A stretch of 64,000 nt of DNA from Geosiphon pyriformis uo1. Lineage: Eukaryota; Fungi; Glomeromycota. Where the stretch lies: the NCBI GenBank assembly GCA_016748015.1, contig JAAOMT010000086.1, positions 1 to 64,000 of the forward strand, given 5' to 3'. Shown here one piece after another: positions 1-64,000 of the stretch. The notes beneath the pieces are model-generated. The model did no database searches. It was not told where the DNA came from and worked only from the letters and a program-made list of their open reading frames with translations. How positions within the stretch are numbered: position 1 is the stretch's first letter; the number at the start of each line of letters is the position of its first letter. The translations under genes were made by a program, and so were the position numbers.

Positions 1-240
1 TATTGTTTTTCAATATAATTAAAAAAATAATTAAAAAATTTATATAAAAAACAAATAAGCTTTAAATTAACTTAATAAAATTATAAAAAACATAAAGCTC
101 TTAAAAAAACAACTATAAAAATACAAATAAAAATTTTGAATATTATATAATTAAATATTTTTAAAGTTTTAATTATTATTAATATTATATGTATTAATTA
201 TTTATTATTATATAATTAATCATTTTATTTTCAGATAATA

Positions 241-324
241 ATTGTTAATTTGATTAATAATTTGATTATTAATCTAATTATTAACTTAATTATTAATTTA
301 ATTGTTAATCTAATTATTAATAGT
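241..324. repeat. Degenerate 12-bp minisatellite (ATTRTTAATYTR), about 7 units
   Basis: attgttaatttg attaataatttg attattaatcta attattaactta attattaattta attgttaatcta attattaatagt. Confidence 0.6.
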
Positions 325-819
325 TACATATAAAAAATCATAAAATCTAAAAATTAAATACAATAAAAATATATCCAATATTTTTTCTTATTTTATTTAT
401 TTCTCTTTTTTAATTTTTTATCTTTAAGTATTTAAATATTTGTAAATAAAAAACTAATTGGTATTTCTTAATTTAATTTAAAAAATATTTGTTTGCTTTT
501 GTAATTTTTTGAATAAAAAAACAATTAAAAAGCACAATACCTATTATTGATTTTTAAAATCACCAAGTAAAACATAAAATAATCGCAATAGTGTTATTTT
601 ATTAACAATCATGAACTATTTTTCTATTTTCAAATTTTCCAAAAAAAATTAAGTGATTCTAAAATTGATTACACACATTGAATCTTTACAAATTCAATTC
701 GTTTCTTTGATTGAATTTCCTTTTTTATTATTTCCATTACTCAAACCCGTAACAATATATTGTTCAATTAATTAATCTAAAATATTGAATTGTTAATCTA
801 ATAAAAAATCATGTCATTT

Positions 820-3800
820 TTATTTTTCATACACAAGTGGCATCATTGATCGCAATAGTGACTTAACATTTTCATGTTTAGCCAAATTTAAAGGATCAGG
901 CCATGCACACAAAAGCTGTTTCAAAATACTAATATCATCATCACTCAATTTATCCAGGCAACGATACAAAATCTTATCCAACCCTAATCCAGATAGACAA
1001 TATTGTGCCTTTGCTTTACCTGCTTTCTCTGCTTCAAGTCGTGTCTTCTTTTGTAACTTTGTGTTAAAGGCTGGAAAGCTCTCGATATAAAATGAATCCA
1101 AAGCTGGCTCTGGAGCACCCAGCTGAAGATATAGAGACAGGTAGGGATTTTGGTTTTCCTCTGTAGTTTTACCTTTATAGACAAACTCCCTCGAGAGTTT
1201 ACTTGTGGCTGATGAAGGCCAATGAGCATCGTAAACCTTACTCCAATTCTTGACTTGAATTAGAAAGTAAGACATTGAATCAACTGAAATAGGACTAGAT
1301 CCATCCCAATCCAACAAAACTGGAATTATCAAGTCAACTCCTGCTTGGTTACGTTTACATATCACAGCTGCGAAGCGAATGAATAGAGTTCTCAATTGTG
1401 TCTGGTTTGGGGTGTAAGTAACCGGAATGAAGTGTGTAAATGCAAGTAAACCATCAGCCAACTTTTGAGGGAAACTTTGAATATGTTCGTCATAGTTCTC
1501 CTGCCCGAAAAGAGATATCAAAAACTCCTTCACTCTAATTGGGCATGAAACAAACTCCTTCGAATATCCTAGATTTCCCAAGTGTGGTGATATATCTCTA
1601 TCTCTAGTAGCATGATCCCAAGCGATCATTAAAAGTAAACGGGCGACCAACTCTCCACGATAGCCAGGTTCTATATAACCAGTGTGTAATGCATCTAGTA
1701 GAAAGTGGAGTAGTTTTCTCAACACATTCTGGTCTTTCATAAGCAATGCTGCAGCCTCAGCAAGTATCGGTTCAGACGGATAGAATGCCAATAGTTTATG
1801 CCGATCCTCTGAAACGTGAACGCATATCCCCATGAATCCGGCAACTAATTCCGAAGCAATGCGAGACTCAGCTGTGACATCAAGTGAGATGCGAGAAGAT
1901 AAAATAGCGAGACCAGAAGCTAAAGTTGGTTTGTTAAGCCAATCATACACGGTTATACCTCCACCCAAGAGTTTTTGTCGTGCTAGTTTCATAAGTTCAT
2001 TGAGTTTGGCAGCACTCCTCAAAGCCGCACCCCACAAAGGTCGTCCTAGTGCGAACAGCTCTTCTAACTTTAATAGTTGTTCCGAGTCTGAGTTTGTTTG
2101 GCTAAATAAATCAAACGTACCCATAAAATAAAATGGCGGGAAAAGTTTATTCTTATTTAAGTATAATCGGGCCGAGGGATCCAAAGATGCTAATGGCGCA
2201 AAGTCAGCAAGGTTCGAAATGGTATCAGCGAATATGGCAAAAACGCCCGAAGGAAGACAACATAAAGCTCGCCGAGTGTGGATAAACGCTTTACTTTGTC
2301 CTAACGTCCCTAGTAAAGTCCGTGATTCATCAAACGCGAATACAAGTTTTGCCTTTTTGTTGACGATCTTCGATAAATGCGGTTCAACCTTTTTCCAAAC
2401 TTCTGCAATTTTATTTGCACAAGATGTTTCATCCATCAGATTTAACTCAATTGAGCCTTCTTTCCAGGATGTCACTAAGCTATTAGCTTTGTTTATTATT
2501 TTTTTTTCAAATTCGGGATCTCGCTGTTGATTCTTCCAATCTTCAATGCTTTTTCCGTCAAGAAATTCTATACAACTACAGAAAAATGCCGCTATGTAAA
2601 CCATTTCATTTTCCTCCTGATAAAGAAAGAAATTACGAACAGTTGGTGTCGCGAGTGGAACTCCTGAACTAGAATTCGCATGAAAGCATAAGTATATAAC
2701 AAAGCGGTCTTGAGCAAGCTGATGAAGAAGTCTAGACTTCCCAGTCCCAGATCCTTGGAAGAGAACACTGTATGGAGCATAATATATAAGATCCTGAGCA
2801 GTTTCCCACTCGTGTGCACAGTCGTCAATATGTTTTTCAAAAAGCTGCAAGACACCGAGATCATCTTTGTATTTTTGCTCAAATGCCTCCACCATTGATC
2901 CTGAATTTCATGCATTATAGTTAGAAATGAGAAAGGATAGTTAAAATATTAATTAGATTCAGTTACAAAAGAAGAAAGGTACTCACTTTTCAGAGATTCT
3001 GAGATAGAGGAGATGAAATCTCTGCCAGTTTCTAGAAAGAATTATAACTTAGTATTTATACTAGATGAAACTTAATACTAAAAAGGATCACTTCAAACTC
3101 AAAACACATGTTAATAAAAATAGATTGAACAAATAACCTACCAGTGGAAGACTTAGCTATAAGAAACAAATAAAGCACATCGGCGACAAGAAAAGGGAAG
3201 GAAGAAAGCAATAGTTAATTAACATCATAAGAGTATATCGAGCGTTCTCTCAAATAGATGAAAACGGGTATAGATGATAGATAACGGAGGTGAAGAGTAA
3301 AACTTAAGTTAAGAGCTAACATTAAGTCAAAAGGTTTTATTATTGAGTTAAATGCAAAGCAATTTTGGAAGTAAGAGGCAGAAGTAAATGAGCACAAATT
3401 AGTCAAATGAACGAAGGATAATGGTAATAGGGTGGATAAGAAAGTACTTTTTTATCCTACTCCATTTCCCAACGCCCGAGTTACCTGTCTTAGTTGCTTC
3501 CATCAACGTATTTTGTAATTTTTGCATTTGCATCTTCCACTCGTTCTTTTCTACTTTTAACTCGTTCTTGTCTACTTTTAGCTCCTTCACTTCTTCTTCT
3601 AGCTTTTCATTTTGCTTTTCATTTTGCTTTTCTAGCTTTTCTTTTTGCTTTTCTAGCTTTTCTTTTTGCTTTTCTAGCTCTTGCATATCTTCTATCCACC
3701 AATGCTTTTCGTTTTCGTTCTTGTACTTCTCCTGTCTCAAATTCTTCTTCAATTCAAGTAACTCATCTTCCTTTTCACGTAACTCATCTTCCTTTTCACG

Positions 3801-3953
3801 TAACTCATCTTCCTTCTCACCCTCCATAAACTTTTCTAGCTTCTCCTCCTTTTCCTTCAGCTTCTCCTCCTTTTCCTTCAGCTTCTCCTCGCATTTATCA
3901 TACTGGGTCTTAGCGTATTCTAATTCACGTTCGATTTTGTCCACACTAGCCAT
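820..3953 (-). CDS. Coiled-coil + P-loop NTPase + PD-(D/E)XK-like nuclease protein (Crinkler-type NTPase-REase). Spliced model 3953-3485, 3156-3142, 3031-2987, 2900-820; 869 aa
   Basis: Walker A GSGTGKS, Walker B FAFDES, RGELVARLLL, FTHF and REase-like GVDLIIPV...IQVKN in the 691-aa ORF. Three GT..AG introns (donors gtaact, gtaggt, gtgagt; last acceptor has a ctaac branch site and cag) keep phase 1 and join the E/K-rich ORF 3399..3953 in frame (2610 nt). CpG is retained and there are no stops. Confidence 0.8.
3541..3890 (-). repeat. In-frame 21-nt (heptad) tandem repeats in exon 1
   Basis: KLKEKEE, ELREKED, KLEKQKE and ELKVxKN units, each repeated 2-3 times at DNA level (e.g. aactcatcttccttttcacgt). 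Confidence 0.85.
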
Positions 3954-4072
3954 GGTGTTTTGCGTGTTTGTTAAGGTTTGGGAAGATATGGCCTAATATA
4001 TGTTTGGTTCGTGTCAATGACGTTTCAGATCTTTGATTTATCAGTATAAATTTAACAAACCCCGTTATTGTT

Positions 4073-4092
4073 NNNNNNNNNNNNNNNNNNNN
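4073..4092. other. Assembly gap (20 N)
   Basis: Run of n. Confidence 1.
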
Positions 4093-4809
4093 TCATATAA
4101 TTGTTATTTAATAATTATTGTATTGTGCAATATTTCATTAATATGTTTATTAATCTTGAATAAAATTCGTTTTATTATTTTAAAATAAAAATAATTGTAA
4201 GTTTTAAAAATTAGAATTAATACTATTAAAATTGAAAAAAATCAAGCCAGTATTAAAATATATTTTTATTATTATTTTATATATTATATTTAACTTTAAA
4301 ACTTATTAAATAAAAGTTTATGTATTTTAATTTGTAAATAAAACAAATTTAATAATGTTATTTTTATGTATTAATTAAATATAATTTAATTAAAACTTAA
4401 AATATGTAACCAATTATTTATATTAAACTATATAAATTAAAAAAACCATTTGTTTTTATTTTATTTATATATTTAACAACTTTTTATTTAAATACTAATT
4501 TAATTTTTATTTTAAACATTATATATTTAAGTTTTAATAACTTTATATTTTACAAAATTTTTAATTAGTTATTTTTATTTTTATTATAGATTTTATAATT
4601 TTTAAGCAATAAAACAATAATATTAATAATATTTTTAATTTAAAAAAATTTTCAAATAAAACTATTTTTAAAAAAGTAAAAAAACAGTTTTTTAAAAAAA
4701 AATTCTGTTTTTATTATATTTTTATTAATACTTTACAAGACAATAATTTTTTTGTTTTAAACTTAATAATTATTATTAATAATACTATAATTAAAAAGAA
4801 TTGATAATA

Positions 4810-7548
4810 GAATCAATTAAGTTATGACTAATTTTGGTTTAACAAGTGAGTACTAAGTGTATAATAGTCTGGATCAGAGTGAGGTTTTTTTTTTGCTTTA
4901 GAGAATATTTTATGACTCTTTGTTGTGTGAAGTTAAATGACAGAAAATTTTATGTAATTATTATATTAACACTAAGTTTATTGCTAAGACTAACAGGTTA
5001 GAGAATCAGAATAGAATAACTTTTTTTCTTGTGGTTGGCACTTTTATTAATAACACAATTTGGATTAAGAACAACCAAGCAGCCACTCAGTACATTTTGG
5101 ACATTGCTAATAGCTTTTTTAAGATTAATGATACTTTGATCAATAATAAAAAGACAATTACCATTTTTATTAACTAACAAATCTGTTTTATTGTTAATTA
5201 GTAGTTTGCTGATTTTGGTTGCCCAGAAGGAAGAGTCTCATAGATACTTTGGTATTTTTCTGTCTTTTAAAGGTCTGTCCAAACCAAGCATGGCAAAGAC
5301 TTATTTGAATATTAAGTTTTTTGTCAATTTGGTTTTAAAAAAGGCAATCTCAAACAAGCAGTTTTTTTATTTAGTCTTAGCTGTGCTTTAATTTATAATT
5401 AGTTATAAATTTCAGTTTAGTTTTATCTTTAAAAGTATATATTTTAAGTGGAATATGATAATTAGGAAGAGTTTAAAAATGAAAACTGACTTACCAAGAG
5501 ATTTTTCTAATAAAACTCTTTACTATTCTTTGTTGTATAACATAAAGTCTTTTGAACAATTGTAGACTGAATACAAAGTGGCTTCTGTATTGAGTTTCTC
5601 AAATACTGGTGGAATTTTTGGTAGGTTGTTTGATCATAGATCTTTGGACCTGCAAATTATGAGTTAATTTCTTATTTATCAGCTGTATTGATTCATAAAG
5701 CTATAAGCCAGTTTAGTAAACAATTTTTTAGCTGATATAGTTCAGATTTTTTTGAATTGTAATATGTTCTTGAACAATTTTATCTTGTTTGCTTTTTGTT
5801 TTTTTTGGTGGCATTCTAATATCTTTTGTTTTGGGTGATTTCATGTTTTTTAATGTTTCACATTTACTTAAAAGATTTGAAATTGCTTTTGTTGATCAAT
5901 TATATGACAGAAAGAGTTTAATCTTCAATTGGAAAAAATTCTGCTGTTAAAAGAAGCTTGACTCAAGGAATTTAATCTTTGGCTAGTTTAGTTTAGCATA
6001 TAATTTTTTGAGTTGGTCCTCTCTTTTTGTTAAATTATCTATTGTTTTTTACTATTTTTTGTCTATATGTAATTCTGATGGCATTTTTAAGATAAAAAAA
6101 AGTCTTGTTGCCTCTGGTTTAAGTATTATTAATGTTTATACAGATGAGTCTTTAAGGAATTTGAACACACATGAGATAAAATATGGAGCAGCTGCATATT
6201 TTTCTGATCTGAATTTAGGTGTTGGCATTAATGTTAATAAGTTGGTATCCTCTATATTGGCAGAATTGCAGGCAATTATTTTGGCTCTGAAATGTGTTCT
6301 TTTTGGCAGCTTGGTTTTAATGTATTTGAACAGTCAAGCTGCCCTAAATACTTATGCTACTGAGTTAGTTTTGGCTCTGCCTAACTATTATAATTGGTGT
6401 TAAATAAAGTAATAAAAAGTTGTAACATCTATTAAAAATAAGAGACTTAGTATTTCTTAGTGCAAAGTCAAAGAACATTCTGGTATCTTAGGCAATAAAC
6501 ATGCTAATAAGCTGGCTGGCTTGACTGCTGGTTCAGGTTTAATGCTTCTATTCTGGTTTGTGATAGATTTTTTAAGACTAGTGGAATGGTGGTATTTAAT
6601 AATACTCACTGTTTTGTTTGGAGTATTTATAGGGCTGTTTATTATGCATATTGGGAGATTAAATTTGGTTTTGGTGTTATTAATACAGGCTTTATTGGTA
6701 ATGTGGATTGGGTTTATATTGCTTTTGTTTGGTGTTTTAACTCTCATATGGCAGCTGGGTTTACAAATAAGTCTACAGCCAGTTTAAATTTATATTTTAT
6801 AAAAGTTGTGTACTACCATTTACCAATTGCTATATGGAAATAATTGTATAATAAAAAGTATTTAAGTGTATTGTGTATTTATAGTGGGGAGGTGAAAAAT
6901 TCTGATCATTTTTTTGTATGCCAAATGGACTCTGCAATTTGTGGTTTTCTGCTTACATCTTATCTGGATCAGTGACATGTTATGTCAGGTTAAGTCTGTT
7001 ATTGTCTTGAGTTTTGCAGATAATCTCTTTGTGCACTTCTAATGACAATTTGTATACTATTTTGTGTAAGAACTTTTTGTTTAAAGATTAGTTTTTGAAG
7101 ACAGTAACCATTTTTGATGATGTGGAATCAATTAGTAAGGGTGTTGTTAATTTTGTTTGGAGCATAGAAACTATTTATCATACTAATGTGTAATTAGTTA
7201 GAGCTAAATATAGAATGTTTATGGAAAAGAGAAGATTAATTTCGCATAATGTCTCAGTGTTTCTCATAGTTTATGGTCTGTTATTCTTATTTTCTGTTGG
7301 GATTGTTAGATTGCTTGGAATAGCAGAAACACTTGGTGTTTGTCTTGGTTTCCGTAAGCTCTGTGGTTTTTTTTTTGGTGTTGATAGTGTAGTGTCAGTT
7401 AAGATAAATTTATAATGTTGCTTTGATTGATCCAAGTGACTGGTTATATGTAGAAAGTGCATGATTTATGTCTAATTTAGATTACTTAATTTGATGTATT
7501 GTGTTAAATAGTATTTGAGTCTTACTTGTTAAATGTTAAAAAAAAAAA
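4810..7548 (+). mobile_element. 5'-truncated degenerate LINE (3' part of ORF2: RT, RNase H, C-terminal Zn-finger; poly-A tail)
   Basis: Decayed RT motifs (VMTNFGL..LDQSEVF; FINNTIW for FVDDTIW). RNase H YTDES/AELQAI/NSQAAL/KVKEHSG..GNKHANKLA at about 6130-6520. CxxC..DH..C relic at about 6870-6920. Poly-A at 7538-7548. Confidence 0.85.
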
Positions 7549-7801
7549 GTTAATAAATAGAACTATTTATGGTTTTATAAATAATATTTTTACACAAAAA
7601 TTTAAAGTTTTGGTTAAAAATATTAAAAACTTAGATAATAAAATAAATTTAATTTTAAAAATACTTTTAGATAATATTTGTATTAAATAAATTAAAAATA
7701 TAAAAACTAATTTTGTAAAAAAGATAAAAATTCTTTTAATATTAATATTAATTAAAAAACAAATAATAAAAGTAAGAGAAAAGTAAACAAATTTTTTTCT
7801 T

Positions 7802-10800
7802 GTCAATCCCCTGGCTATGATGAAAGCAAAAATTTTTTTTGAAAAAATAGCTTTTTTATTCTTTCTTTCTCTTTAGTTTATTCAAGCCATTTCTTTTATT
7901 AAACTAGTTGGCTCATTTGTTGATGGCTCTGGCTCGATTTTAGCTGGTCTGAGAACTCACTTAAATGCTAAAAAAAATCGTTTGAATAGTGTGTATTCTT
8001 GTGGTGCTTTTCATAAAAAACCAAAAAAGTTTGTCACAGATATAAATGTTATCAATTCATCTGTTGGTCCTTTGAGTCTCAAGGATGTGACTGGTACTGA
8101 TGAAAAGTCTGCTGTGTCTTGGAGTAGTGAAATGGATAGTGAAGCTAGTAGTATTAGTGGTTTGTTAGATGTAGAAAACATGAAAAATATGGTTACCAAA
8201 GAAACAAGTTATGTGAATTTTGACAATTCGGTAGTTGATGAAAACATAGATGACACTATGTTGCAAAAGACTTGCACTTAGATGTATGTGCTTAGCCAAC
8301 CTCTAAAAAGTCTAGTGTTTATTCATATGAGTGATGTTGATGACAACAATAACACTATATTGCTTTTATTATCTATGTTTATTGGTTCTAAGTGTTTTCT
8401 ATTGGCTAGATCATGTGTTTTAGAAAAACAAAGCTTTAATTTGACCAAATTTTTTGCTCTTAATATTAAGCTTTCTGCAGTACTAAGTAAAACTTCCAGT
8501 AAGAAATTGTTCAATGTGAAAAAATTTTTTTATCAAGTAGATGGTTTTGGAGAAGCTTCCACTCCCTCAAAATTTTCAGAGATTATCAAATTTTTTTTTA
8601 CTTTTGAATTAAGTCTGATTAAGACAAGGAAATTAGCTGTTTGTAAAAATATTCTGGTTAATAATGATGTAAGAAAGTAAACAGCCATACAGATCAGAAG
8701 GTAATTGTCAAAAAGATTCCAATTAATTTTCTTAAATTGGCAGTAGAATCAATTTTTTCTAAATTTGGTAAGAATGTGTCAATCAAGATACAATTGATTG
8801 GTTTATGGCAAAAGACTTTGGTGGAGTTTGAATCATCTGAAATGGCTAATTTGGTTGCTTCTAAATAGTTTGTTCTTATAAGAAAAAATTCTGTGCGTGT
8901 GACTTTGGCTATTGATAATAAGCAATCATGGATCTTAAAAGACCAATATTGGGCATTGTTGTATATATTACCAGTTGGAATTACTGCTTATGATCTTTCT
9001 GACTTGTTGAATTCTTATGATAAGAAAACATTTTTTATTGGTCACAATTCAAGTTTATATGTCTATAACAAATATATAGTAGTTTGTTTTAAGAATGAGA
9101 CATTCAAAGTGGCTGCTATTGGTTTTACTCCAGTTTTCAAGGGTGTGAATTTGCACTGAACTGGTCTATCTTTGGCTTGTTGTGCTCAGTGCAAACAATT
9201 TGGTCATGTTTCTGTTGATTGTGCAGTGGATGAAAATTGTGGTAGTCATAATAAGTAGGTAATTAATTCTTAGGACAGGGTTTACTTGGCCAATATTTAT
9301 AAGAAAAAGCAGGCACCCATCATTTGTCCAGTTTCTTTTGGTGGCAAAACTTGGGTCCAAGTTGCCAGTAGTTCTTCTTTTCTTGTGGTTCCTTTATTTT
9401 TTTCTGGTACTGGTTTGTTTTCTGGTGCTAAGTTTTTTTCTGGTGCTATATCTTTCTCATATATCTTTGCTTCTCTTGGCATCTCTGGTTTGTATGATCA
9501 TTTGGTGTCTTTAGAATGCTCTTTGGAACTTTTAGCTAATCAAGTTTCTAGTGTTATGAAAAAGTTGAGTTTTGTGGAACTGGTGCCTCTGTCATCTGTT
9601 TTTTAAGTACTCCCTTCAGCTGTTTCTGCACCTTTGACTTTGGGTTTGACTTTAAACATAGTCTTAAATAGTGTGTTAATGCCTTCTGTTTTCTCTTTTT
9701 CTGCTGTTGATAATAATGTTTTTGGTTTTAATTCAAGTAGCTCTAAGATTCTAACCACCAAAGTGAGTGGCTTAGAGTCAAAGTTGGTGTCTTTGGAAGC
9801 TTCAATCAGTTCAGTGCTGGTTAGATTGAATTGTTTGTGCTTTGTTTTGGGTGCTCCATTGCTTTCTTTATTCTAATAAGTAATCAGGTGTGCAAAATTG
9901 CCATGTACAATGTTAAAGAAATGAACAATCCTGCAAAACAGGACAACATTATTCATTGGCACAAAAACAAGAACAATTTAATTTCTATTTTTACAGAATC
10001 AAAGCTGAAAAAAAAAGTTTGTTCTTGGATTGTCAACAAATTTGATGGTATGCAAGTGTTTACTTCTGGTTTAGAATCTGGTTACCTGGGTGCTGGTGTT
10101 GTGATTATTATAAACTTTTTTTTAGCAAGACATGTGTACAAAGTTTTTAAAATACCTGGTTAGCTTCTATCTATTAAACTGCTTTTCAAAAACAAACTTT
10201 TAGTGTTAATTTTAGGGCTTTATGCTAAGACATCTTTGGCTGTTTGTTTTTCTCAAGCTAATAATATTAATTCCATGATTGCAAAAGCAGTCAATAAGGT
10301 TTTTTTTGTTGTTTTGAGTGGCAATTTCAATGAAGATGGTTCCACCAAGTGTGCCAGTTTCAAAAGATGCCTTAATTTGGATTTGGTAAACTCTTTGAGT
10401 GCAAGCTCATTGCAAAAGTGCTGACTTGAAACAATTCTTAAAGTGTAACTAAGACAATTGACTATGTGTTTATTTCTTCAAATTTGGTTAATACAGTAGT
10501 GGATTGCAGTATGGCTAATATTGAAAAATATTTTGATACTAATCACAGAGCTGTTTTTGTGTTCATAGGTTTGGGTGGTCTTCTAAATACATGGTTAACT
10601 TTTTTTCACAAGCAAGCTAATAGGGATCAGTGAAAGTTTGATTTCAAGAGTGCTGATGAAAATAAATAAGAATGTTTTTAAAATGTCACATTAGCCAATA
10701 CTGCATTGTTTTCAAATAAATTTGCTGTCTTAGTACAGTTATTGAATTTGGATGCTATATAAAATATAATTTGTAAGATAATGACTCATTTGACAAGTAA

Positions 10801-11376
10801 AATATTCAAAAAAAAATGGTTTAAGAACTTTAATAATGTCTTCATCAAAAATTTTTCAAGATTCTATAAGCTGGAACTTTTGGTTTTAAAAATTGTTAAG
10901 ACTTTTTATAAAGAGAGTAATATTAGTTTCACCTCCTTTATAAAATGATGGATTTCTTTGGACAATATTAAGACCTCAATTGTTTAGAATTTTATGGACT
11001 CTGGTGTAAACTCTGATTGTGTTTTTTTTGCTTTTTTTTGTGCAAGAAAATCTTACCATGCTTCCAAGTTTGTTGAGTTTCTAAGGGCTAATAAAGTGAA
11101 CATTAGGTCGGCTATAGACAAAAAAATGGAAAGTTTTGAGATAGATAAAGGTTATACTATCAGGAATGTATTGAAATGTTTTTTTCATAAAGTAGTGCTA
11201 AATCACTTATTTGTCAATGATGAGTTGATTCTGGAGCCTAATTTGGTTAAGTCTAAAGTGGATACTATTATAGAAAATTGGACTAGGAAGTGCCAAGTGG
11301 TGGCTGTTGTTCTTGATGATTAGTGTTATCAGTATCAACTTTTGGAGCATGTTTTTGATGGAGCTTTTTCTGGTGT
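7802..11376 (+). mobile_element. Degenerate LINE, 5' part (ORF1 with CCHC knuckle; ORF2 APE endonuclease), interrupted by LTR element A
   Basis: CAQCKQFGHVSVDC at 9181-9222. APE motifs KIAMYNVKEMN, TESKL, LSGNFNE (GDFN), TIDYVF and TNHRAV at about 9890-10560. Many transition-derived stops. Confidence 0.85.
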
Positions 11377-12250
11377 TGTTATGAGATAATTTTCTTGTTA
11401 TATTTAATTGCTGATATTTCATTTTAATTGCAATTAGTCTCTTGTGAGTTCCTCAATTCTATTTGTGTGATAATGTTACTGTTATACTAAAGGCTTTCTC
11501 TTTAATGTTGTGATGTAAGTTATTTCTCAATTTCTGATTGTTGTGTGTATTTATGTACTCCTTCTCAGAGGCTGAACTGAAATCTACCTACTGTTTGGGG
11601 TCTTCTCTGAGGCTATCCTTGCAATTGCCTGATGTGTTTTTTTAATCTAGAAACACGGAATATTAATGGCTTTTATCACTTTTTTTAATTCTCACAATAA
11701 AGCTTTTATCAATTAGTAACAACGTGAATAATCTTGATCAGAAATTATTCTTTCAAGGAATTCAACTGATGAATGATAGTTTCATTCAATAATTAACACA
11801 AGTGAGTTTCTTACTACTTTGGGGTTATTATAATTCAGTTTTAAATATTCTTTTTCATTTCTTTTTGATTTAAAAATTTTTTGGGATATTTAATTTAAAG
11901 ATACAATTTAAAGTAGAGTTTGTTGGATAAATTGGATCTATTGTTTGATAAGTTATGATTTTTATTACTTGATTGTCTTTTCTCAATATTAAAGCTACTG
12001 TATATATACATGTTTGTAGTTCTATGAGAAAACACATTATAATATTTTCTTTTTGATATTTCAACCTGGTGTTTGCTGCTATCATCAGTTGGTGTTGGCT
12101 GCTATTGTGAATTGGTGCTTGTCACTATTGTGAGATGGTGTTTGCTACTATGCTAATCATTACCTTTCTAAGATTATTACTGCACTATATTATGATTGAA
12201 TAGTTTATATTATTTTTATAATTTTTTTGCTAAATTCTTAAACCATAACA
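11377..12250 (-). repeat. 3' LTR of element A
   Basis: Colinear with 20162-21035; preceded on the minus strand by the PPT. Confidence 0.95.
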
Positions 12251-12266
12251 TTATCCCCTCTTTTCA
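12251..12266 (-). promoter_or_regulatory. Polypurine tract of element A
   Basis: Minus strand gaaaagaggggataa directly abutting the LTR TGTTA. Confidence 0.85.
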
Positions 12267-12900
12267 AGATTGAGCTCCATCAAAATTGAAATTAATTTCT
12301 TTATTAAATTCTAAGTTACTATAGTAGTTCAATACTGTGTTATTAATTTGTTGTTGTAATTCTTGAAATTGCAAGTTGGTAAGTCGTCCAATACTGTTGG
12401 TTGTTATTATATTCATAGTTGGGTCCAACAATAGTTTGTGACAGTTTTCAAATGCTTTAAAAATTCTGTAAACTGTTTTTAAATGGAATGTAGTGTTGGT
12501 TTTTCTAATGAAAGGTTCTAATAGTTGGATAGTTGTTTTGTCAAACACTCTAGTTGAGTCTTTTGAGTATAATATTTGTATGTTCAAATGCTTTTCTAAT
12601 TGATAATAACAGTAGTTAATTGGAAATTTCATTTTCAAGTTGCTAAATGTGTCTGGTGTTAATTTACTTATTTCTATTTCTTCTATTATTAATGTATTGT
12701 CCAATGCTATCTCTAATTTTTCAATAACTTTGCTGATAAATTTGTTGTTATGTTTGGTAATATTATATGGTTCAAAATTATGTTTTTTTCTTGTTTTTGG
12801 ATTTTCTATTGTTCTTTTTATGTATGTTATTTTGGAGTTATTAACTGTGATTTCCAGATTGGATTTTAATTGTTGTAATCTTTCGACTAATTGTTAAGTT
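12264..12900 (-). CDS. ORF3 of element A (unknown soluble protein between IN and PPT)
   Basis: Frame of track ORF 12264..12704 stays open upstream to about 12895; homologous to the same position in elements B, C and D. Confidence 0.7.
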
Positions 12901-12988
12901 ATATTGTTTTAATTTTGACTAGTATTTTGAAATCTTTTGCATGCATTTTTATGATTGTTAAATTATTTTTGCTGTGATCTAAGATTAA

Positions 12989-14368
12989 TTATCTTTTTGA
13001 ATAATGTTCAATTAAAACTATTAGTTCTAAATCTTGTGGAATTTGTTCTGGTAGAATTAAAGATAATTGTGTTCCAATTTTGAATGTCTTTATTATTATT
13101 ACTGATTTACTGTAATAGAATTTTAGCTGGTTACCATGTGCTGCTTTTCTTAATATTTTATCATTTAGTCTTAGCTTGTATGCTTTATTTCCAAGTATTT
13201 TGTGAATATAAAATAGTCTATCCCACTTGTGATCAAATTTTCCACTCCATTGTTTTTCCATTTTTGTACAATGCAACAATACTTTATCTCTAATTTTGTA
13301 GCTAATTATATTATCTGGTAACTGGTTATTATGTCTCACTTTTTGTTGTTCTTGTGATTGTTCAATATTTTGTGCTGCTTTTCTTCTTTTGTTTTCTAAA
13401 ATTTCTATTAATTTGTATGTTCTTCTAAGTAGTATTTCCTGGAATGTTGTTTCAGTGATAGTGTTACTTGGATAAATTGGAATAGTAAGTTCAACTGGTA
13501 ATATGGCTTTTCTTCTATAAACTAGTTCAAATGGTCTGAATTGTATAGTATCTTGTTTTACTGTTTTATATGCTAGTAGTACTGCTGGTATAAACAAATT
13601 CCATTCTTTTTTATGTTTATTACTAATTTTTGCCAGTGATTCACATAATTTGTGATTAAATCTTTCAACTAATCCATTTGTTTGTGGGTGGTATGGTGAT
13701 GACAGTGGTTGCTTGATTCCAAATTTTTGGCTAAGTTCTTTTAAGGTGCTATTTACGAAGTATGTGCCTTGATCTGATAGCAATTTTTGTAGACATCCAT
13801 GCTGGCAAATTAAGTCTTTATGTACGAATTGAGCTATGGAAATAGCATCAGCTGTTTTAATAGCTCTAACTTCTGGCCATTTGGTAAGATAGTCCAAAGC
13901 TATTGCAATATAATAGTTGTTTTTTGTTGTTATAAGTAAGGGTCCAACTAAATCAATTCCAATTCTGTCAAATGGCTGTCCAACTTTTATTGGTCTTAAT
14001 AATTCTGTTGTTTTTGCTCCTTCTTTTCATTGGTATGGGTCACAATTTTTTATGTATTAAATTATGTCTGAACTTATTTTTGGCCAATAGTAATGGCTAG
14101 TTGCATATTAAATGGTTGTTGTTTTTCTAAAGTGGCCTAAATAAATATCTGAGTGCATGTTAAATAAGATAGTTTCTTTTTTATCCATGGTTATAACTCT
14201 TAATGGATTATCTGGATTTTGTTGATTCTAGTAATAAAGTATGTGATTTTGAATGAAATCATGTTTTGCTAATTTTTGGAGCTTAATTAGCTTTTTTACT
14301 AGCATTTTTTTGTCTATTTGTAGTGTTTTCAAGCATTGGTTAAGGTTTTTGTAAAGATGGTTATTCAT
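12989..14368 (-). pseudogene. Stand-alone integrase ORF of element A
   Basis: ATG at 14368, in frame with ORF 12989..13897. Motifs: GHF, FDRIGIDLVGPL, DYLTKWPE, LLSDQGTYF, YHPQTNGLVERFN, GPY/F-like C-terminus. A few premature stops. Confidence 0.85.
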
Positions 14369-14397
14369 TGTTGTTATGGCAAGTGGGTTGGTAATTT

Positions 14398-17300
14398 CTA
14401 TGTGTGTTTTATTCTTGACAAATAGTCAGCATTAGCATTTTTGGTATCTTCTTTGTATTTGATAATATAATTGTATGGTACTAATATTTGTGACCATCTG
14501 GTGTATTTTTTTTTTAGCACTTTCTTGTTATTTAATCAAACCAGACCTTTATGATCTGTGATAATTTCAAAGGGTTGGTACTGTAAATATGTGTTAAAGT
14601 GAACACAACTCCAGACTACTGGTAAGCATTCAAGTTTGTGTGCTGCATAGTTTTGTTTTGTCATACTGAGACTTCTGCTGGTATAAACAATTACATGCTC
14701 TCTTCTATTATCATCTTTTTGTGACAAAATGGCTCCAAGTCCAGTTCCAAAGGCATCTGTGGCCAAAATAAATTTCTTATTAAAATTCGAATAGATTATT
14801 ATTAGTGATTCAATAAGCTTTTGTCTAAGGTACTCAAAAGCTTTTTGTTGTGCTTTAGTCTATTCAAATTTCACATTTTTGGATAGTAGGTAATTAAAGG
14901 GTTTGGCAATGTTTGAAAAGTTTTCTACAAAGCAGTGGTAGTAAGATGCAAGTCCTAAAAAGCTTCTAACTTCTGAAACGTTTTGAGATACTAGAAAATT
15001 TTTCACTTTGTTTATTTTTAATAAATCTGGTTTTATTCCATCTTTTCCAACTACGTGTCCTAAAAATGCTAGCTTATTATTCCCAAAGAAACATTTTTTT
15101 AAATTAAGTTTAAGTCCAGTATATTTTAATCTCTCAAAAACTTGTTGTAAATATTGGAGATGATCTGCGAATTTTGGTGAAAAAACATTTGTATTGTCCA
15201 AGTAGACAACAATGAATTGCCACAGAATTCTGGAGTAAATTACATCCATTAGTCTTTGGAATATTGCAGGAGCATTTGTCAATTCAAATGGCATTACATT
15301 GAACTTATAATTGCTATTTTGTGTTTTGAATGCTGTTTTATGCCTGTTTTTTGGGTCCATTTCTACTTGCCAGTACCCACTGGTCAAGTTCAGTATAGAA
15401 AACCATTTTGCTTCTCCAAAAATGTTGAAAATTTTGTTAATTAATAGTATTGGGTATGAGTCTTTAGTTGTTTTGCTGTTTAGTTTGCAATAGTCGATGT
15501 AAAATCTAATTTTTCCGTTCTTTTTCCTTACTAAAACAACTGGTAAGAACCATGGGCTTATTGATAGTTGAATTATTCTTTTTTTCAACATGCTTTGGAC
15601 TTTTTCTCTGATAAAATTATGCTCCATTGATGGGACACGGTAAGCCCATTGTTTTTCAGATCTGGTGTTTCCAGTGGGGATTTGATGTTGAATGAAGTTG
15701 GTTCTTCCAAATTTGCCATTTTATGAAAATATATCAGAGTATCTTAAAATTAATGCTTTTAATTGTCACTGTTGGTCAGAATCCATTGTTCTAATGTTTA
15801 ATTTGGCCAATTCTTCTGGCATAAATTGATAGCATTCTAATGATTGTTGCCAATTTATTGAAGTGAGTTCACAGTAGAGGGCAATTTCTGGGAAATTTAG
15901 AATTTTTTGTGGTATTGATGTGTTTTCCAGCTCTATTTCAAGGTATCCAATGATAGTATCTTCCAGAATATAGATGAGTTCTTCTGTGGTGTTTGCGATA
16001 GAAATTTTTATCTATTGAGCTTTATCAGCTGAAATAAAAAGGTTAGTAAGTCCTATGAAAAACTGTTGACAAGTTTTTGGGTAGGGCTCAAATATTAGGT
16101 TTTTTTTTTTAATTGTTCTTTTTATTCTTATTTCTGATTTTCCATATGGTAGGAGCATAATGAACTGTTCAGTTTTAATTACTTTGCCTTTTTTCTCTAT
16201 TTTTTCAGTGAAATTCACTTCAATTCCTTTTTTTGTCGATCCGAAACCAAAAGTTCCTCTCGTTGTTTGTAACAATTCCTCATGATTTTCCACTGGCATG
16301 AATTTCCCAATTTTTACCAATGGTAGGAAAATTGCTTGTGCAATCTTTTCCTTAGATTCAATGGTATAAGGCTTTTCTGAATTGTTCTGTAGCAAAACCA
16401 TCAAATTTCCAGTGTATTCAGAATCAATTACTTCTCCTTGAATGCTTATTCCTTTTTTTGCGAAACTTGATCACAACACTATTTGAACCATTATTCCTGG
16501 CAAAATTTTAACCACTATTTTTAGGTTGATTTTGGTAATGCTCCTGGATAGTAACGTTGTGGATTGGTCTTCCAGATAACATAGATCGAATCCGGCATCA
16601 GTTGGATGGGCTTTTTCAGGTATTATTCCTAAGTGACTATTGTTAAAGTATCAGATGTCAATCACCTGTTCTAGGTTGGTATAGGCTACAAATTTTTCTG
16701 ACTCGGAACTGTCAGGTGAGTCTTGTTGATTTATTGATTGATTTTGAGACTGCTGATTCTCAATTTCCAATTTTTTTCTAAGTTCTTTTCATTTTGACAC
16801 TCTTTACAGCACTGATTTTGGCATAGGATAAAACAGTTTTCGCAGAGGTAAGTGTTGATTTAGACAAGGTATTGTTCTTGTTCTTGTCGAGTGAGGCATA
16901 GTTGTTGGTAGTAGTCCTGAAATTCATTCACTGGGTCGAACATGTTGTAGCTGACAACTTTGTCAGCTACTTTGGCTGACTCTTTCCAACTTTGTATTTT
17001 TTTGGCAGTTTTTCCTCTTACTTTGGCTTGTGCGGTGTTATACAACTCATTCTTGTCGTGTGAATAGTGCTGTAATCTTTTTAATGCTCTGTTGAATGCT
17101 GCTTCAAATGGCATTTCTCCTCTTATCTAGTTACAGATAAGGATTGTGTATTGGCAAGTTATATCACACATTCTTCCTCTGCCTGATATGTCATTCCAGT
17201 TGCACCCTCTTGGTAATAGTTCTCTATAAGCGAGGCACGGTTCCTCATCCCATTTTCCATGTCTTTCTGGATAACCATATTTTTTTTTTTTACAATAGTT

Positions 17301-20090
17301 GCAATAGTAGTGGGTGAAGTTTCTTGGGTCTTTGTCTGGTGCACTGCACGCAGTCATAGATGAGAGTTTCTTCTTGCAAACTGAACATTCTAGCTTTGGT
17401 TTGCGTTGCTGGTGGTTTCTTCATAAACTTACCTGGTTCCATTTGGATCTTTGTTTGCTAGTCCATGTTAGTACAGCTAGTAGTCCTGTTCTTTGGTCAT
17501 CAATCCAAGAGAGCTGATAGGTTTTGATGACTGGTAGTACTGAATTTTTTTCAAATTCAAAGGTAGGTCTTTGGTTGGTGCTGGGTTTTTGGAAGTGGCT
17601 ACAGGTGGCCAGAATTCTGGCCTGGTGGCCATTATAATTGATCAAAAGCTCTTGAGTAGTCTAGTCTAGAATGGCATTGGCTTTTGTTAACCAGTCATTC
17701 CCTATTAATGCTTGATATTATATAGTGTTTATTACTAATACTTTTGTAGGTATTACTATGTCATTAACTTCAAAAGGAAATGAGTTGATTTCACCATGAG
17801 ACAGTTTTGTACTTCCATTGGCTGTTATAATTTGAGACATTACAGCACAATCAACTTTAAAACCCAGTTGGTTTACTAGTTGAAGCATTATGATGCTTCT
17901 AGTGGATCCACTATCTAAGATAAGTTTGATTGGAGTATTTTTTATAGTGGCTTCCGTATACATAGCAATAATTGGGCATTTTTTGTCCAATGCTGCTCCA
18001 CTAAACATAGCCTCATTTTCCTCTAATTCAAAAGAAAAAATAGCTACAAGACTGTTATCTTTGGTGGCAACTGCTGGTGGTATTGTTTGGCTCAATTTGT
18101 TAAAGGAATTTTCGGTTCTGTTTATGTTTCTACTGTTAGTGTTTTTGATGATCAGATTTTCCAGTATATTAAGGTAAGTTTGTTGATAATTTTGGTAGTT
18201 TGAATTGGTTTGCTAACTGGTTCCGGCGCGGTTTGAATTTCTCTGAACCAATGTATTCTGGTTCTATATAGGCTGATTTTGGGGCTCAGGATGCCAATTC
18301 AGGTTGGCTATCATGGGCTGTTGCTGGTAAGTTCCTTGATTTTGATATGTGGTGAGATATTGGTGTGATAGTGGCGTGTACTGGTTTCTAAACATTTGGG
18401 ATGACACATAATAATTATTTTTACGTGCTTTCTGCATTATTTGCATTCAATATTGACTAATCAAATGTCCTATGCATTTGCAAAAATGGCAGGCACGTGT
18501 TTCTGTTCTGAATTTTTGGCACGATGAGCAATTATTTCAACTGTTGCTGACTTTCTGGCTGCATCTTTGGGGTGGTTGGTATGTATTTCTTCTTGGATCC
18601 AGGATAAAGTAACTTTCTATTTTCTTAGAGAGTTCTTTCCATAATTGCATTACTCTTTTCTCTAACATTTTTGTCTTATTTTTCTTCATTACTATGTTAA
18701 CTATTTGACTATGATTAGCTTCTTTCTCAGCCAATTCAAAAGCTTTGGTGAGCATTATGGCTTCTGGTAAGAAATTAGGATGGGCAGAGCATACTCTTCC
18801 TAAAATGCTGCTTTTTAATTCTTTAATAAACTGATTTAAAACCTAAGGATCAGTGTAGTATTCTTGTTCAATCACTTTAATCTGATGGTGAATTTGATTG
18901 AATCGAGCAAGATATTGGGTGACAGTTTCACCAGTACCTTGCTTGATAGTATTGAATTCGTTTTGTAGTTGAATTATGGTGTTTGGGTCACTAAAATACT
19001 CCAGGAGTGCATTTTTAAATTCAGTGAAGCTTGTGGGTTTTGTTTCCAGACTTTGATACCATGAGTCGGCTGTGTCTTTCAAAAAGAAAGGTAATGTTTG
19101 AATTGCTCTTTGGTCATTTCAGTTATTTGCCTAAATGGCTTTTTTTGCTTCTCTGAGCCATGTGTACATGTCCATTTCTTCTTTTTCTCCTGAGAAATCT
19201 GTTAGTTTTGCAATATATAATGTGGCCATTTCGTCGCTATTTTCTACTAGTAGACTTATAAGTCTAAGAGGAGGTGGGATAATATTTCCTTGAGCATTCC
19301 TAAAAATGGCTTTTCTTATATTTGGTTTTTTCACTTGATCATGAGTTTCTTGGTTTCTGGACTGGCTGCTTGTTCCAGTGACTGGTCTCTTTTTTGGATT
19401 CCAATTCAGACTCCTCTTCACGGTTTTCAAATCCCATTCCAAATTTTGGCTGAAAAAAAGAGTTTTGGAATAGCAATGAATATTTTTCTGTAATTGGTAT
19501 GTTTCTCTAGTTATATTGTTTAATTTTATCAGTATAACTAAGAGTTCTTGGCATTTGTGAAGTTGATGTTGATGATAATGCAGCTCCTAATAGAATTTGT
19601 ATCTTATTTTCTGGTGAAAAATGGTATGATTTATTTTCTGGTGAATAAATACATTGTTTCTTTATTGATTGAGTAACAGTTTTCTTTGGTGTTTGAGCAG
19701 GTGTTCATAGTTTTTGCTGGTTACTTTCCTGATTAGTGTTTAAATTTTTTTTGGTTTTGTTGGTGCATTCCCTAGTGTTTCCTGTGAATATTGGAAAATT
19801 TTTGTTGGCGTATTGCTCAATTTTTCAATGGATTTTGATAATAGTTGTGACTATTACTTCTACTTCCTTTGTATTATGATAATTCTCTATACAATCCAAG
19901 TTTTGCATGTGTGGTTCTTCTTTCTTTTCTATATGATAATTTATTCTGGCGTTAATATAATAAGTGAGGGCAGATTCTACTGGACAACACTTTTCTGGTA
20001 ATTTAAGATCACTTTGATGTTGTGTGTAAATAGCATGGCAGAATTCAAGAACAGTAAGATTAGGAGTTTTTGTCGCCACTTTTGTCTTTT
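14398..20090 (-). pseudogene. Gag-PR-Cys-rich-dUTPase-RT-RNase H polyprotein of element A
   Basis: Capsid-like region 19240-18700, CCHC about 18500, LILDSGS about 17915, dUTPase 16660-16235, RT ORF 14860..15627, RNase H ORF 14536..14766 (ATDA..GLGAILSQ); ends NADYLSRIKHT* at 14398. Confidence 0.85.
16235..16660 (-). pseudogene. dUTPase domain in element A
   Basis: Motifs DAGFDL, SSFAKKG, VIDSEYTG, KIAQAIF and RGTFGFGST. Confidence 0.9.
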
Positions 20091-20142
20091 TTTTTTTAGC
20101 AATGAATTATTGCTAATTATTATTTTCTTTTTGATTTTCTTT

Positions 20143-20161
20143 CCTCATAGGGTTCACTAAA
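20143..20161 (-). promoter_or_regulatory. Putative primer-binding site of element A
   Basis: Minus strand ttTAGTGAACCCTATGAGG right after the 5' LTR (TGG mutated to TAG); tRNA identity not determined. Confidence 0.55.
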
Positions 20162-21035
20162 TGTTACAGAATAATTTTCTTGTTATATTTAATTGCTAAT
20201 ATCTCATTTTAATTGCAATTAGTCTCTTGTGAGTTCCTCAATTCTATTTGTGTGATAATGTTACTGTTATACTGAAGGCTTTCTCTTTAATGTTGTGATG
20301 TAAGTTATTTCTCAATTCCTAATTGTTGTGTGTGTTTATGTACTCCTTCTCAGAAGCTGAACTGAAATCTACCCACTGTTTGGGGTCTTCTCTGAAGCTA
20401 TCCTTGTAATTGCCTAATGTGTTTCTCTAATCTAGAAACACGAAATATTAATGGCCTTTATCACTTTTCTTAATTTTCACAATAAAGCTTTTATCAATTA
20501 GTAACAACATGAATAATCTTGATTAGAGATTATTCTTCCAAGAAATTCAACTGATGAATGATAGTTTTATTCAATAATTAACACAAGTGAGTTTTTTACT
20601 ACTTTGGGGTTGTGATAATTCAGTTTTAAATATTCTTTTTCAATTTTTTTTAATTTAAAAGTTTCTTGAGATATTTAATTTAAAGGTACAATTTAAAGTG
20701 GAGTTTGTTGGATAAATTGGATCTATTGCTTGATAAGTTATGATTTTTATTATTTGATTGTCTTTTCTCAATATTAAAACTATTATATATATACATGTTT
20801 GTAGTTTTATAAAAAAACACATTGTAATACTTTCTTTTTGATATTTCAACCTGGTGTTTGCTGCTATCACCAGTTGGTGTTGGCTGCTATTGTGAACTGG
20901 TGCTTGCCACTATCACGAGATAGTGTTTGCTACTATGTTAATCATTATCTTTCTAAGATTATTACTGCACTATATTATGATTGAATAGTTTATATTATTT
21001 TTATGATTCTTTTGCTAAATTCTTAAACCATAACA
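20162..21035 (-). repeat. 5' LTR of element A
   Basis: Colinear with 11377-12250, same length. Confidence 0.95.
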
Positions 21036-21039
21036 GTGT

Positions 21040-21820
21040 GATATATTTAGTATAATTTGATAAATTGTTTAGTGTGGTTTTTGACCTGTCTAATGGCAAA
21101 GCTGCTGGTCTCTCAGATGTTTCAAATAAGCTTTGGAAGTATTATGACAAGTTAATCTTAGATATGCTTTTGGTGCTTTTGAATTCTTGTTTATCTAATA
21201 AATCAGTGCTTGGGCCTTGAAAAGAGGCTTGGGTATTGATGATTCCCAAATCATATGAATGAGAAGGTGTTTTTACAAATACTTGTTCTATTGCTTTGAT
21301 TAAAACAGCTTGCAAGATTTTTTCCAAGATTTTTTTTGATAGAATTTCTTTGACATACAGCACTTTTGATGTTCTTTGTGGTGACAATTTTTTGGTTTTA
21401 AAAGGTATAACAATCCAATCTCCTATTTTTGCAATTGGGTCCATGGTTGAGAATGTTCTAGAAAAAAATTGAGAGTTATGACTAGTCTTACAGGATATGC
21501 AGAAAGCATATAACTTAATTGGATGAGAGCATCTCAAGAAGAACTTGGTCAGAATTAAAATGTATGGCAAATTTATTAGGTTTTTTGGTAGTATTTATAG
21601 GGATTATACCAATCAAGTTATGACTGATTTCAGACTTATTATTGGTTACCATGTACATGATAGTTTGGACCAAGAAAAGGTTTTTTTCTGTCTTCTGTGA
21701 CACATATTTTATGATCTCCTGTTTTGTAAAGTTAAGCATCAAGAAAATGTGTGTGGGTATAGACTGAATTCTTAGTTTATCACCTGAAATGGTCATGCTG
21801 AATTTAGAGCTGATCTCAAT
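21040..21820 (+). mobile_element. Continuation of the LINE interrupted by A (RT domain), 3'-truncated
   Basis: The frame resumes across the TSD: FSGV|...DLSNGKAAGLS, IALIKTACKI, LQDMQKAYN, QVMTDF..LDQEKVF. Confidence 0.85.
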
Positions 21821-21959
21821 TAAAATCTGCAAGGTTGAAGAACATAAATTGGTAATTTGGATTTGTCTTTTTAATAATTATTGTATTTTAGAATATAGAT
21901 ATAGGATATAATAAATATAATACAAAATAAAATTAAACACTATTTAACTATTTTTTTTT

Positions 21960-24900
21960 TCTAACTTCTACAATTATCTGCTTTTATATATTTTTTTGGT
22001 TTTACAAGATTGCTTTCCATTGTTTTGCTATTGCCAGCTATTGCTTTGCTATTTCTGTTATTGCTTTATTTTTCTATGTTATCTTTAGTTATCTTATGTT
22101 ATAATATGTTATTTGATATTATTACATGTTATTCTGTGTTATCTTATGTTATAATGTATTATTCTGCACTATTATATGCTATTTTGTGTTATATTACATT
22201 TTTTTTTTGGTTATATTTCTTTATAACTTTGGATTGGTTTTCTATTCAGATAATATTATCTCTCACTTTTTAGAATTGAGTTTCTGCAAAATTATATGTA
22301 TTTGATATAATAACTTCATTTATGTAGTGTTCAATTGTTGTGTTAAGTATTGTTTTTTATAGGTTCTCAAACCATTGATTAGTTATTCATTCTATGTTGT
22401 TAATTGTTATGGTTTTTATAGATCTATACACCAGTATATTTGGACAATGTTGGAAAGCAATGTACAATTAGTATGCTGTTTTATAATATAACATCAAGTT
22501 GCTTCTTTCTATGAATTTTTCTACTTGTTGTATTGCTTTTTTGTTGAATGTTTTCTGGCTGAGGTCTTCATATAGTGTTTTCAAGTCAAGCTGTTCTCCA
22601 ATTTTGTAGAACCAATAAGTTAACAAAAGTTTTTTTTTTTATTTTTGAGTGTTGTCTGGTGTCCATCCCCCTGTTTTGGGGAGATTGGTTTTTTGAGCTA
22701 AAGTCTTTTTGATTTCTTTGAGCTTGGAGACCAAGTATCTTTTTTTATAAAATACTTCTTGTTCCTTCACTCTTTCTCTTTCATGTCCTGTCTGAAAGGA
22801 AGCTTTTTGCCAATTTTTTTTTTTGGATATTGTGAAAAGATAAGAATGGTTAGTTTCAATTAAACTTTCTTCTTTCTTGCTTCTGTCTTTGTATTGTATT
22901 TCTTTTTTATTAATTGTGATTTTTATTTGAGCATTGGATTGTTAAATCATGTCAAATAGTTGTTTTGAGAGTTGTAGAATTTAATCTGAAAGCTTCATGT
23001 TGGAAGTTTTATTAACTTATTTTTTTTTGTTGTTTCAGTAGTTATATATACTTAAATTTTTTCAGTTAAATAGTTGTGTATTAATTTTATGTTTTGATGA
23101 TGATGATTGGTTCTAAATCTCATGATATATTTTCTGGTCTGATTAATAGAATTTGTGTTTCTAGTTGATGCATAGATGACAATAACTGTTGTTTTGTATA
23201 ATAAATTTTTAATTAGTTTCCATAAGCTACTTTCTTTAAAATCTTGTTTTCTAATCGTAATTTGTAAGCTCTATTTTCTAACACTTCTTGTATATAAAAT
23301 AGACCATCACACTTTGGGTTAAACTTTTTACTTCATTGTTTTTTAGCTTTTATATGATGTAATAGTACTTGGTCTCAATCTTGAATTCCATTGGTTGCTT
23401 AGATAAACAGTTATCATATCTTTTTTTCTGTTGTTCTTGAGTATTACTAATATTGTTAGCTGCTGTTTTACAATTGCCTTCTAATGTTTCTATTAACTGG
23501 TATGTTTTTTGGTATAAGGTAGCTTCAAAATTTCTTTCTGTAATCATTTCAGTTGAGTATGACTGTATTTTTTGTTCAATAGATAACATTGCTTTTTTTT
23601 CATAAACTAGTTCAAATAATATAAACTGAGTCATATTTTGCTTTAATGTTCAGTATGCTAGTAATACAGAAGATATGAATAAGTCCCATTCTTGTGTGTT
23701 TTCATAGCTTATTTTCACTAATACTTTACACAATGTTCAGTTAAATCATTCAACTAGTCCATTTGTTTACAGATAATATGATAACAAAAAGGATCACTTT
23801 ATTCCAAACTGTTGGCTTAATTCAGTCAGTGTACTATTAACAAAATACATTCCTTGGTCAGATAGCAATTTTTTCAGACATCTATGTCTACAAATCAGGT
23901 TTTGGTGTACAAACTCAGCTACTGTTTTAGCATCTGCTACTTGGATGGCTCTGGCTTTTAGCCATTTTGTTAAGTAGTCTATGACTACAATAATGTATTG
24001 ATTTCTCTTAGATGTTATAGAGAAAGAACCAACCAAATTGATCTCAATTCTATCAAATGAATTTCCAATTGGAATGGATTGAAGTGGTTCTGTTATTTTG
24101 GCTTTTTCTCTTTTTTGGCATGAATTATAATTAAAAATATACTCGAAAATATTCTTATATATTGTTGGCCAATAATATATGTTTATTGTTCTTTCTAAGG
24201 TAGTGTCTTTATTAAAGTGTCTTGCAGTTGGGTCTAAGTATATGCTATATAGAATAGTGTTCTTTTTACTGTCTTTTATAACTTGCTGTGGAGTGATGTG
24301 GTTTTGTTATTCTCGATGGTATAGTTGATTGTTTTAAATAAAGTAGTTTCATGCTTGTTTTCATATAGTATTTTGTTCCTGTTAAGATAATATTTCTTGG
24401 AACTAAAGTGTTGATAAGTACTGCTGTATTTACTAATAAGGGATTGTGTTTATGATTTTGAATTAGATTTGTGGCATTCTCAACAAACTGTTGGTATTGG
24501 TATTCTTTAATTCTTTTTTGTAGTAAACTTTGAGTGAGAATTGTTGTAGATAAGTACCCCATCTTACATATTTTCTTTTTAATTGTGAATTATTGAATAA
24601 CCAAATAAGTTCTTTGTAGTCGGTATATAAGTCAAATAGTTGACTAAGATAATGTTTCCAAGCTGTATGGCCCAATAAATAGTGAGACATTTTAAATCTA
24701 TTGTACTATATATCTTTTCTGTGGAGTTAGTGCTGTGACTGGTGTAAACAATTGGATGTTCTCTTTTGTCCAGTCCTATTTACAATAAGTCAGCTCCTAA
24801 TGCATTTTTCAAGGCATCTGTAGCAACAATAGAATGTTTAGTGAAATTGAAATAAATTAATATAGGAGAGGTAATCAGTCACTGCTTGAGATAGTCAAAT

Positions 24901-27900
24901 GCTTTCTGTTAATCTTTCTTCTACAAATATGGTATGTATTTAGATAATAAGTAATGGAGTGGTTTTTGAGAATTTTTTGACAAATTGGTGATAGTATCAT
25001 GCTAATTCTAAAAATTTTCATAATTTACACAGATTGATTGAGGCTGGAAAGTCTTTAACTTTTTGGATTTTGTCTGAATCAGACTTAACTCTGTCTTTTC
25101 TGATCACTTGTTCTAAGAATTTCAGTTTGGTTTTTTTGAAAAAGCATTTGTTGGGATTAAGTTTTAATTCAGCATCTCAAAAGTGCTCAAACACTTGTTA
25201 AAGGTAAAGCAAATAGTCATTAAATGTTTCCAAGAACATGTTAGTATCATCCAGATAAACTACGACTGATTTCCAAAGAATTCCTTTGTATACTACATCC
25301 ATAAGACATTGAAAAGTGGCAGAAGCATTACAAAGTCCAAAAAGCATCACATTGAACTCAAAATTGCTGTCTCAAATTGTAAACACTGTTTTTTTTTTGT
25401 CTTTGAAGTCCATTTCAACTTGCCAATAACTACTTGCTAAATCTAATGATAAGAACTATTTCTTTTTTCTTAAATTGTCCAGAATTTCTTGGATAAGAGA
25501 AGTGAAATAACTATCTTTTCAAATGATGCTATTTAATTTTCAGTAATCTATACAGAATTGCACTTTTCTATTTTTCTTGGTAACCAAGACTATTGGAGAA
25601 GACTAAGAGCTTAATAATTCTTTGATTAAAGATTATTAAGCATTTGTTGTACTTTTTGCTTAATTAAATTATCACCAAATAGAGGTACTTGGTAAGTTTA
25701 TTGCTTAATAGGTCAAGTATTTCCTGTGTTGATTTGGTGTTTTACGATGTCTGTACATTGTAACTCATTTTTGCTGACAAAAACATTGGCATACTGATTC
25801 AGAAGAACTTTGAGTTGTATTTGTTGCAGAGTACTTAAGTTTCCTAAATTTAATTTATTGATCTCTTCTGGTGTGAACAAGTAACTTTCTTTTGGCAAAT
25901 TCCATACTTGTAAGATAATGTCACAGAACAAAAACAATTGCATGAAATCTAAAATGGGCTGAGATTTTTCTGAATTCTGAATATTTGGAGATATAAAACT
26001 AATAAGAGTTTCCTCCAGAATTTCTATAACATTTTTAGTCAGATTGTAAATGAGAATTTTAAAGTGTTTATAAGCCTTTGCGAATAAGTATAAGTTAGCA
26101 ATATTGGCTAAAAAACAGATTTTGGGATCTGCTTTAAATAACAGAACTTGACTTTGGATTTTTCAGTTTACTTTAAGAATGTATTGTCTGTATGGAGGAA
26201 TGAAAATAATGGTATTAATGTAAATAAATTCTATTTTGTTACTGTCTTTCTCTGTGAAATTAACTGGTATATTTTTTTTTCTACTTGATTTGAATCTATT
26301 GATTTTTCTGGTGATAAAACTTAACTTTTTGTAAGTAGTAACCAAAATTAATTGTGGTATTTTAATTAGGAACAGAAAGATAGCTTGGACTATTTTTTTA
26401 TGTAATTCTATTTTGTAAGATTTATCTGAATTGTTCTGTAACATTGTAATAATGTTTCCCATGTAACTGGCATCAATAATTCCTCTTTTTACATTAATTC
26501 TCTTTTTTGCTAGACTGGATTAAGAGACAACTTGTACCATTGTACTAACTAGAATTTCTAGTGGTATTTTGAGATCTACTTTTACTAGGGAGTGTGAGGC
26601 TATAACTATGGGTAATTGTCCTGAGTATTATAAGTCAAAGCCAGCATTGGTCTTATGTGTTCTTTCAGAGCAAATTCTTTTATTATTATTGTTATACCAT
26701 TTCAATTCTATTTCTTTGGAAAGATTAGGATATGCGAGATACTGTTCTGTTTTGGCAGCCTTAGATGGTTTTTGAAATGACATGTCTTTGGTAATTAATT
26801 CCTCTTTTTTCTTAGGATCAGGTAGTTTAATGATTGGAAACAGTATTCTTGGAGACAGATTGAACATGAAATTACATTTATTACAGTACTGGAAATAACA
26901 AAGAATTAAACAGTGATTGCACAGTTTAGTATTCAAGTCAGCTAATTTTTGCTCTTGTTCTTCTTAAGTTAAGGCCAATTCTTAGTATTGATCCTGAAAT
27001 ATGTTCAGATTATTAGTGAAAAAATCTTCAGTGATATAATCAGGTCCCTTATATTTAGGTACAAATAAATTTTTTTTGATTTTTTGTATTTCATTGAATG
27101 TGGTTTCTTCAGTCTTGGCACTTGCTATTCTCCTTATTTCATGCTCATTATGTAAATAGTCATCTAATTTATTTAGTGCTTATCACCAGATGGCCTTAAT
27201 TGGAATTCTTTTTTATACCTAATCATTGATTAAGATGGTGTATTGTCATGCTTTATTACATATTTTTTCTCTGCCAAGCACATTATTTTAGAACTTTTTA
27301 TTTAGCAAGATTCTGCCATAGGCAAGACATAGTGTATTGTTCTATTTGTTTTGTTATTTCAGTCTTCTAAATCTTTCCAATACACATAGTCTACAATAAT
27401 ATTTTGTCACAGTTGGCCATTTTTCATTATTTCTTATACATACACTCATAAAGGTTAACTTCTTTCCACAATTGACACAAATTAGCTTTGGAGGTTGATA
27501 AAATAGATTTTGTTAACTTAAAGCTAAATAACCTAATAGTAATGCTAAAGGTTCTTCTTCAGCTCTTTTTTTTTTTTTCCAGATTGGTAGTAGTGATAAC
27601 TCCATTGGGAAATCATCTGCCCAAGAAACTTGGTATGTCTTTATTGTTAGTGATAAAGTTGTTTCTTTGAATTTTATTAGTGGTGGCTCTAAACTCTGGA
27701 CTTTAAAGTGTCTACATATAGTCAGAACTTGGGCATGTTATCTATTATAAGTAATCTGCAGTTTCTGTATATTCCAATCAAGGATAGCATAGGCTTTGGC
27801 TAACCAGTTATTTCTAATAAAGGCTTAATATTGTGTTGCTTTCATGACCAGAACTTTAGTAGAAATTTGGATTCCATTAATCTTAAAGAAGAAATTATCA

Positions 27901-29982
27901 ATTTCTTCAATGGAAGTCTTGGTATTGTTATCTGTGGTGATGATTCAGGCAGTTGCTGTACAGTCTACTCATTAACTTAATTAGTCTATAAGTTGTTTTG
28001 TGATTATACTATCTGCTGATTTGTTATTGAGGATTAATTTAATGTCTATGTTTCTAACTTTAATATCAATGTATAGTGTCATTATGGATTTATTCTGGTT
28101 AATGGTGGTTCTACTAAAAAGACTAGAAGTATTCAGATTATTTACATTAAAAGAGAAGATAGTGGCAAAGATAGTGTCTTCTGTAATAATGGTAAGTAGG
28201 ATGGTATTGTGGTTTTGCTTTTAATTCGAAGAATTGGGAATTTTTTCTATTTCTTTTCTTTCTAAAGGTATAGAGCTATTAAAATTCTGGATTTCATTAA
28301 AACCAAGATAGAAGGCTTGATTCGGATATCCAGATAGTATAGGCCAAGATGGGACATAACCATAATTGATGAATCATGCTGGTATGCTATTTGTTTGCAT
28401 CTGATTGTTGCTGGAGTTCCTCCATCCTTGGTTGTAATCTATTGCATGAGGTTTAAGTTGGTTATAATTGGAGTTTTGATAATGAGATACTGCTTAAGCT
28501 ATTGGCTGTAATGGCTAATAATAGTTTTAAGGTGGTTGCTAGTTATATGTAAATGGTTGTGAGTATAAAAGCAGTAGATATTGGGGTCTTCTGGTCTGAG
28601 AATATTTTGGTTGTTGATATTGATTTTTTCAATTCTGGTTTACTAATTTCTGTTGACAATCCTGGACAATATGTCTAGGTTTCTGGCAATAATAACAATT
28701 ATAGAGATCAGTTTTCCAAGGTTGTTAGTGGTCCTATTGCTGTGAATATCTGCTGCTGTTATAATTTTTTCTCCTTTGGGATGGTTGATAGGTTTCTGTT
28801 GTACCAGCTAAGAATCCCTCAATTTTTTGAGTTAATTTTTTACTTAATTGAGTTATTTTTGCATCCATGTTGAAGATTTTGTTGATGGCTAAGTTAATAG
28901 CTTTAGTATGACTTGAAATTGTGCATCAGGGTGACAGCATCTTGCAGATTTGTCAGATGTTGGAGTTTTACAGATCTTAGAATATTACTTCTTAACCCCT
29001 TGATGAATTGTTTAAGAACTTGCATTATGGTATAGTAGTCCTTTTCAATGGTCTGTATTTGATAAAAAATTTGATTAAATTATTCAAGATAAGTGGTTAC
29101 TGCTTCATGATTTTTTTGTTTTATGATACTGAACTGATTTTGTAATCTGATTAGAGTATTAGAATTACAGAAGTATCATAAAAAGGCAAGCTTGAAAGTG
29201 GCAAAGTCAGTTGGCTTTTCTGTCAGACTTTGATACCACAAGTTTGCAGTTTCTGTTAGAAAAAATGGCAGCACTTAGATAGCTCTGTTATTATTCTAAT
29301 TATTGGTGGTAATTGCTTTCTCAGCTTCTGCAATCCACAAATATGTATTGTTTTCTTTACTAGAAAATTTTTCCAATTTCGTGGTATCTTAGTAAGTCAT
29401 GATCTGGTTAATAGGTAGAAGGTTTAAGAAAATTGATGTTTATATGTTAAAGAGTTTTTCTGGTGCTAGTTCTGATTGTTTTCCTTTGTCATTAGAACCA
29501 ATAGGTTAAGAAATAGCTGTTTTTTTTATAGAAAAAGTTGCTGATCTTGCTAAGGTTTGTGCTGTTAGTAATTCTTAAATTGACATATTTTCATCAGTTT
29601 TATGAATTTTAGGAATCAGATTTCTAAACAACAATCTGTATTTTTCTAGGAATTTGGTCCAACTGTGGTGCTCTCAAGGGTGTGGATTTCCAAGAGTTTG
29701 TGGTGTTTCTAACTGGATTTCTGGGGGTGGGTTGAATACAATTCTACTTTGGGATGTCTGATAGTATAATAGAGTTGTTAGGGAAAGAATTTTCAGTTTT
29801 TTGTTAACTGTAGACTTGGCTTGTTCCCTTCTAGTTGTTAGATTAAATCTGAACTTGTCTTTTCTAGAGTCTAATTTTCTGGTTTGGTTTACTTAAGAAA
29901 AACATTTTTCCATATAATTTTTAATGTCCATATCAACTATGCGAAAAGTTTCAGTAATGACTCATGTTATGGTGTTTGTTAA
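21960..29982 (-). mobile_element. LTR retrotransposon B (same architecture), 5' end lost at the LTR of C
   Basis: Partial 3' LTR ending at 22255 with adjacent PPT-like tract; ORF3 about 22960-22270; IN 24453-23087; RH about 24830-24463; RT (VVYLDDTN) about 25700-24900; dUTPase (NAGFDL) about 26700-26270; Cys-rich about 27480-26850; PR about 28030; gag about 29400-28650. Confidence 0.85.
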
Positions 29983-30971
29983 TGTTACTAGTAGAATTTT
30001 AGCTATTAATTAGCACGAAATTATCTTCATAATTCTTATTATTAAGTAGCATATTATTATTATTTCAATTATTACTTATTAATTAGCCAAATTATCAAAT
30101 ATTATTACTTAACTAATAACTCGATTTGTACTATAAAAATTAAAATGATCAAATTATACAATACCCTGAACCATTTAATATAGTCAAAATTGGCCAAAAT
30201 TAATGAAAAATTGGCCGAAATAATTAATAATTTGTAGAAATAACTTGTAGTTCACCAAAATATATCTTAAGTTTAGTAAAATTAGAGCAAAAAGAAAAGT
30301 GCAAGTTCAAAGACTAGTATTACAACAAGTTATATAAAAAAAGAGCTTCTCTTTTCAAGAAAATGTATTTTTTCATATCTTTTTATATCTTCTCATAGTA
30401 TCTTAACATAATATCTTACTTTAGATATCTTAATTAAAACAAATTACTTTTTACATATTTCAAATAAAAATTAAATATTCGAAAACAAATCCTTAAAATT
30501 ATTACACTTGAAATTCCCTTAACACAACTAATGTTTTGAAATTAATTAGCTACCAATTTCAATAATCTGTTAATGACTCTAGACTTGGATAGAAAACGTT
30601 TTTTTTGACACAATTTTATTTCTTTTATATTTTGTTATTTTTCTTTTCTTTCTTATTATAATCATTTGGATAGTTTATGGATGAAATTCCTATAGAAGAG
30701 TTGACTTTCACAGTAAAGTAACTACACATTTTTAGTAAGCTTCCAGACAAACAATTCCTGGGAAAGAGTTGACATTTTACTACAATGTAACTACATAAAA
30801 TAACTGGCAAGAAATTGGCTATTCCACTTATAAGCCCAGTGGTTCAAATTATAGAAGATAATTTAAATATAAATTCAGTTACAAAAGGTCCAATTACTTC
30901 CTAAGAACATGAATTCATAGCAAATCAACATTAATAACATTCAAAAAAAGAAACTAAAACCTCCAGTAACA
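29983..30971 (+). repeat. 5' LTR of element C
   Basis: tgttactagtag...ccagtaaca, followed by tttggtgctctc. Confidence 0.9.
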
Positions 30972-31069
30972 TTTGGTGCTCTCTTACAGAAACAACACAG
31001 CAAAAACAATTTCAAAGTGGTGACTACACCAGACACAACAACTCTAGAGTATTATCAGTCAATCTACGC

Positions 31070-31933
31070 TGTTACTCATAAAATATAGGAAGTATATTAA
31101 CATATAAATTAGCCAATCAGAAGGAGACATAGTAAATGTGAAATTCCAGAATTTCTCTCAGAAGAATTACAGAATTCCAGGAATTCCAAGATTCCTGGTG
31201 TGAAAAATTAAGGAATTGAGGAATCTCAATTATATATATATAGCAGTAGTATCAGAAGCTAGAAAATGAGTCAAATAGACTCCCAAAGTCAATTAGACTT
31301 AAAGTTAAAAAGACTGAGAGTCAGTCAGACTCTCAGAGTCAATTAGACTCGCAGGTCATAATTATTAAATACCCTTCCTTCAAAAGATAGAATACTATAA
31401 CTTGAAGTGAAATCACTCTCATATTAATAAAATTATCCATTATCTTCAAATCCATGTTATTATCCACTACTTAATCTGCTGGCACAATAGCTCTTGATCA
31501 TGGCTATTAACAGGACACTTATTTCTTATTTTATTTTCTTTATTTCGTTATTTTCTTTATTTTTCTTTATTTTATTTTCTTTTGTTGTTTACTAATTGAT
31601 TAAAAAAATTAAGCACTGAGTTATTGATGTCAAGAATAGTCTGGTAAAAGACCCAGAAATAAGGATAGAATTATATATATTAACAAATAGTTTACCAGAA
31701 AAGCACGACTGCCAGAATAAATCCGGCTGCCAAGCTGAGAAAGAAATTGGGCATAATTGCGACTCCAGGAAAACTACTACCATCACCATTGAATCTCTGT
31801 CCATTATACAAAGAACTCAACCAAAATCTTTAGATAACAATACCTTCAGATATTACCAATAACATTATATCAATTGAGCACCAAGTTACAGGTTTGTTAT
31901 TTGATTTGAAACCCCAAATAATCATCTGTAACA
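31070..31933 (+). mobile_element. Solo LTR (864 bp; family of the E/F LTRs) inserted in the 5' gag region of C
   Basis: TGTTAC..GTAACA ends; TSD acgc/atgc (one CpG transition); removing it restores the reading YYQSIYA-HCKQRFNI. Confidence 0.9.
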
Positions 31934-34900
31934 ATGCACACTGCAAGCAAAGATTCAACATTCAAGACGGAATTGAAATTTTCAAGAAATTACTATACCA
32001 ATATATTGAAAATTACATCAACAACTATTTTTTTGGAAACTATAATATTTCAGAAGTCAGAAACAACTTCTACAATAATTTAGTATACTATTTACAATTG
32101 GGAACAGATAACCTGAGCAGTAAAACACTTGTTACCTACTTCCAAGAATTTAATTTTAACATTATTAAGTATTGTGAAGGAAAATACCCAGTACAGTCCA
32201 AATACTTTTTTGACTTTGAATTAGAAACAGAAACATCTACCAAAGGCAAACAAAAAGTGAAACAATACTTAAGAACCACTCCAAACACTCCAATACTACC
32301 AAAAACAACTGCCAAACATTTGCAAACACCTGAACAAGAAACCAGTGTCAAATTACCACTTTCTATTACACTATTTCTAATTTTACTTATTCAATTACAA
32401 ATACCAAATTCACCACTTAACCATTTCTCCAGACCAGAAGATTATTAGTTATTTAGAAATCCTACTCAATAGCAGAAACCCATATCAACAAGCACCAATA
32501 TTATTGATTACTTACAAAAAAACAAAAGTAATTATTCAGAAAACTTGGAAAGTGAAGAAACTGAATCAGAACAAGAAAACAAAGAAGAAATAGCAACTGC
32601 TTATATTGCAAAGATTCCAGAATTTACTGGTGAAGATAATGATACCAGCCCTTAAAAATGGCTTGACAAAGTTCAAAAAGCAGGAGATGCAAATGGTTGG
32701 AATACAGCAAAAATGCTCAAAGCAATCCCATACTTTCTCTAAGGAACTGTAAGAGAATGGTTTGAAAACTTAGAAGAACTATTTAGAAATTGGCAAGCAT
32801 TCAAAGATGCTTTTTTACAACAATTTACCAACAACAACACCTCTATCACTCTCTGCAATCACTTTTGCAATATCAAACAAGAAACATCTGAAACTGTTAT
32901 GACTTATCTTAGGAGATTCAACAAACTTTTTTGATGAATTTAACAATTAGAAACCAATGAATACTATTCTGATGCCCAGATTTTGGATCAATTTATAATA
33001 GGATTAAAAGACAAATTGATTAAAAAAGTTTGTCCACATGCTCTAGCAGATTTAACAACAGCCATTAGACATACAAAGAACTATAAAATGGCAATAGAAA
33101 AAACAAACCATACTAAACTTGTGAATCTTACTATTGAAGAAACCAGCTCAGCAGCTGAAAAAAAAATTGTTCAACTTACAAAGAAGATTGAAAACTATTT
33201 TACCAACTAGCAACAACAGCAACAACCACAAAGATATCAGCCACCACAATAACAAAACCAAACCAACTATTCATTATTATCAAATAATTAAAGCTAAAGT
33301 TGTCATTATTGTGGAATTCTAGGACATTGAAAACGAAATTGCAGAAAATTGTAAAGAGATCAACAAAACAGAAGTAATCAACATTACTCTCCATTACAAC
33401 AAACTTATTACCAATTCCTACCACCAATTTATTGCCCACCAAAACCACAAAATCAAAACAATTACTATTAACCAGCTCCACAACCAATATAGCAACAATA
33501 TTAGCAATCTTTACCAATTCAGTAATATCAAACACCATCCACTTAACAATATCAAGTACCAGCCAGAAAATTGGTCCAACAAAACCAATTTACACCACAA
33601 AACCGTTTTTTAACAAACCACAAAAGATTTAATCCCAATAATCAACTAGTTTCCTGAAATTCTGTTCAACAAAGACCCATTCAGTTTCACACTTAACCCA
33701 GTTATTTAACAATACAAGAAAAATCAGATTTTCAACAAACTGCACTTTTTGAAGATGAAATTGTAGCACCAAAATCAAACTCTTTCAACAATACTATTCT
33801 ATCAGCCCAAATTGCCCAAAATGCCAATTTTTCAGATATATTCCCATTCAAATTTGAAGCAAATGAATTACTATTCTTGCTTAGCAATGCAGCAGTCAAT
33901 GAGCAAAAAGCTATCACTGCCATGTATACTAAAGCTACAGTAGAAAGAAAGCCTATTTGATTAATTCTAGACAATAGATCCATTGGAAGTATTATCACCT
34001 ACCAATTAATGCAATAACTCAATCAAAATGTCGACAGACCAGCCCAAACAGTAATTGTTACAGCAGATAGTATGCAAAAAACACCAATAGAAGAAATTAA
34101 CAACTTTCCATTTACTATTGATGGAATTACTATTTCAGTTAAAGCTCTAGTCATAGATGTACCTCAATACCAAACTTTTGTTGGAAATGATTAGCTTCTT
34201 AAGGCCAATACAAACTTAGACTGGGAAACTCAGGAGCTAAAAATCTCATATCAAGAACATTACACCATAGTATCTGCTACTTGTGATACTTTTAACAAAT
34301 GATCAGAAAAAGCCCCAGTATTCGAATTTGAGAAGAAGAAAAAAATGCCACTTACTGAGACCTACATGGCTCTTGGATCAACATCCAATTGGGCTGAGGA
34401 AACAGAATAAGAAATTTTTAAAAAATCAAGAAGATAGAAGAAAGTTAAGTATTTTACACCAGAACCACGAAAAGAACCATCATACATTCTACTAAAATAC
34501 AAAGATTGCAAAAAGAAGCTTTTATCTATGAGAGCCTATATTTCTTCAAAAGAAGAATATGAAACTTGCATTTGCTACTTCTGCAAAGCATGCCATAGAG
34601 AACAATTTGGATCCCCAAAAAGAAGTGGAAAATAAAACAACACACCTTGTCTCACATATAGAAATATGCTACTAGAAGAATGCAACTGGATTGATGCTGC
34701 AATGAGAGGAGAAGTATGTAATCAAACCTGTTAATATGCTCTATTAATTTCGAAAAAAGTCAGAAAAGAAACACTATTTAATGCAGCATGCAACAGTGCT
34801 CTCAATAAATTTTACCACTATCTTTATGATGCTGAAATGATTTTTGACTTAGTAATGGCATTAATTAATAGAGCCACCCAAAAAAATATCTGCCAAATAA

Positions 34901-37900
34901 AAGAAGCTAAATACATTGAGTATACTATGAAATTAGCTGGATTTGATTATAAAAATGAAATAGAAACCTACCACCAAATTACAAGTCATACATACCCAAC
35001 CAAAGAAGCTTAAATTCAATGATTAAAGTAAATAAACATTCAATTATGTGAAGAATGTGTTATGTCTTGTGATGATCAATGGTGTTTAGAATGCTATGCT
35101 TTTAGCATTCCCCTGCCATACAAAAATGATAAAAATAAAATCGAATTTAAAGTATCTGAACTGGTAAAAAAACTACCAATCACTCCTATCTATCTTCTTA
35201 AAAATCAACTATCTTTACAACTCAAATATTTTAACAACTATGGCCAAAGAATCAGATCAGAAAAAACACACGAGATTAATGCTAGATATGATCTAAGATA
35301 CCCAGAAAAAAATACTTTCATTCTCTAACCAAAGTCTGACAAAAATCAATCTAAAAATCACTTTTAAAATTCCACCTAAAGCAATAGTTTAAATTGCATC
35401 TAGATCATTATTGGCAAGCAAAGAAATCAATGTTAGAGAAGGAATCATAAATGCAAAATATACTGGAAACATTATCATTATATTGCAAAATGAAACAGAC
35501 AAACCATTTAGGATTGAACATGCTGGAAAAATTGCCCAAGCAATTTACCTATTCTTAATCAACATTTCGGGTTTACAATCAGTTAACAACAGAGAACAAT
35601 TGGAAAAAAGTAAAAGAGGAATACAAGGTTTTGGTTTAACTGAACGATTTACAGTACCAGTAAACATAGCTCTCAATGTACAGATTAAATCTTACCAGAT
35701 TCTTCAACTTCTCCAACCAATTACCATTTCACTTTTTGGAAAACATCAAAAAATTTACACTTGCTCAAAACCCACCACCATTCAACAAATCTTTGAATCC
35801 AATGAACATATTTGTTTAAAACATGAAATCTCAATCCCAAATGTTTATATTCCCAAAGGAATGAAAAAATTTTGAGTTATATTCTACAATTTTAATAATT
35901 ATCCTATTGTCTTATTGAACAAATTAGAGATTGGAATCATACACAGTAATATCTTTCAAGATAAAAACCCTCAAATTGTTTTTAATTTTATCGAAATTAT
36001 AAAACATATATTACTTTCAAATCTGAACATTATTTCTACTACTGAAAACTACTACTTTTTGGAAGAAAAACTTTTTTAAATTAACATGGATCTCTTAGAA
36101 CCCTAACAACAAAGACAATTGAAACAACTAATAGCTGAATATGCAGATATATTTGCAAAAAACAACAATGACTTTGGAAAAACTGATATTGTTCAATATC
36201 AGATCCATACAGGAGATGCTTCACCAAAATGCCAATCAGCCTATCAAGTTCCACCTGCTAGCCACCAATTTATCAGAGAAGAGATCCAAAGAATGCTCAA
36301 TAACGGATTGATTCAACCATCAAGAAGTTCTTAGGCCTCACCAGTAGTCCTTATTAAAAAAAAAAACAGAAAAATCAGATTCTGTGTAGATTATCATTAG
36401 CTTAACAGTGTAACAATTAGAAATGTCTACCCTCTTTCAAGAAGTAATAACGTGCTAGATGCCTTAGGAAAAGCCAAGTTCTTCTTAACTTTAAATTTGG
36501 AAAGTGGATACTGACAAGTCGAAATGGACCCAAAACAGCATTTACCACCCAAAGAGGGAACTATAAGTTCAATGTTATGCCTTTTGGACTCTCTAATACA
36601 CCAGCAACATTCCAATAACTTATGGATGTTGTATATAAAAAACTCTTGTGGCAATTAGTAGTTGTTTATTTTGATGACACTAATGTGTATTCCTCAAGCT
36701 TTAAAGCTTATTTCATTCATCTGCAAAAAATTTTTCAACAATTATAGAAAGCAGGATTAAAATTGAACATTGAGAAATATCACTTTGGAAAAACAAGTTT
36801 AATTTTTTTTGAACATATTATTAGCAAAGATAGAGTCAAACCAAATTTTAGAACAATCAGTGCTGTCAAAAACTTTTAAACCTCCAAAAATACCACAGAA
36901 CTATTAAAATTTGTAAGATTAACTTCTTACTATTAAAAATTCATAAAAAAATTTTCAAAAATTGCCAAACCACTTAATTATCTCATCAACAAAAACGTGT
37001 TATATTAATAGACTGAAGAACAACAAAAAGCTTTTGAAATCCTCAAAACAAAATTGACAACAGCCTCAGTTCTTGTTTATCCAGACTTTAACAAATGGTT
37101 CCAACTAGCCACTGATGTCTCACATATAGCATTTGGTGCCATTTTATCACAATTAAATAAAAATTGCCAAAAACAAATCATTGCCTATACCAGTAGAACA
37201 CTTAAGCTAACAGAACTCAAATATGGCTCAACTGAATTAAAAGCTGCTACTGTCATTTGGACTATTAAACATTTTCAACAATATTTGAAAAATAAAAAAG
37301 AATTTAACATTATAACTGACAATATTGGCCTCAAATAGCTCAATAAAAAAAAACCAAACAAAGTACCAAACAGTCTTAATAGAATGATTTTCTAGCAGAC
37401 TACAAATATATTGTATATTACAAACCAGAAAAACTACACATCAATGTTGATAGCCTCTCAAGAATAAGACAAAATTAACACTATCAACAAACTCACTACA
37501 ACTTACCAACTTACTAACAAAATAACAAAACAACAATAGATCCCAGAAATTACAACAATCTTAAAAACTATTTGAACACTTTTACCATACCAAAAAATTG
37601 GTCTCCAAGTAAAAAACATTAATTACAACACCAATTCAAACAATATTTCATACACCACAACAAAATCTATTACAAAAATTGCAGAAATCCAAACCAACTA
37701 CTCAGATTAATACAGGAAAATGAAAATAAAACAATTCTATACAACATGCACACAGATTCTTCTTCAGCACACTTGAGAAGAAATAGAACAATTCAAAGAA
37801 CTCTTGAACATTATTTTTGGTCTCATATGCAAAAAGACATTCAACAATATATAGAATTTTGTGATAGTTGTTAAAGAAGAAGAGAAACTCGTCCCACAAA

Positions 37901-39756
37901 ACCTTTAAATCCAATCAAAGTTGAACAATCTTTTGACAAAGTTAGAATTGATTTAATTAGACCATTACCTATTACAACCCAAGGAAATTGTTATATTGCA
38001 GTTGCAGTAGATTATCTCACCAAATGACCTGAAGTTAAAGCTATCCAAAAAGCAGATGCAAAATCAATAACAAATTTTATCTATAAAGACATTATTTGTA
38101 AACATGAATGCCTAATTGAACTTTTATCTGATCAAGAAACACATTTTGTGAACAACTTGATACAAGAAATTTGTGAATGATTCAATGTCAAAAGATCTCT
38201 ATCTTCACCCTATCACCCCTAAACAAATAGACTTATAGAACATTTCAACAAAACATTGTGTAAATCTTTAGCCAAAGTCTCAACAAATTTTGAGCAAGAA
38301 TAAGATATCTTTATTCCATTAGTGTTACTAGTATACAGAACACTAAAACAAAATACTACAAAACATATACCATTTGATCTTACTTATGAAAAAACAGCAA
38401 CATTACCAATTAATTTTACAGTGGAAACTTACCTAGTACAACCAATCAATAAAGAAATTTTTCAAGAAACATTCTAAAGAAGAGCTTATACTCTTCTTAG
38501 TATATTGGAGGGAAAGAGACACATAGCAGCCACTTATATTGAACACTTTCAAGCCCTATAAAAAGAAAAACATGACAACAAACTGCCACCAATGACCAAC
38601 AAATTTAAAGTTGGAAATAAAGTTCTCTTATACAAAATTAAGGCTGAAAAACAATGGAGTGGAAAATTTGAACATAAATAGGATAAACCATTTTATATTC
38701 ACGAAATTCTAGGCAATGGATTATAAAAATTAAGACTTGATGACAAAGTACTAGTAAAAGTTGCACATAGAGATTAATTAAAACACTATCACTTCAAAAA
38801 CAATCCTGAATTATTAATTCCACAAATTAATACACATTTTTCTTTAATTAATTCTGAAAATATTCCCCGAAATTTAGAACCAATAATTATAATAGAACAA
38901 CAACCAAACATGAACACTTAATTTAACAGAATTTTACAATAATTTTTTTAATAACACAAAAACAAAAATAGTAAAAAAATTACAAAAAACACCCAAACCC
39001 AAAAACAAATAAAACCCCATATCTAAAAATAATTTTCTTTATTCTTTTTATTAATTAACTATTTTATTATGATTATTCCCCAAAATATTCAACAAATATC
39101 TCAAAAATTAATATTAACTTTGAAAACACTTTCTGACTTATTCATAATAATTAATGGAAGTCAAATTAATTACATTCAGAAAGAAACCACAGCCCCAGTA
39201 GCAAATAATTCTCAGAATTATCACTCCTATAAAAAAAAAACAAGAAGTTACTCTGGAAATCAATTACCAGAACTTTTGAAGCAAGCACTAAAAGAAAACT
39301 TTTTATTTGCTCCTATTGACAGTCCATCAAATATCACAATACAACAGAAACTTTTACTATTCCTTAATAAACAGAACAATAAACATACTCTTATATATAG
39401 ATATTTTCATATTGGAAAAACATTTTATGAACAAAAACTGGAACTTGAAACAACCAACATCACTCTTAAGACTATATAAAAACAAATTCACAATAAATTC
39501 AAAACAGCAGCTAGACCAACAAATATTCGCTACAAACTTAGAGCAGCATTTAGACTCTATGATTTATTCAATACTTGTGAAAACGTCCTACAAAACCCAA
39601 TACTCTACACAATAAAGATTCAATATATTAGAAAGCTCACAGAACTGAAATTTCAACAATTTTCAGACCAAATCATTTCAATTATTTTGGATTACTATCT
39701 TGACATTACAGATAGTGTTTGGACTTTGACAGAACTTAATTTTAAGAAGAAGATTA

Positions 39757-40715
39757 TGTTATCAGTAGAATTTTAGCTATTAATTAGCATGAAATTATTC
39801 TCATAATTCCTATTATTAATTATTATTTCGATTATCACTTATTATTTAATCAAATTATCAAATATCATTACTCAATCAATAATTCGATTTGTACTATAGA
39901 AATTAAGATAATCAAATTACACAATACCCAGAACCATTTAACATAGCCAAAATTCGCCGAAATTAATGAAAATTGGCCGAAATAATCAATAGTTTAGTGA
40001 AATAATTTGTAGTTTGCCAAAATATATCTTTAATTCACCCAAATTGTAGCAAAAAGAAAAGTACAAGTTCAAAGACTAGTACTACAACAAGTTGTATAAA
40101 AAAAGAGCTTCTCTCTTCAAGAAAATGTATTTTTTCATAGTATTTTATTATAGTATCTTACTTTAAATATCTTAATTACAACAAATTATCTTTTACAAAT
40201 CAAATAAAAATTAAAAGTTCAAAAACCAAATCTTTAAAATTATTACACTTAAAATTCCATCAATACAACTAACATTTTGAAATTGATTAACTACCAATTT
40301 CAGTAATCTGTTAATGACTTCAGGTCTGGATAGAAAATGTTTTCCTTAATATGATTCTATTTTTTTTACATTTCTTTTATTTTTCCTTTTTTTTTCTTAT
40401 TATAATTATTAGGATAGCCTATAGACAAAATTTTTGTAAAAGAGTTGACTTTTACAGCAAAATAACTACACAATTTTAGTGAGCTTCCAGATGAGCAATT
40501 CTTGAAAAAGAGTTGACATTTACTACAATATAACTACATAAAATAACTGGCAAGAAATTGGCTATTGTACTTATAAGTCCAGCAGTTCAAATTATAGGAG
40601 ATAATTTGAAGATAAATTCAATTACTGGAGATCTAACTACTTTCTAAGAACATGAATTCACAGCAAATCAACATTAATAACATTCAAAAAAAGAGACCAA
40701 AAATCTCTGATAATA
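39757..40715 (+). repeat. 3' LTR of element C
   Basis: Homologous to 29983-30971, preceded by the purine tract aagaagaagatta. Confidence 0.9.
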
Positions 40716-41777
40716 CTGCTCACTATAAAACTATAGTAAAGAGTTGACTTAGTATTGAACTAATACTTTTCTAAGCTAACAAAAAAGCTGTATATATAGC
40801 TAAATTATATTAGATCTACATACTATATTAAAATTATTTAAATACATTAATTATTTATATATATTATATTAATCAATTTATGATAAGTTTACTCAGTCTG
40901 TTATTTATCCAAGAGCTAGTAATTTAGATGATTAAATTTTAGATGGCTAGATTTAGAACATTGATTGTAAATTAATGATACCAATTGTAATTATAATCAG
41001 CATAATCAAAAGTAAATCAATTGATTATATTTCTTGATAACTACTTTTAACTATTGATTACAGATCTAAAATATTAAATTATTCCAATAAGGGTGTATAA
41101 AAATTTTGGAGCATAACAAAGCCTGTTGTTATTAAATTACATGTATCAATCATTTATTTCTATTGGTGTTTCCTAATTTCCCAAGATTTCTTTGTATCCA
41201 ACTTAGTTAAACTGTTAAATTGTGCCATATTTTTTTGTTGTAATTGGACTGATTGTTGATTATTTATTTTCAGATTGCCAGCTGATTTTGTTGATTAAAT
41301 ACAATGATATAGGCTTTTTTCACATGATTTTATTGTTAATTTTTATTGTATGTGTTGTAATTTTTGCATTAAAAAATGTGAAAATTTTCTAATAACAACG
41401 GAATACTAATTTTGTTGCCTTTGCTTACATTTTATTTCTTTAATTTTTTTTTATATTTTATTGCTTGTTGTTGACAAATTGATTAAAAATTAAGTGCTAA
41501 GTTATTAAAATCAAAGATTGCCTAGTAAAAGACTCCTACAAGAGAGTAAATACTTGAATTGAAAAATTACTTATCAAAAGATTACTGGCCACCACACTAA
41601 AAAAAAATTCAATGAAATTGTGATTCCAAGAGACTACTGATAAAACAACTATTGAATTTCTGTCTATTATATAAAGAACTTAACCAAAATTTTTAGATAT
41701 TTAACAACATTAAGTGAATTAGCACCAAGTTACAGGTTTGTTATTTGATTTAAGACCCCAAATAATCACCTGTAACA
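40716..41777 (+). repeat. Partial LTR related to the solo-LTR family (left boundary uncertain)
   Basis: About 41420-41777 matches the 3' part of 31070-31933 (gcaccaagttacaggtttgttatttgattt...ctgtaaca). Confidence 0.65.
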
Positions 41778-42320
41778 CCAAACTATACAACTATATTTGC
41801 TTTTGATAATAGTTTTAATTATGTAGCATTTAGTAAAAATGCTTTAATTATAAGCAGAATAAATTTAAGTTCAGGTGGAAAACAATTATTGATACAAAAT
41901 ACTTCTTTTAGATTAGATAATCAATTATAATCAATAATTTTCTTGGAAACATATTCAGATGAAAAATTTTGAGAATTGCTTAAAGAAATTAAACAAGTAT
42001 TAATAGAATGAAAAAAATGGCTATTAAAAAAATTAGTATTAGAATGCCAAAAATGCAAAGAAAAAATCAAAAATTCTTTAAGAGTTTCTTGTTGTGCATG
42101 TAATAAATGCGATTATTTATGGAAAAAATTACAAAAAACAGTGTCTGAAAGTCTTAAATCAGTATTTTTAATAACTATTAAACAATTTTCAAGAAAATGT
42201 TGGTGTTTTATGAATTTTTATAAAAAAGTCTTAGTAAAAAATTAGTATAAAAAAGTATAAATTTCATAGAAAAATTTCAGATAATATTCTTGAAGAATTA
42301 GACAAATTAAATAATATTCA
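41778..42320 (+). pseudogene. Internally deleted DDE transposase fragment (IS630/Tc1/mariner-type)
   Basis: Decayed FAFDNS.N..A, INLSSGGKQ.L, KEIKQVLIE*KKW, CQKC, SCCA, then CDYLWKKLQKTV..IKQFSRKCWCFMNFY..KKYKFHRKI. Confidence 0.7.
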
Positions 42321-42509
42321 AACTTTATAATACTGTATTTAGTTTTATATTATATAAAATTTAATAAAATTTTATTTTTTATTATAAATAATATATTAAA
42401 AACACATATATATTAACCAATAAAATTTAATTATATAAATAAAAACATGTAAAGATTATTATTTAAAATTTCGAACTAATCTATATTTTTGATGATTATA
42501 AATAGTTTG

Positions 42510-45500
42510 CACCATATAATCTTGTTTTCCCTTGCTATCCATTAGCTTGTTACTTTAACCCATAACATAAAAGTGGTGCTTCCTATAAGATTGTCAAAAT
42601 CCACTTGTTTTTTATTGTATAAACAATTATTCATACCTGCCACAACAATCAGAAAAACACTTTGAAGCACACAACAAAAATAATCTAGACTTTATTGAAC
42701 TCAATCTTTTGCTCTTCTGCTTAATTTGCTTTCTTATTAAAGAACAATCTAGTAAACAATTCCAAACCTTTTAGAACTGGTTTCTGAACAAGCATTCAGC
42801 TGAAACCTACACAGTCTATACAACTTATTATTTTTATCAAGCTTATTTTGAAAACAACTTTAAAGAAAAAAATAACAACATCAATTAGCTTTTATACTCC
42901 ACAACTTTTAAACAACAGCCCCCTAATTCTGAATATCTGAATTATTAAATTCACATTTGGATTGCTGTCTATTAACTAGCTAAAACACTCTTTAAAACAA
43001 AAAAAGAAAGCTATCAAACTGCTCCTGTTTTTGACCTCTTCTTAAGTAAATTAGAACATTCTACACAAACAGATATTCTTGAATCAATGGCTTAAGATTC
43101 TATACAACAAAACATTCTGGTCATTCTCCAAAGTATACAAACTGCTTTAAGATGAAAAAACAATATTTTATTACCATTATTCAGAGGTGATGTCCAAGAT
43201 TCAATTGAATAGTTAAAAGAGTTACCACAGCCAACCAATATTATAATGAATACAAATTCCAAATTGTTGGTGGCTACCTTCAAAACTTTTTTGCTACTTG
43301 GTTTTCACAAGAAACCAATGTCAATACTTAGCAAAAAATTATTAGATGAATATCAGCAAATGTTGAAGAAAACAACACATCTTTTATTACCCAATTTAAA
43401 ATAAAATTTAGAACTTCTATCTTGATATCCAAATGGCACATGAAATTAGAAAAAAAAACCCAAGATCTTAATAAAGCTGTAACTGAATATGTCAAAGCAA
43501 TCAGAAAGTTAATCAAGTAGGTAGACTCTAAAAAAACTAAACAGAAGAGCAGAAAACTCATTTCTTTACAAAAAAATTGAAAACTGATCTCTCATATGTT
43601 TTTTGGCTTTTTTTGGCCCTAAAAAACAATCCCACAATATATATGGCTGTTAAACTAGCCCAATGAATTAAAAACAATTAAAAAATGTACTTGGGATCTA
43701 CACTTTCAGTTTTTGCTTCTGCTTCTGCTATGGCCCCTGCTTTTTCAATAACTACCACTTCTTTTGTTGCTTAAACTCCAGATTCCAATGAACAATTGAT
43801 AAATAGATTCACAACCAATCTTGTATGGTTATTAGAACTCTTAGCTTAGCAATCAAAGAAAATCAACAAACTCAAAGATCCAAATTTGAACTCTGTTTTA
43901 ATTATCCCTAGCAACTCTCTTATTAAAGACAGCAAAATCATGGCCCACCTGTGTGTTATTGCTGTAAATTAATTAGACATTTCTTCAGATATTGCAACAA
44001 TTTTCTTTTGCTTACCTCAGCTCTCAAAAACAATGACAATCAAAATAACAGAACTATTAACAATAATGTTTTTAATTAAAGATCTAATTATGTCAACATC
44101 AATTTCTTTGAAAAGAATTCCTTAGTTGAAGCCACTGTTTATTGGCTTTTAAACTGGTAGGCACACCTCCAAAAAGTGAAAATGCAAAACAACCAAAAAA
44201 AAACCCTTTTTATGCTTTTAACCTAACTGATAATAATCATAATATGGATGAACTAGCAATAAATGCTTTTGAATTAACAAAAAAAAAGAAAAAAGTCAAG
44301 GTTAATTTCGTTCTAAATCCAAACAAAGCATCTAAATCAACTGCTAATAACAATGAACTACTAAAAATTAAAGTTTTTAAAAATTCTCCAAAGTTGAAAT
44401 CCCCAGAAATTGTACAAAAATTTGGTTCTTATTTTGTTGTTAAAAATCTCATAGAAATTTTAGTTTACATTACCTTTGGCCAGTTAATAACTCATCCACA
44501 ATTTAGAAAAAACTTTTGCAAATCTTTGATCCCAAAAAAAAAAACACCAAAAACTAACAAATGCTTTCACCAAGCTAAATTCACTAACAACAGCAATGTT
44601 ATTTCTCTAATTTGCAAAGCCCAAGTGGCTGGCTACTTTATTGATCTGATCTTAAACAGTAGATCATTTGTTAATGTTATTGCCAAACATTTTTCTAAAG
44701 CAATTGGCAGAAAGATTAATGAACTCTCAACTAAACCTATGACCAATATATATGATAACAAAAAAAAGACCTGGGTATAGCTAAAGCTGTTTCTATTTAC
44801 ATCAATAGCATTAGCATGAAATTAACATAGAAGTATTTAAAACAAAAGAGTATATTATCATTGTTGGTAATGAGTGGCTCAAGAAAGCCAAAACACTACT
44901 TAACTATGAATTTTGTAAACTAACCATTAGATGTAATAAGAAACCCATTGTGGTTAAGTGCTGTTATTAGACAACTCTTTCAGTAACCAAACAGAACCAA
45001 GAAAAAAAACAATCAAATAAATCAGATAATGATGAAAATAATAATAAAGAAGATCAAAAAAAACAAAAAAAAACTGCTGAACTTACCTATACCATCTTTA
45101 CCAGTAATGGCAAGCCACTGGGCAATATTAAAGCTAACAAAAAAGAAATTATAGTAAATGGCAAGCTAATCTGCTGGTTTTATTATAATATTTTCAGAAG
45201 AATTTTTAATAAAAAGCCTGGCAAGAAAGCCAAATACAGCTATTGGTGGCATGGTTCTTGTGTCAAATGCTAGTGCAATAAAATTTTGTATTCTTTTAGT
45301 AATGAATACAAGTTTTGTCTGATCTATTACAAAGATTGGGAGCCAATTAATTTAATACCCAAAAAACAACTAAAAGAAATACAAAAATTCTTTGAAAATA
45401 AACCATCTGAAATCCAATTACTAGTTATAGAACAAAGCAAATCTTCCTTTAAAGAAAAAAAAATAGACATTGAAAATCTGTTGGCTAGAAATAGCCCAAT

Positions 45501-48500
45501 TATTTCAAAAAAAGATAACACCTCTGGACAAACTCATGTAATACAACATACTATTACCACCAAAGAAACTTGTTCCATCCATTTAAAGCCTTATCAATCC
45601 AATCAACAAAATAATAAATTCATCAAAAAAAAAATAAACCAGATGAAAAATTTTGGATTTATACAAAAAACCAAAAGTAAATAGACTTTCTCAGTTGTAG
45701 TGGTATCCAAGAAAGGTGGAACTCTATGTTTCTGTGTCGACTACTACTAATTAAATGCCATCACTATAAGAGACATGTATCCACTCCCTAAAATTAATGC
45801 AATGCTAGATAAATTCAATAGTGCTGTTTTCTTTTCAATTATTGACTTAACTGCTGGATTTTGACAAGTAGAAATAGATCCAAAAAGCAGAAAAAAAACT
45901 GCTTTCATTACCAAGTATGGCACCTATAAATTCACAGTCATGCCTTTTGGTCTCACCAATATTTCTCCTATCTTTCAATGTCTAATAGACAAAGTATTTG
46001 AATTAGTAAAAGAAAACTTTGTTCTGGTCTACTTAGATAACATAATAGTATACTCAAAAATCTATGATAAACATCTTGAACATTTGCAAAAAGTTTTTGA
46101 CCTGCTCAGAAATGCTGGTCTTAAGATTAATCCAATCAAATTTTTCTTTGGACATCAATTCACCCAGTTTCTTGGTTATCTTATTACAAAAAACGGAATC
46201 TTTCCTAACCCAGCTAAAATTAAAAAAGTTCAAAACATTAAACAACCAATAAACGTTTTTGAACTATGCTTTTTCCTTAGTTTGGCTTTCTACTATTGCA
46301 AATTTATCAAAAATCTTTCTAAAATCGCCTTTTCTCTCAATCAGCTACTCAGAAAAAATGTCAATTATTACTGGAACACTTATTAACAAAAAGCTTTTGA
46401 AATTTTGAAAAAAAAAGTTGTTACTGAACCAATTCTTAAACAATCTAATCTGAACCAATTTTTTATTCTCTATACTGATACATCTGGCTATAAACTTGGT
46501 GCTGTTCTCTTACAAAAAAATAAAAACAGCAGAGAAAATGCTATAGCATATGCCAATAGATCCCTCATACCAACAAAAAAGAACTATTCAATAACTAAAC
46601 AAGAATACTTAGCAGTAGTTTGGGCTACTAGTTACTGAGATCAATATTTTCTTAATGTAAAATTTTTAATGGTAACAGATTATCAAGCCTTGGTTTGGCT
46701 GCACAATAAAAAGAAGCTGAAACACAAATAAATAACTCACTAAATACTTCACTTGAATGAATTCAACTATGATATTCAATACCACAAAAAAACAAATCAT
46801 CAAAATGCCAATGTTTTTTCTAGACTTATCATCCAATAATAGTACAAGCTTCTCAAACCAAACCAACTTAATTATTAATAACTCTCCTTTTAACAAACAC
46901 AATAATAAACTTAGACAACTACTCTGCTTTAATAGAATTTTTAGGTAAAAGACAATACCTATCAGAATACACTAAACAACAAAGAGAACATTTGTGCAAA
47001 CAATCAAATTTTTATTTGATCTGCTAGAACCAAATATATAAAAAAACAGAAAAAATCCTGACTGTCCTTAAAGAGTCATCAGGTTTAAAAAAAAAGAAAT
47101 TGTGATCTACAACATGTACACTAATTTATTAGCTGGACATTTTAGAAAACAAAAACAATTCAAAAAACTTTAATTCACTATTATTGGCCTACCTTAGGAA
47201 AAAACATTGTTGAATACATTAAAATATGTAACATTTGCTAAAAAAAAAACAAATCCAATTACAAAAAAGATATCCATCCAATCTCTGTTGGTCAACCATT
47301 TAACAGAATTGGTATAGATGTTGTTGGATCTTTAACAATAACTCCTAATGGCAACAGATATGTTATCACAGCTACTGATTATCTTATAAAATAAATAGAA
47401 ACAAGAGCTACTCCAAACCAAACAGCAGTTTTAATAGCCAATTTTATTTATGAAAATATTATCTACTATTATGGCTGCCTTAAAAAACTTTTATCTGATA
47501 AAAGAAGAGCTTTTCTTAGTACACTAGTTCAAAAACTTTGTAGAAAAATGGGAATATGTCATAAATTTTTTTTTTTTACCACTCCTAAACAAATGATCTA
47601 ATAGAATGTTTCAATAGAACACTATGTAAAACTCTAGCCAAAACCAGTAAAAAAACAAACTTATAGGACAAAGTACTGCCTTCAGCTTTGTTTGCTTATA
47701 GAACTATAAATCATAACATTACAAGTTATGAACCTTTTTATTTGCTCTATGGATACATGACAACAGTACCAATAGAAACTGACATTGAAACAATACTCTT
47801 TGAAAAAATTACAATAAAAAATTATAAAAACATTTTGTAAATAAAACTTAGTACTAGTCGTGACTTCTTAATAAAAGCACAAATAGTTGCTTTTGAAAAG
47901 ATAAAACAGTTTCAAGAAAAGCTTAAAAAGAAAAAAATCTATAAAACACTTTTTTTAAATATTGGAGACTTGATATTAGAATATTGTTTAGACAAAAACA
48001 ATGTCTATAGTAATAAATTTTCTAACCAGTAAAATAAACTCTTTTTAGTCAATAAAGTTTTAAACAATGGTTTTTATATTCTTCAAGATCAATTCAAAAC
48101 AATCTTTAATAATTATTTTGTTTATGGTACATGATTTAAGAAATATTATAAACAACTTGATTGATTGTCTGTTGTGATAATACCAACCCAAATGATCAGT
48201 TAAAATCAAGTATAAATAAATGCATCATTCTCAAAACAGAGGTATTTTCAATTAATATAAACAATTATTTTCTAGATTAAAACATTCAAAACACCTTCTA
48301 TACTTTCTATGAGTATTGAATTAAAAACTATCCAAATGCTATTCTGACTATTGGAAAACAAATCACTATAACTAATAACAGTAAAACACATACTGTTATT
48401 AGACCAAAGAAAACTACTATCAGAAAAGAAAAAATTGGTAGCAAAATAGATAAATATCTATTAGAAAGTATAACAGCAGCTATATTCTCACTTTCTAGCA

Positions 48501-49549
48501 CAATTGAAAAAACAATCCAAAAAATCTTGTTCATAGACAAAAATTTGTCATATGGAAGACAATTAGAACTCTATGATCACATTAGAAAAATTATAAAAGA
48601 TATGAAACTCATGAAGAAAACAACTTCAGAAATACAAACAGAAATTTTGGGCATTATATAATTAGATGTCTTAAGAGTTTTAACTATTGCTAAAAGAACC
48701 AAAACTCTAATACAAAGATTTGATTTTTTAGATACAAAACTTATTTTGTCTCAAGTATTATATATTCTATTCACAAAAGATTTCAACAAACTAGTTAGCT
48801 TTGAGTTAGATAAAACTCTTCAAATAGATTATATCATGAATAGCTTAATTTTGCCAGAGCTCAATTTCTTTGGAAAAAATGATATTATTGTTGAAATCTA
48901 TACTTTTTATTAATTATTATATGTATTAGCCACTGATGTCATATAATTAACCACTCTATTTTTAAATAGTGATCATTAAACTAATTATTGACCTAGTTGT
49001 TGACTTGATTATTGACCACTTTTAATAGCTATATAAGTGATAAATCTTTTAGCTATAGAAAAACATGTAAGAATCAAAGAAAGAAAAAAAATAAAATAAC
49101 AACTTCATTTTAATTCTGTTTTTATTACTAAATTTTTTTTCCTTACTTTCAAGTATCTGAACATTTTAGAATAAAAAATTACTTGTTGGCATTTATTTAC
49201 TCTTTTATTAACTTGTATAATTGTAGTATTTGAAGATTATTAAATAAAATGTGACTAAAAAATACATTTAATATCTAATATTGAATTCTAAGAATGCTGA
49301 CATGAGACATAGAATTATACCAGTGTGTGATCATTTGTTGACAGTATAAACTATTCTTTTATCTTTAGATTCTTTGGTTATCTATTAAAAAAATATAACA
49401 ACTGAGATATTTTATGAAACTAATCTCATATATTGAATTTAAACTCATTTAATTTGCTCTTTGATATTGAATTTCCTTCGATTTTTTTTATCACCCTACA
49501 ATTCTATTCTCTCTTGCTATTTATTAGCTTGTTATTCCAACCCATAACA
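42510..49549 (+). mobile_element. LTR retrotransposon D (related lineage without dUTPase)
   Basis: 5' LTR remnant ending at 42567 plus PBS TGGTGCTTCC (42574); gag CCHC about 43955; PR about 44645; RT 45530-46400 (VYLDN); RH ends 46839; IN about 46905-48203; ORF3 about 48220-48880; 3' LTR about 48883-49549 with the same ...attagcttgtta..aacccataaca end. Confidence 0.85.
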
Positions 49550-52500
49550 GTATTAAACTCTCATACCAATAATTTATTAACCACTACAGCCACAAATAAT
49601 CTATCAAATCTCATAAATTCAAACACTACTTTAAACTACTATATCAATTGAAAACCAAAAACTAAAGATTATGTACACTCAACAAAACTAAAGATTAGTA
49701 ATAGTAATATACCAACCAATTTCCAGTTTATTAAGCCAGCCATCAAGATTATGTTTCAGAAATTTGGAAAATAAGTACATTTAAAACCCAAATTCCCAGA
49801 ATTATTTAAGTTTTTTGGTTACTCCAGAAAATATCCAATTTAACAACCTAGAAACTAGCAAACCACTTATCAATAACATTTTACTAGCAATTATTATTAA
49901 AGATAAATTACTTGTTACCATATTTTTATTTGAATTAGAAGAGTTATTAATCACACCTCTATTCAGTAAAGTTACTTTCAATACTAAACCAATTATTATC
50001 ATGTATATTGACACTAAAGTTAATAACTACTTTATTAAGCTAATTTTAGATAGTGGCTTAGCAGGCAGTATAATCACAAGACAATTCATGGACTAATTAG
50101 ATTGTTAAATTAATCAAGTGGCTAGCACTAAAATTATTATTGCTAATGAAATAACAAAAACTTCAATTAGCAAAATTGATGATTTTCTGTTTGAAGTCAA
50201 TAGTATTATTGCACCAATTAAGATTTTTATCATAGAAGCCACCCAATACCAAGCTCTTATTAGTAATAACTGGCTGTCCAAGACTAATATTGTTTTTGAC
50301 TGGACCATTCAAAAGCTACAGTTTAGTCAAAATAGTTAACAAACTTAGATATCAGTTACTTGTGGCCACTTTAAAACAACTACTACTACCCAATTATAGC
50401 TATTGATAAAATTTAAAGAAAAAAAAAAACCTATTTGAAAAGTCTACCAAGTTTTATGGATTAACAATAACCACAACAAATTACTACCAATTTTTTCTTG
50501 GGATAACAAAAGAAAGAAAAAAGAAGAAAACAAACCACCAGCCACCACCAACACAAACAAAACAGTAAACAATTGACATATACTGTACTCTATAGACACC
50601 AAGAAAGAACTGCCATATATTTTACTTAGGTGTATTAATTGCAAAAAAAAGTTTTTATCTATAGAAGCTTGGATATTCCCAAACAAAAATTACTGGATGC
50701 ATATTTATTACTATTGTAAATCATGCCACAGAAAACACTATGACTACTTAAAAAGACAAAAAAAATAAGACAATAAACTATGTTTTATTTACAAAAAAAC
50801 ATTGTTCAATAAAGAAATATAGAATAATATTCTTGAACAAAAAAAACATGTAATATATCATATTAATACATAATTCTTATTAGTAACTGGATGAACTAAG
50901 AAACACTTTTTAATGCTATATAAAACTAAGCACACACATGCTTAAAAAGCTATTTACATAATAAAAACAAGATCTGAAAAATGGCAAGTGCCAAAGTTGA
51001 AGCTATTTTACCCAGTAAGATATTCACAATCAAAAACAACCCACTTAAATCTGTTAAAACCATTTTCATTTCCAATCTAGATATATTTCTTAACATCCTG
51101 AATAATCCAGAGCAATTTCACAAACACTACCAAGATTTAGCACTTACTAAAAAAAAACAAAAGCAGCATTTAAAACAATTAAACACTAGATTTTATAGGC
51201 ATTGTCTAATTCTAAGTAACTTTGAATATTATAATAATTATAATATTGTTTACAATTTACTATCATATATAATTTATTCAATTTCTGAAGAAAAACTAAT
51301 TAGCAGCTATACAGCAAAATTGAAATCAAATTTTAATTGTCATTTAAACTTTAATAATAATAACAACAACAATTTTAATTCTATTTAAAATAGCAACAGT
51401 AATAATAATAATTCAAATTCTAAACAATATATTATACTTTCAGATCTTTCAAAAGAACAGAAACTAAAATAGTTTAGCAATAATGATAAAAATATTATGT
51501 TAAAACATGTGTATGATACTGATATAGAATTTGATTTCAAGTACCCAAAAAAAACTGCTATTAGATTAGAACCATATTTGCACACCAATATTAATTTAAA
51601 AATAACACTGAAAATTTCAGCAATTATAATAATACAATTAGTGTCTAGATTTAGTTTAGCAAAAAGAGGAATCAATATTAAAGAAGAAATAATTAATGCA
51701 GAATATATAAAATATATTATTGCAATACTACAAAATAAATCAAAAAAAGCATATATTATTAAGCCAAATAAAAAAATAACATAGTCAATATTTCTATTTT
51801 TAATAAAAATAGCTTAGTTAATGCCAATAGAAACAAAAAAAAAGTTAAAAATTACTGCTAAAAGAATAAATAAATTTGAATCTACAGATAGAATAGAGAT
51901 ACTAGTTAATATAATAGAAAAAAAAACTATTAATTAAGAAGAAATTATTTTTACTAATCAAATAATTTTTATTCTACTATATGACCAATATTTAGTAGTT
52001 ATAGAAAGTAAAGTGAAGGGTCAGTTCCAAATTTTTGAAGCAAAACATCCTATTTGTAAATCAGAAAAGATTGTCATCACTAATTTTTATATACTAACCA
52101 AAAATTATAAACACATCAAAATTTCCATATACAATACAACTGAAGTCCCAATCAAAGTACTAAGTAGAACTATTATTAGATATTTAAGCACTAAAGTTAA
52201 GAACCAATTACCAATTACTATTCCAGATTTTTCACAATTTTATGGATATATAGATATTATTTCACAAATAATATACAAATGAAAAGAATGTTATTTGTTA
52301 CAACTAGAACAATTGGAGCAAATAAACTTAAAAAACTTAAATTCACTTTAAAGTATATAACTTAAGCTATTATTTAACAATTTCACTAACATTTTTGCCA
52401 GTAAAAACAAATTTAGCAGAACTAACATTATCTAATACCAAATTAAAGTTAGAGATACTATGCCAATAAAACAAAAAACATACCAAGTATCACCTGCCAG

Positions 52501-54885
52501 CCATGAAATCATTTGTCAAGAAATCAACAAAATGTTGAACAATAAGTTAATTCAATCATCAATAAATCTATAGTTATTATTAGCAGTATTTGTTCAAAAA
52601 AAATAGAAAGATCTACATTTGTGTAAATTACAGAAAGCTCAATAGTATTACTCATGAAAACAGTTATTTAACTCCATGAATCCAGAAATTATTTGATGCT
52701 TTTGAAGGAAAAAAATAGTTTTCAATATTAGATTTAAATAGTAATTACTGGCAAATAGTAATAAATCTAGCAGATAAAAAAAAATGCTATTTACTATTAG
52801 AGAAAAGAATTTTGAATTCAATATTATGCCATTTGGCTTAACCAATGCTTTAGCCATCTTTTAATAACTAATAAAAATTGTTTACACTAAATTATTATAA
52901 AAATTAGTAGTAGTTTATTTGAATAACATTAATGTATTTTCCGTAACATTTAATAATCATTATTATTATCTTTAACAAGTGTTTGAAAAATTAAGAAGAG
53001 CAAAACTAAAGTTGAATACTACCAAGTGTTTCTTTAAAAAAACAAAGCTCAAGTTTTTGGAATATTTCATAAGCAAAAATAGTATCAAAATGGATTCAGA
53101 TAAAATTGAAATCATTAAAAACTTCTTAGTACTAACAAACTTAATAAAACTAAGAGCATTTTTGGAATTTGCTGGATATTATTACTGTTTTATTCAAAAT
53201 TTCTCCAAATTGGCTCAACTACTTTACTAACTTCAAGCTAAGAACATTAAATACAAATAGACCGAAATTCAACAAAAAGCTTTTGCTATCTTAAGAAGAA
53301 AGCTTATTTAAGCCCTAGTATTAATTTATTCAGATTATAGCAAACCATTTATCATTATTACCAATGTATTAGGCCAAGCATTAAGAGCAGTGCTGTTGCA
53401 AAAAAAATCAGATAGATAAAAGCATTCAGTAATATATGCCAGTTGAAGTTTAAGTTTAGTTAAAAAGAACTATAAAACATTAACACTAAAATATTTAGCT
53501 ATTTATTAGACTGTCATAAAATAAAAAAAATACTTAAGTTAGAAGTTTGATGTGTACACTAATTATAAGGAATTGATATCAATTCAAAAGCAAAAATTAT
53601 CATACAAAATAGAAAATAGAACTTTTACTATTTAATTATACAGTATATCATAAAAAGAGAAAAAAACAGAAATACTAATGATTTATCACAAATAAAACAA
53701 ATTTAAAACATTTTAACTCAAAAATATAACAAAAAATAAACACACAAAAATATCAACAATTTCAACATTATATTAATACTTAATAGTTTAAGGAAACATT
53801 AACTTAAAAAAAACAAAACCACATAAAATAACAATCAAAATATTTTATCACTTACTAAAATATACTATATTAAAAAAACAAAAAAGATTCAGATTAACAA
53901 TTCAAAGTAATTAAAAATTAGAAAAAGAAACAATATTGTTCAATATGTACTTAAATCTAATAGCAGAATATTTTTATAAAGAAGCAATCATAAAAAGAAC
54001 CAGAAAAAGATATTATTAAACATTTATGTATTTAAATATCATCCAATATTTTTAAAGTTGTGATACTTGTCAAGAAAAAGAAGAAAAAAAATCTAGTGGA
54101 CCATTAAGACCAATCAAAATAAGTTAATCATTTGATTAAATTGGAATTGATTTAGTTAAATCATTAACAATAATCAACAAAAGCAACTAATATATAATAG
54201 TAGCTATTAACTATCTTATAAAATAGCCAGAAATTAAAACAATTTAAAAAGCAGATGCAAAATTTATTGCTAAATTCATACATTAAAATTTGATTTATTG
54301 ACACAAATGTCTAAAAAAATTGTTATCAGACCAAGATATTCACTTTATAAACAAAACATTAGCAGAATTAAATTAGAAATTTGGATTTAAAAAATCATTA
54401 TTATTATTATATTATTTACAAACCAATGGCTTAGTTAAAAAATTCAACAAAATATTGTGTAAAGTAATAGCCAAGATCAATTAAAAAAATCAAGACAAAT
54501 AAAATTTGTTCATATTATTGGTATTATTTGCTTATTAAACAATAAAACAAGATATTACACAAGCAATACCATTTGAACTAGTTTATAGTAGAACTGCAGT
54601 ATTACCAGTGAAAATAGAAGTTAATACATATTCAGTAAAACCAATAACAAAAGCAATTTTTAAGAAACATTACTAAAAAAAACATATGACTTAATAGAAA
54701 CTCTAAAAAACAAGAAACAAAAAACAGCTAATAATATACAAAAAAAACAAAAAAAATAACATGATAACCAGCCAAATTCAGGATTGAAGACAAAGTACTT
54801 TTATATTATATTAAAACAGAAACATAATAGAATAGAAAGTTTGATCCCAAATAAGATAATTTATTTCACATTGAAAATATGCTAA
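49550..54885 (+). mobile_element. LTR retrotransposon E internal region (5'-truncated, heavily mutated)
   Basis: PR LILDSG about 50040; Cys-rich 50620-51260; dUTPase 51470-51890; RT 52430-53300; RH ends 53706; IN 53736 to about 54880. Confidence 0.85.
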
Positions 54886-54889
54886 AAAA

Positions 54890-57800
54890 AAATTTGCTAA
54901 AGCAAACCAACAATTAAATCTCTGTTCATTATACAAAAAACTTTACCAAAATTTTTAGATTATGAAAATTCAGAAATTACTAATATTAACAGTTATTAAG
55001 CACTAAGTTACAGGTTTATTATTTGTTTTAACACTCCAAATAATTATCTGTAACATTTGGTGCTTTCTGTGAAGTTTAATCCAACAAAAAACCAGCACCA
55101 ATAGCAACTATTTAGATCCATATTGCTGTTAATAACAAAAACATCATTATTCAGAGTACTGTTTCAAAATAATAAAAAAAAGCCAAATTATTAAGAACCT
55201 ATAGCAATTTCTTTAAAGGATTTAAAATCATGACTAACAATTCTATCAAGACTTCAATTACTGCTATATTAACCAAATTTCGAATTTACTAGTAATTAGA
55301 CAAATACCAATTTGGAAAAAAAAACAGTAATCAGAAAAATAAGAATTAAAACCTGATTCCAAATAATTTGAAAGTTTAAACTCCAATTGTTCAAATTTTA
55401 TCAAACTCAAACAATCTAAACTTAGCTTCTATTCTTTCAAAAAACTTATTTTCAATTATTTAAATTAATTTATCACCAGTAATACTAATTGCTGATTAGA
55501 AATAACCACAATTAAACAAAGAAACACAGAAGCAGTTATTACTTACTTGAGATGTTTCTATAAAAATTTGCACCAAATTCAAACAATTAATGTTAACTAT
55601 TTTATAATACTGCAAATTTTAAATCAATTTATTTATTAATTGCACAGTAATCTGTTATAACAAGTATACAAATACTCTTTAAGATATAATTACCCATACC
55701 AAAGATTTTAAATTGGCAGAATTTAAAGTTAACTATGCCCAAGTTATAAATTTAGTCATGAACAGATTATCTAAATTGAATTCTAAGCTAAAACAATTTA
55801 GTAATTAGATCAACCAAAAATTAAAAAGATATTTAATTAATAATTTAGCAATTTATTAGTCTCTACAATATTATAAAATCAAAAAAATTCTAATTGTTTC
55901 CACAATCAGTTATGTTTATTATTATCATCATTAAATCAATTATGACAACAGAAAACACATAATTGTTACTACTGTGGTAAACAAAAGCACCTAAAAATAG
56001 ACTGTAGAACCAGATTAAATAACTAATAATTGGAAAATCAATATAAAAACCCTAATTACTGGTTTCAAACTCAGAATCAAGAACAATATTAACATTAAAC
56101 TCCATATTAACCAATAATACAATAATCTATATATGTATCTTTTATTTATTAAATTCTAGCATTAATAATATATTAATCACAATCACAAATAATCTATTAG
56201 TTCTAACTAATTTAAACACCACCACAAAATTTAACTCAAATAACAACTGGAAATCAAAGACTGAAAATTATGTACACACAATAAAACTAAAGATCAGTAT
56301 AGTAATATATTAACTGATTTCCAGTTTATCAAATTAGTTATTAGAATTATGTCAGCAAAGTTTGAAAAATAAGTATATCTAAAACCCAAATTCTTAGAAC
56401 TATTTAAGCCTCTTTGTTATCTTAGAAAACAATCTATCTAACAACTTGGAAAGCCCAAAAACACCACTTATCAACAATATTTTACCAGTAACTATCACTA
56501 AAAACAAGTTATTAGCAGTCATATTTCTTTTGAATTAAAAAAGTTAACAACAATATCTCTATTCAGTAAAGTCACTCTCAATGCCAAACTTATTATAGCC
56601 ATATATACAGATGCCAAAATTAATAGCCAATTTATCAAGCTAATTTTTAATAGCAGGTCAGCAAGCAGCATTATTACATAACAACTCATAGACCAAGTAG
56701 ATTATTAAATTGATTACACTATTAGTGCCAAAATTATTACAGCTAATGGAGTAATCAAGACTCTTATTGGCAAAATTAATGACTTTTTTTTTAAAGTTAA
56801 TAGTATTATTATATTCATCAAAGTTCTTGTGATAGGGCCACATAATATTAAGCTTTTATTGGTAATAATTGGCTGTTCAAGACTAATATTATGCTCAACT
56901 AAAATATTCAAAAGCTATAGCTTAATCAAAATAATTAACATACTTAGATACCAGTTATTTGCAGTTATTTTAAAACAAACTAATCACAATTACTAATAAA
57001 ATTTGAAAAAAAATAAACAAATCTATCTAAAAAGCCTATGTAGTCTTGTAAGCTAAGAATGACTACAACAAGCTACTATCAATACTTTCTTAGAATGACA
57101 AAAGAAAAAAAAAAAAGAGGACAAACCACAAAACATTACTACCAAAGAAACAGTTAGCAGTTGGCATAAATTATTTTTATTTTAAATTCAAGTATTTTTG
57201 TTAATATTTTGAATAATCTAAAACAATTCTATAAACACTACCAAGATTTACTAAAAAAAAACAAAAGCATTATTTAGACTCTGTGAGCATTGCCTAATTC
57301 TATGTTACTTCAAATATTACAATAACTATAATGTTGTTTACAATTTACTATTGCATATAATCTATTTAATTCTTAAAGTAAAAAAACCAATTAACGAATG
57401 TATTTTAAAATTAGAATCAAAATTCAATTTTAATTTAGACTTCAATAATAACAACAATAATAGTTTTAACTTCATTCACAATAGCAACAACAGCAATAAC
57501 AATTTAAACTTTGATTACAATCTTAAACAATATATTATGTTCTCAGATTTTTCAAAAAACAGAAATTTAAATAATTTAGTAATAATAATAAAGATATGAT
57601 ATACATGTACATAATATTAAAACAAGGTTTTATCTTAGATATTCAAAAAAACTGTCATTAAATTGGAACTTTATTTACACACCAGTATAGAATTAGAAGA
57701 TTTAGAAAATTTTGATGGAGCTTAATATTAAAAAGAAAGAATAATATTACTCAAGAAATTAAGAATTATAATAAGTAGATAAAATAGCCAATTAGAAATA

Positions 57801-58340
57801 AACATAATAAAAAAAAATTCCAGGATTCCTTTTAAAGAATTGTAGAACCCCAGAATTCTAGAATTTCAAAATTTCTCTTAAAAAAATCAAAAAAATCTTG
57901 TATAATATAAATTATGTATATATAGCGAAAGTATTAGAAGCAGAATAAAGTAGTACAGATATTTCAGAACATTTTAAAAGATAGTTTTTTATAACTTGAA
58001 ATAATATCATATTAATATTAATAAAATTATTTATTGCCATTCAATCCATGTTATTATTACTTAATTAAAAAAATATTAAAGAATTCCACACTATGAACAC
58101 TCTATGTTAACAGAATCCAATATTTAACTATACTGGATCAATAGCTCTTAATTATGGCTATTGATAAAATACTAATTTTTTTTTTCTTATTTTCTTTTAT
58201 TTTTTTTATTTTTCTTTTGTTTTATTTTTTTGTTGTTATTAATTGATTAAAAGAATTATGTGCTGAGTAATTTTGATGTTAAAGATAGTCAACTAAAAGA
58301 AATTAAATATAAAAGTATTTGGTGAATTGAGAAAGTTTTT
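54890..58340 (+). mobile_element. Internally deleted LTR element F (same family as E; lacks RT/RH/IN)
   Basis: LTR 3' part ending at 55055 plus PBS TGGTGCTTTC; gag relic with CCHC about 55965; PR about 56640; start of dUTPase about 57600, joined to the ORF3 tail NFDGA; PPT 57730-57744; 3' LTR from 57745. Confidence 0.8.
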
Positions 58341-58989
58341 AATTAAATTATAAAATCAGATAAAATTTACAAAAAATAGTAAATTTCAGATTTTTTTGAG
58401 ATAATTTTAAAAATTTTCAAATGAGTGTTTTTATCCAGTTGTAATAATTTTTATAAATTTAAATATTTTTTAATGGGTAAAGTTTTTTAGTTATTCCAAA
58501 GTAATAGTTTAAAAATACTAAATTAAATAAGTTTTTATTTCAAATAAATAATTTTTTTTATGAATATTTAAATAATTCAAAATTAATAATTATTTTATAT
58601 TTAAAAATAGAGTAAATAAATTAAATAAATATGTTTTAAATTCTCTTAACTAATCAAACTATATATAATATTTTTTATAAACAAACAATTTTTCGTTTAA
58701 ATTATTTATCTGTTTCAAACTATTTAATAGTTAGATATTAATAAAAAACAATTAATATTATTATTAAAATTTGAAAGTGCTTACTAATTTGGTCAAAAGT
58801 GTTTTTATTTGTATAATTAATACCAATAAAAAAATTCAGATCTGAAAAAAAGATACTTAAATCAAAAAAATTTTTGATCATTAAATATAAATAAATGAAA
58901 ATTTTATTACCTATTGAAAATATAAAGTTTAAGATTAATTGACTTTTATATCTTGTTGTATCATGTTAAAAATTTTTTATCTCTTCAGA

Positions 58990-61400
58990 ATAAAGTTTTT
59001 TTTTACAGACAAATTTATTTAAGTTACAAATATTGTGAACAGCAATAACTCTTTGTTAAAGTTTTTTTGCAGTATTATAATATTGTGAATTACATTGCCA
59101 ATTTTTTTCAATTTTTTCTTAAATACACTGAAATATATGTTTCTGGATTGTAAGACACTTTTTTTTAATTACATTATGTAGTATATAAATAAAATCTGTA
59201 TTATTTAAAGATCTTTTTCCTGATATAATTTTACATAAAATGATAGCAAAGCTGTATATATTGTTATACTTAGTATAAAAACTACTCTTGCAAATTTTAG
59301 GTGCAAGATATTTGAAAACATTATAAGTGTTTCAGATTGTAAAACATTATCTGCAAAATGACAGAGTTTAAAATCAGAAATAACAATTTTTAAGAGATTT
59401 GTTATCAAAACAAAAATATTTCCAGAATGTAAGTCTTCATGTATTAGTTCTAATTTATACATAAACTTTAACCCACCAGCAATTTGAAAAAAATACGAAA
59501 AAACATGTCCTAATTAAAAATATCTTTGTTAGACTTAAGAAAAGCTTTAAAGTCTCCATGTTTCACAAATAATAAAATCATAATAAATTTATTAGTTGTA
59601 AGATTTCTGGTTATTCCATAGTATTCAAAAATGTATTTACAAGTAGTACTTTAATAATGTGTAATAAGCTATATAAATACAGTCTTTAGTTTAAAAAAAA
59701 ATTGGAATAATAAAAATCACATAGATTTTTTAAAAGAAAATACCATATCTGAATTAATATATTTTATATTTTGTCTATTTTAAGATATTTCAAAGCAATT
59801 TTTGTAATTCCAGTTTGTTCATACTTTTGAATTTTTTTGTCCCAAAATAGAATTCTACTATTTTTCTATCTATTTTTTTTTATAATACCAAATCTTTCCA
59901 TTCCTACTTGATTTAAATGTATAATATTATTAGGAAAAATCTATTTCAAACAGCCTCTGCAGTTTTCAAAATTATGCTATATATATAATATATACTGATT
60001 AATATTATTATTTTTACTATTTCATGTTCTCCAAATATTTAAAAATCGTAATGATTTACAAGAATTATATCAAACTAGATTTTTTAATACAATATAATAT
60101 TTTGAACATTTCAGCAAACCTGTTTCAAAAACATTATCATTACTATTATTAATATTACAAAATAAACATATAGAAGATTTATTAATGATTATACTCAAGT
60201 TGCTATATTTAAAACACTTGAATTCATATAAAAGCTGATTAAAAAAAGCTTCAAAATCTAAAAATTCTCTATTAAAATTATTGAAGTATTTAAAACTTCA
60301 ATTTTGAAATTGTAAAATGATATATTCAAGATTGTTTTAGTCTTTTAAGAAAAGATTATAAACATTCAAATTAGTAAAATTACTTGATAATATAAGTTAT
60401 TTGCTCTTGCTGTTTTTAAATAGAGTTTAAATGCTTTTTGAAAACTTTTTATGATTTCCCATTCATTTTAATAATACTATTCAAAATTATATTATATATT
60501 TTGATTTCTTGTCTCTGTTGTTTTTAAATAAAATTAAAATGTTTTTTCATAATTTTTCACTATTTTTTATTCATTTTAATAATATGTTCTAATACTAATT
60601 TGTGAATTCAGATTTCTTACTTTTTCTAAATCTTTTTGCTTCCAATTATTTTCGATAATATGCTTTAAGAGTAATTGGTCCAAGTAAATATCTCATCTTT
60701 GCAACTTTTGAATAAAGTTCAAATGCTATTTTCTCATTTTTTGTCATTTTTTTTTCATTAGCATAACAAATTACAAGATTGTATTCTGTATCTATATGTT
60801 CTGTCTCTGCAACTTTTAAATAAAGCTCAAATATTACATCTAAATATTCTGTTTCTGCAACTTTTAAATAAAGTTCAAATGCTTTTTTCTCGTTTTTTGT
60901 CATTTTTTTCCATTATCATAACAAAATACAAGGTTGTATTGTATATCTAAATGTCCCATTTTTGCAGTTTTTGAATAAAATTCAAATGCTTTTCCTTGAT
61001 TTTTTGAAGTACTAATTTTATTATTATAACAATAACCTAAGAAAAATTGTCCAAAAGAATTTTCTGTATTTGCTGCTTTTGTTAAATTAGGAGTAGTTTT
61101 AATTTCATGTTCTAAACAAAAACTAAGCAAGATATTATCTATTAAACATTTTAGATTTTTATTATTCAAGTAATTGAATAAGTTTTTAGGAATTTTCTGA
61201 TTACTTACAAGATAATTTTTAACTATGTTGACAACTTTTGAATATTTACTAGCTAAAAAAATAGGCAAACTTTTATTAATAACTATGAATGTTCTTTTAA
61301 GCCAGTTGAGAAATGAAATTGAGTTTTCAATTAATAATTTTAAAGACATAATTTTCAAGCAACACAAATAAATTATTAAATTTTGAATGTTTTATATGAA
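58990..61400 (-). pseudogene. Sel1-repeat + tyrosine-kinase-like protein pseudogene
   Basis: Sel1 repeats (GQFFLGYCY..KAFEFYSK.A..GH...YNL..CY) at 61100-60400. Kinase motifs VGMERFG (GxGGFG), KIALK, YYGITR, IHEDLHSGNI, ISDFKLC. Many stops. Confidence 0.85.
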
Positions 61401-62990
61401 TAAAGTTTTGCTAATAAATAAGGATTTTAAATTTTCAAAAAAGCTAAATTTAAAACATTAGAAAGTTCTGAAAATAGACTTTTATTTTATTTCTTTATTT
61501 AAATAGTTTAAACAAATAGAAATTGTTTAAAACTTAAATGATCACATAGAATATAAAAAAATAACTATTTTTATTAATGTTTTATTGCTATTTTTAAATG
61601 AAAACCTAAAGTTAGATTATAGTTTATTGGTTTTAATAGCTAATTAATAAATTTCTTGAATATATAATCTAGTTCAATGATTGTAACAGTCTTTGTTTAC
61701 CCTAATTGCTTTTTTAATTTTAGTAATAGGTTTAATAACAAGTTTAATATAATTTTTTTAGTTTTACTTGCATAAAATTTATTTTGAATTTCAGTAAATC
61801 AATAAAACTATAATTATTTAGATTTTATTTTATGGCTTTTATTAATAAATTATTATAAAAAAATGCTAAAACTCAGTAATTATCTTGATATTAAGTTTAA
61901 TATTATTAAAACTTTAAAATTTTATCTGTTTTAGGCATCTTTTACTTGATAAATATATTACATAAATCTACTTAAAAAAGCTATATTTTAGAATCTAATA
62001 TAAAATTTGATGTATTTGGCATAACTTTATCAAATAAAAAATTATTTGGTTTAATAAAACAATTAATAAGATTTGCTCAAAAAAAAATTAAAGTATATTA
62101 AAATTTATAATGTAATTTCACCAAATGTAAGTTTTAGAAATAAATAAAATTTGAAAATAACTTATTTTGTTATTTTTTTTTGTAAATTTTTGTCTCTTAA
62201 GTCAAAGCATTTTAAATAGAAAATTGTTTATCTGATTGTATTGTTATAGGTTTAAAAATAAATTGAATGTTAGTTACATTTTTGATTGTTTGATACCATG
62301 ACATAGTATTGTAGTAAGATTTCAATTTGGTAATATAATATAAAATATTGCAGTTTTATCTATGTTAAAAATATCACATAATTTTCAATTAGCAAAAAGT
62401 ATTATTATATGCATTTACTTATCTTCAATATGCTCAACATTAACTAATAATATATTATTATGAAAGCAAAGTAAATACAATTCAACATGGTCTTTAAAAC
62501 TTTTAAGCCAACTATTAGATAGTTTTTGGTGCTTATTTTCTAAAATATTTAATTGATTATAGAACTTTATGTCAGCAGCTCAAAATATATTTCTAGTAAG
62601 TATTATTTTATATAATTTTGTCTCTTAAACAACAAGTGCTTTATCAAAGTCAAGATTACATATTATACATATATATTTGCTAATCAAATCATATATTGTA
62701 TTTGCTTATGCACAAAAATTTGGTTTATTTTTAATCCAAGCCAAAACTAAAAGCTGTTTCATGTATAGAAAACTATTTTTTTTAAAGTGCTTTGTAGTTT
62801 TTAATTGGTTTTTATTATTTGCATAATACCAATTAAGCATTATAAACTTATTATAAAGTGTAATATTTTTATAACTTTGCAGAATACAAGCTAAAAAAAT
62901 AGCATGTTTTTTGCTATTAAACATAATAAAATCAAAAGGCAAAGAAAAAATACAATTAAAACTCTAATCAAATAGAGCTGATCCAAAAAT

Positions 62991-63585
62991 TTGACTTGAT
63001 TACTCACATAATTAATAATAATTTAAAACTTGGAACAATTCGAAACTCTGTTTTAATTATTTATACAATTGATAATAATTTAGAACTTGGAACAATTTGA
63101 AACTCTGACTTAATTACTTATACAATCAATGATAATTTGGAATTTGGAACAATTTGAAACTCTAATTTAATTATTCACAAGATTAGTAATAATTTAAAAC
63201 TTGGAACAATTCAAAACTTTGATTACTTATATAATTAATAATAATTTAGAACTTGAAACAATTTAAAACTTTGACTTGATTATTCATAAAATTAGTAATA
63301 ATTTAAAATTTAAGACAATTTGAAACTTCGACTTAATTACTTATATAATTAATAATAATTTAAAACTAGAGACAATTTGAAATTCTAACTTAATTACTTA
63401 TATAATTAATGATAATTTAGAACTTGAGACAATTTAAAATTTTAACTTAATTATTCACAAGATCAATAATAATTTAAAACTTAGGACAATTTAAAACTCT
63501 AACTTGATTACTTACACAATTAATGATAATTTAAAACTTGAGACAATTTGAAACTTTAACTTGATTACTTACACAATTAATAATT
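62991..63585. repeat. 57-bp tandem repeat, about 10.5 units
   Basis: Consensus about GATAATTTGGAACTTGGAACAATTCGAAACTCTGACTTGATTACTCACACAATCAAT, period 57, one unit with a 5-nt deletion. Confidence 0.9.
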
Positions 63586-64000
63586 ATTCTATTAAATAAA
63601 TGATGTTATATTATCATATAATATTTTTAGTCATGAAAATATTGGTTTGCTTTACTGTAATTTTACTAGAATTAGCAGAATTTAAACTAAATCTAACACT
63701 TAAAATAACTCATATTGATAATAAAAAGTTATGAATTATTAGATATCACAAGTATGATTATAAATATAGGAATTCTTTAATTACCAAATTAGTAGATTCA
63801 AAATGCTATGGTTTATTACAGATTACGAATTATCTTAATATGAATTATCTTAGGTTTGACTATATGTCTAAATTTTTATTTTCAAGAATATGTAAAAAAA
63901 ACATTTTTTAAACAGACAAAAATTCTTAAAGCAAATATTAATACAAAAATATCAACTTTTTTATTTCTTTATTTATTTTTTTTGATTTGGATAATTATTA

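Follow-up and report, generated by a model that had tools for sequence, protein, structure and literature searches.

Transposon decay by C-to-T change in every sequence context in Geosiphon pyriformis resembles RIP in outcome, not in the hallmarks tested

Organization of the locus

The window analysed here is a 64,000-nucleotide stretch of contig JAAOMT010000086.1 from Geosiphon pyriformis, an early-branching fungus of the Glomeromycotina, and its features are listed in Table 1. Beyond position ~5000 it consists mostly of decayed retroelements. Element A belongs to the Ty3/Gypsy class, as indicated by the TG...CA ends of its long terminal repeats (LTRs), the target-site duplication, the polypurine tract and the protease–reverse transcriptase (RT)–integrase order of its coding stretches. 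Its dUTPase sits between the protease and the RT. Three open reading frames (ORFs; 26163–26519, 35393–35875, and 51473–51784) resemble this dUTPase by eye, and a dUTPase is also present in some intact Pol relatives. A decayed plus-strand element at 5987–11323, in which CpG is almost absent, has by eye the look of a non-LTR (LINE-type) element, and the two of its ORFs that were scanned gave no Pfam match. A broken protein-kinase and Sel1-repeat gene at 59205–61391 is CpG-depleted as the transposons are.

In the gene at the left end of the window, the N-terminal exon encodes a repetitive coiled coil, and a P-loop-like motif, GSGTGKS, is present. The long ORF of this gene gave no Pfam match, and one relative showed a weak match to AAA_22; the gene may be similar to the Crinkler-type NTPase-nuclease genes. 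Contigs from runs X2 and X3 (kind of run guessed) join across 2899–2986 and 3032–3481, the first of which has minus-strand intron-like ends, and this suggests a small exon at 2986–3032. The gene may be mobile, judging from its near-identical copies, several of which are partial. A 20-N assembly gap (4073–4092) lies between this CpG-rich gene and the transposon block, and their adjacency is therefore uncertain.

Table 1 Features of the window.
Feature	Position	Strand	Remarks
CpG-retaining multicopy gene (control)	820–3953	−	Versus dominant sister copy over 878–3141: 7 transitions (5 at CpG), 4 transversions
Target-site duplication GTGT, 4 bp	11373–11376 (partner 21036–21039)		Flanks the LTRs
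3′ LTR, Ty3/Gypsy element A	11377–12250	−	874 bp; T/A letter at 28 of 57 transition differences
Purine-rich tract adjoining 3′ LTR, likely polypurine tract	12251–12265	−	
Integrase stretch, element A	12989–14026	−	Pfam rve, E = 1e-9; stops around it
Reverse-transcriptase stretch, element A	14860–15720	−	Pfam RVT_1, E = 5e-27
dUTPase stretch, element A	16012–16470	−	Pfam dUTPase, E = 7e-15
Aspartic-protease stretch, element A	17718–18212	−	Query giving 45 G. pyriformis relatives for the genome-wide protein spectrum
5′ LTR, element A	20162–21035	−	874 bp; T/A letter at 29 of 57 transition differences
Older LTR-like direct repeat	29982–30959 (partner 39756–40702)		103 transitions, 18 transversions, 8 gap openings; no clear target duplication
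Element coding region, repeated at 56147–57688	49551–51591		Transitions:transversions 182:51 and 86:16
57-bp tandem array	62928–63669		Neighbouring units: 34 transitions, 4 transversions (6 cut units, two double)

Divergence of the LTR pair of element A

The target-site duplication fits a single insertion, so the two LTRs of element A were likely identical at the start. They align without gaps and differ at 59 sites, comprising 57 transitions and two transversions (11829 and 11858). The first-pass annotation had reported LTRs of equal length with about 21 differences in the first ~320 bp, all transitions, and a couple of transversions elsewhere. The full comparison confirmed this account, with exactly 21 transitions and no transversion in that segment. 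The annotation had also placed the changes on both copies and in all four CpN contexts. The T/A letter is indeed shared out almost equally between the copies (Table 1), and with C/G taken as the ancestral letter, changes were found at 6/10 CpG, 11/39 CpC, 23/101 CpT, and 17/117 CpA sites, CpA being the context with the lowest rate. An excess confined to CpG, named beforehand as an observation that would speak against a general cytosine mutator, was not seen, since 51 of the 57 transitions lie outside CpG. Those in CpT or CpC (34 of 57) cannot be derived from CpG decay.

The transition/transversion ratio (Ti/Tv) of the pair is 28.5 (95% range 8–235). With a Ti/Tv of 2, 59 differences would include two or fewer transversions with a probability of 2e-8, and with a Ti/Tv of 5 with a probability of 0.002; these values apply to a pair chosen as extreme. 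Variant places in contigs covering the left LTR gave transition:transversion counts of 84:4 in run X1, 60:4 in X2, and 46:5 in X3, and none in X4.

Direction of change

The LTR pair alone gives no direction, and two outgroups were therefore used, namely variants of the element family and homologues of Pol. The variants listed (40 of 96) include 16 sites at which the LTRs differ. The family majority is C/G at 14 of them; of the remaining two, one has C as the minority and the other has T in the family. At no fewer than 10 sites among the same listed variants, both LTRs carry T/A against a C/G family majority, which suggests that partly mutated elements could still transpose.

For the second outgroup, the window was aligned with 118 intact Pol homologues; of the 2318 codons covered, 634 were kept, the filter being conservation in at least 90% of at least 20 homologues; P0042 and P0043 were excluded from the vote set. 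At these conserved positions, the changes were C>T at 52/216, G>A at 106/339, T>C at 3/297, and A>G at 3/311 sites, with 19 transversions in 1163 sites. The pooled direction is C:G>T:A at 158/555 sites versus the reverse at 6/608 (P = 3e-48). Where the ancestral neighbours are known, 43/148 CpC and 19/61 CpA sites were changed. In-frame stops aligned by at least 10 homologues numbered 63, of which 41 have a clear majority residue. The first-pass annotation had traced the stops to Trp, Gln, and Arg codons and had noted the decay of Gly codons. Both claims stood, as 36 of these 41 stops replace Trp, Arg, or Gln and 36 of 37 changed codons at conserved Gly need G>A alone. The rates at sites that are surely non-CpG were 0.15 in element A and 0.27–0.42 in the other element regions.

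Other repeats and the genome-wide extent

The other repeats of the window share the transition excess, at lower ratios than LTR pair A (Table 1). Divergent pol-to-pol pairs (Ti/Tv 1.1–1.5) were excluded because they are saturated and shaped by selection. All 45 matches to the protease stretch of element A belong to G. pyriformis; 24 passed a 70% identity filter and 21 failed. Compared with the column majorities, the 24 relatives carry 81 amino-acid changes of the C>T/G>A type, 13 that are ambiguous with a transversion, 6 of the transversion type, 4 of the T>C type, 1 ambiguous T>C, and 2 of a double C>T type; under equal rates, 11% of changes would be C>T-type and 65% transversion-type. Many of them (S>F, P>S, S>N, T>I, and G>D/E) are impossible as CpG events. 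Since these relatives are predicted open frames, stops are uncounted in this spectrum. The C:G>T:A bias is thus spread over the genome in the family of element A.

A scan of 80 metagenome loci returned nearly exclusively distant elements from other organisms. A long-range direct repeat was found in 12 of the 80, five of these being identical contig-end overlaps, and no mycorrhizal fungus could be named as a source. One locus (L068:3649–9138) contains a plant-like Gypsy element within a PP2C-like gene (label by eye); the LTRs of this element are 430 bp long and are separated by 11 transitions and 1 transversion.

The CpG-retaining gene as a control

The observed/expected ratio of CpG is 0.119 at 5000–64000 and 0.745 in the gene at 820–3953, in line with the earlier statement that CpG is nearly absent and that the gene keeps it. 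The GC3 of the gene is 0.34, and the non-coding DNA flanking it has a GC content of 8–10%. The gene is multicopy and not single-copy: its 695-aa ORF (820–2907) has five further G. pyriformis copies with 90–99% protein identity, and these have kept open frames.

The control comparison used the 11 variants in 878–3141 from the 40 of 217 listed, and its reference was the collapsed contigs of the dominant copy, which is not a true ancestor. One of the five CpG transitions is of ambiguous direction, and the other two transitions are non-CpG C>T changes. One of the four transversions (at 1096) was confirmed in another copy, P0005; some of the others could be assembly errors. With the caveat that this is one gene with 11 differences, its transition:transversion count of 7:4 differs from the 57:2 of the LTRs (P = 0.005), and the non-CpG counts are 2:4 versus 51:2 (P = 0.0005). 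The summaries of run X1 gave 127:69 for the gene versus 84:4 for the LTR. If the gene mutated at the ratio of the repeats (24), at least 4 transversions among its 6 non-CpG changes would have a probability of 0.002. The synonymous differences are 2 transversions and no non-CpG C>T at 182 opportunities (P = 0.005 at a ratio of 24 and 0.02 at a ratio of 10). The repeat spectrum, which the first-pass annotation had proposed looking for at synonymous sites as a challenge to its claim, was therefore not seen in this small multicopy-gene control.

The window copy of the gene carries 6 C>T changes in 2.26 kb, led by CpG; about 3–4% of the CpG cytosines of this young copy have changed versus 0.3% of its other cytosines. 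P0008, an old decayed paralogue, has a spectrum of the repeat type, with 28 of 36 changes compatible with C>T. These observations suggest, from a small control, an ordinary spectrum in the active gene lineage and C>T decay once a copy is silenced, and the C>T process is probably not genome-wide.

Context and distribution of the changes

The rates at CHG (57/142) and CHH (276/675) sites are equal, which gives no support to CHG-specific methylation. A 5′ pyrimidine roughly doubles the rate, both in pol (70/219 versus 26/144, P = 0.003) and in the LTRs (34/130 versus 17/124, P = 0.018). The dipyrimidine lean is 1.6–2.5-fold, with no strict targeting. Relative to a first-order model, the trinucleotides of 5000–58500 show depletion of CCT/AGG (0.56), CCC (0.75), and CAT/ATG (0.76) and enrichment of CCA/TGG (1.47).

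Spacing tests showed no clustering of the changes (P = 0.34 and 0.43). Eight runs tests for strand coordination gave z values from −2.0 to 1.3, with one clustered at −2.0, although many superimposed rounds could mask such runs. The split between strands was 18:10 in one LTR and 11:18 in the other, which is borderline (P = 0.065). A single clock in which C>T runs 24-fold faster per site than transversions fits three of the repeat pairs; for pair A it predicts 7.6 transversions against the 2 observed (P = 0.019). This misfit, together with the opposite strand skew of the LTRs, hints at bursts.

Interpretation

Geosiphon transposons lose C to T in every context, far faster than they undergo other changes. 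The claim of the first-pass annotation that a cytosine mutator targets repeats stood in most of its parts: the change is C:G>T:A, it extends beyond CpG, it affects repeats genome-wide, and the active gene lineage is seemingly spared. Its framing as RIP was not supported. The process resembles RIP in outcome and not in those hallmarks that were tested.

We consider it reasonably likely, on the combined analysis, that CG and non-CG methylation of silenced repeats by DNMT1/DIM-2-like enzymes, followed by gradual deamination, would account for the spectrum. A new insertion would be packed into heterochromatin, where a DNMT1-type enzyme would methylate CG and a DIM-2-type enzyme CH. The T:G mismatches arising from 5-methylcytosine (5mC) would escape uracil repair and be fixed at replication in vegetative growth, and CpG would be lost first and then the other contexts, at ~24 times the per-site transversion rate. 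The deamination could be spontaneous or enzyme-assisted, as has been proposed for Zymoseptoria Dim2. A gradual action is indicated by the equal load on both LTRs and the lack of runs and clusters in the tests above. Methylation predicts that the C>T excess is limited to silenced DNA and that non-CG contexts take part; both were observed, the former with a small control. In Rhizophagus irregularis, 32.5–49.5% of cytosines were found methylated by LC-MS (PMC8298701) and mCG sites make up 13.8% of all cytosines (PMC8647823), from which we infer that much of its 5mC is non-CG. The clade of arbuscular mycorrhizal fungi (AMF) was reported to have DNMT1, DNMT5, DIM-2, and RID (PMC8298701). Transposable elements of Phycomyces carry CG and CHH methylation (PMC11258239), and DIM2 and DNMT1 are present in this fungus (PMC11258239, PMC7862722). 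DIM-2 methylates every context in heterochromatin (PMC11315935), covering all CpN with a preference for CpT (PMC13297926, Table 1). On the other hand, a 2026 review describes Glomeromycota as 6mA-dominated and RID as restricted to ascomycetes (PMC13297926), in conflict with PMC8298701. The 5′-pyrimidine lean is no known property of DIM-2 in the literature examined and counts against methylation followed by deamination. The clock misfit of pair A and the borderline strand split likewise hint against its gradual form.

Because of these burst-leaning results, true RIP or a close variant was kept as a rival, in which homology pairing would trigger RID-dependent C>T bursts during cryptic sexual or parasexual development; the context would be relaxed, and many rounds would have evened out the pattern. 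The changes in repeats are nearly all C:G>T:A transitions, which characterize RIP, and the Ti/Tv of pair A is high. RIP requires RID and a premeiotic stage, and RID is reported in the AMF clade (PMC8298701); the shortage of transversions under a constant clock, the opposite strand skew, and the one clustered runs test also point this way. CpA, however, is the least-affected context in pair A and is equal to CpC in pol, none of 127 index windows was positive for RIP, and neither clustering nor strand-coordinated runs were found. The five near-identical gene copies keep their CpGs and open frames, although they might postdate the last sexual cycle and the old copy is heavily mutated, and the window copy has received a low, CpG-led dose. 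Moreover, the internal pol of element A (12/81 non-CpG sites) is mutated no less than its closely linked LTRs (about 10% each), and RIP-like signatures were confined to ascomycetes among the 1,239 genomes of a survey whose main text does not name Geosiphon (PMC12543289). We regard true RIP as unlikely. The narrower proposition that Geosiphon has a context-relaxed, RID-driven, homology-triggered RIP that is invisible to CpA-based indices is similarly doubtful; if true, it would place RIP in Glomeromycotina and provide genomic evidence for a cryptic sexual stage in the AMF lineage. Damage to unmethylated cytosines, by UV dipyrimidine photoproducts or by hydrolytic deamination in long-lived spores, could give a similar outcome if silent chromatin is poorly repaired while transcribed genes are repaired. 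This fits the higher rate at dipyrimidine than at RCA cytosines (46/199 versus 5/55, P = 0.02; in pol, 91/334 versus 5/29), the photosynthetic cyanobacteria that G. pyriformis hosts, and the reported loss of Rev1 in the Glomeromycotina ancestor (bioRxiv 10.1101/2025.09.02.673565), a loss expected to bias changes towards C>T rather than C>G. However, no CC>TT tandem change occurred at 39 CC/GG sites of pair A, Pro and Gly codons contain double changes about as often as independence predicts, CpA is still heavily affected in pol, and the loss of CpG requires methylation anyway. Damage of this kind is, in our judgement, an unlikely source of the spectrum.

A C>T bias acting on the whole genome, for instance through weak uracil excision, with genes spared only in appearance through selection, would agree with the low GC content of the non-coding DNA flanking the gene and with the spectrum of the tandem array. 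The synonymous sites of the gene, its changes taken over all sites, its retained CpG, and its GC3 argue against it, and we consider it quite improbable. The least probable source, which we regard as very improbable, is element replication (RT error, dUTP misincorporation, or a cDNA deaminase) or CpG decay alone. The elements do encode a dUTPase, sense-strand G>A slightly exceeds C>T (106/335 versus 52/210, P = 0.10), and CpG is the fastest context. Nevertheless, the divergence between the two LTRs of a single insertion arose after integration and involves both strands, the tandem array and the old host-type gene copy share the bias, and most LTR transitions are non-CpG or even underivable from CpG; the LTR pair has thus already largely refuted this alternative.

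An all-context C>T process would be a permanent route for killing transposons in a genome of which 41% is LTR elements. Conserved pol sites have lost about a quarter of their cytosines even though none of the 127 index windows is positive. Common RIP indices rest on CpA loss, so a context-free C>T process may be overlooked in these fungi. Pair A has a K2P distance of 0.073, while its transversions, with Ti/Tv taken as 2, give ~0.007, and LTR-based ages, which the first-pass annotation had expected to be inflated, would be inflated about tenfold (range 3–87-fold) for this pair. LTR dating is thereby distorted, and a CpG-only correction would be insufficient to remove the inflation. The process also gives a direct test of DIM-2 or RID action in a lineage of disputed sexuality.

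Comparison with known systems

A spectrum of C>T in all contexts was not found reported for Geosiphon in our literature search; the genome paper, the metagenome paper, Bewick 2019, and supplements (the species tables of PMC12543289) were outside it and may address the point. The excerpts of PMC13443276, PMC12210899, and PMC12344493 added nothing on G. pyriformis. Index-based claims of RIP outside Dikarya have been made, with caveats, for entomophthoralean fungi (PMC10515909); for Mucoromycotina and Gigaspora margarita, RIP signatures are reported as undetected (PMC8647823 citing Venice 2020). In three other genera of mycorrhizal fungi, a study of mutation spectra stresses AT-rich double transversions and not all-context C>T (PMC13387360).

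Dim2 causes a more than tenfold increase in mitotic mutation in Zymoseptoria tritici, where >95% of the changes are C>T and >98% of those lie at CpA (PMC8016269). The Geosiphon process is similar in that it is confined to repeats and consists of C>T, and the Dim2 process is 5mC-linked and needs no sexual cycle (PMC8016269). It differs in context: CpG is spared in Z. tritici, while in Geosiphon CpG comes first, CpA is unfavoured in both LTR pair A and pol, and there is a mild 5′-pyrimidine lean. With the RIP of Neurospora and other Pezizomycotina (PMC12543289), it shares near-pure C:G>T:A change in repeats, stop-riddled transposon ORFs, and AT enrichment. Unlike RIP, it has no CpA preference, index signal, bursts, or strand runs, and near-identical gene duplicates are tolerated. 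Also unlike RIP genomes, that of G. pyriformis consists of LTR elements to 41.2% (PMC11952901).

The deamination of 5mC in plant LTR retrotransposons, which occurs in the CG, CHG, and CHH contexts, is alike in being a gradual transition excess in all contexts, as in the 11:1 pair of the metagenome locus L068, while the enzymes of plants are others. The Ti/Tv of plant LTRs is about 2–4, below the 28 found here. Clutterbuck reportedly described in 2017 a CpG-limited hypermutation of transposons in basidiomycetes and some early-diverging fungi. Severe CpG depletion of repeats is common to that process and to Geosiphon, although most changes in Geosiphon are non-CpG. Membership in RIP is unsupported, two of its defining features having been tested and found lacking, and the process behaves in the manner of methylation-linked mutation of repeats.

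Follow-up and report, generated by a model that had tools for sequence, protein, structure and literature searches.

A Ty3/gypsy lineage of Geosiphon pyriformis and soil relatives with a separate integrase reading frame

Element A and its neighbours

The window, i.e. the whole stretch of DNA that was analysed, comprises 64,000 bp of the Geosiphon pyriformis uo1 genome (GCA_016748015.1, JAAOMT010000086.1:1-64000). Element A is a decayed copy of a Ty3/gypsy LTR retrotransposon (Table 1). It is flanked by a 4-bp target duplication, and its LTRs differ by 53 transitions versus 2 transversions. Pfam recovered, in this order, Ty3 capsid, protease, dUTPase, RT, RNase H and integrase (IN; H2C2 and rve). 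The Gag core carries a CCHC-like knuckle at 18491; the extension upstream of it had no Pfam match and is out of frame with the core, through a break near 19400 which, together with one near 16790, is private to ORF1 of this copy. Pol stops at 14400; IN opens at 14368, in a different frame, with an ATG with A at -3 and encodes H2C2, rve and a weak SH3 tail. As previously described, ORF3 ends at the polypurine tract (PPT): its stop codon (12266-12264) lies at the 5' edge of the PPT.

Table 1 Features of elements A to F in the window
Feature	Position	Strand	Remarks
A, 5' LTR (TG...CA, 865 bp)	20171..21035	-	93.6% identity to 3' LTR
A, putative primer-binding site (PBS)	20152..20170	-	directly 3' of 5' LTR
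A, Gag N-terminal extension	19401..20148	-	~250 codons, start codon uncertain
A, Gag core, Ty3 capsid (PF19259, PF03732)	18449..19229	-	Pfam
A, aspartic protease (PR)	17667..17954	-	Pfam; DSG at 17915
A, Cys-rich insert	16782..17399	-	~205 aa, no Pfam match
A, dUTPase (PF00692)	16231..16662	-	Pfam, E 1.8e-21
A, conserved segment, dUTPase-RT interval	15930..16230	-	~100 aa
A, RT and RNase H (RH)	14398..15747	-	stop four codons past RNase H end motif
A, RH-IN spacer	14369..14397	-	29 nt, AC-rich, unstructured, AUG-free
A, separate integrase ORF	12989..14368	-	459 codons including 3 internal stops
A, ORF3	12264..12935	-	~225 aa, first codons damaged
A, polypurine tract	12251..12263	-
A, 3' LTR	11386..12250	-
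Element B	29982..40702	+	LTR pair 83% identical; Pol stop 37476, IN start codon position 37536, gap 57 nt, same frame; ORF3 39069-39776
Element C	21036..29980	-	5' end interrupted at B; Pol stop 24465, IN start position 24453, gap 9 nt, same frame; ORF3 22998-22270
Element D, coding part	44800..49550	+	PR, short Cys motif; Pol stop 46837, IN start position 46905, gap 65 nt
Element E, PR-Cys-dUTPase-RT-RH	49551..55055	+	Pol stop 53704, IN start position 53736, gap 29 nt
Element F, E-family deletion derivative	55056..57745	+	PBS, Gag, PR

The protease, Cys-rich insert, dUTPase and post-dUTPase segment of element A are present in B, C and E too. Element B has a single frame from Gag up to the dUTPase start and carries in its 5' region an inserted E/F-family LTR, which ends at 31933; in C the protease to RT lie in one frame. 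The sequence at the position of the PBS in elements B and F is TTTGGTGCT. The preliminary description had proposed the plan Gag-PR-X-dUTPase-RT-RH, separate IN and ORF3, and this plan is real, given the Pfam order in A and the split and homologous ORF3 of A, B and C. Element E follows it as far as it is preserved: an LTR remnant truncates its IN at about 54902, and the search for Gag gave no match in it. Element F is indeed a deletion derivative, in which Gag-PR is joined to the last ORF3 codons and the PPT. Element D, by contrast, fits only in part: it has the split junction and, as noted before, no dUTPase, but the A-type Cys insert is also missing (a shorter Cys motif is present) and its 3' ORF is linked to ORF3 of B by a blastp E-value of only 0.03, with 40 of 500 shuffles scoring equally high. 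No long blastn match was found among the LTRs of A, B, C, D and the E/F family (approximate segments), in line with the at least four LTR families claimed earlier. Of the N-terminally extended Gag, the extension in A stands, but the extensions of A, B and C showed no significant mutual similarity.

Integrase in a reading frame of its own

Integrase has been split off as a reading frame of its own with a conserved start. Within the window, the Pol stop lies exactly four codons past the RNase H end motif in all five elements that carry the junction (A-E), and all five have an A at -3 of the conserved IN start position. The gaps measure 9-65 nt, and none of the five junctions, as now preserved, shows a stop-start overlap. 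Between Pol and IN the frame changes in three of the five; because IN is in frame with Pol in B and C, each of these two junctions, taken alone, could be a mutated fusion. The stop-conversion rates multiplied over the five junctions give ~0.0015 (by hand, assuming that a Gln codon was ancestrally present in all).

Relatives from soil DNA gave the same picture. Of 79 loci fetched, 32 were informative on how RNase H and IN are arranged: 19 were split, 6 fused, 1 was a frameshifted fused type and 6 had the Gmr1 order. The gaps in the split loci range from -11 to +727 nt and fall in all three frames (2, 8 and 9 loci), and IN is intact in 14 of the 19. Among the 120 best RT matches longer than 501 aa, 50 end 1-21 aa past the RNase H motif, 42 carry IN and 28 are of no clear class; in rows P0129-P0173 (n = 45) the corresponding numbers are 38 ending after RNase H, 3 carrying IN and 4 assignable to neither. 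This RNase H-proximal protein end recurs in independent records. Conversely, the RNase H end motif was found in none of the 120 best IN matches of 189-604 aa, 86 of which are 410-440 aa long and start at the aligned Met. A purine occupies -3 in 24 of 28 IN starts (16.2 expected).

Trees were built without named reference clades (chromovirus, Tat/Athila, errantivirus, Mag, Osvaldo). In these, the 42 split rows lie on one side of a branch (67 of 136 rows; UFBoot 95 / SH-aLRT 97); one fused locus, L040, fell inside the clade in the 136-row FastTree tree and was its sister in the IQ-TREE runs. Named members belong to the Glomeromycotina and come from Rhizophagus and Cetraspora, and from Geosiphon via an ORF3 match. 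The lineage reaches well beyond the Geosiphon genome and is a large group in mycorrhizal-type fungi and soil DNA. No members were found in viral contigs, and the prokaryote genomes yielded no more than distantly related integrases and, in MAGs, two gypsy-like fragments. Five database gene models within the clade join RT-RH to IN; the RNase H end is absent from the three that were examined, which suggests that the joins reflect predicted introns, although genuine splicing is possible. We found no description of the split-IN layout in our literature searches, Repbase, GyDB and Dfam lying outside the search. LTR elements make up 41.2% of the G. pyriformis genome according to the part of PMC11952901 that was available, and the TE libraries or supplements of PMC11952901 and PMC11075540 may hold consensus models of these elements.

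ORF3 and other accessory segments

The dUTPase of element A shares 42-50% identity with its counterparts in 7 soil relatives, and a dUTPase is present in only 7 of the 120 long RT relatives. The Cys-rich insert, common to A, B, C and E, was not found among the other fetched proteins and loci, and the ~100-aa post-dUTPase segment is likewise limited to A, B, C and E. Of the plan proposed earlier for the lineage, the separate IN and the conserved 3' ORF remain; the split integrase is the defining trait, and dUTPase and Cys insert are extras of a sub-lineage. The dUTPase may be a later addition that would limit uracil in the cDNA. A second dUTPase fold in the post-dUTPase segment was unsupported (hhalign 0.6%), and kinship of the Cys insert to ORF3 was rejected (hhalign 0.1%).

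Elements A, B and C have homologous ORF3s (blastp E 1.5e-16, 4e-11 and 9e-6), and Geosiphon-named proteins 82-90% identical to that of A begin with MILIP. The window ORF3s probably belong to the soil ORF3 family of ~145-aa helical proteins. The link is moderate (hhalign 70%, E 4e-5): with an independent profile ORF3 of A scored above 499 of 500 shuffles, and those of B and C did not stand out (52 and 71 of 500 shuffles as high). The family comprises 540 clusters at E<=0.001 and is intact in relatives. The proposed old, diversified Ty3/gypsy lineage is supported. ORF3 was found in 17 of 26 testable loci; since it went undetected in the other 9, it cannot be essential clade-wide. Its absence was not significantly associated with overlapping junctions (3/6 vs 2/13, Fisher ~0.15, by hand).

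The family model is all helical (pLDDT 95.9), and the median pI is 8.75; the fold predicted for the window ORF3 on a 3-row alignment was uninformative (pLDDT 33). None of 134 members reaches a 19-residue hydropathy of 1.6, i.e. a transmembrane-strength segment, and with the small all-helical model this led us to reject an env-like membrane glycoprotein. Pfam searches with 18 and with 134 members gave no family match, and a suspected likeness to DUF3102 or DUF1016_N found no support in the latter. There was no function match in PHROGs, no match to PDB sequences, no tblastn match of an ORF3-family protein in phage and no Foldseek match of the model to PDB or BFVD at E<=0.001; the best VIA result was Z 4.9, with an rmsd of 3.6 over 81 residues. 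The top ESM Atlas matches, a closterovirus coat protein (0.94) and the RegA translational repressor (0.92), have only 138-152 of 256 features in common and serve as no more than leads.

Known systems and expression of the downstream frames

Like Ty3/gypsy elements (Metaviridae), e.g. yeast Ty3, these elements have LTRs, PBS, PPT, a Ty3 capsid and PR-RT-RH followed by IN, and Ty3 was the best PDB match (RT E 2e-50, IN profile E 1e-52). Unlike in Ty3/gypsy elements, IN lies outside Pol, a conserved non-env ORF follows, and Gag to RNase H form one frame in the sub-lineage of the window. On this comparison element A is gypsy by its enzymes and non-canonical in its organisation. The IN of the clade has invariant H-H-C-C and D-D35-E; a chromodomain, the chromovirus trait, was found neither in IN of A (Pfam) nor in 77 full-length INs. 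A dUTPase between PR and RT is shared with Postia PosPlaTy3, Phanerochaete, Tuber Tmt1, bdelloid Juno/Vesta/TelKA and planarian Burro elements, and the bdelloid ones also carry varied ORF3s; in the parts of these sources at hand no separate IN is described, and their third frames encode GDSL, DEDDy, env or TM proteins, whereas the clade ORF3 has no Pfam family (PMC2864245, PMC6431247, PMC5408684). Gmr1 and DIRS likewise place the integrating enzyme unusually. In Gmr1, IN precedes RT in one frame, and the six such loci fall outside the split clade. DIRS elements have the enzyme in a separate ORF, to judge from an excerpt of 10.64898/2026.05.21.726589; they use a tyrosine recombinase, whereas the IN of the clade is of the DDE type.

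The preliminary description also saw retrovirus-like accessory complexity. This needs revision: ORF3 is not env-like, and in the arrangement of its genes the lineage is closer to the polycistronic RNAs of caulimoviruses or victoriviruses than to retroviral accessory genes. To our knowledge caulimoviruses have neither integrase nor LTRs, unlike the elements of the clade. They are, as these elements are, reverse-transcribing, with consecutive long ORFs separated by short overlaps or spacers, and their polycistronic translation is driven by TAV; the sections consulted of a caulimovirus review note no TAV-like activator outside the Caulimoviridae (PMC5902531). In the comparison for sequence or fold kinship to TAV, ORF3 had no match in Pfam, PDB or the viral fold library (BFVD). 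Termination-reinitiation is described, in the passages available, for victoriviruses and hypoviruses (PMC3542737) and for SART1 (PMC5902531). Overlaps of the AUGA, UAAUG or AUGnnUAA type, as in these systems, caliciviruses and influenza B, occur in six of our loci (L006, L014, L018, L019, L022 and L028); here, however, most junctions are spaced, UGGGA is rare and the junctions belong to an LTR retrotransposon.

We give a probability of about 0.5 to translation of the downstream genes by polycistronic reinitiation on the full-length RNA, judging from the layout of the frames. Ribosomes would restart after the Pol stop to make IN and ORF3: tight overlaps would permit direct stop-restart, short AUG-free spacers such as the 9-65 nt of the window a short scan, and some longer gaps would be crossed via chained small ORFs. 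Overlaps are present at 5 of the 19 RH-IN junctions (-1, -1, -8, -8 and -11; two are TAATG), and at the IN-ORF3 junction a first-AUG start overlaps the IN stop in 6 of 17. In L018, L023 and L003 long gaps are filled by coupled small ORFs, two via ATGA overlaps. Counting against reinitiation, the gap exceeds 100 nt in 8 of the 19 split loci. Gaps overall are not depleted of AUGs (37 seen, 43.1 expected), the 727-nt gap of L029 contains 12 AUGs and no long-ORF chain, and the TURBS core UGGGA precedes 3 of 28 IN starts. Only over the last 50 nt are AUGs depleted (10 seen, 18.6 expected), a pattern also compatible with a transcript start close by.

It is possible that IN and ORF3 of the split genes are instead expressed from subgenomic RNAs, by internal promoters or splicing from the 5' LTR. 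Spliced or internal RNAs serve gypsy env and foamy virus pol, and besides the AUG pattern just described, the long AUG-containing gaps of L003, L023, L029 and L059, the gene models joining RH to IN, and inserted extra ORFs (1.4-1.6 kb) that separate IN from ORF3 in L014 and L022 point this way. Yet a branch point with YAG near the IN start occurred in 3 of 28 loci (4.85 in shuffles), and recurrent exact stop-start overlaps and chained ORFs would serve no purpose. Internal ribosome entry just upstream of the IN start, by structure or an A/C-rich leader and independent of upstream translation, we consider unlikely. The AC-rich, unstructured window spacers agree with it, as does a stem-bulge-stem-loop located 3-20 nt before the IN AUG in 9 loci, with two-sided changes in 7 of 10 pairs and a covariation score reached by none of 500 shuffles (single-sequence folding z-scores are weak, -2.6 to +1.0, and the case rests on covariation). 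This hairpin, however, is limited to one subgroup, being absent at E<0.01 from the window and from 70 of the 79 loci, has no Rfam match (its pattern also had no match in viral contigs) and may instead be a packaging or protein-binding signal.

Fusion of IN to RT-RH by programmed frameshift or stop readthrough is very improbable. Elements B and C keep IN in the Pol frame behind one or two TAA stops, and gag-pol recoding is normal for the gypsy family (PMC5911963, seen in part); against this, junctions occur in all three frames with gaps up to 727 nt, and in most cases the IN frame stays open for no more than a few codons 5' of the conserved Met, which stands in good context. That split and ORF3 are mutational decay of an ordinary RT-RH-IN element can hardly be credited. 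The window copies have suffered heavy deamination (CpG o/e 0.23; 0.8-6% stop codons), but the stop position is identical in all five, the split is also seen in relatives whose Pol and IN frames are open, and the ORF3 family is spread over hundreds of clusters.

Under reinitiation, infrequent restarting would hold IN at a low level relative to Gag; in the sub-lineage of the window, Gag and RT lie in one frame. If the split is real, IN lacks a tether to Gag and hence would have to enter the particle in trans, via RNA or a partner protein; ORF3, as the last ORF, would need an expression route of its own. Tentatively, and by analogy with TAV, ORF3 may be a soluble, mostly basic, all-helical binder of RNA or the translation machinery that promotes restart or IN packaging. 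It is doubtful that all parts hold together, i.e. an undescribed clade with a polycistronic mRNA, reinitiated and trans-packaged IN, ORF3 as reinitiation or IN-packaging factor and, in one subgroup, the hairpin as its binding site; if they did, ORF3 would be the first TAV-like activator outside the caulimoviruses.

LTR retrotransposons and retroviruses normally bring integrase into the particle as part of Pol. A diverse clade that encodes it separately needs another way to make, dose and package integrase, and offers a natural and tractable system for testing reinitiation downstream of long ORFs in fungal cells, as well as IN recruitment in trans. It also yields a 540-cluster protein family without known fold and a new structured RNA. 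Gene predictors mis-join the ORFs of the clade in Rhizophagus, Cetraspora and Geosiphon. Free integrases appear labelled as bacterial.

Element A and the RNase H-integrase junction

The best preserved Ty3/gypsy element of the window, A, is bounded by LTRs and flanked by a 4-bp target duplication; a PBS-like site and a PPT are present as well (see the table of features). With stops read as X, its Pfam domains follow the order Ty3 capsid, protease, dUTPase, RT, RNase H and integrase (IN). The long ORF of A is broken twice, near 19400 and near 16790. These breaks are private to A, since element B stays in one frame from Gag up to the beginning of dUTPase and C does so between protease and RT; on this comparison a single ORF probably once ran from Gag to RNase H.

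In all five window elements retaining the junction (A-E), exactly 4 residues separate the RNase H end motif from a stop. The spacers between the Pol stop and the conserved IN start position measure 29, 57, 9, 65 and 29 nt, and three of the five junctions involve a change of frame. At the start position element A has ATG and the other four have ATA, each time with an adenine at -3. A hand calculation gave a chance of ~0.0015 for this stop pattern under decay alone, before indels are counted, which makes decay a very unlikely source of the junctions. The separate integrase ORF proposed in the preliminary description was thus confirmed by 5/5 window junctions, with which protein and DNA relatives agree. 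We put the probability that this architecture is real at about 0.97, and that the split is an artefact is hardly credible. We regard the element as a variant organisation within Ty3/gypsy.

Features of element A (window coordinates) and hairpin of the metagenome loci (locus coordinates)
Feature	Position	Strand	Remark
LTRs of A	20171-21035 and 11386-12250	minus	93.6% identical
Pol stop of A	14400	minus	
IN of A	ATG 14368, end 12991	minus	frame differs from Pol
ORF3 of A	ends 12266	minus	adjoins PPT
Covarying stem, 11-nt bulge, stem-loop	L010:290-337, L013:4459-4506, L015:581-628, L017:20-65, L019:181-228, L030:171-218, L034:4-51, L051:15-62, L054:488-535		before IN start

Relatives with separate and fused integrases

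The RNase H end motif was found in none of the 120 best IN matches of 189-604 aa (long fusions lay outside the reach of that search), and 86 of them were 410-440 aa long with the first Met aligned. When the RT of A was compared with long proteins, 50 of the best 120 rows ended 1-21 aa past the RNase H motif, 42 carried IN and 28 had long tails or were truncated. Five of the IN-bearing rows are Rhizophagus clarus or Cetraspora gene models in which the RNase H end motif is missing; the three inspected jump from within RNase H to a few residues past the IN start, as predicted introns would, real splicing being possible. In two proteins (P0185, P0188) and two metagenome loci (L013:3500-4438, L029:4950-6702) Pol carries a C-terminal tail of 220-590 aa beyond RNase H and no IN. 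Two clade-type integrases carry Bacillus or Acidobacteria MAG labels (P0037, P0425) and gypsy RT/IN fragments lie in two bacterial MAG contigs (L083, L084), all probably binning contamination.

Of 79 metagenome loci examined, 32 showed how RNase H and IN are ordered: 19 were split, 6 fused, 1 a frameshifted copy of the fused type, and 6 had IN before RT (Gmr1 order). The split gaps (-11, -8, -8, -1, -1, 27, 37, 62, 63, 74, 89, 136, 136, 158, 163, 278, 365, 521 and 727 nt) span all three frames, and IN is unbroken in 14 of these 19 loci. A purine stands at -3 of the IN start in 24/28 cases against 16.2 expected. H-H-C-C and D-D35-E were invariant in 77/77 selected full-length integrases.

The RT-RH tree comprised 67 of 136 rows, picked to span a 136-row FastTree, and held no named reference clades. 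The 42 split rows, two gene models included, made up one side of a branch with support 95/97. The fused locus L040 was their sister in the 67-row tree and lay inside the clade in the FastTree. A, B, C and E clustered at 99/99 and D was placed apart; four window rows were compositionally odd in this tree.

In the open-access literature searched, no description was found of an LTR clade that encodes its DDE integrase separately, and to that extent the lineage can be called undescribed, as had been suggested. Surveys of AM-fungal transposable elements, in the parts seen, handle LTR elements at superfamily level (PMC11952901, PMC11075540, 10.1101/2021.03.30.436303).

Two loci carry further ORFs: 266 aa and coiled-coil-like between IN and ORF3 (L014:7458-8258), and 197 aa and 608 aa after IN, with no Pfam match (L047:2945-5364). 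Three fused-Pol loci outside the split clade (L044:7401-10721, L053:4838-8078, L052:7295-7780) have a GDSL lipase ORF after Pol (by Pfam in L044), and L044 and L053 an ORF of ~715 aa, env-like by eye. An N-terminal His/Cys-rich Gag domain is common to L002:3226-3780, L010:2501-3211, L013:6804-7436 and L014:478-1200, with no sign of it in the window elements.

Translation of integrase and ORF3

The downstream ORFs may be translated by reinitiation, to which we give even odds. Exact stop-start overlaps occur at 5/19 RH|IN junctions and overlaps at 6/17 IN|ORF3 junctions, and coupled small ORFs bridge some long gaps; such overlaps and ORF chains recall victoriviruses, SART1 and caulimoviruses, as described in passages of PMC3542737 and PMC5902531. 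Simple reinitiation is, however, opposed by the lack of AUG depletion in the split gaps overall (37 seen vs 43.1 expected), by the short ORFs filling the long gap of L029 and by the rarity of UGGGA upstream of IN starts. Small ORFs coupled by short overlaps lie after RNase H, or after another upstream ORF, and before IN at L018:252-1237, L023:903-1399, L003:2493-2781 and in L024, L048 and L061.

Expression from a subgenomic RNA, made by splicing or from a putative internal promoter, is a more tentative explanation; against splicing, splice-acceptor signals were not enriched (3/28 vs 4.85). Internal ribosome entry appears improbable; the covarying hairpin directly before the IN start in nine loci counts in its favour. 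This hairpin had no match in Rfam and is absent from the window elements, whose spacers before IN are AC-rich and unstructured. Recoding by frameshift or readthrough is unlikely, since frames and gaps vary, and deserves very little credence. Several hairpin elements have in common a long upstream ORF with a PWW-EP-like end motif, and a second shared sequence or hairpin lies upstream of the IN start at L029:7380-7432, L076:20-78 and L055:10-78.

ORF3, accessory segments and genomic setting

The conserved third ORF of the preliminary description stood in part: the ORF3s of A, B and C are homologous and F, a deletion derivative, retains the last codons, but relatedness of the 3' ORF of D to them was not shown, and the ORF3 family occurs in 17 of the 26 loci with enough downstream DNA (0/14 loci outside the clade). 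The database proteins most similar to the ORF3 of A carry the name Geosiphon pyriformis (82-90% identity in the best 3 of 6 matches). Soil loci have an ORF of ~145 aa at the corresponding position, often with a similar end motif at the PPT. A family profile including the window ORF3 gathered 540 clusters at 50% identity, among them proteins named Rhizophagus, Gigaspora, Cetraspora and Geosiphon. A profile built without window or Geosiphon sequences matched the A/B/C alignment (70%, E 4e-5) but was weak on single window copies, so that the window ORF3 probably, but not certainly, belongs to the soil family. Family members are mostly basic and share conserved Arg and Tyr; their predicted fold has eight helices (pLDDT 95.9), and they show no transmembrane segment and no match in Pfam, PHROGs, PDB or BFVD. 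ORF3 could conceivably bind RNA and assist restart or the packaging of IN. ORF3-family domains also lie in longer gene models of Gigaspora margarita (P0266, two stretches) and Cetraspora pellucida (P0359).

The dUTPase included in the proposed plan was present in A, B, C and E but is rare beyond the window (7/120 long relatives; 42-50% identity to that of A). A dUTPase between protease and RT is known from fungal, rotifer and planarian gypsy elements, according to parts of PMC2864245, PMC5408684 and PMC6431247. Among the fetched sequences, the Cys-rich insert (~205 aa) and the segment of ~100 aa after dUTPase matched window elements only, which narrows the insert as a trait of the plan.

The window is made up of decayed, nested, AT-rich LTR elements. 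Decay is by transitions: the two LTRs of A are separated by 53 transitions and 2 transversions, and the window element copies have a CpG o/e of 0.23. The E/F family is represented by four related LTR segments (30990-31933, 40720-41777, 54904-55055 and 57680-58300), one of them within element B; the cluster is a nest of insertions strongly depleted in CpG. Repeat-like DNA with several short ORFs adjoins element A (4093-11385), next to an N gap of 20 bases (4073-4092). An open frame of 695 codons lies at 820-2907 on the minus strand, where local GC (~40%) is far over the window average. A spaced repeat of ~108 nt is found at 60393-61016 and a tandem array of a 57-nt repeat at 62928-63669.

Follow-up and report, generated by a model that had tools for sequence, protein, structure and literature searches.

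LTR retrotransposons of the fungus Geosiphon pyriformis carry a third gene, ORF3, between the integrase and the polypurine tract (PPT). The frame is homologous across three element families of the window (A, B and C) and the metagenomic element L001, is under purifying selection, and encodes a protein without a membrane helix. It follows an integrase that is itself set apart from RNase H by a stop. Since the integrase ORF is free-standing, ORF3 is literally the third gene of a three-gene element. In our best reading, to which we give a probability of about 40%, ORF3 encodes a separately transcribed nucleic-acid-binding factor that activates the element or protects it from silencing, acting in trans on its own family.

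The window, the whole 64,000-nt stretch that was analysed, is a cluster of nested and decayed LTR retrotransposons with 18-37% GC (Table 1). Element A is a full-length Ty3/gypsy element that encodes gag, protease, a Cys-rich domain, dUTPase, reverse transcriptase (RT), RNase H, integrase and ORF3 ahead of the PPT. It has TG...CA LTRs, a target duplication (ACAC), a PPT and the domain order PR-RT-RH-IN, and 54 of the 59 differences between its LTRs are transitions. A dUTPase between protease and RT has been described in fungal elements (PMC2864245, PMC6431247). The unnamed domain of about 310 aa between protease and dUTPase contains several CxxC pairs and is common to A, B, C and E at 30-35% identity; at this position, L001 has a shorter Cys/His-rich stretch that cannot be aligned with it. 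Element C (29966-40710) has LTRs of 83% identity and lies at the 5' end of B, oriented the other way; no clean target duplication was seen. Outside the LTR elements, the window holds a stop-free frame of 695 codons without a Pfam match (823-2907, minus strand) and a tandem array of units of about 57 nt (62928-63669).

Table 1. Features of elements A to F in the window and of the metagenomic element L001 (own contig numbering).
Element	Feature	Position	Strand	Remarks
A	5' LTR	20162..21035	-	874 nt; 93.6% identity to 3' LTR; ACAC precedes
A	gag and aspartic protease	17721..19586	-	CCHC knuckle decayed
A	Cys-rich unnamed domain	16782..17717	-	between protease and dUTPase
A	dUTPase domain	16015..16659	-	Pfam PF00692, E 7e-15
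A	RT and RNase H	14398..15717	-	frame closes at TAG 14400-14398
A	RNase H stop to integrase ATG	14368-14400	-
A	integrase, separate ORF	12989..14368	-	own ATG 14368; decayed, 5' part has stops
A	ORF3	12264..12893	-	209 stop-free codons; between integrase and PPT
A	RARCTYAAT	12269..12277	-	18 nt before 3' LTR; candidate cis signal
A	PPT	12251..12263	-	immediately 3' of ORF3 stop
A	3' LTR	11377..12250	-	874 nt; TGTTA...AACA; then target duplication ACAC
B	Cys-rich domain	26874-27830	-
B	RNase H stop to integrase start	24451..24465	-	stop 24465; decayed start ATA 24453
B	TATA site TATATATAA	23042..23050	-	52 nt upstream of ORF3 ATG
B	ORF3	22270..22998	-	242 codons, one frame, 6 internal stops
B	RARCTYAAT	22275-22283
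C	Cys-rich domain	34168-35094	+
C	RNase H stop to integrase start	37476..37538	+	stop 37476; decayed start ATA 37536
C	ORF3	39069..39776	+	235 codons, 1 internal stop; final 20 nt inside 3' LTR
C	RARCTYAAT	39732-39740
D	RNase H stop to integrase start	46837..46907	+	stop 46837; decayed start ATA 46905
D	TATAAA	48211..48216	+	46 nt upstream of ORF3 start
D	third ORF	48200-48913	+	3 internal stops; 48257..48913 is 218 codons from decayed Met
D	RARCTYAAT	48857-48865
E	Cys-rich domain	50247-51214	+
E	RNase H stop to integrase start	53704..53738	+	stop 53704; decayed start ATA 53736
F	3' end with cis motif and PPT	57708..57749	+	motif at 57718; rest of ORF3 deleted
F	RARCTYAAT	57718-57726
L001	RNase H stop to integrase start	2001-2045
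L001	RARCTYAAT	4207-4215

An earlier note on this DNA described homologous ORFs of about 220 aa in A, B and C, and this is borne out: local alignment gives z scores of 23.2 for A-B, 13.2 for A-C and 11.8 for B-C, and none of the 1000 shuffles made for each pair reaches the observed score. The frame in A contains the peptides quoted in the note; this copy is decayed and lacks the initiator Met and the first 13 residues seen in database relatives (P0003). A Y-x-x-[LI]-G-[KE] motif, said to lie upstream in all copies, does occur in all four families (A to D), but it has decayed in the window copies of A (YYQLEK) and D (YDHIRK).

The third ORF of D, which had been described as a more distant homologue, matches ORF3 in position, but the sequence comparisons do not establish the relationship. 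The window copies give z 4.9 for C-D (0 of 1000 shuffles), 0.8 for A-D and 1.7 for B-D. With intact relatives, profile-profile comparison yields a probability of 0.25% (P 0.24), HMM searches in both directions are not significant, and z exceeds 3 in 3 of 18 pairs. Homology is favored by the position and length of the ORF, by the Y-x-x-L-G-E motif and the N-terminal NIQ found in its relatives, and by a DNA motif shared ahead of the PPT; we consider it about two-in-three likely, though unproven.

ORF3 of A, B and C is under purifying selection. Neutral decay was simulated because protein-guided alignment biases dN/dS-type values. Conservation at codon position 2 exceeds that at position 3 by 0.17-0.23; in simulations at matching protein identity (60 runs each), this gap has means of 0.006-0.042 and maxima of 0.11-0.19, and at slightly lower identity its mean in the control climbs to 0.16. 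In-frame stops number 0, 6 and 1 in A, B and C where 7.5-16 would be expected, and the six in B are comparable to the decay of its integrase (5) and RT (8). The dN/dS between families, proposed earlier as a check, is below 1: by NG86 it is 0.40-0.53 for the whole of ORF3, 0.29-0.38 for the core and 0.19-0.27 for the integrase, with synonymous sites near saturation. The codon-position gap and the few stops exceed the neutral control, but raw pN/pS (0.65-0.71) overlaps it (0.72-0.84, sd up to 0.10). The codon-position pattern taken without a control was rejected as evidence, since D, of unproven homology, shows the same pattern.

All named relatives of the ORF3 protein are Geosiphon gene models, the best matches of A being 82-90% identical. 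Geosiphon accounts for all 120 matches listed of 179 and, in another search, for 34 of 35, the remaining one being L001's own protein. Among the matches listed, at least 8 copies are of the A type, at least 41 of the C type and at least 74 of the D type (123 classified); 27 of the B type were classified by eye. Copies of ORF3 thus make up well over a hundred "hypothetical" Geosiphon gene models (at least 123 classified, and 27 more), so that orphan-gene counts for this fungus are inflated. The idea of a widespread Glomeromycotina family gained no support: no other member of that group, and no fungus besides Geosiphon, is among the matches listed, in searches that depend on shared short words. 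Many "hypothetical protein" models (P0003-P0008, P0023, P0047, P0109 and P0151-P0174) fuse ORF3 with sequence from the LTR or the integrase, and P0151 joins a C-type to a B-type ORF3. These joins were set aside as prediction artefacts and not taken as evidence of splicing.

When metagenome contigs were scanned with the C-terminus of the integrase, one of 590 candidate stretches was confirmed, the element L001. This contig of 8,018 nt, with 47% GC and a terminal overlap of 139 nt, can be read as an intact LTR element that was assembled as a circle with its LTRs collapsed into one. Downstream of the integrase it has an uninterrupted ORF of 218 codons. A profile HMM built from A, B and C reaches the L001 protein with E 1.7e-5 as a single target (hhalign P 0.016; pairwise z 0.7-4.7), but the link to D is not significant either way; the D profile against L001 gives E 0.1. 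The L001 protein and a C protein also land in the same unnamed Atlas clusters. As the RT of L001 is only 35-39% identical to that of A to D, the presence of an ORF3 homologue in it indicates that the family predates the Geosiphon expansion. L001 and D both have a third ORF but no dUTPase match, so the link between ORF3 and dUTPase is loose. The gag of L001 has a long N-terminal extension, and its LTR contains GC-rich repeats of 76 nt (4421-4593), which are candidate binding sites for a trans-acting factor. With ORF3 itself as the query, a metagenome scan confirmed 0 of 298 candidates, and three scans of viral contigs gave no locus. A match in genome contigs (L002, E 3e-5) was dropped as chance, as it lies inside an unrelated bacterial ORF of 820 aa (204-2666), which we take to resemble a subtilisin-type peptidase.

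The earlier note missed that the integrase is split from pol. In the canonical Ty3/gypsy layout, the integrase is part of the RT-RNase H polyprotein, but in all six elements (A to E and L001) a stop closes pol right after RNase H, and the integrase has its own start 9-65 nt downstream. The RT-RNase H frame stops 3-4 codons past a conserved motif of the D-x-L-S-R-I type, and the integrase starts at the same residue in all six, five codons upstream of a conserved Tyr. The start codon is ATG in A and L001, with the common context CAACAATG, and ATA in the more decayed B, C, D and E; ATG to ATA is a G-to-A change, the dominant type in the window. The spacer is short and A/C-rich (29 nt in A and E, 9 in B, 57 in C, 65 in D and 41 in L001), and the integrase frame is offset from that of RNase H by 2 in A, D, E and L001 and by 0 in B and C, where indels in the decayed copies could alter the offsets. 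This variability argues against programmed frameshifting or read-through and for a separate start, while the long first ORF of L001, which has no other stop, argues that the split is not a product of decay. Separate translation of the integrase, by reinitiation past the spacer, is likely. The integrases of A and L001 have no Pfam match to a chromodomain. By eye, that of L001 has a stretch of about 40 residues with the pattern Y...YP...F...Y before the H2C2 finger, of which decayed forms are seen in A to E; E is truncated within the end of its integrase.

The ORF3 proteins are 218-244 aa long with at most one conserved Cys. Those of Geosiphon range from neutral to basic, at pI 7.1-9.7, and contain K/R clusters; that of L001 is acidic (pI 5.0). 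None of the four window copies, A to D, has a membrane helix, the highest 19-residue hydropathy being 1.02, 0.63, 1.39 and 1.54, and no hydrophobic N-terminal stretch is seen by eye. The earlier claims that there is no transmembrane helix and that ORF3 is not an Env agree with these values, and no Env match was found in Pfam or PDB sequences. Nor is ORF3 a chromodomain fused to the integrase: there is no Pfam match of any kind, and ORF3 is a frame apart from the integrase. PDB sequences gave 0 matches at E 10, and the best PHROGs matches were to unnamed families (E 0.006).

The predicted layout, at low confidence, is a helix, followed in the Geosiphon families by a β-hairpin, and then a linker that varies and a helical core that carries the motifs Y-x-x-[ILM]-G-[KE]-x-L, [KR]-[TA]-[AV]-x-R-x-[YF]-x-x-F and I-G-x-L-T...F-Q. 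The proposal of a helical accessory protein is upheld insofar as the protein is conserved, selected and predicted to be mostly helical, but the AlphaFold models (11 and 34 alignment rows) are unreliable, with pLDDT 48.5 and 42.2. In the suggested AlphaFold and Foldseek check, no fold match stands (best E 0.31 in the PDB and 0.056 among viral models), and VIA-align of the same unreliable models reaches at best Z 6.5, to generic bundles, with 0 of 48,161 chains at Z 8. Two of the core motifs presumably resemble those of DUF1016_N and DUF3102. The motifs fall in register with DUF1016_N (PF17761, 28 members; P 0.11) and DUF3102 (PF11300, 25 members; P 0.063), but the profile comparisons are not significant, the best being 5 of 300 shuffles; the two DUF profiles compared with each other give P 0.023. 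The ORF3 core HMM shows a slight excess on the 28 DUF1016_N members (best 8.7 bits, against a maximum of 3.8 in 280 shuffles), and the ORF3 profile has 0 matches in 401 bacterial genomes. The Atlas places the closterovirus coat family PF01785 (0.90-0.91, 134-139 shared features) and the translation repressor family PF01818 (0.89) near both queries, on 122-139 of 256 shared features where true members typically share 170. In the libraries searched, the ORF3 protein family is unnamed.

At the 3' end, the DNA motif RARCTYAAT precedes the LTR by 16-19 nt in four elements (A, B, C and F) and by 48 nt in L001, and in D it lies directly before the purine tract; the pattern was derived from these same copies and has 22 occurrences in the window, counting both strands. 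A and B share one codon phase for the motif, and C, D and L001 share another. Being kept in two reading frames, the motif is likely to be a cis-acting nucleic-acid signal. Such a signal ahead of the PPT would explain why element F keeps the "NFDGA tail": the tail is indeed present (83% over 42 nt), but a cis DNA signal explains it better than a protein remnant. Element F (55000-57750) is an internal deletion derivative, whose sequence passes from gag and protease straight to the cis motif and PPT at the 3' end.

ORF3 is probably made from its own internal promoter, as suggested by TATA boxes. TATAWA occurs upstream of the ORF3 start in three of five elements (34 nt in L001, 52 nt in B and 46 nt in D), and none is found within 60 nt upstream in A and C. 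The chance of three in five is about 0.007, given each element's own TATAWA density, although D may be unrelated. L001 has three TATAWA sites in 7,091 internal bases, and the one before ORF3 resembles the LTR's own box at 4636. This stretch of L001 is also rich in pyrimidines, contains AG dinucleotides and may instead act as a splice acceptor.

In the preferred reading, the ORF3 product would be a soluble, helical, putative nucleic-acid-binding regulator, transcribed from an internal promoter apart from gag, in an element whose integrase would be translated separately via reinitiation past the A/C-rich spacer. The protein would act in trans on element DNA, switching the element on or blocking its silencing. 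Expression apart from gag would fit a regulator better than a part of the particle, with foamy virus Tas as a precedent. Purifying selection, retention of ORF3 in the RT-divergent L001, the basic K/R clusters of the Geosiphon proteins, the weak likeness of the core to DUF1016_N and the transition-rich LTR differences, taken as host pressure, favor this reading; the acidic L001 protein, the absence of TATAWA in A and C, the possible splice acceptor in L001, the non-significant DUF profile comparisons and the unreliable models speak against it. An integrase that is not fused to Gag-Pol needs recruitment in trans, and ORF3 might instead be a particle-side adaptor that delivers it to the particle or the target site. 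Consistent with this, the split integrase and the third ORF co-occur in A, B, C, D and L001, ORF3 diverges in parallel with its family, and the integrases scanned lack a chromodomain match. We consider it rather unlikely: the link rests on elements that have both traits, with none having only one for comparison, and an internal promoter would uncouple the level of ORF3 from that of Gag.

No more probable is a role in RNA export or packaging, in which a spliced message would yield an RNA-binding factor similar to CERV of Cer1 (PMC10309623) or to Rev. The candidate acceptor upstream of the L001 ATG, the basic clusters and the proximity of two RNA-binding families, PF01785 and PF01818, in the Atlas would suit such a factor, but the shared features fall short of those of true members, no Pfam match was found and the splicing is putative. 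An Env-like or movement protein for spread among nuclei, hyphae or hosts would account for the env position of ORF3, but is very improbable for a protein of this length with so few conserved Cys, no membrane helix and no Env match in the Pfam and PDB sequences. The view that the frame arises as a side effect of A-rich non-coding sequence held by cis signals is largely refuted, with hardly any probability left: the final codons do overlap a DNA motif read in two frames, but protein homology of z 12-23 extends over about 190 codons with few stops, and L001 keeps an intact frame at 47% GC. The remaining probability falls to some other role for ORF3.

More broadly, these elements may form an old lineage with three genes: Gag-PR-RT-RH, a free-standing integrase, and a self-promoted gene of a new family, whose product would activate or shield the element or else carry its detached integrase. 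We hold this wider picture tentatively, at somewhat less than even odds. If true, it would represent a "complex" retroelement in fungi with a foamy-virus-like build reached by convergence, and a living model of integrase escape into Ginger-type transposases. LTR sequence makes up 41.2% of the Geosiphon genome (PMC11952901), and transposable elements of a related fungus are targets of methylation and small RNA (10.1101/2021.03.30.436303). A conserved accessory gene could explain how these elements manage to spread under host methylation. Making the integrase separately from Gag-Pol would go against the usual rule of particle entry, and the intact L001 makes the question directly testable.

The three-gene layout is new, in that no description of this ORF3 or of a separate integrase ORF was found in open-access full text; Repbase or supplements may hold such elements. 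Sense ORFs between pol and the 3' LTR that are conserved across copies, as ORF3 is, are a known kind, termed aORF-3S (PMC7264820). The aORF-3S share with ORF3 their position, orientation, many copies per family and lack of an assigned function, but the published examples often resemble Env, carry membrane helices and undergo splicing, whereas the present ORF3 encodes a soluble protein, belongs to fungal elements and comes after an integrase ORF that stands free. Among the ORF3s of LTR elements, which are typically spliced, the non-envelope ORF3s of bdelloids (PMC5408684) also come after pol, in dUTPase-bearing elements, and some are 210-230 aa long, but they are described as GDSL, DEDDy, coiled-coil or membrane proteins, and no match to any of these types was found here. 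The integrases may resemble, by eye against the published text, the YPYY-motif Gypsy integrases (Athila/Tat-related, Gypsy-1-I_RO and DGLT-A1) and Ginger1 transposases in their Y...YP...F...Y pattern, and the TGTTA termini and the 4-bp duplication of A add to the likeness; unlike here, the pertinent passages of that paper (PMC2836005) contain no LTR element in which a separate integrase ORF follows RNase H. The closest working model for ORF3 is the foamy virus Tas (PMC8670036, PMC13220597), a 3' accessory gene with an internal promoter that activates the LTR, although there is no sequence link, the present elements lack env, and promoter and activation are putative here. The VANC anti-silencing proteins of the VANDAL transposons (PMC10398659, PMC5735166) and CERV belong to other hosts and elements and are likened to ORF3 by role, not by sequence: they are accessory factors encoded by transposons, and each works in trans on the family it comes from.

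What the first reader, a model, noticed from the sequence alone, without database searches (positions are those of the whole stretch)
16780..17400. About 200-aa Cys-rich putative Zn-binding domain inserted between protease and dUTPase
Seen: A reads CSVCKKKL..YYCNYC..KW...PCLA..C..CDITCQYTILI..W..PF.A..L..Y.HD..E..A.AK, then C..C...C...CC.EC. The same pattern is in B (about 27480-26850), C (34490-35100) and E (50620-51260), with a remnant in F. D has a different, shorter Cys/Trp-rich insert (about 45160-45340). I recognise no standard Pol domain here. Inference: a captured multi-zinc module (chromatin targeting or counter-defence).
Basis: partly seen in the sequence, partly recalled or inferred. 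Interest (0 to 1): 0.7.

Follow-up and report, generated by a model that had tools for sequence, protein, structure and literature searches.

The report
Three-zinc domain in fungal retrotransposon Pol
Dead copies of a fungal jumping gene carry, between their protease and dUTPase, an extra conserved 200-amino-acid domain with 13 fixed cysteines that fits no catalogued protein family; it likely binds three zinc ions and likely serves as a protein-docking adaptor inside the element's particle.

Summary
Confirmed. Decayed Ty3/Gypsy elements A, B, C and E carry a ~205-aa domain between protease and dUTPase; F keeps its last quarter. D's insert is an unrelated, shorter module common in mycorrhizal-fungal gypsies. 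All named homologs are Geosiphon pyriformis gene models. One unnamed ENA protein (P0284) holds the domain intact and in frame within protease-domain-dUTPase-RT, at 49% identity. Thirteen cysteines are shared across subfamilies 32-49% alike. Codon-position conservation shows protein-level selection, and RT trees suggest one origin. It reaches no Pfam cut-off. The model shows a treble-clef-like first finger, resembling half a LIM domain (not significant), a second finger, a helical bundle and a third Cys cluster. The domain is net acidic. Best reading (0.4): a likely three-zinc protein-docking adaptor made with Pol, probably tethering dUTPase or other Pol products in the particle. Chromatin targeting or counter-defence stays open (0.25). 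No donor gene was found. This scan noted longer Cys/His inserts at the same junction in other fungal DNA; no sequence likeness was found. New variant of a known kind; interest 0.42.

The parts
16773..17408 (-). Cys-rich accessory domain, copy A (about 205-212 aa; stops at codons starting 17129 and 16862)
17277..17393 (-). Finger 1: C8-x2-C11-x24-C36-x2-C39, predicted treble-clef type, resembles the second finger of LIM
17145..17255 (-). Finger 2: C58-x2-C61-x19-C81-x3-C85 (position 61 is Tyr in copy A)
16983..17162 (-). Helical bundle, residues about 83-142, the most confident part of both models
16797..16889 (-). Helix plus third Cys cluster C189-x2-C192-x3-C196-x4-C201-x2-C204
17718..18002 (-). 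Aspartyl protease of element A
16230..16650 (-). dUTPase of element A (a frameshift near 16770 separates it from the domain in this decayed copy)
14860..15720 (-). Reverse transcriptase of element A
   Evidence: PF00078 E 5e-27
12989..14026 (-). Integrase of element A; no chromodomain match
18693..19130 (-). Gag capsid region of element A
20171..21035 (-). 5' LTR of element A
   Evidence: 93.6% to the other LTR; 53 of 55 differences are transitions
11386..12250 (-). 3' LTR of element A
26856..27491 (-). Same domain, copy B (10 stops)
34489..35100 (+). Same domain, copy C (5 stops)
50625..51260 (+). Same domain, copy E (frameshift near 50846, heavily decayed)
57173..57335 (+). C-terminal remnant of the domain in copy F
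45175..45387 (+). Unrelated CxC-x9/10-CxxC module of element D, between protease and RT

Best explanation
This is a conserved accessory domain encoded in frame in the Pol polyprotein of one clade of fungal Ty3/Gypsy elements, which likely binds three zinc ions and likely works as a protein-docking adaptor inside the element's particle. Shown: the order protease-linker-domain-linker-dUTPase-RT in one open frame (P0284), 13 conserved cysteines, and selection at the protein level. Predicted: finger 1 is a treble clef, finger 2 packs on a helical bundle, and the last cluster is a third zinc site. Inferred: the domain is packaged with Gag-Pol and probably stays on the N-terminus of the dUTPase, or is cut free by the protease. 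It would then hold the dUTPase or another Pol product at the reverse-transcription complex through protein contacts. That is the job the nucleocapsid part is thought to do for betaretroviral dUTPases, there through nucleic acid. That it is a real, selected, probably zinc-bound domain: about 0.9. That this is its job: about 0.4.
For: In-frame and intact in P0284. The 13 Cys columns are 80-98% Cys among 356 domain pieces from 281 proteins, against a median top-residue frequency of 59% over all columns; the commonest substitution is Tyr at 11 of the 13, as G-to-A decay would give. Identity by codon position 1/2/3 is 0.51/0.64/0.45 (A-B), 0.56/0.65/0.44 (A-C) and 0.49/0.60/0.42 (B-C), the same pattern as in protease, dUTPase and RT. 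P0284 against the A family: domain 49%, protease 65%, dUTPase 56%, RT 56%, the linker to dUTPase 19%. A, B, C and E group in the RT tree (SH-aLRT 97), and P0284 joins them (90). The second model (pLDDT 77.5; 77-86 over finger 1) draws LIM, RING, ClpX and E6 zinc fingers as its top Foldseek rows, for example FHL2 LIM3 at probability 0.93, 39 columns, rmsd 1.9, E 0.70. LIM fingers bind proteins (recalled). The domain is net acidic: K+R 22-23 against D+E 30-38 in three intact members. It is followed by dUTPase in 4 of 4 full window copies and in P0284. Precedent for a zinc module fused ahead of a dUTPase: PMC4531489, passages.
Against: All treble-clef matches are below significance (best Foldseek E 0.17; LIM in 1 of 50 members at 21.6 bits against a cut-off of 22.9). 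Zinc binding and the pairing of the cysteines were not measured. dUTPase does not need the domain: 7 of 120 RT relatives carry a dUTPase, and none scores with the domain profile (best E 0.051 in the set). In the same wider group, 26 of the 68 with a detected protease carry a different Cys module and no dUTPase, so zinc modules at this junction are not tied to dUTPase. The 46-aa linker to the dUTPase is poorly conserved and could be cleaved. Finger 1 is slightly basic with a conserved KKL, so nucleic-acid binding is not excluded. The trees are quick searches with long, compositionally biased rows; no formal clade test was run.
Confidence: 0.4

Rival explanations
1. Host-directed factor: the domain is released from Pol and binds a host chromatin or silencing protein, steering integration or blunting silencing.
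For: A LIM-like finger and acidic surface suit binding a host protein. The integrase of A has no chromodomain match, so no other targeting module is evident. LTR sequences cover 41.2% of the G. pyriformis genome (PMC11952901, passage), and copies are under heavy C-to-T decay. Weak PHD match, CXXC1 E 0.11.
Against: PHD ligands are missing: no conserved His, no first Cys pair, and C21 is Thr in P0284 and Trp in one subfamily. The domain is separated from integrase by dUTPase, RT and RNase H. It is conserved almost like the enzymes (49% against 56-65%), not like a fast-evolving conflict gene.
Confidence: 0.25
2. Structural or processing role: a folded spacer that sets protease dimerisation, the order of Pol cleavage, or particle assembly, with zinc only stabilising the fold.
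For: Related elements carry unrelated, smaller Cys modules at the same junction (26 of 68), which suggests a positional need that different zinc folds can meet.
Against: 42 of those 68 relatives lack that Cys module. A 205-aa domain with three modules and conserved surface-type residues (K13, K14, K52, W53, K142) is more than a spacer needs.
Confidence: 0.17
3. Nucleic-acid-binding module, a direct analogue of nucleocapsid-dUTPase: it binds the RNA or cDNA and brings dUTPase to the site of synthesis.
For: Position ahead of the dUTPase; conserved Lys, Trp and Tyr; finger 1 has K+R 7-8 against D+E 4-6; the best VIA rows for the helical bundle include DNA-binding helical domains (Cas12f Z 6.4, rmsd 3.6, 59 aligned; Mu transposase Z 5.8, rmsd 3.6, 63 aligned).
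Against: The whole domain is net acidic, unlike the basic nucleocapsid segment (PMC4531489 passage). It has no CCHC knuckle. The VIA Z values lie in the background range for helical bundles (note).
Confidence: 0.15
4. Neutral passenger sequence or gene-model artefact.
For: All window copies are dead, and most database copies are fragments in spliced gene models.
Against: Intact open frame in P0284, codon-position pattern and invariant cysteines across subfamilies 32-49% alike.
Confidence: 0.03

Closest known systems
dUTPase-bearing fungal Ty3/Gypsy elements, e.g. PosPlaTy3-5 of Postia placenta (PMC2864245, passages)
   Same: LTR element with a dUTPase between protease and RT in Pol.
   Different: The passages read describe no Cys-rich domain before the dUTPase. 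That survey concerns chromodomain-bearing elements, and A shows no chromodomain. RT kinship to the Postia elements was not tested.
Betaretroviral nucleocapsid-dUTPase fusion of MMTV and MPMV (PMC4531489, passages)
   Same: A zinc-binding module directly N-terminal to a retroelement dUTPase, proposed to hold the enzyme at the site of reverse transcription.
   Different: There the module is the basic Gag nucleocapsid, joined by frameshift, upstream of the protease. Here it is an acidic all-Cys domain inside Pol, downstream of the protease and in frame with it.
LIM domain, second zinc finger (treble clef; FHL2, PINCH, Isl1)
   Same: Finger 1 has CxxC, KL, then YCxxC followed by a helix. It aligns to LIM positions 18-56 of 58 (E 2.7e-4, one member), to PINCH (E 0.044) and structurally to FHL2 LIM3.
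   Different: No first LIM finger and no conserved His-x2-Cys. An 18-residue spacer separates fingers 1 and 2, and a helical bundle and third cluster follow. All scores are below cut-off.
CxC-x9/10-CxxC spacer module of gypsy elements in Rhizophagus clarus and metagenome records (found here; no Pfam name)
   Same: A Cys module between protease and RT in the nearest RT relatives, including element D of this window.
   Different: About 45 aa, one or two small clusters, no dUTPase, no detectable homology to this domain (hhalign probability 0.6% and 1.5% for the whole domain, at most 19% for single fingers).

Membership tests
Ty3/Gypsy LTR retrotransposon | Two direct LTRs flanking gag-pol | tested here: met
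   A: 11386-12250 and 20171-21035, 93.6%; C: 29982-30959 and 39756-40702, 83%
Ty3/Gypsy LTR retrotransposon | Pol order protease, RT, RNase H, integrase; Ty3-type capsid | tested here: met
   RNase H itself is taken from position between RT and integrase, not scanned by Pfam in the window
dUTPase-bearing fungal gypsy (PosPlaTy3-5 layout) | dUTPase between protease and RT | tested here: met
dUTPase-bearing fungal gypsy (PosPlaTy3-5 layout) | Chromodomain after integrase | tested here: not met
   No chromo family at E up to 1 in the integrase ORF or the following ORF of A; other copies not scanned
dUTPase-bearing fungal gypsy (PosPlaTy3-5 layout) | RT in the same clade as the Postia elements | not tested
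   No Postia sequence was in the trees
LIM domain | Two fingers, C2-H-C then C4, joined by two residues (pattern recalled) | tested here: not met
   No conserved His ligand; 18 residues between fingers 1 and 2; best Pfam score 21.6 against a cut-off of 22.9, second half only, 1 of 50 members
LIM domain | Treble-clef fold of the finger | tested here: inconclusive
   LIM chains lead the Foldseek list, but at E 0.17 or worse
PHD finger | C4HC3 cross-brace ligands (recalled) | tested here: not met
   The CXXC1 match (E 0.11) covers ligands 3-8 only; no His; C21 not kept in P0284; the match is absent with the cleaner profile
RING finger | C3HC4 or C3H2C3 cross-brace ligands (recalled) | tested here: not met
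   No His column among the ligands; no RING Pfam family among members
RING finger | RING fold | tested here: inconclusive
   RING rows at E 0.33 or worse with rmsd over 8
Betaretroviral nucleocapsid-dUTPase | Zinc module N-terminal to dUTPase | tested here: met
   (zinc binding itself inferred)
Betaretroviral nucleocapsid-dUTPase | Basic, Gag-derived CCHC nucleocapsid joined by frameshift | tested here: not met
   Acidic, all-Cys, downstream of and in frame with the protease
Betaretroviral nucleocapsid-dUTPase | Stable uncleaved fusion in the particle | not testable with these tools
   needs processing experiments
CxC-x9/10-CxxC spacer module of related gypsies | Profile homology | tested here: not met
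   hhalign probability under 2% for the whole domain

The most novel reading that the evidence does not exclude
A new three-zinc domain family that this gypsy clade uses as a host-directed adaptor, for anti-silencing or chromatin targeting, and that helped it overrun the Geosiphon genome. It would be one of several unrelated zinc modules that fungal gypsy lineages have independently loaded into the protease-dUTPase/RT junction, making that junction an overlooked accessory slot of Pol.
Probability: 0.15. Interest if true: 0.75.

Novelty: new variant of a known kind. Interest (0 to 1): 0.42.

Why it matters
It defines an uncatalogued domain that accounts for at least 176 unnamed 'hypothetical' G. 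pyriformis gene models seen here (28, 120, 18 more; about 440 clusters at 50% identity score with the profile), which are retrotransposon debris and not host genes. It also shows that the protease-RT junction of mycorrhizal-fungal gypsies holds at least two unrelated zinc-module families. Why fungal LTR elements keep a dUTPase was called unclear in PMC2864245 (passage); an intact natural protease-domain-dUTPase protein (P0284) makes one answer testable. The range is narrow and the function untested, which caps the interest.

Tried and rejected
Family libraries: Pfam gave no family for the domain at cut-off in copy A, copy C, P0284 or the members of A2 and A3 (copy B was given in the wrong frame, so that row says nothing). 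PHROGs best E 0.0085 in 1 of 22 members; NCBIfam best E 0.0052 in 1 of 22. PDB sequences: best E 0.11 and 0.41 for whole-domain profiles; finger 1 best a TPR repeat artefact, then E 0.041-0.044; finger 2 nothing to E 10; finger 3 only BK channel at E 0.05 or worse; one search was swamped by dUTPase columns. Fold searches: no Foldseek match at E 0.001 or better in PDB or BFVD for the full model (pLDDT 67.3, pTM 0.35) or in PDB for the N-terminal model. VIA best rows: Z 4.8, rmsd 4.7, 67 aligned and Z 6.4, rmsd 3.6, 59 aligned, helical bundle only; this neither excludes a known fold nor shows a new one, and the third cluster was never folded alone. ESM Atlas: best feature scores 0.80 and 0.83, under the 0.9 lead level. 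Other DNA: an exact degenerate pattern for the G-K-W-D-x2-P-C-L-x-C-G motif found 0 matches in JGI metagenomes, IMG/VR and GTDB; no confirmed loci with A4 in IMG/VR or P0284 in metagenomes; no phage match. These need exact words and are weak for distant kin. No RNA holder was listed. A complex prediction of the domain with the dUTPase gave no verdict. No whole genome is held for the window. An internal repeat among the three fingers was rejected (hhalign at most 6%). A CxxC-density scan of the window was uninformative because its 50-residue step missed copy A. A CpA-specific RIP signature was rejected: C-to-T rates are similar in all contexts. Literature: ten full-text searches listed no paper describing this domain. 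PMC3248453 has no occurrence of zinc, dUTP, PHD or LIM; passages of PMC4974528 and PMC10799480 added nothing. The Ty3 spacer between protease and RT is recalled only and was not confirmed. Additional file 1 of PMC2864245 (domain tables, old .doc) was not seen, and Repbase, GyDB, Dfam and subscription papers, including the Geosiphon genome papers, were not searchable; any could bear on 'not in print'.
Full report
Setting. The window is AT-rich and packed with decayed LTR elements. Element A runs on the minus strand from LTR 20171-21035 to LTR 11386-12250 (93.6% alike) in the order gag, protease, Cys-rich domain, dUTPase, RT, RNase H region, integrase. B, C and E have the same protease-domain-dUTPase-RT order; D has protease-RT without dUTPase; F is truncated. 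All 28 longer homologs of copy A and all 120 listed of 193 homologs of B, C and E are Geosiphon pyriformis hypothetical proteins. The host is therefore inferred to be this Glomeromycotina fungus or a close relative; none of the hits was flagged as the window's own. LTR sequences cover 41.2% of that genome (PMC11952901, passages).

Observation. Confirmed as detailed in the observation check. The copies died after insertion: 53 of 55 differences between A's LTRs are transitions, at similar rates in all C contexts.

Conservation. A profile of 22 natural sequences found 441 proteins at E up to 0.001 among 1.84 billion representatives, 365 at 1e-10; only the best 150 were listed. Of these, 17 were already named Geosiphon proteins. 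I looked up 19 of the other 133, chosen mostly as the least like named ones: 18 are G. pyriformis and one, P0284, is an unnamed ENA record; 114 were not looked up. P0284 is an undecayed open frame with protease, the domain (343-549), dUTPase and the start of RT. Among 356 domain pieces from 281 proteins (related copies, not independent samples), 13 Cys columns are 80-98% Cys and are all kept in P0284: 8, 11, 36, 39, 58, 61, 81, 85, 189, 192, 196, 201, 204. C21 and H117 are common in Geosiphon but not kept in P0284. Between window copies the domain is 32-39% identical, against 41-47% for protease, 43-51% for dUTPase and 51-54% for RT, with second codon positions most and third least conserved in all three domain pairs. 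Against P0284 the domain is 49% identical and the linker to dUTPase 19%. The domain was therefore selected as protein. In 21 proteins scanned for other content (20 of the 49 hits with long unexplained stretches, plus one window ORF), only retroelement families appeared.

Origin. RT trees place A, B, C and E together (SH-aLRT 97; 125 rows) and P0284 with them (90; 58 rows). D, also decayed and long-branched, falls outside, which argues against pure long-branch attraction. Both are quick trees without a clade test. Among the 120 best RT relatives from other sources, none scores with the domain profile (best E 0.051). Seven carry a dUTPase, six of them with a visible protease and only 23-136 aa in between. 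Twenty-six of the 68 with a visible protease carry a short CxC-x9/10-CxxC module and no dUTPase. D's insert belongs to that module, which is unrelated to the domain. So the domain was likely gained once, in a narrow clade, at a junction where related lineages hold other zinc modules. No donor was identified.

Anatomy. The second (142 aa, 89 sequences; pLDDT 77.5, pTM 0.52) resolves finger 1 as knuckle, hairpin and helix. Its top Foldseek rows are almost all treble-clef zinc fingers: Isl1 LIM E 0.17, IRF2BP2 RING E 0.33, FHL2 LIM3 E 0.70 (probability 0.93, 39 columns, rmsd 1.9), also ClpX, UTX and E6. Sequence agrees weakly: one member matches LIM positions 18-56 at E 2.7e-4, under the cut-off, and the finger 1 profile matches PINCH at E 0.044. 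These three lines use the same sequences and none is significant; they support 'treble-clef-like', not LIM membership. Four Cys pairs and a five-Cys cluster suggest three zinc sites; the pairing is inferred from spacing, as no coordinates were returned. The domain is net acidic; only finger 1 leans basic.

Mechanism. Being in frame in Pol, the domain is made and packaged with the enzymes (established Ty3/Gypsy biology, recalled). An acidic module with a LIM-like finger most likely binds protein. In the five full examples it precedes a dUTPase, and betaretroviruses fuse a zinc module to dUTPase, proposed to hold it where RT works (PMC4531489, passages). I therefore favour an adaptor that tethers dUTPase or other Pol products within the particle (0.4). 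Against it, sister elements run a dUTPase without the domain and others carry zinc modules without dUTPase. Rivals: host-directed targeting or counter-defence (0.25), structural or processing spacer (0.17), nucleic-acid binding (0.15), neutral (0.03).

Comparison and novelty. The element is a Ty3/Gypsy retrotransposon with the known protease-dUTPase-RT layout (PosPlaTy3-5; PMC2864245, passages). The domain reaches no Pfam cut-off and fails the ligand patterns of LIM, PHD and RING (patterns recalled). Ten literature searches listed no description of it, with the gaps named under Tried and rejected. Three earlier notes of this scan report 410-460-aa Cys/His inserts at the same junction in other fungal DNA; look-ups by sequence with P0002 and P0284 found no look-alike, so they appear to be parallel cases, unverified by me.

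Verdict. A real, undescribed, narrowly distributed accessory domain of Pol with an untested role: new variant of a known kind, interest 0.42.

Noticed in passing
window 45175-45387 (+); P0152-P0224: A W-x-G-P-x3-C-x-C-x9/10-C-x2-C module between protease and RT in 26 of 68 related gypsy polyproteins, including Rhizophagus clarus; 8 add a second CxxC cluster. No Pfam name in the two members scanned. A second uncatalogued family, wider in range than the one studied.
   Followed up: partly
window 12264-12893 (-); 22318-22671 (-); 39513-39698 (+): An ORF after integrase in A, 33% identical to the same place in B and C, with no Pfam match: a second accessory region of this clade.
   Followed up: partly
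window 820-2907 and 3399-3992 (-): A 695-aa open frame with a P-loop-like motif and an upstream coiled-coil frame, no Pfam match; it is not CpG-depleted (0.77 against 0-0.38 in the domain copies). Resembles Crinkler-like NTPase genes of mycorrhizal fungi (recalled, untested).
   Followed up: no
window 17228, and the matching position in B, C and E: Cys61 is Tyr in all 4 window copies though Cys in 164 of 175 database rows: probably a decay hot spot.
   Followed up: partly
LTR pairs of A and C: C-to-T decay runs at similar rates in CpA, CpC, CpG and CpT (0.16-0.40 in A, 0.36-0.43 in C), not the CpG-only or CpA-biased pattern one might expect; CpG counts are very small.
   Followed up: partly
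window 62928-63669: Tandem array with a 57-bp period.
   Followed up: no
window 60393-61391 (-): Sel1-repeat gene remnant with 108-bp repeats.
   Followed up: no
P0172: A dUTPase-bearing relative with a single C-x-C-x2-C cluster in a 136-aa spacer, absent from its closest relatives P0186, P0194 and P0201.
   Followed up: no
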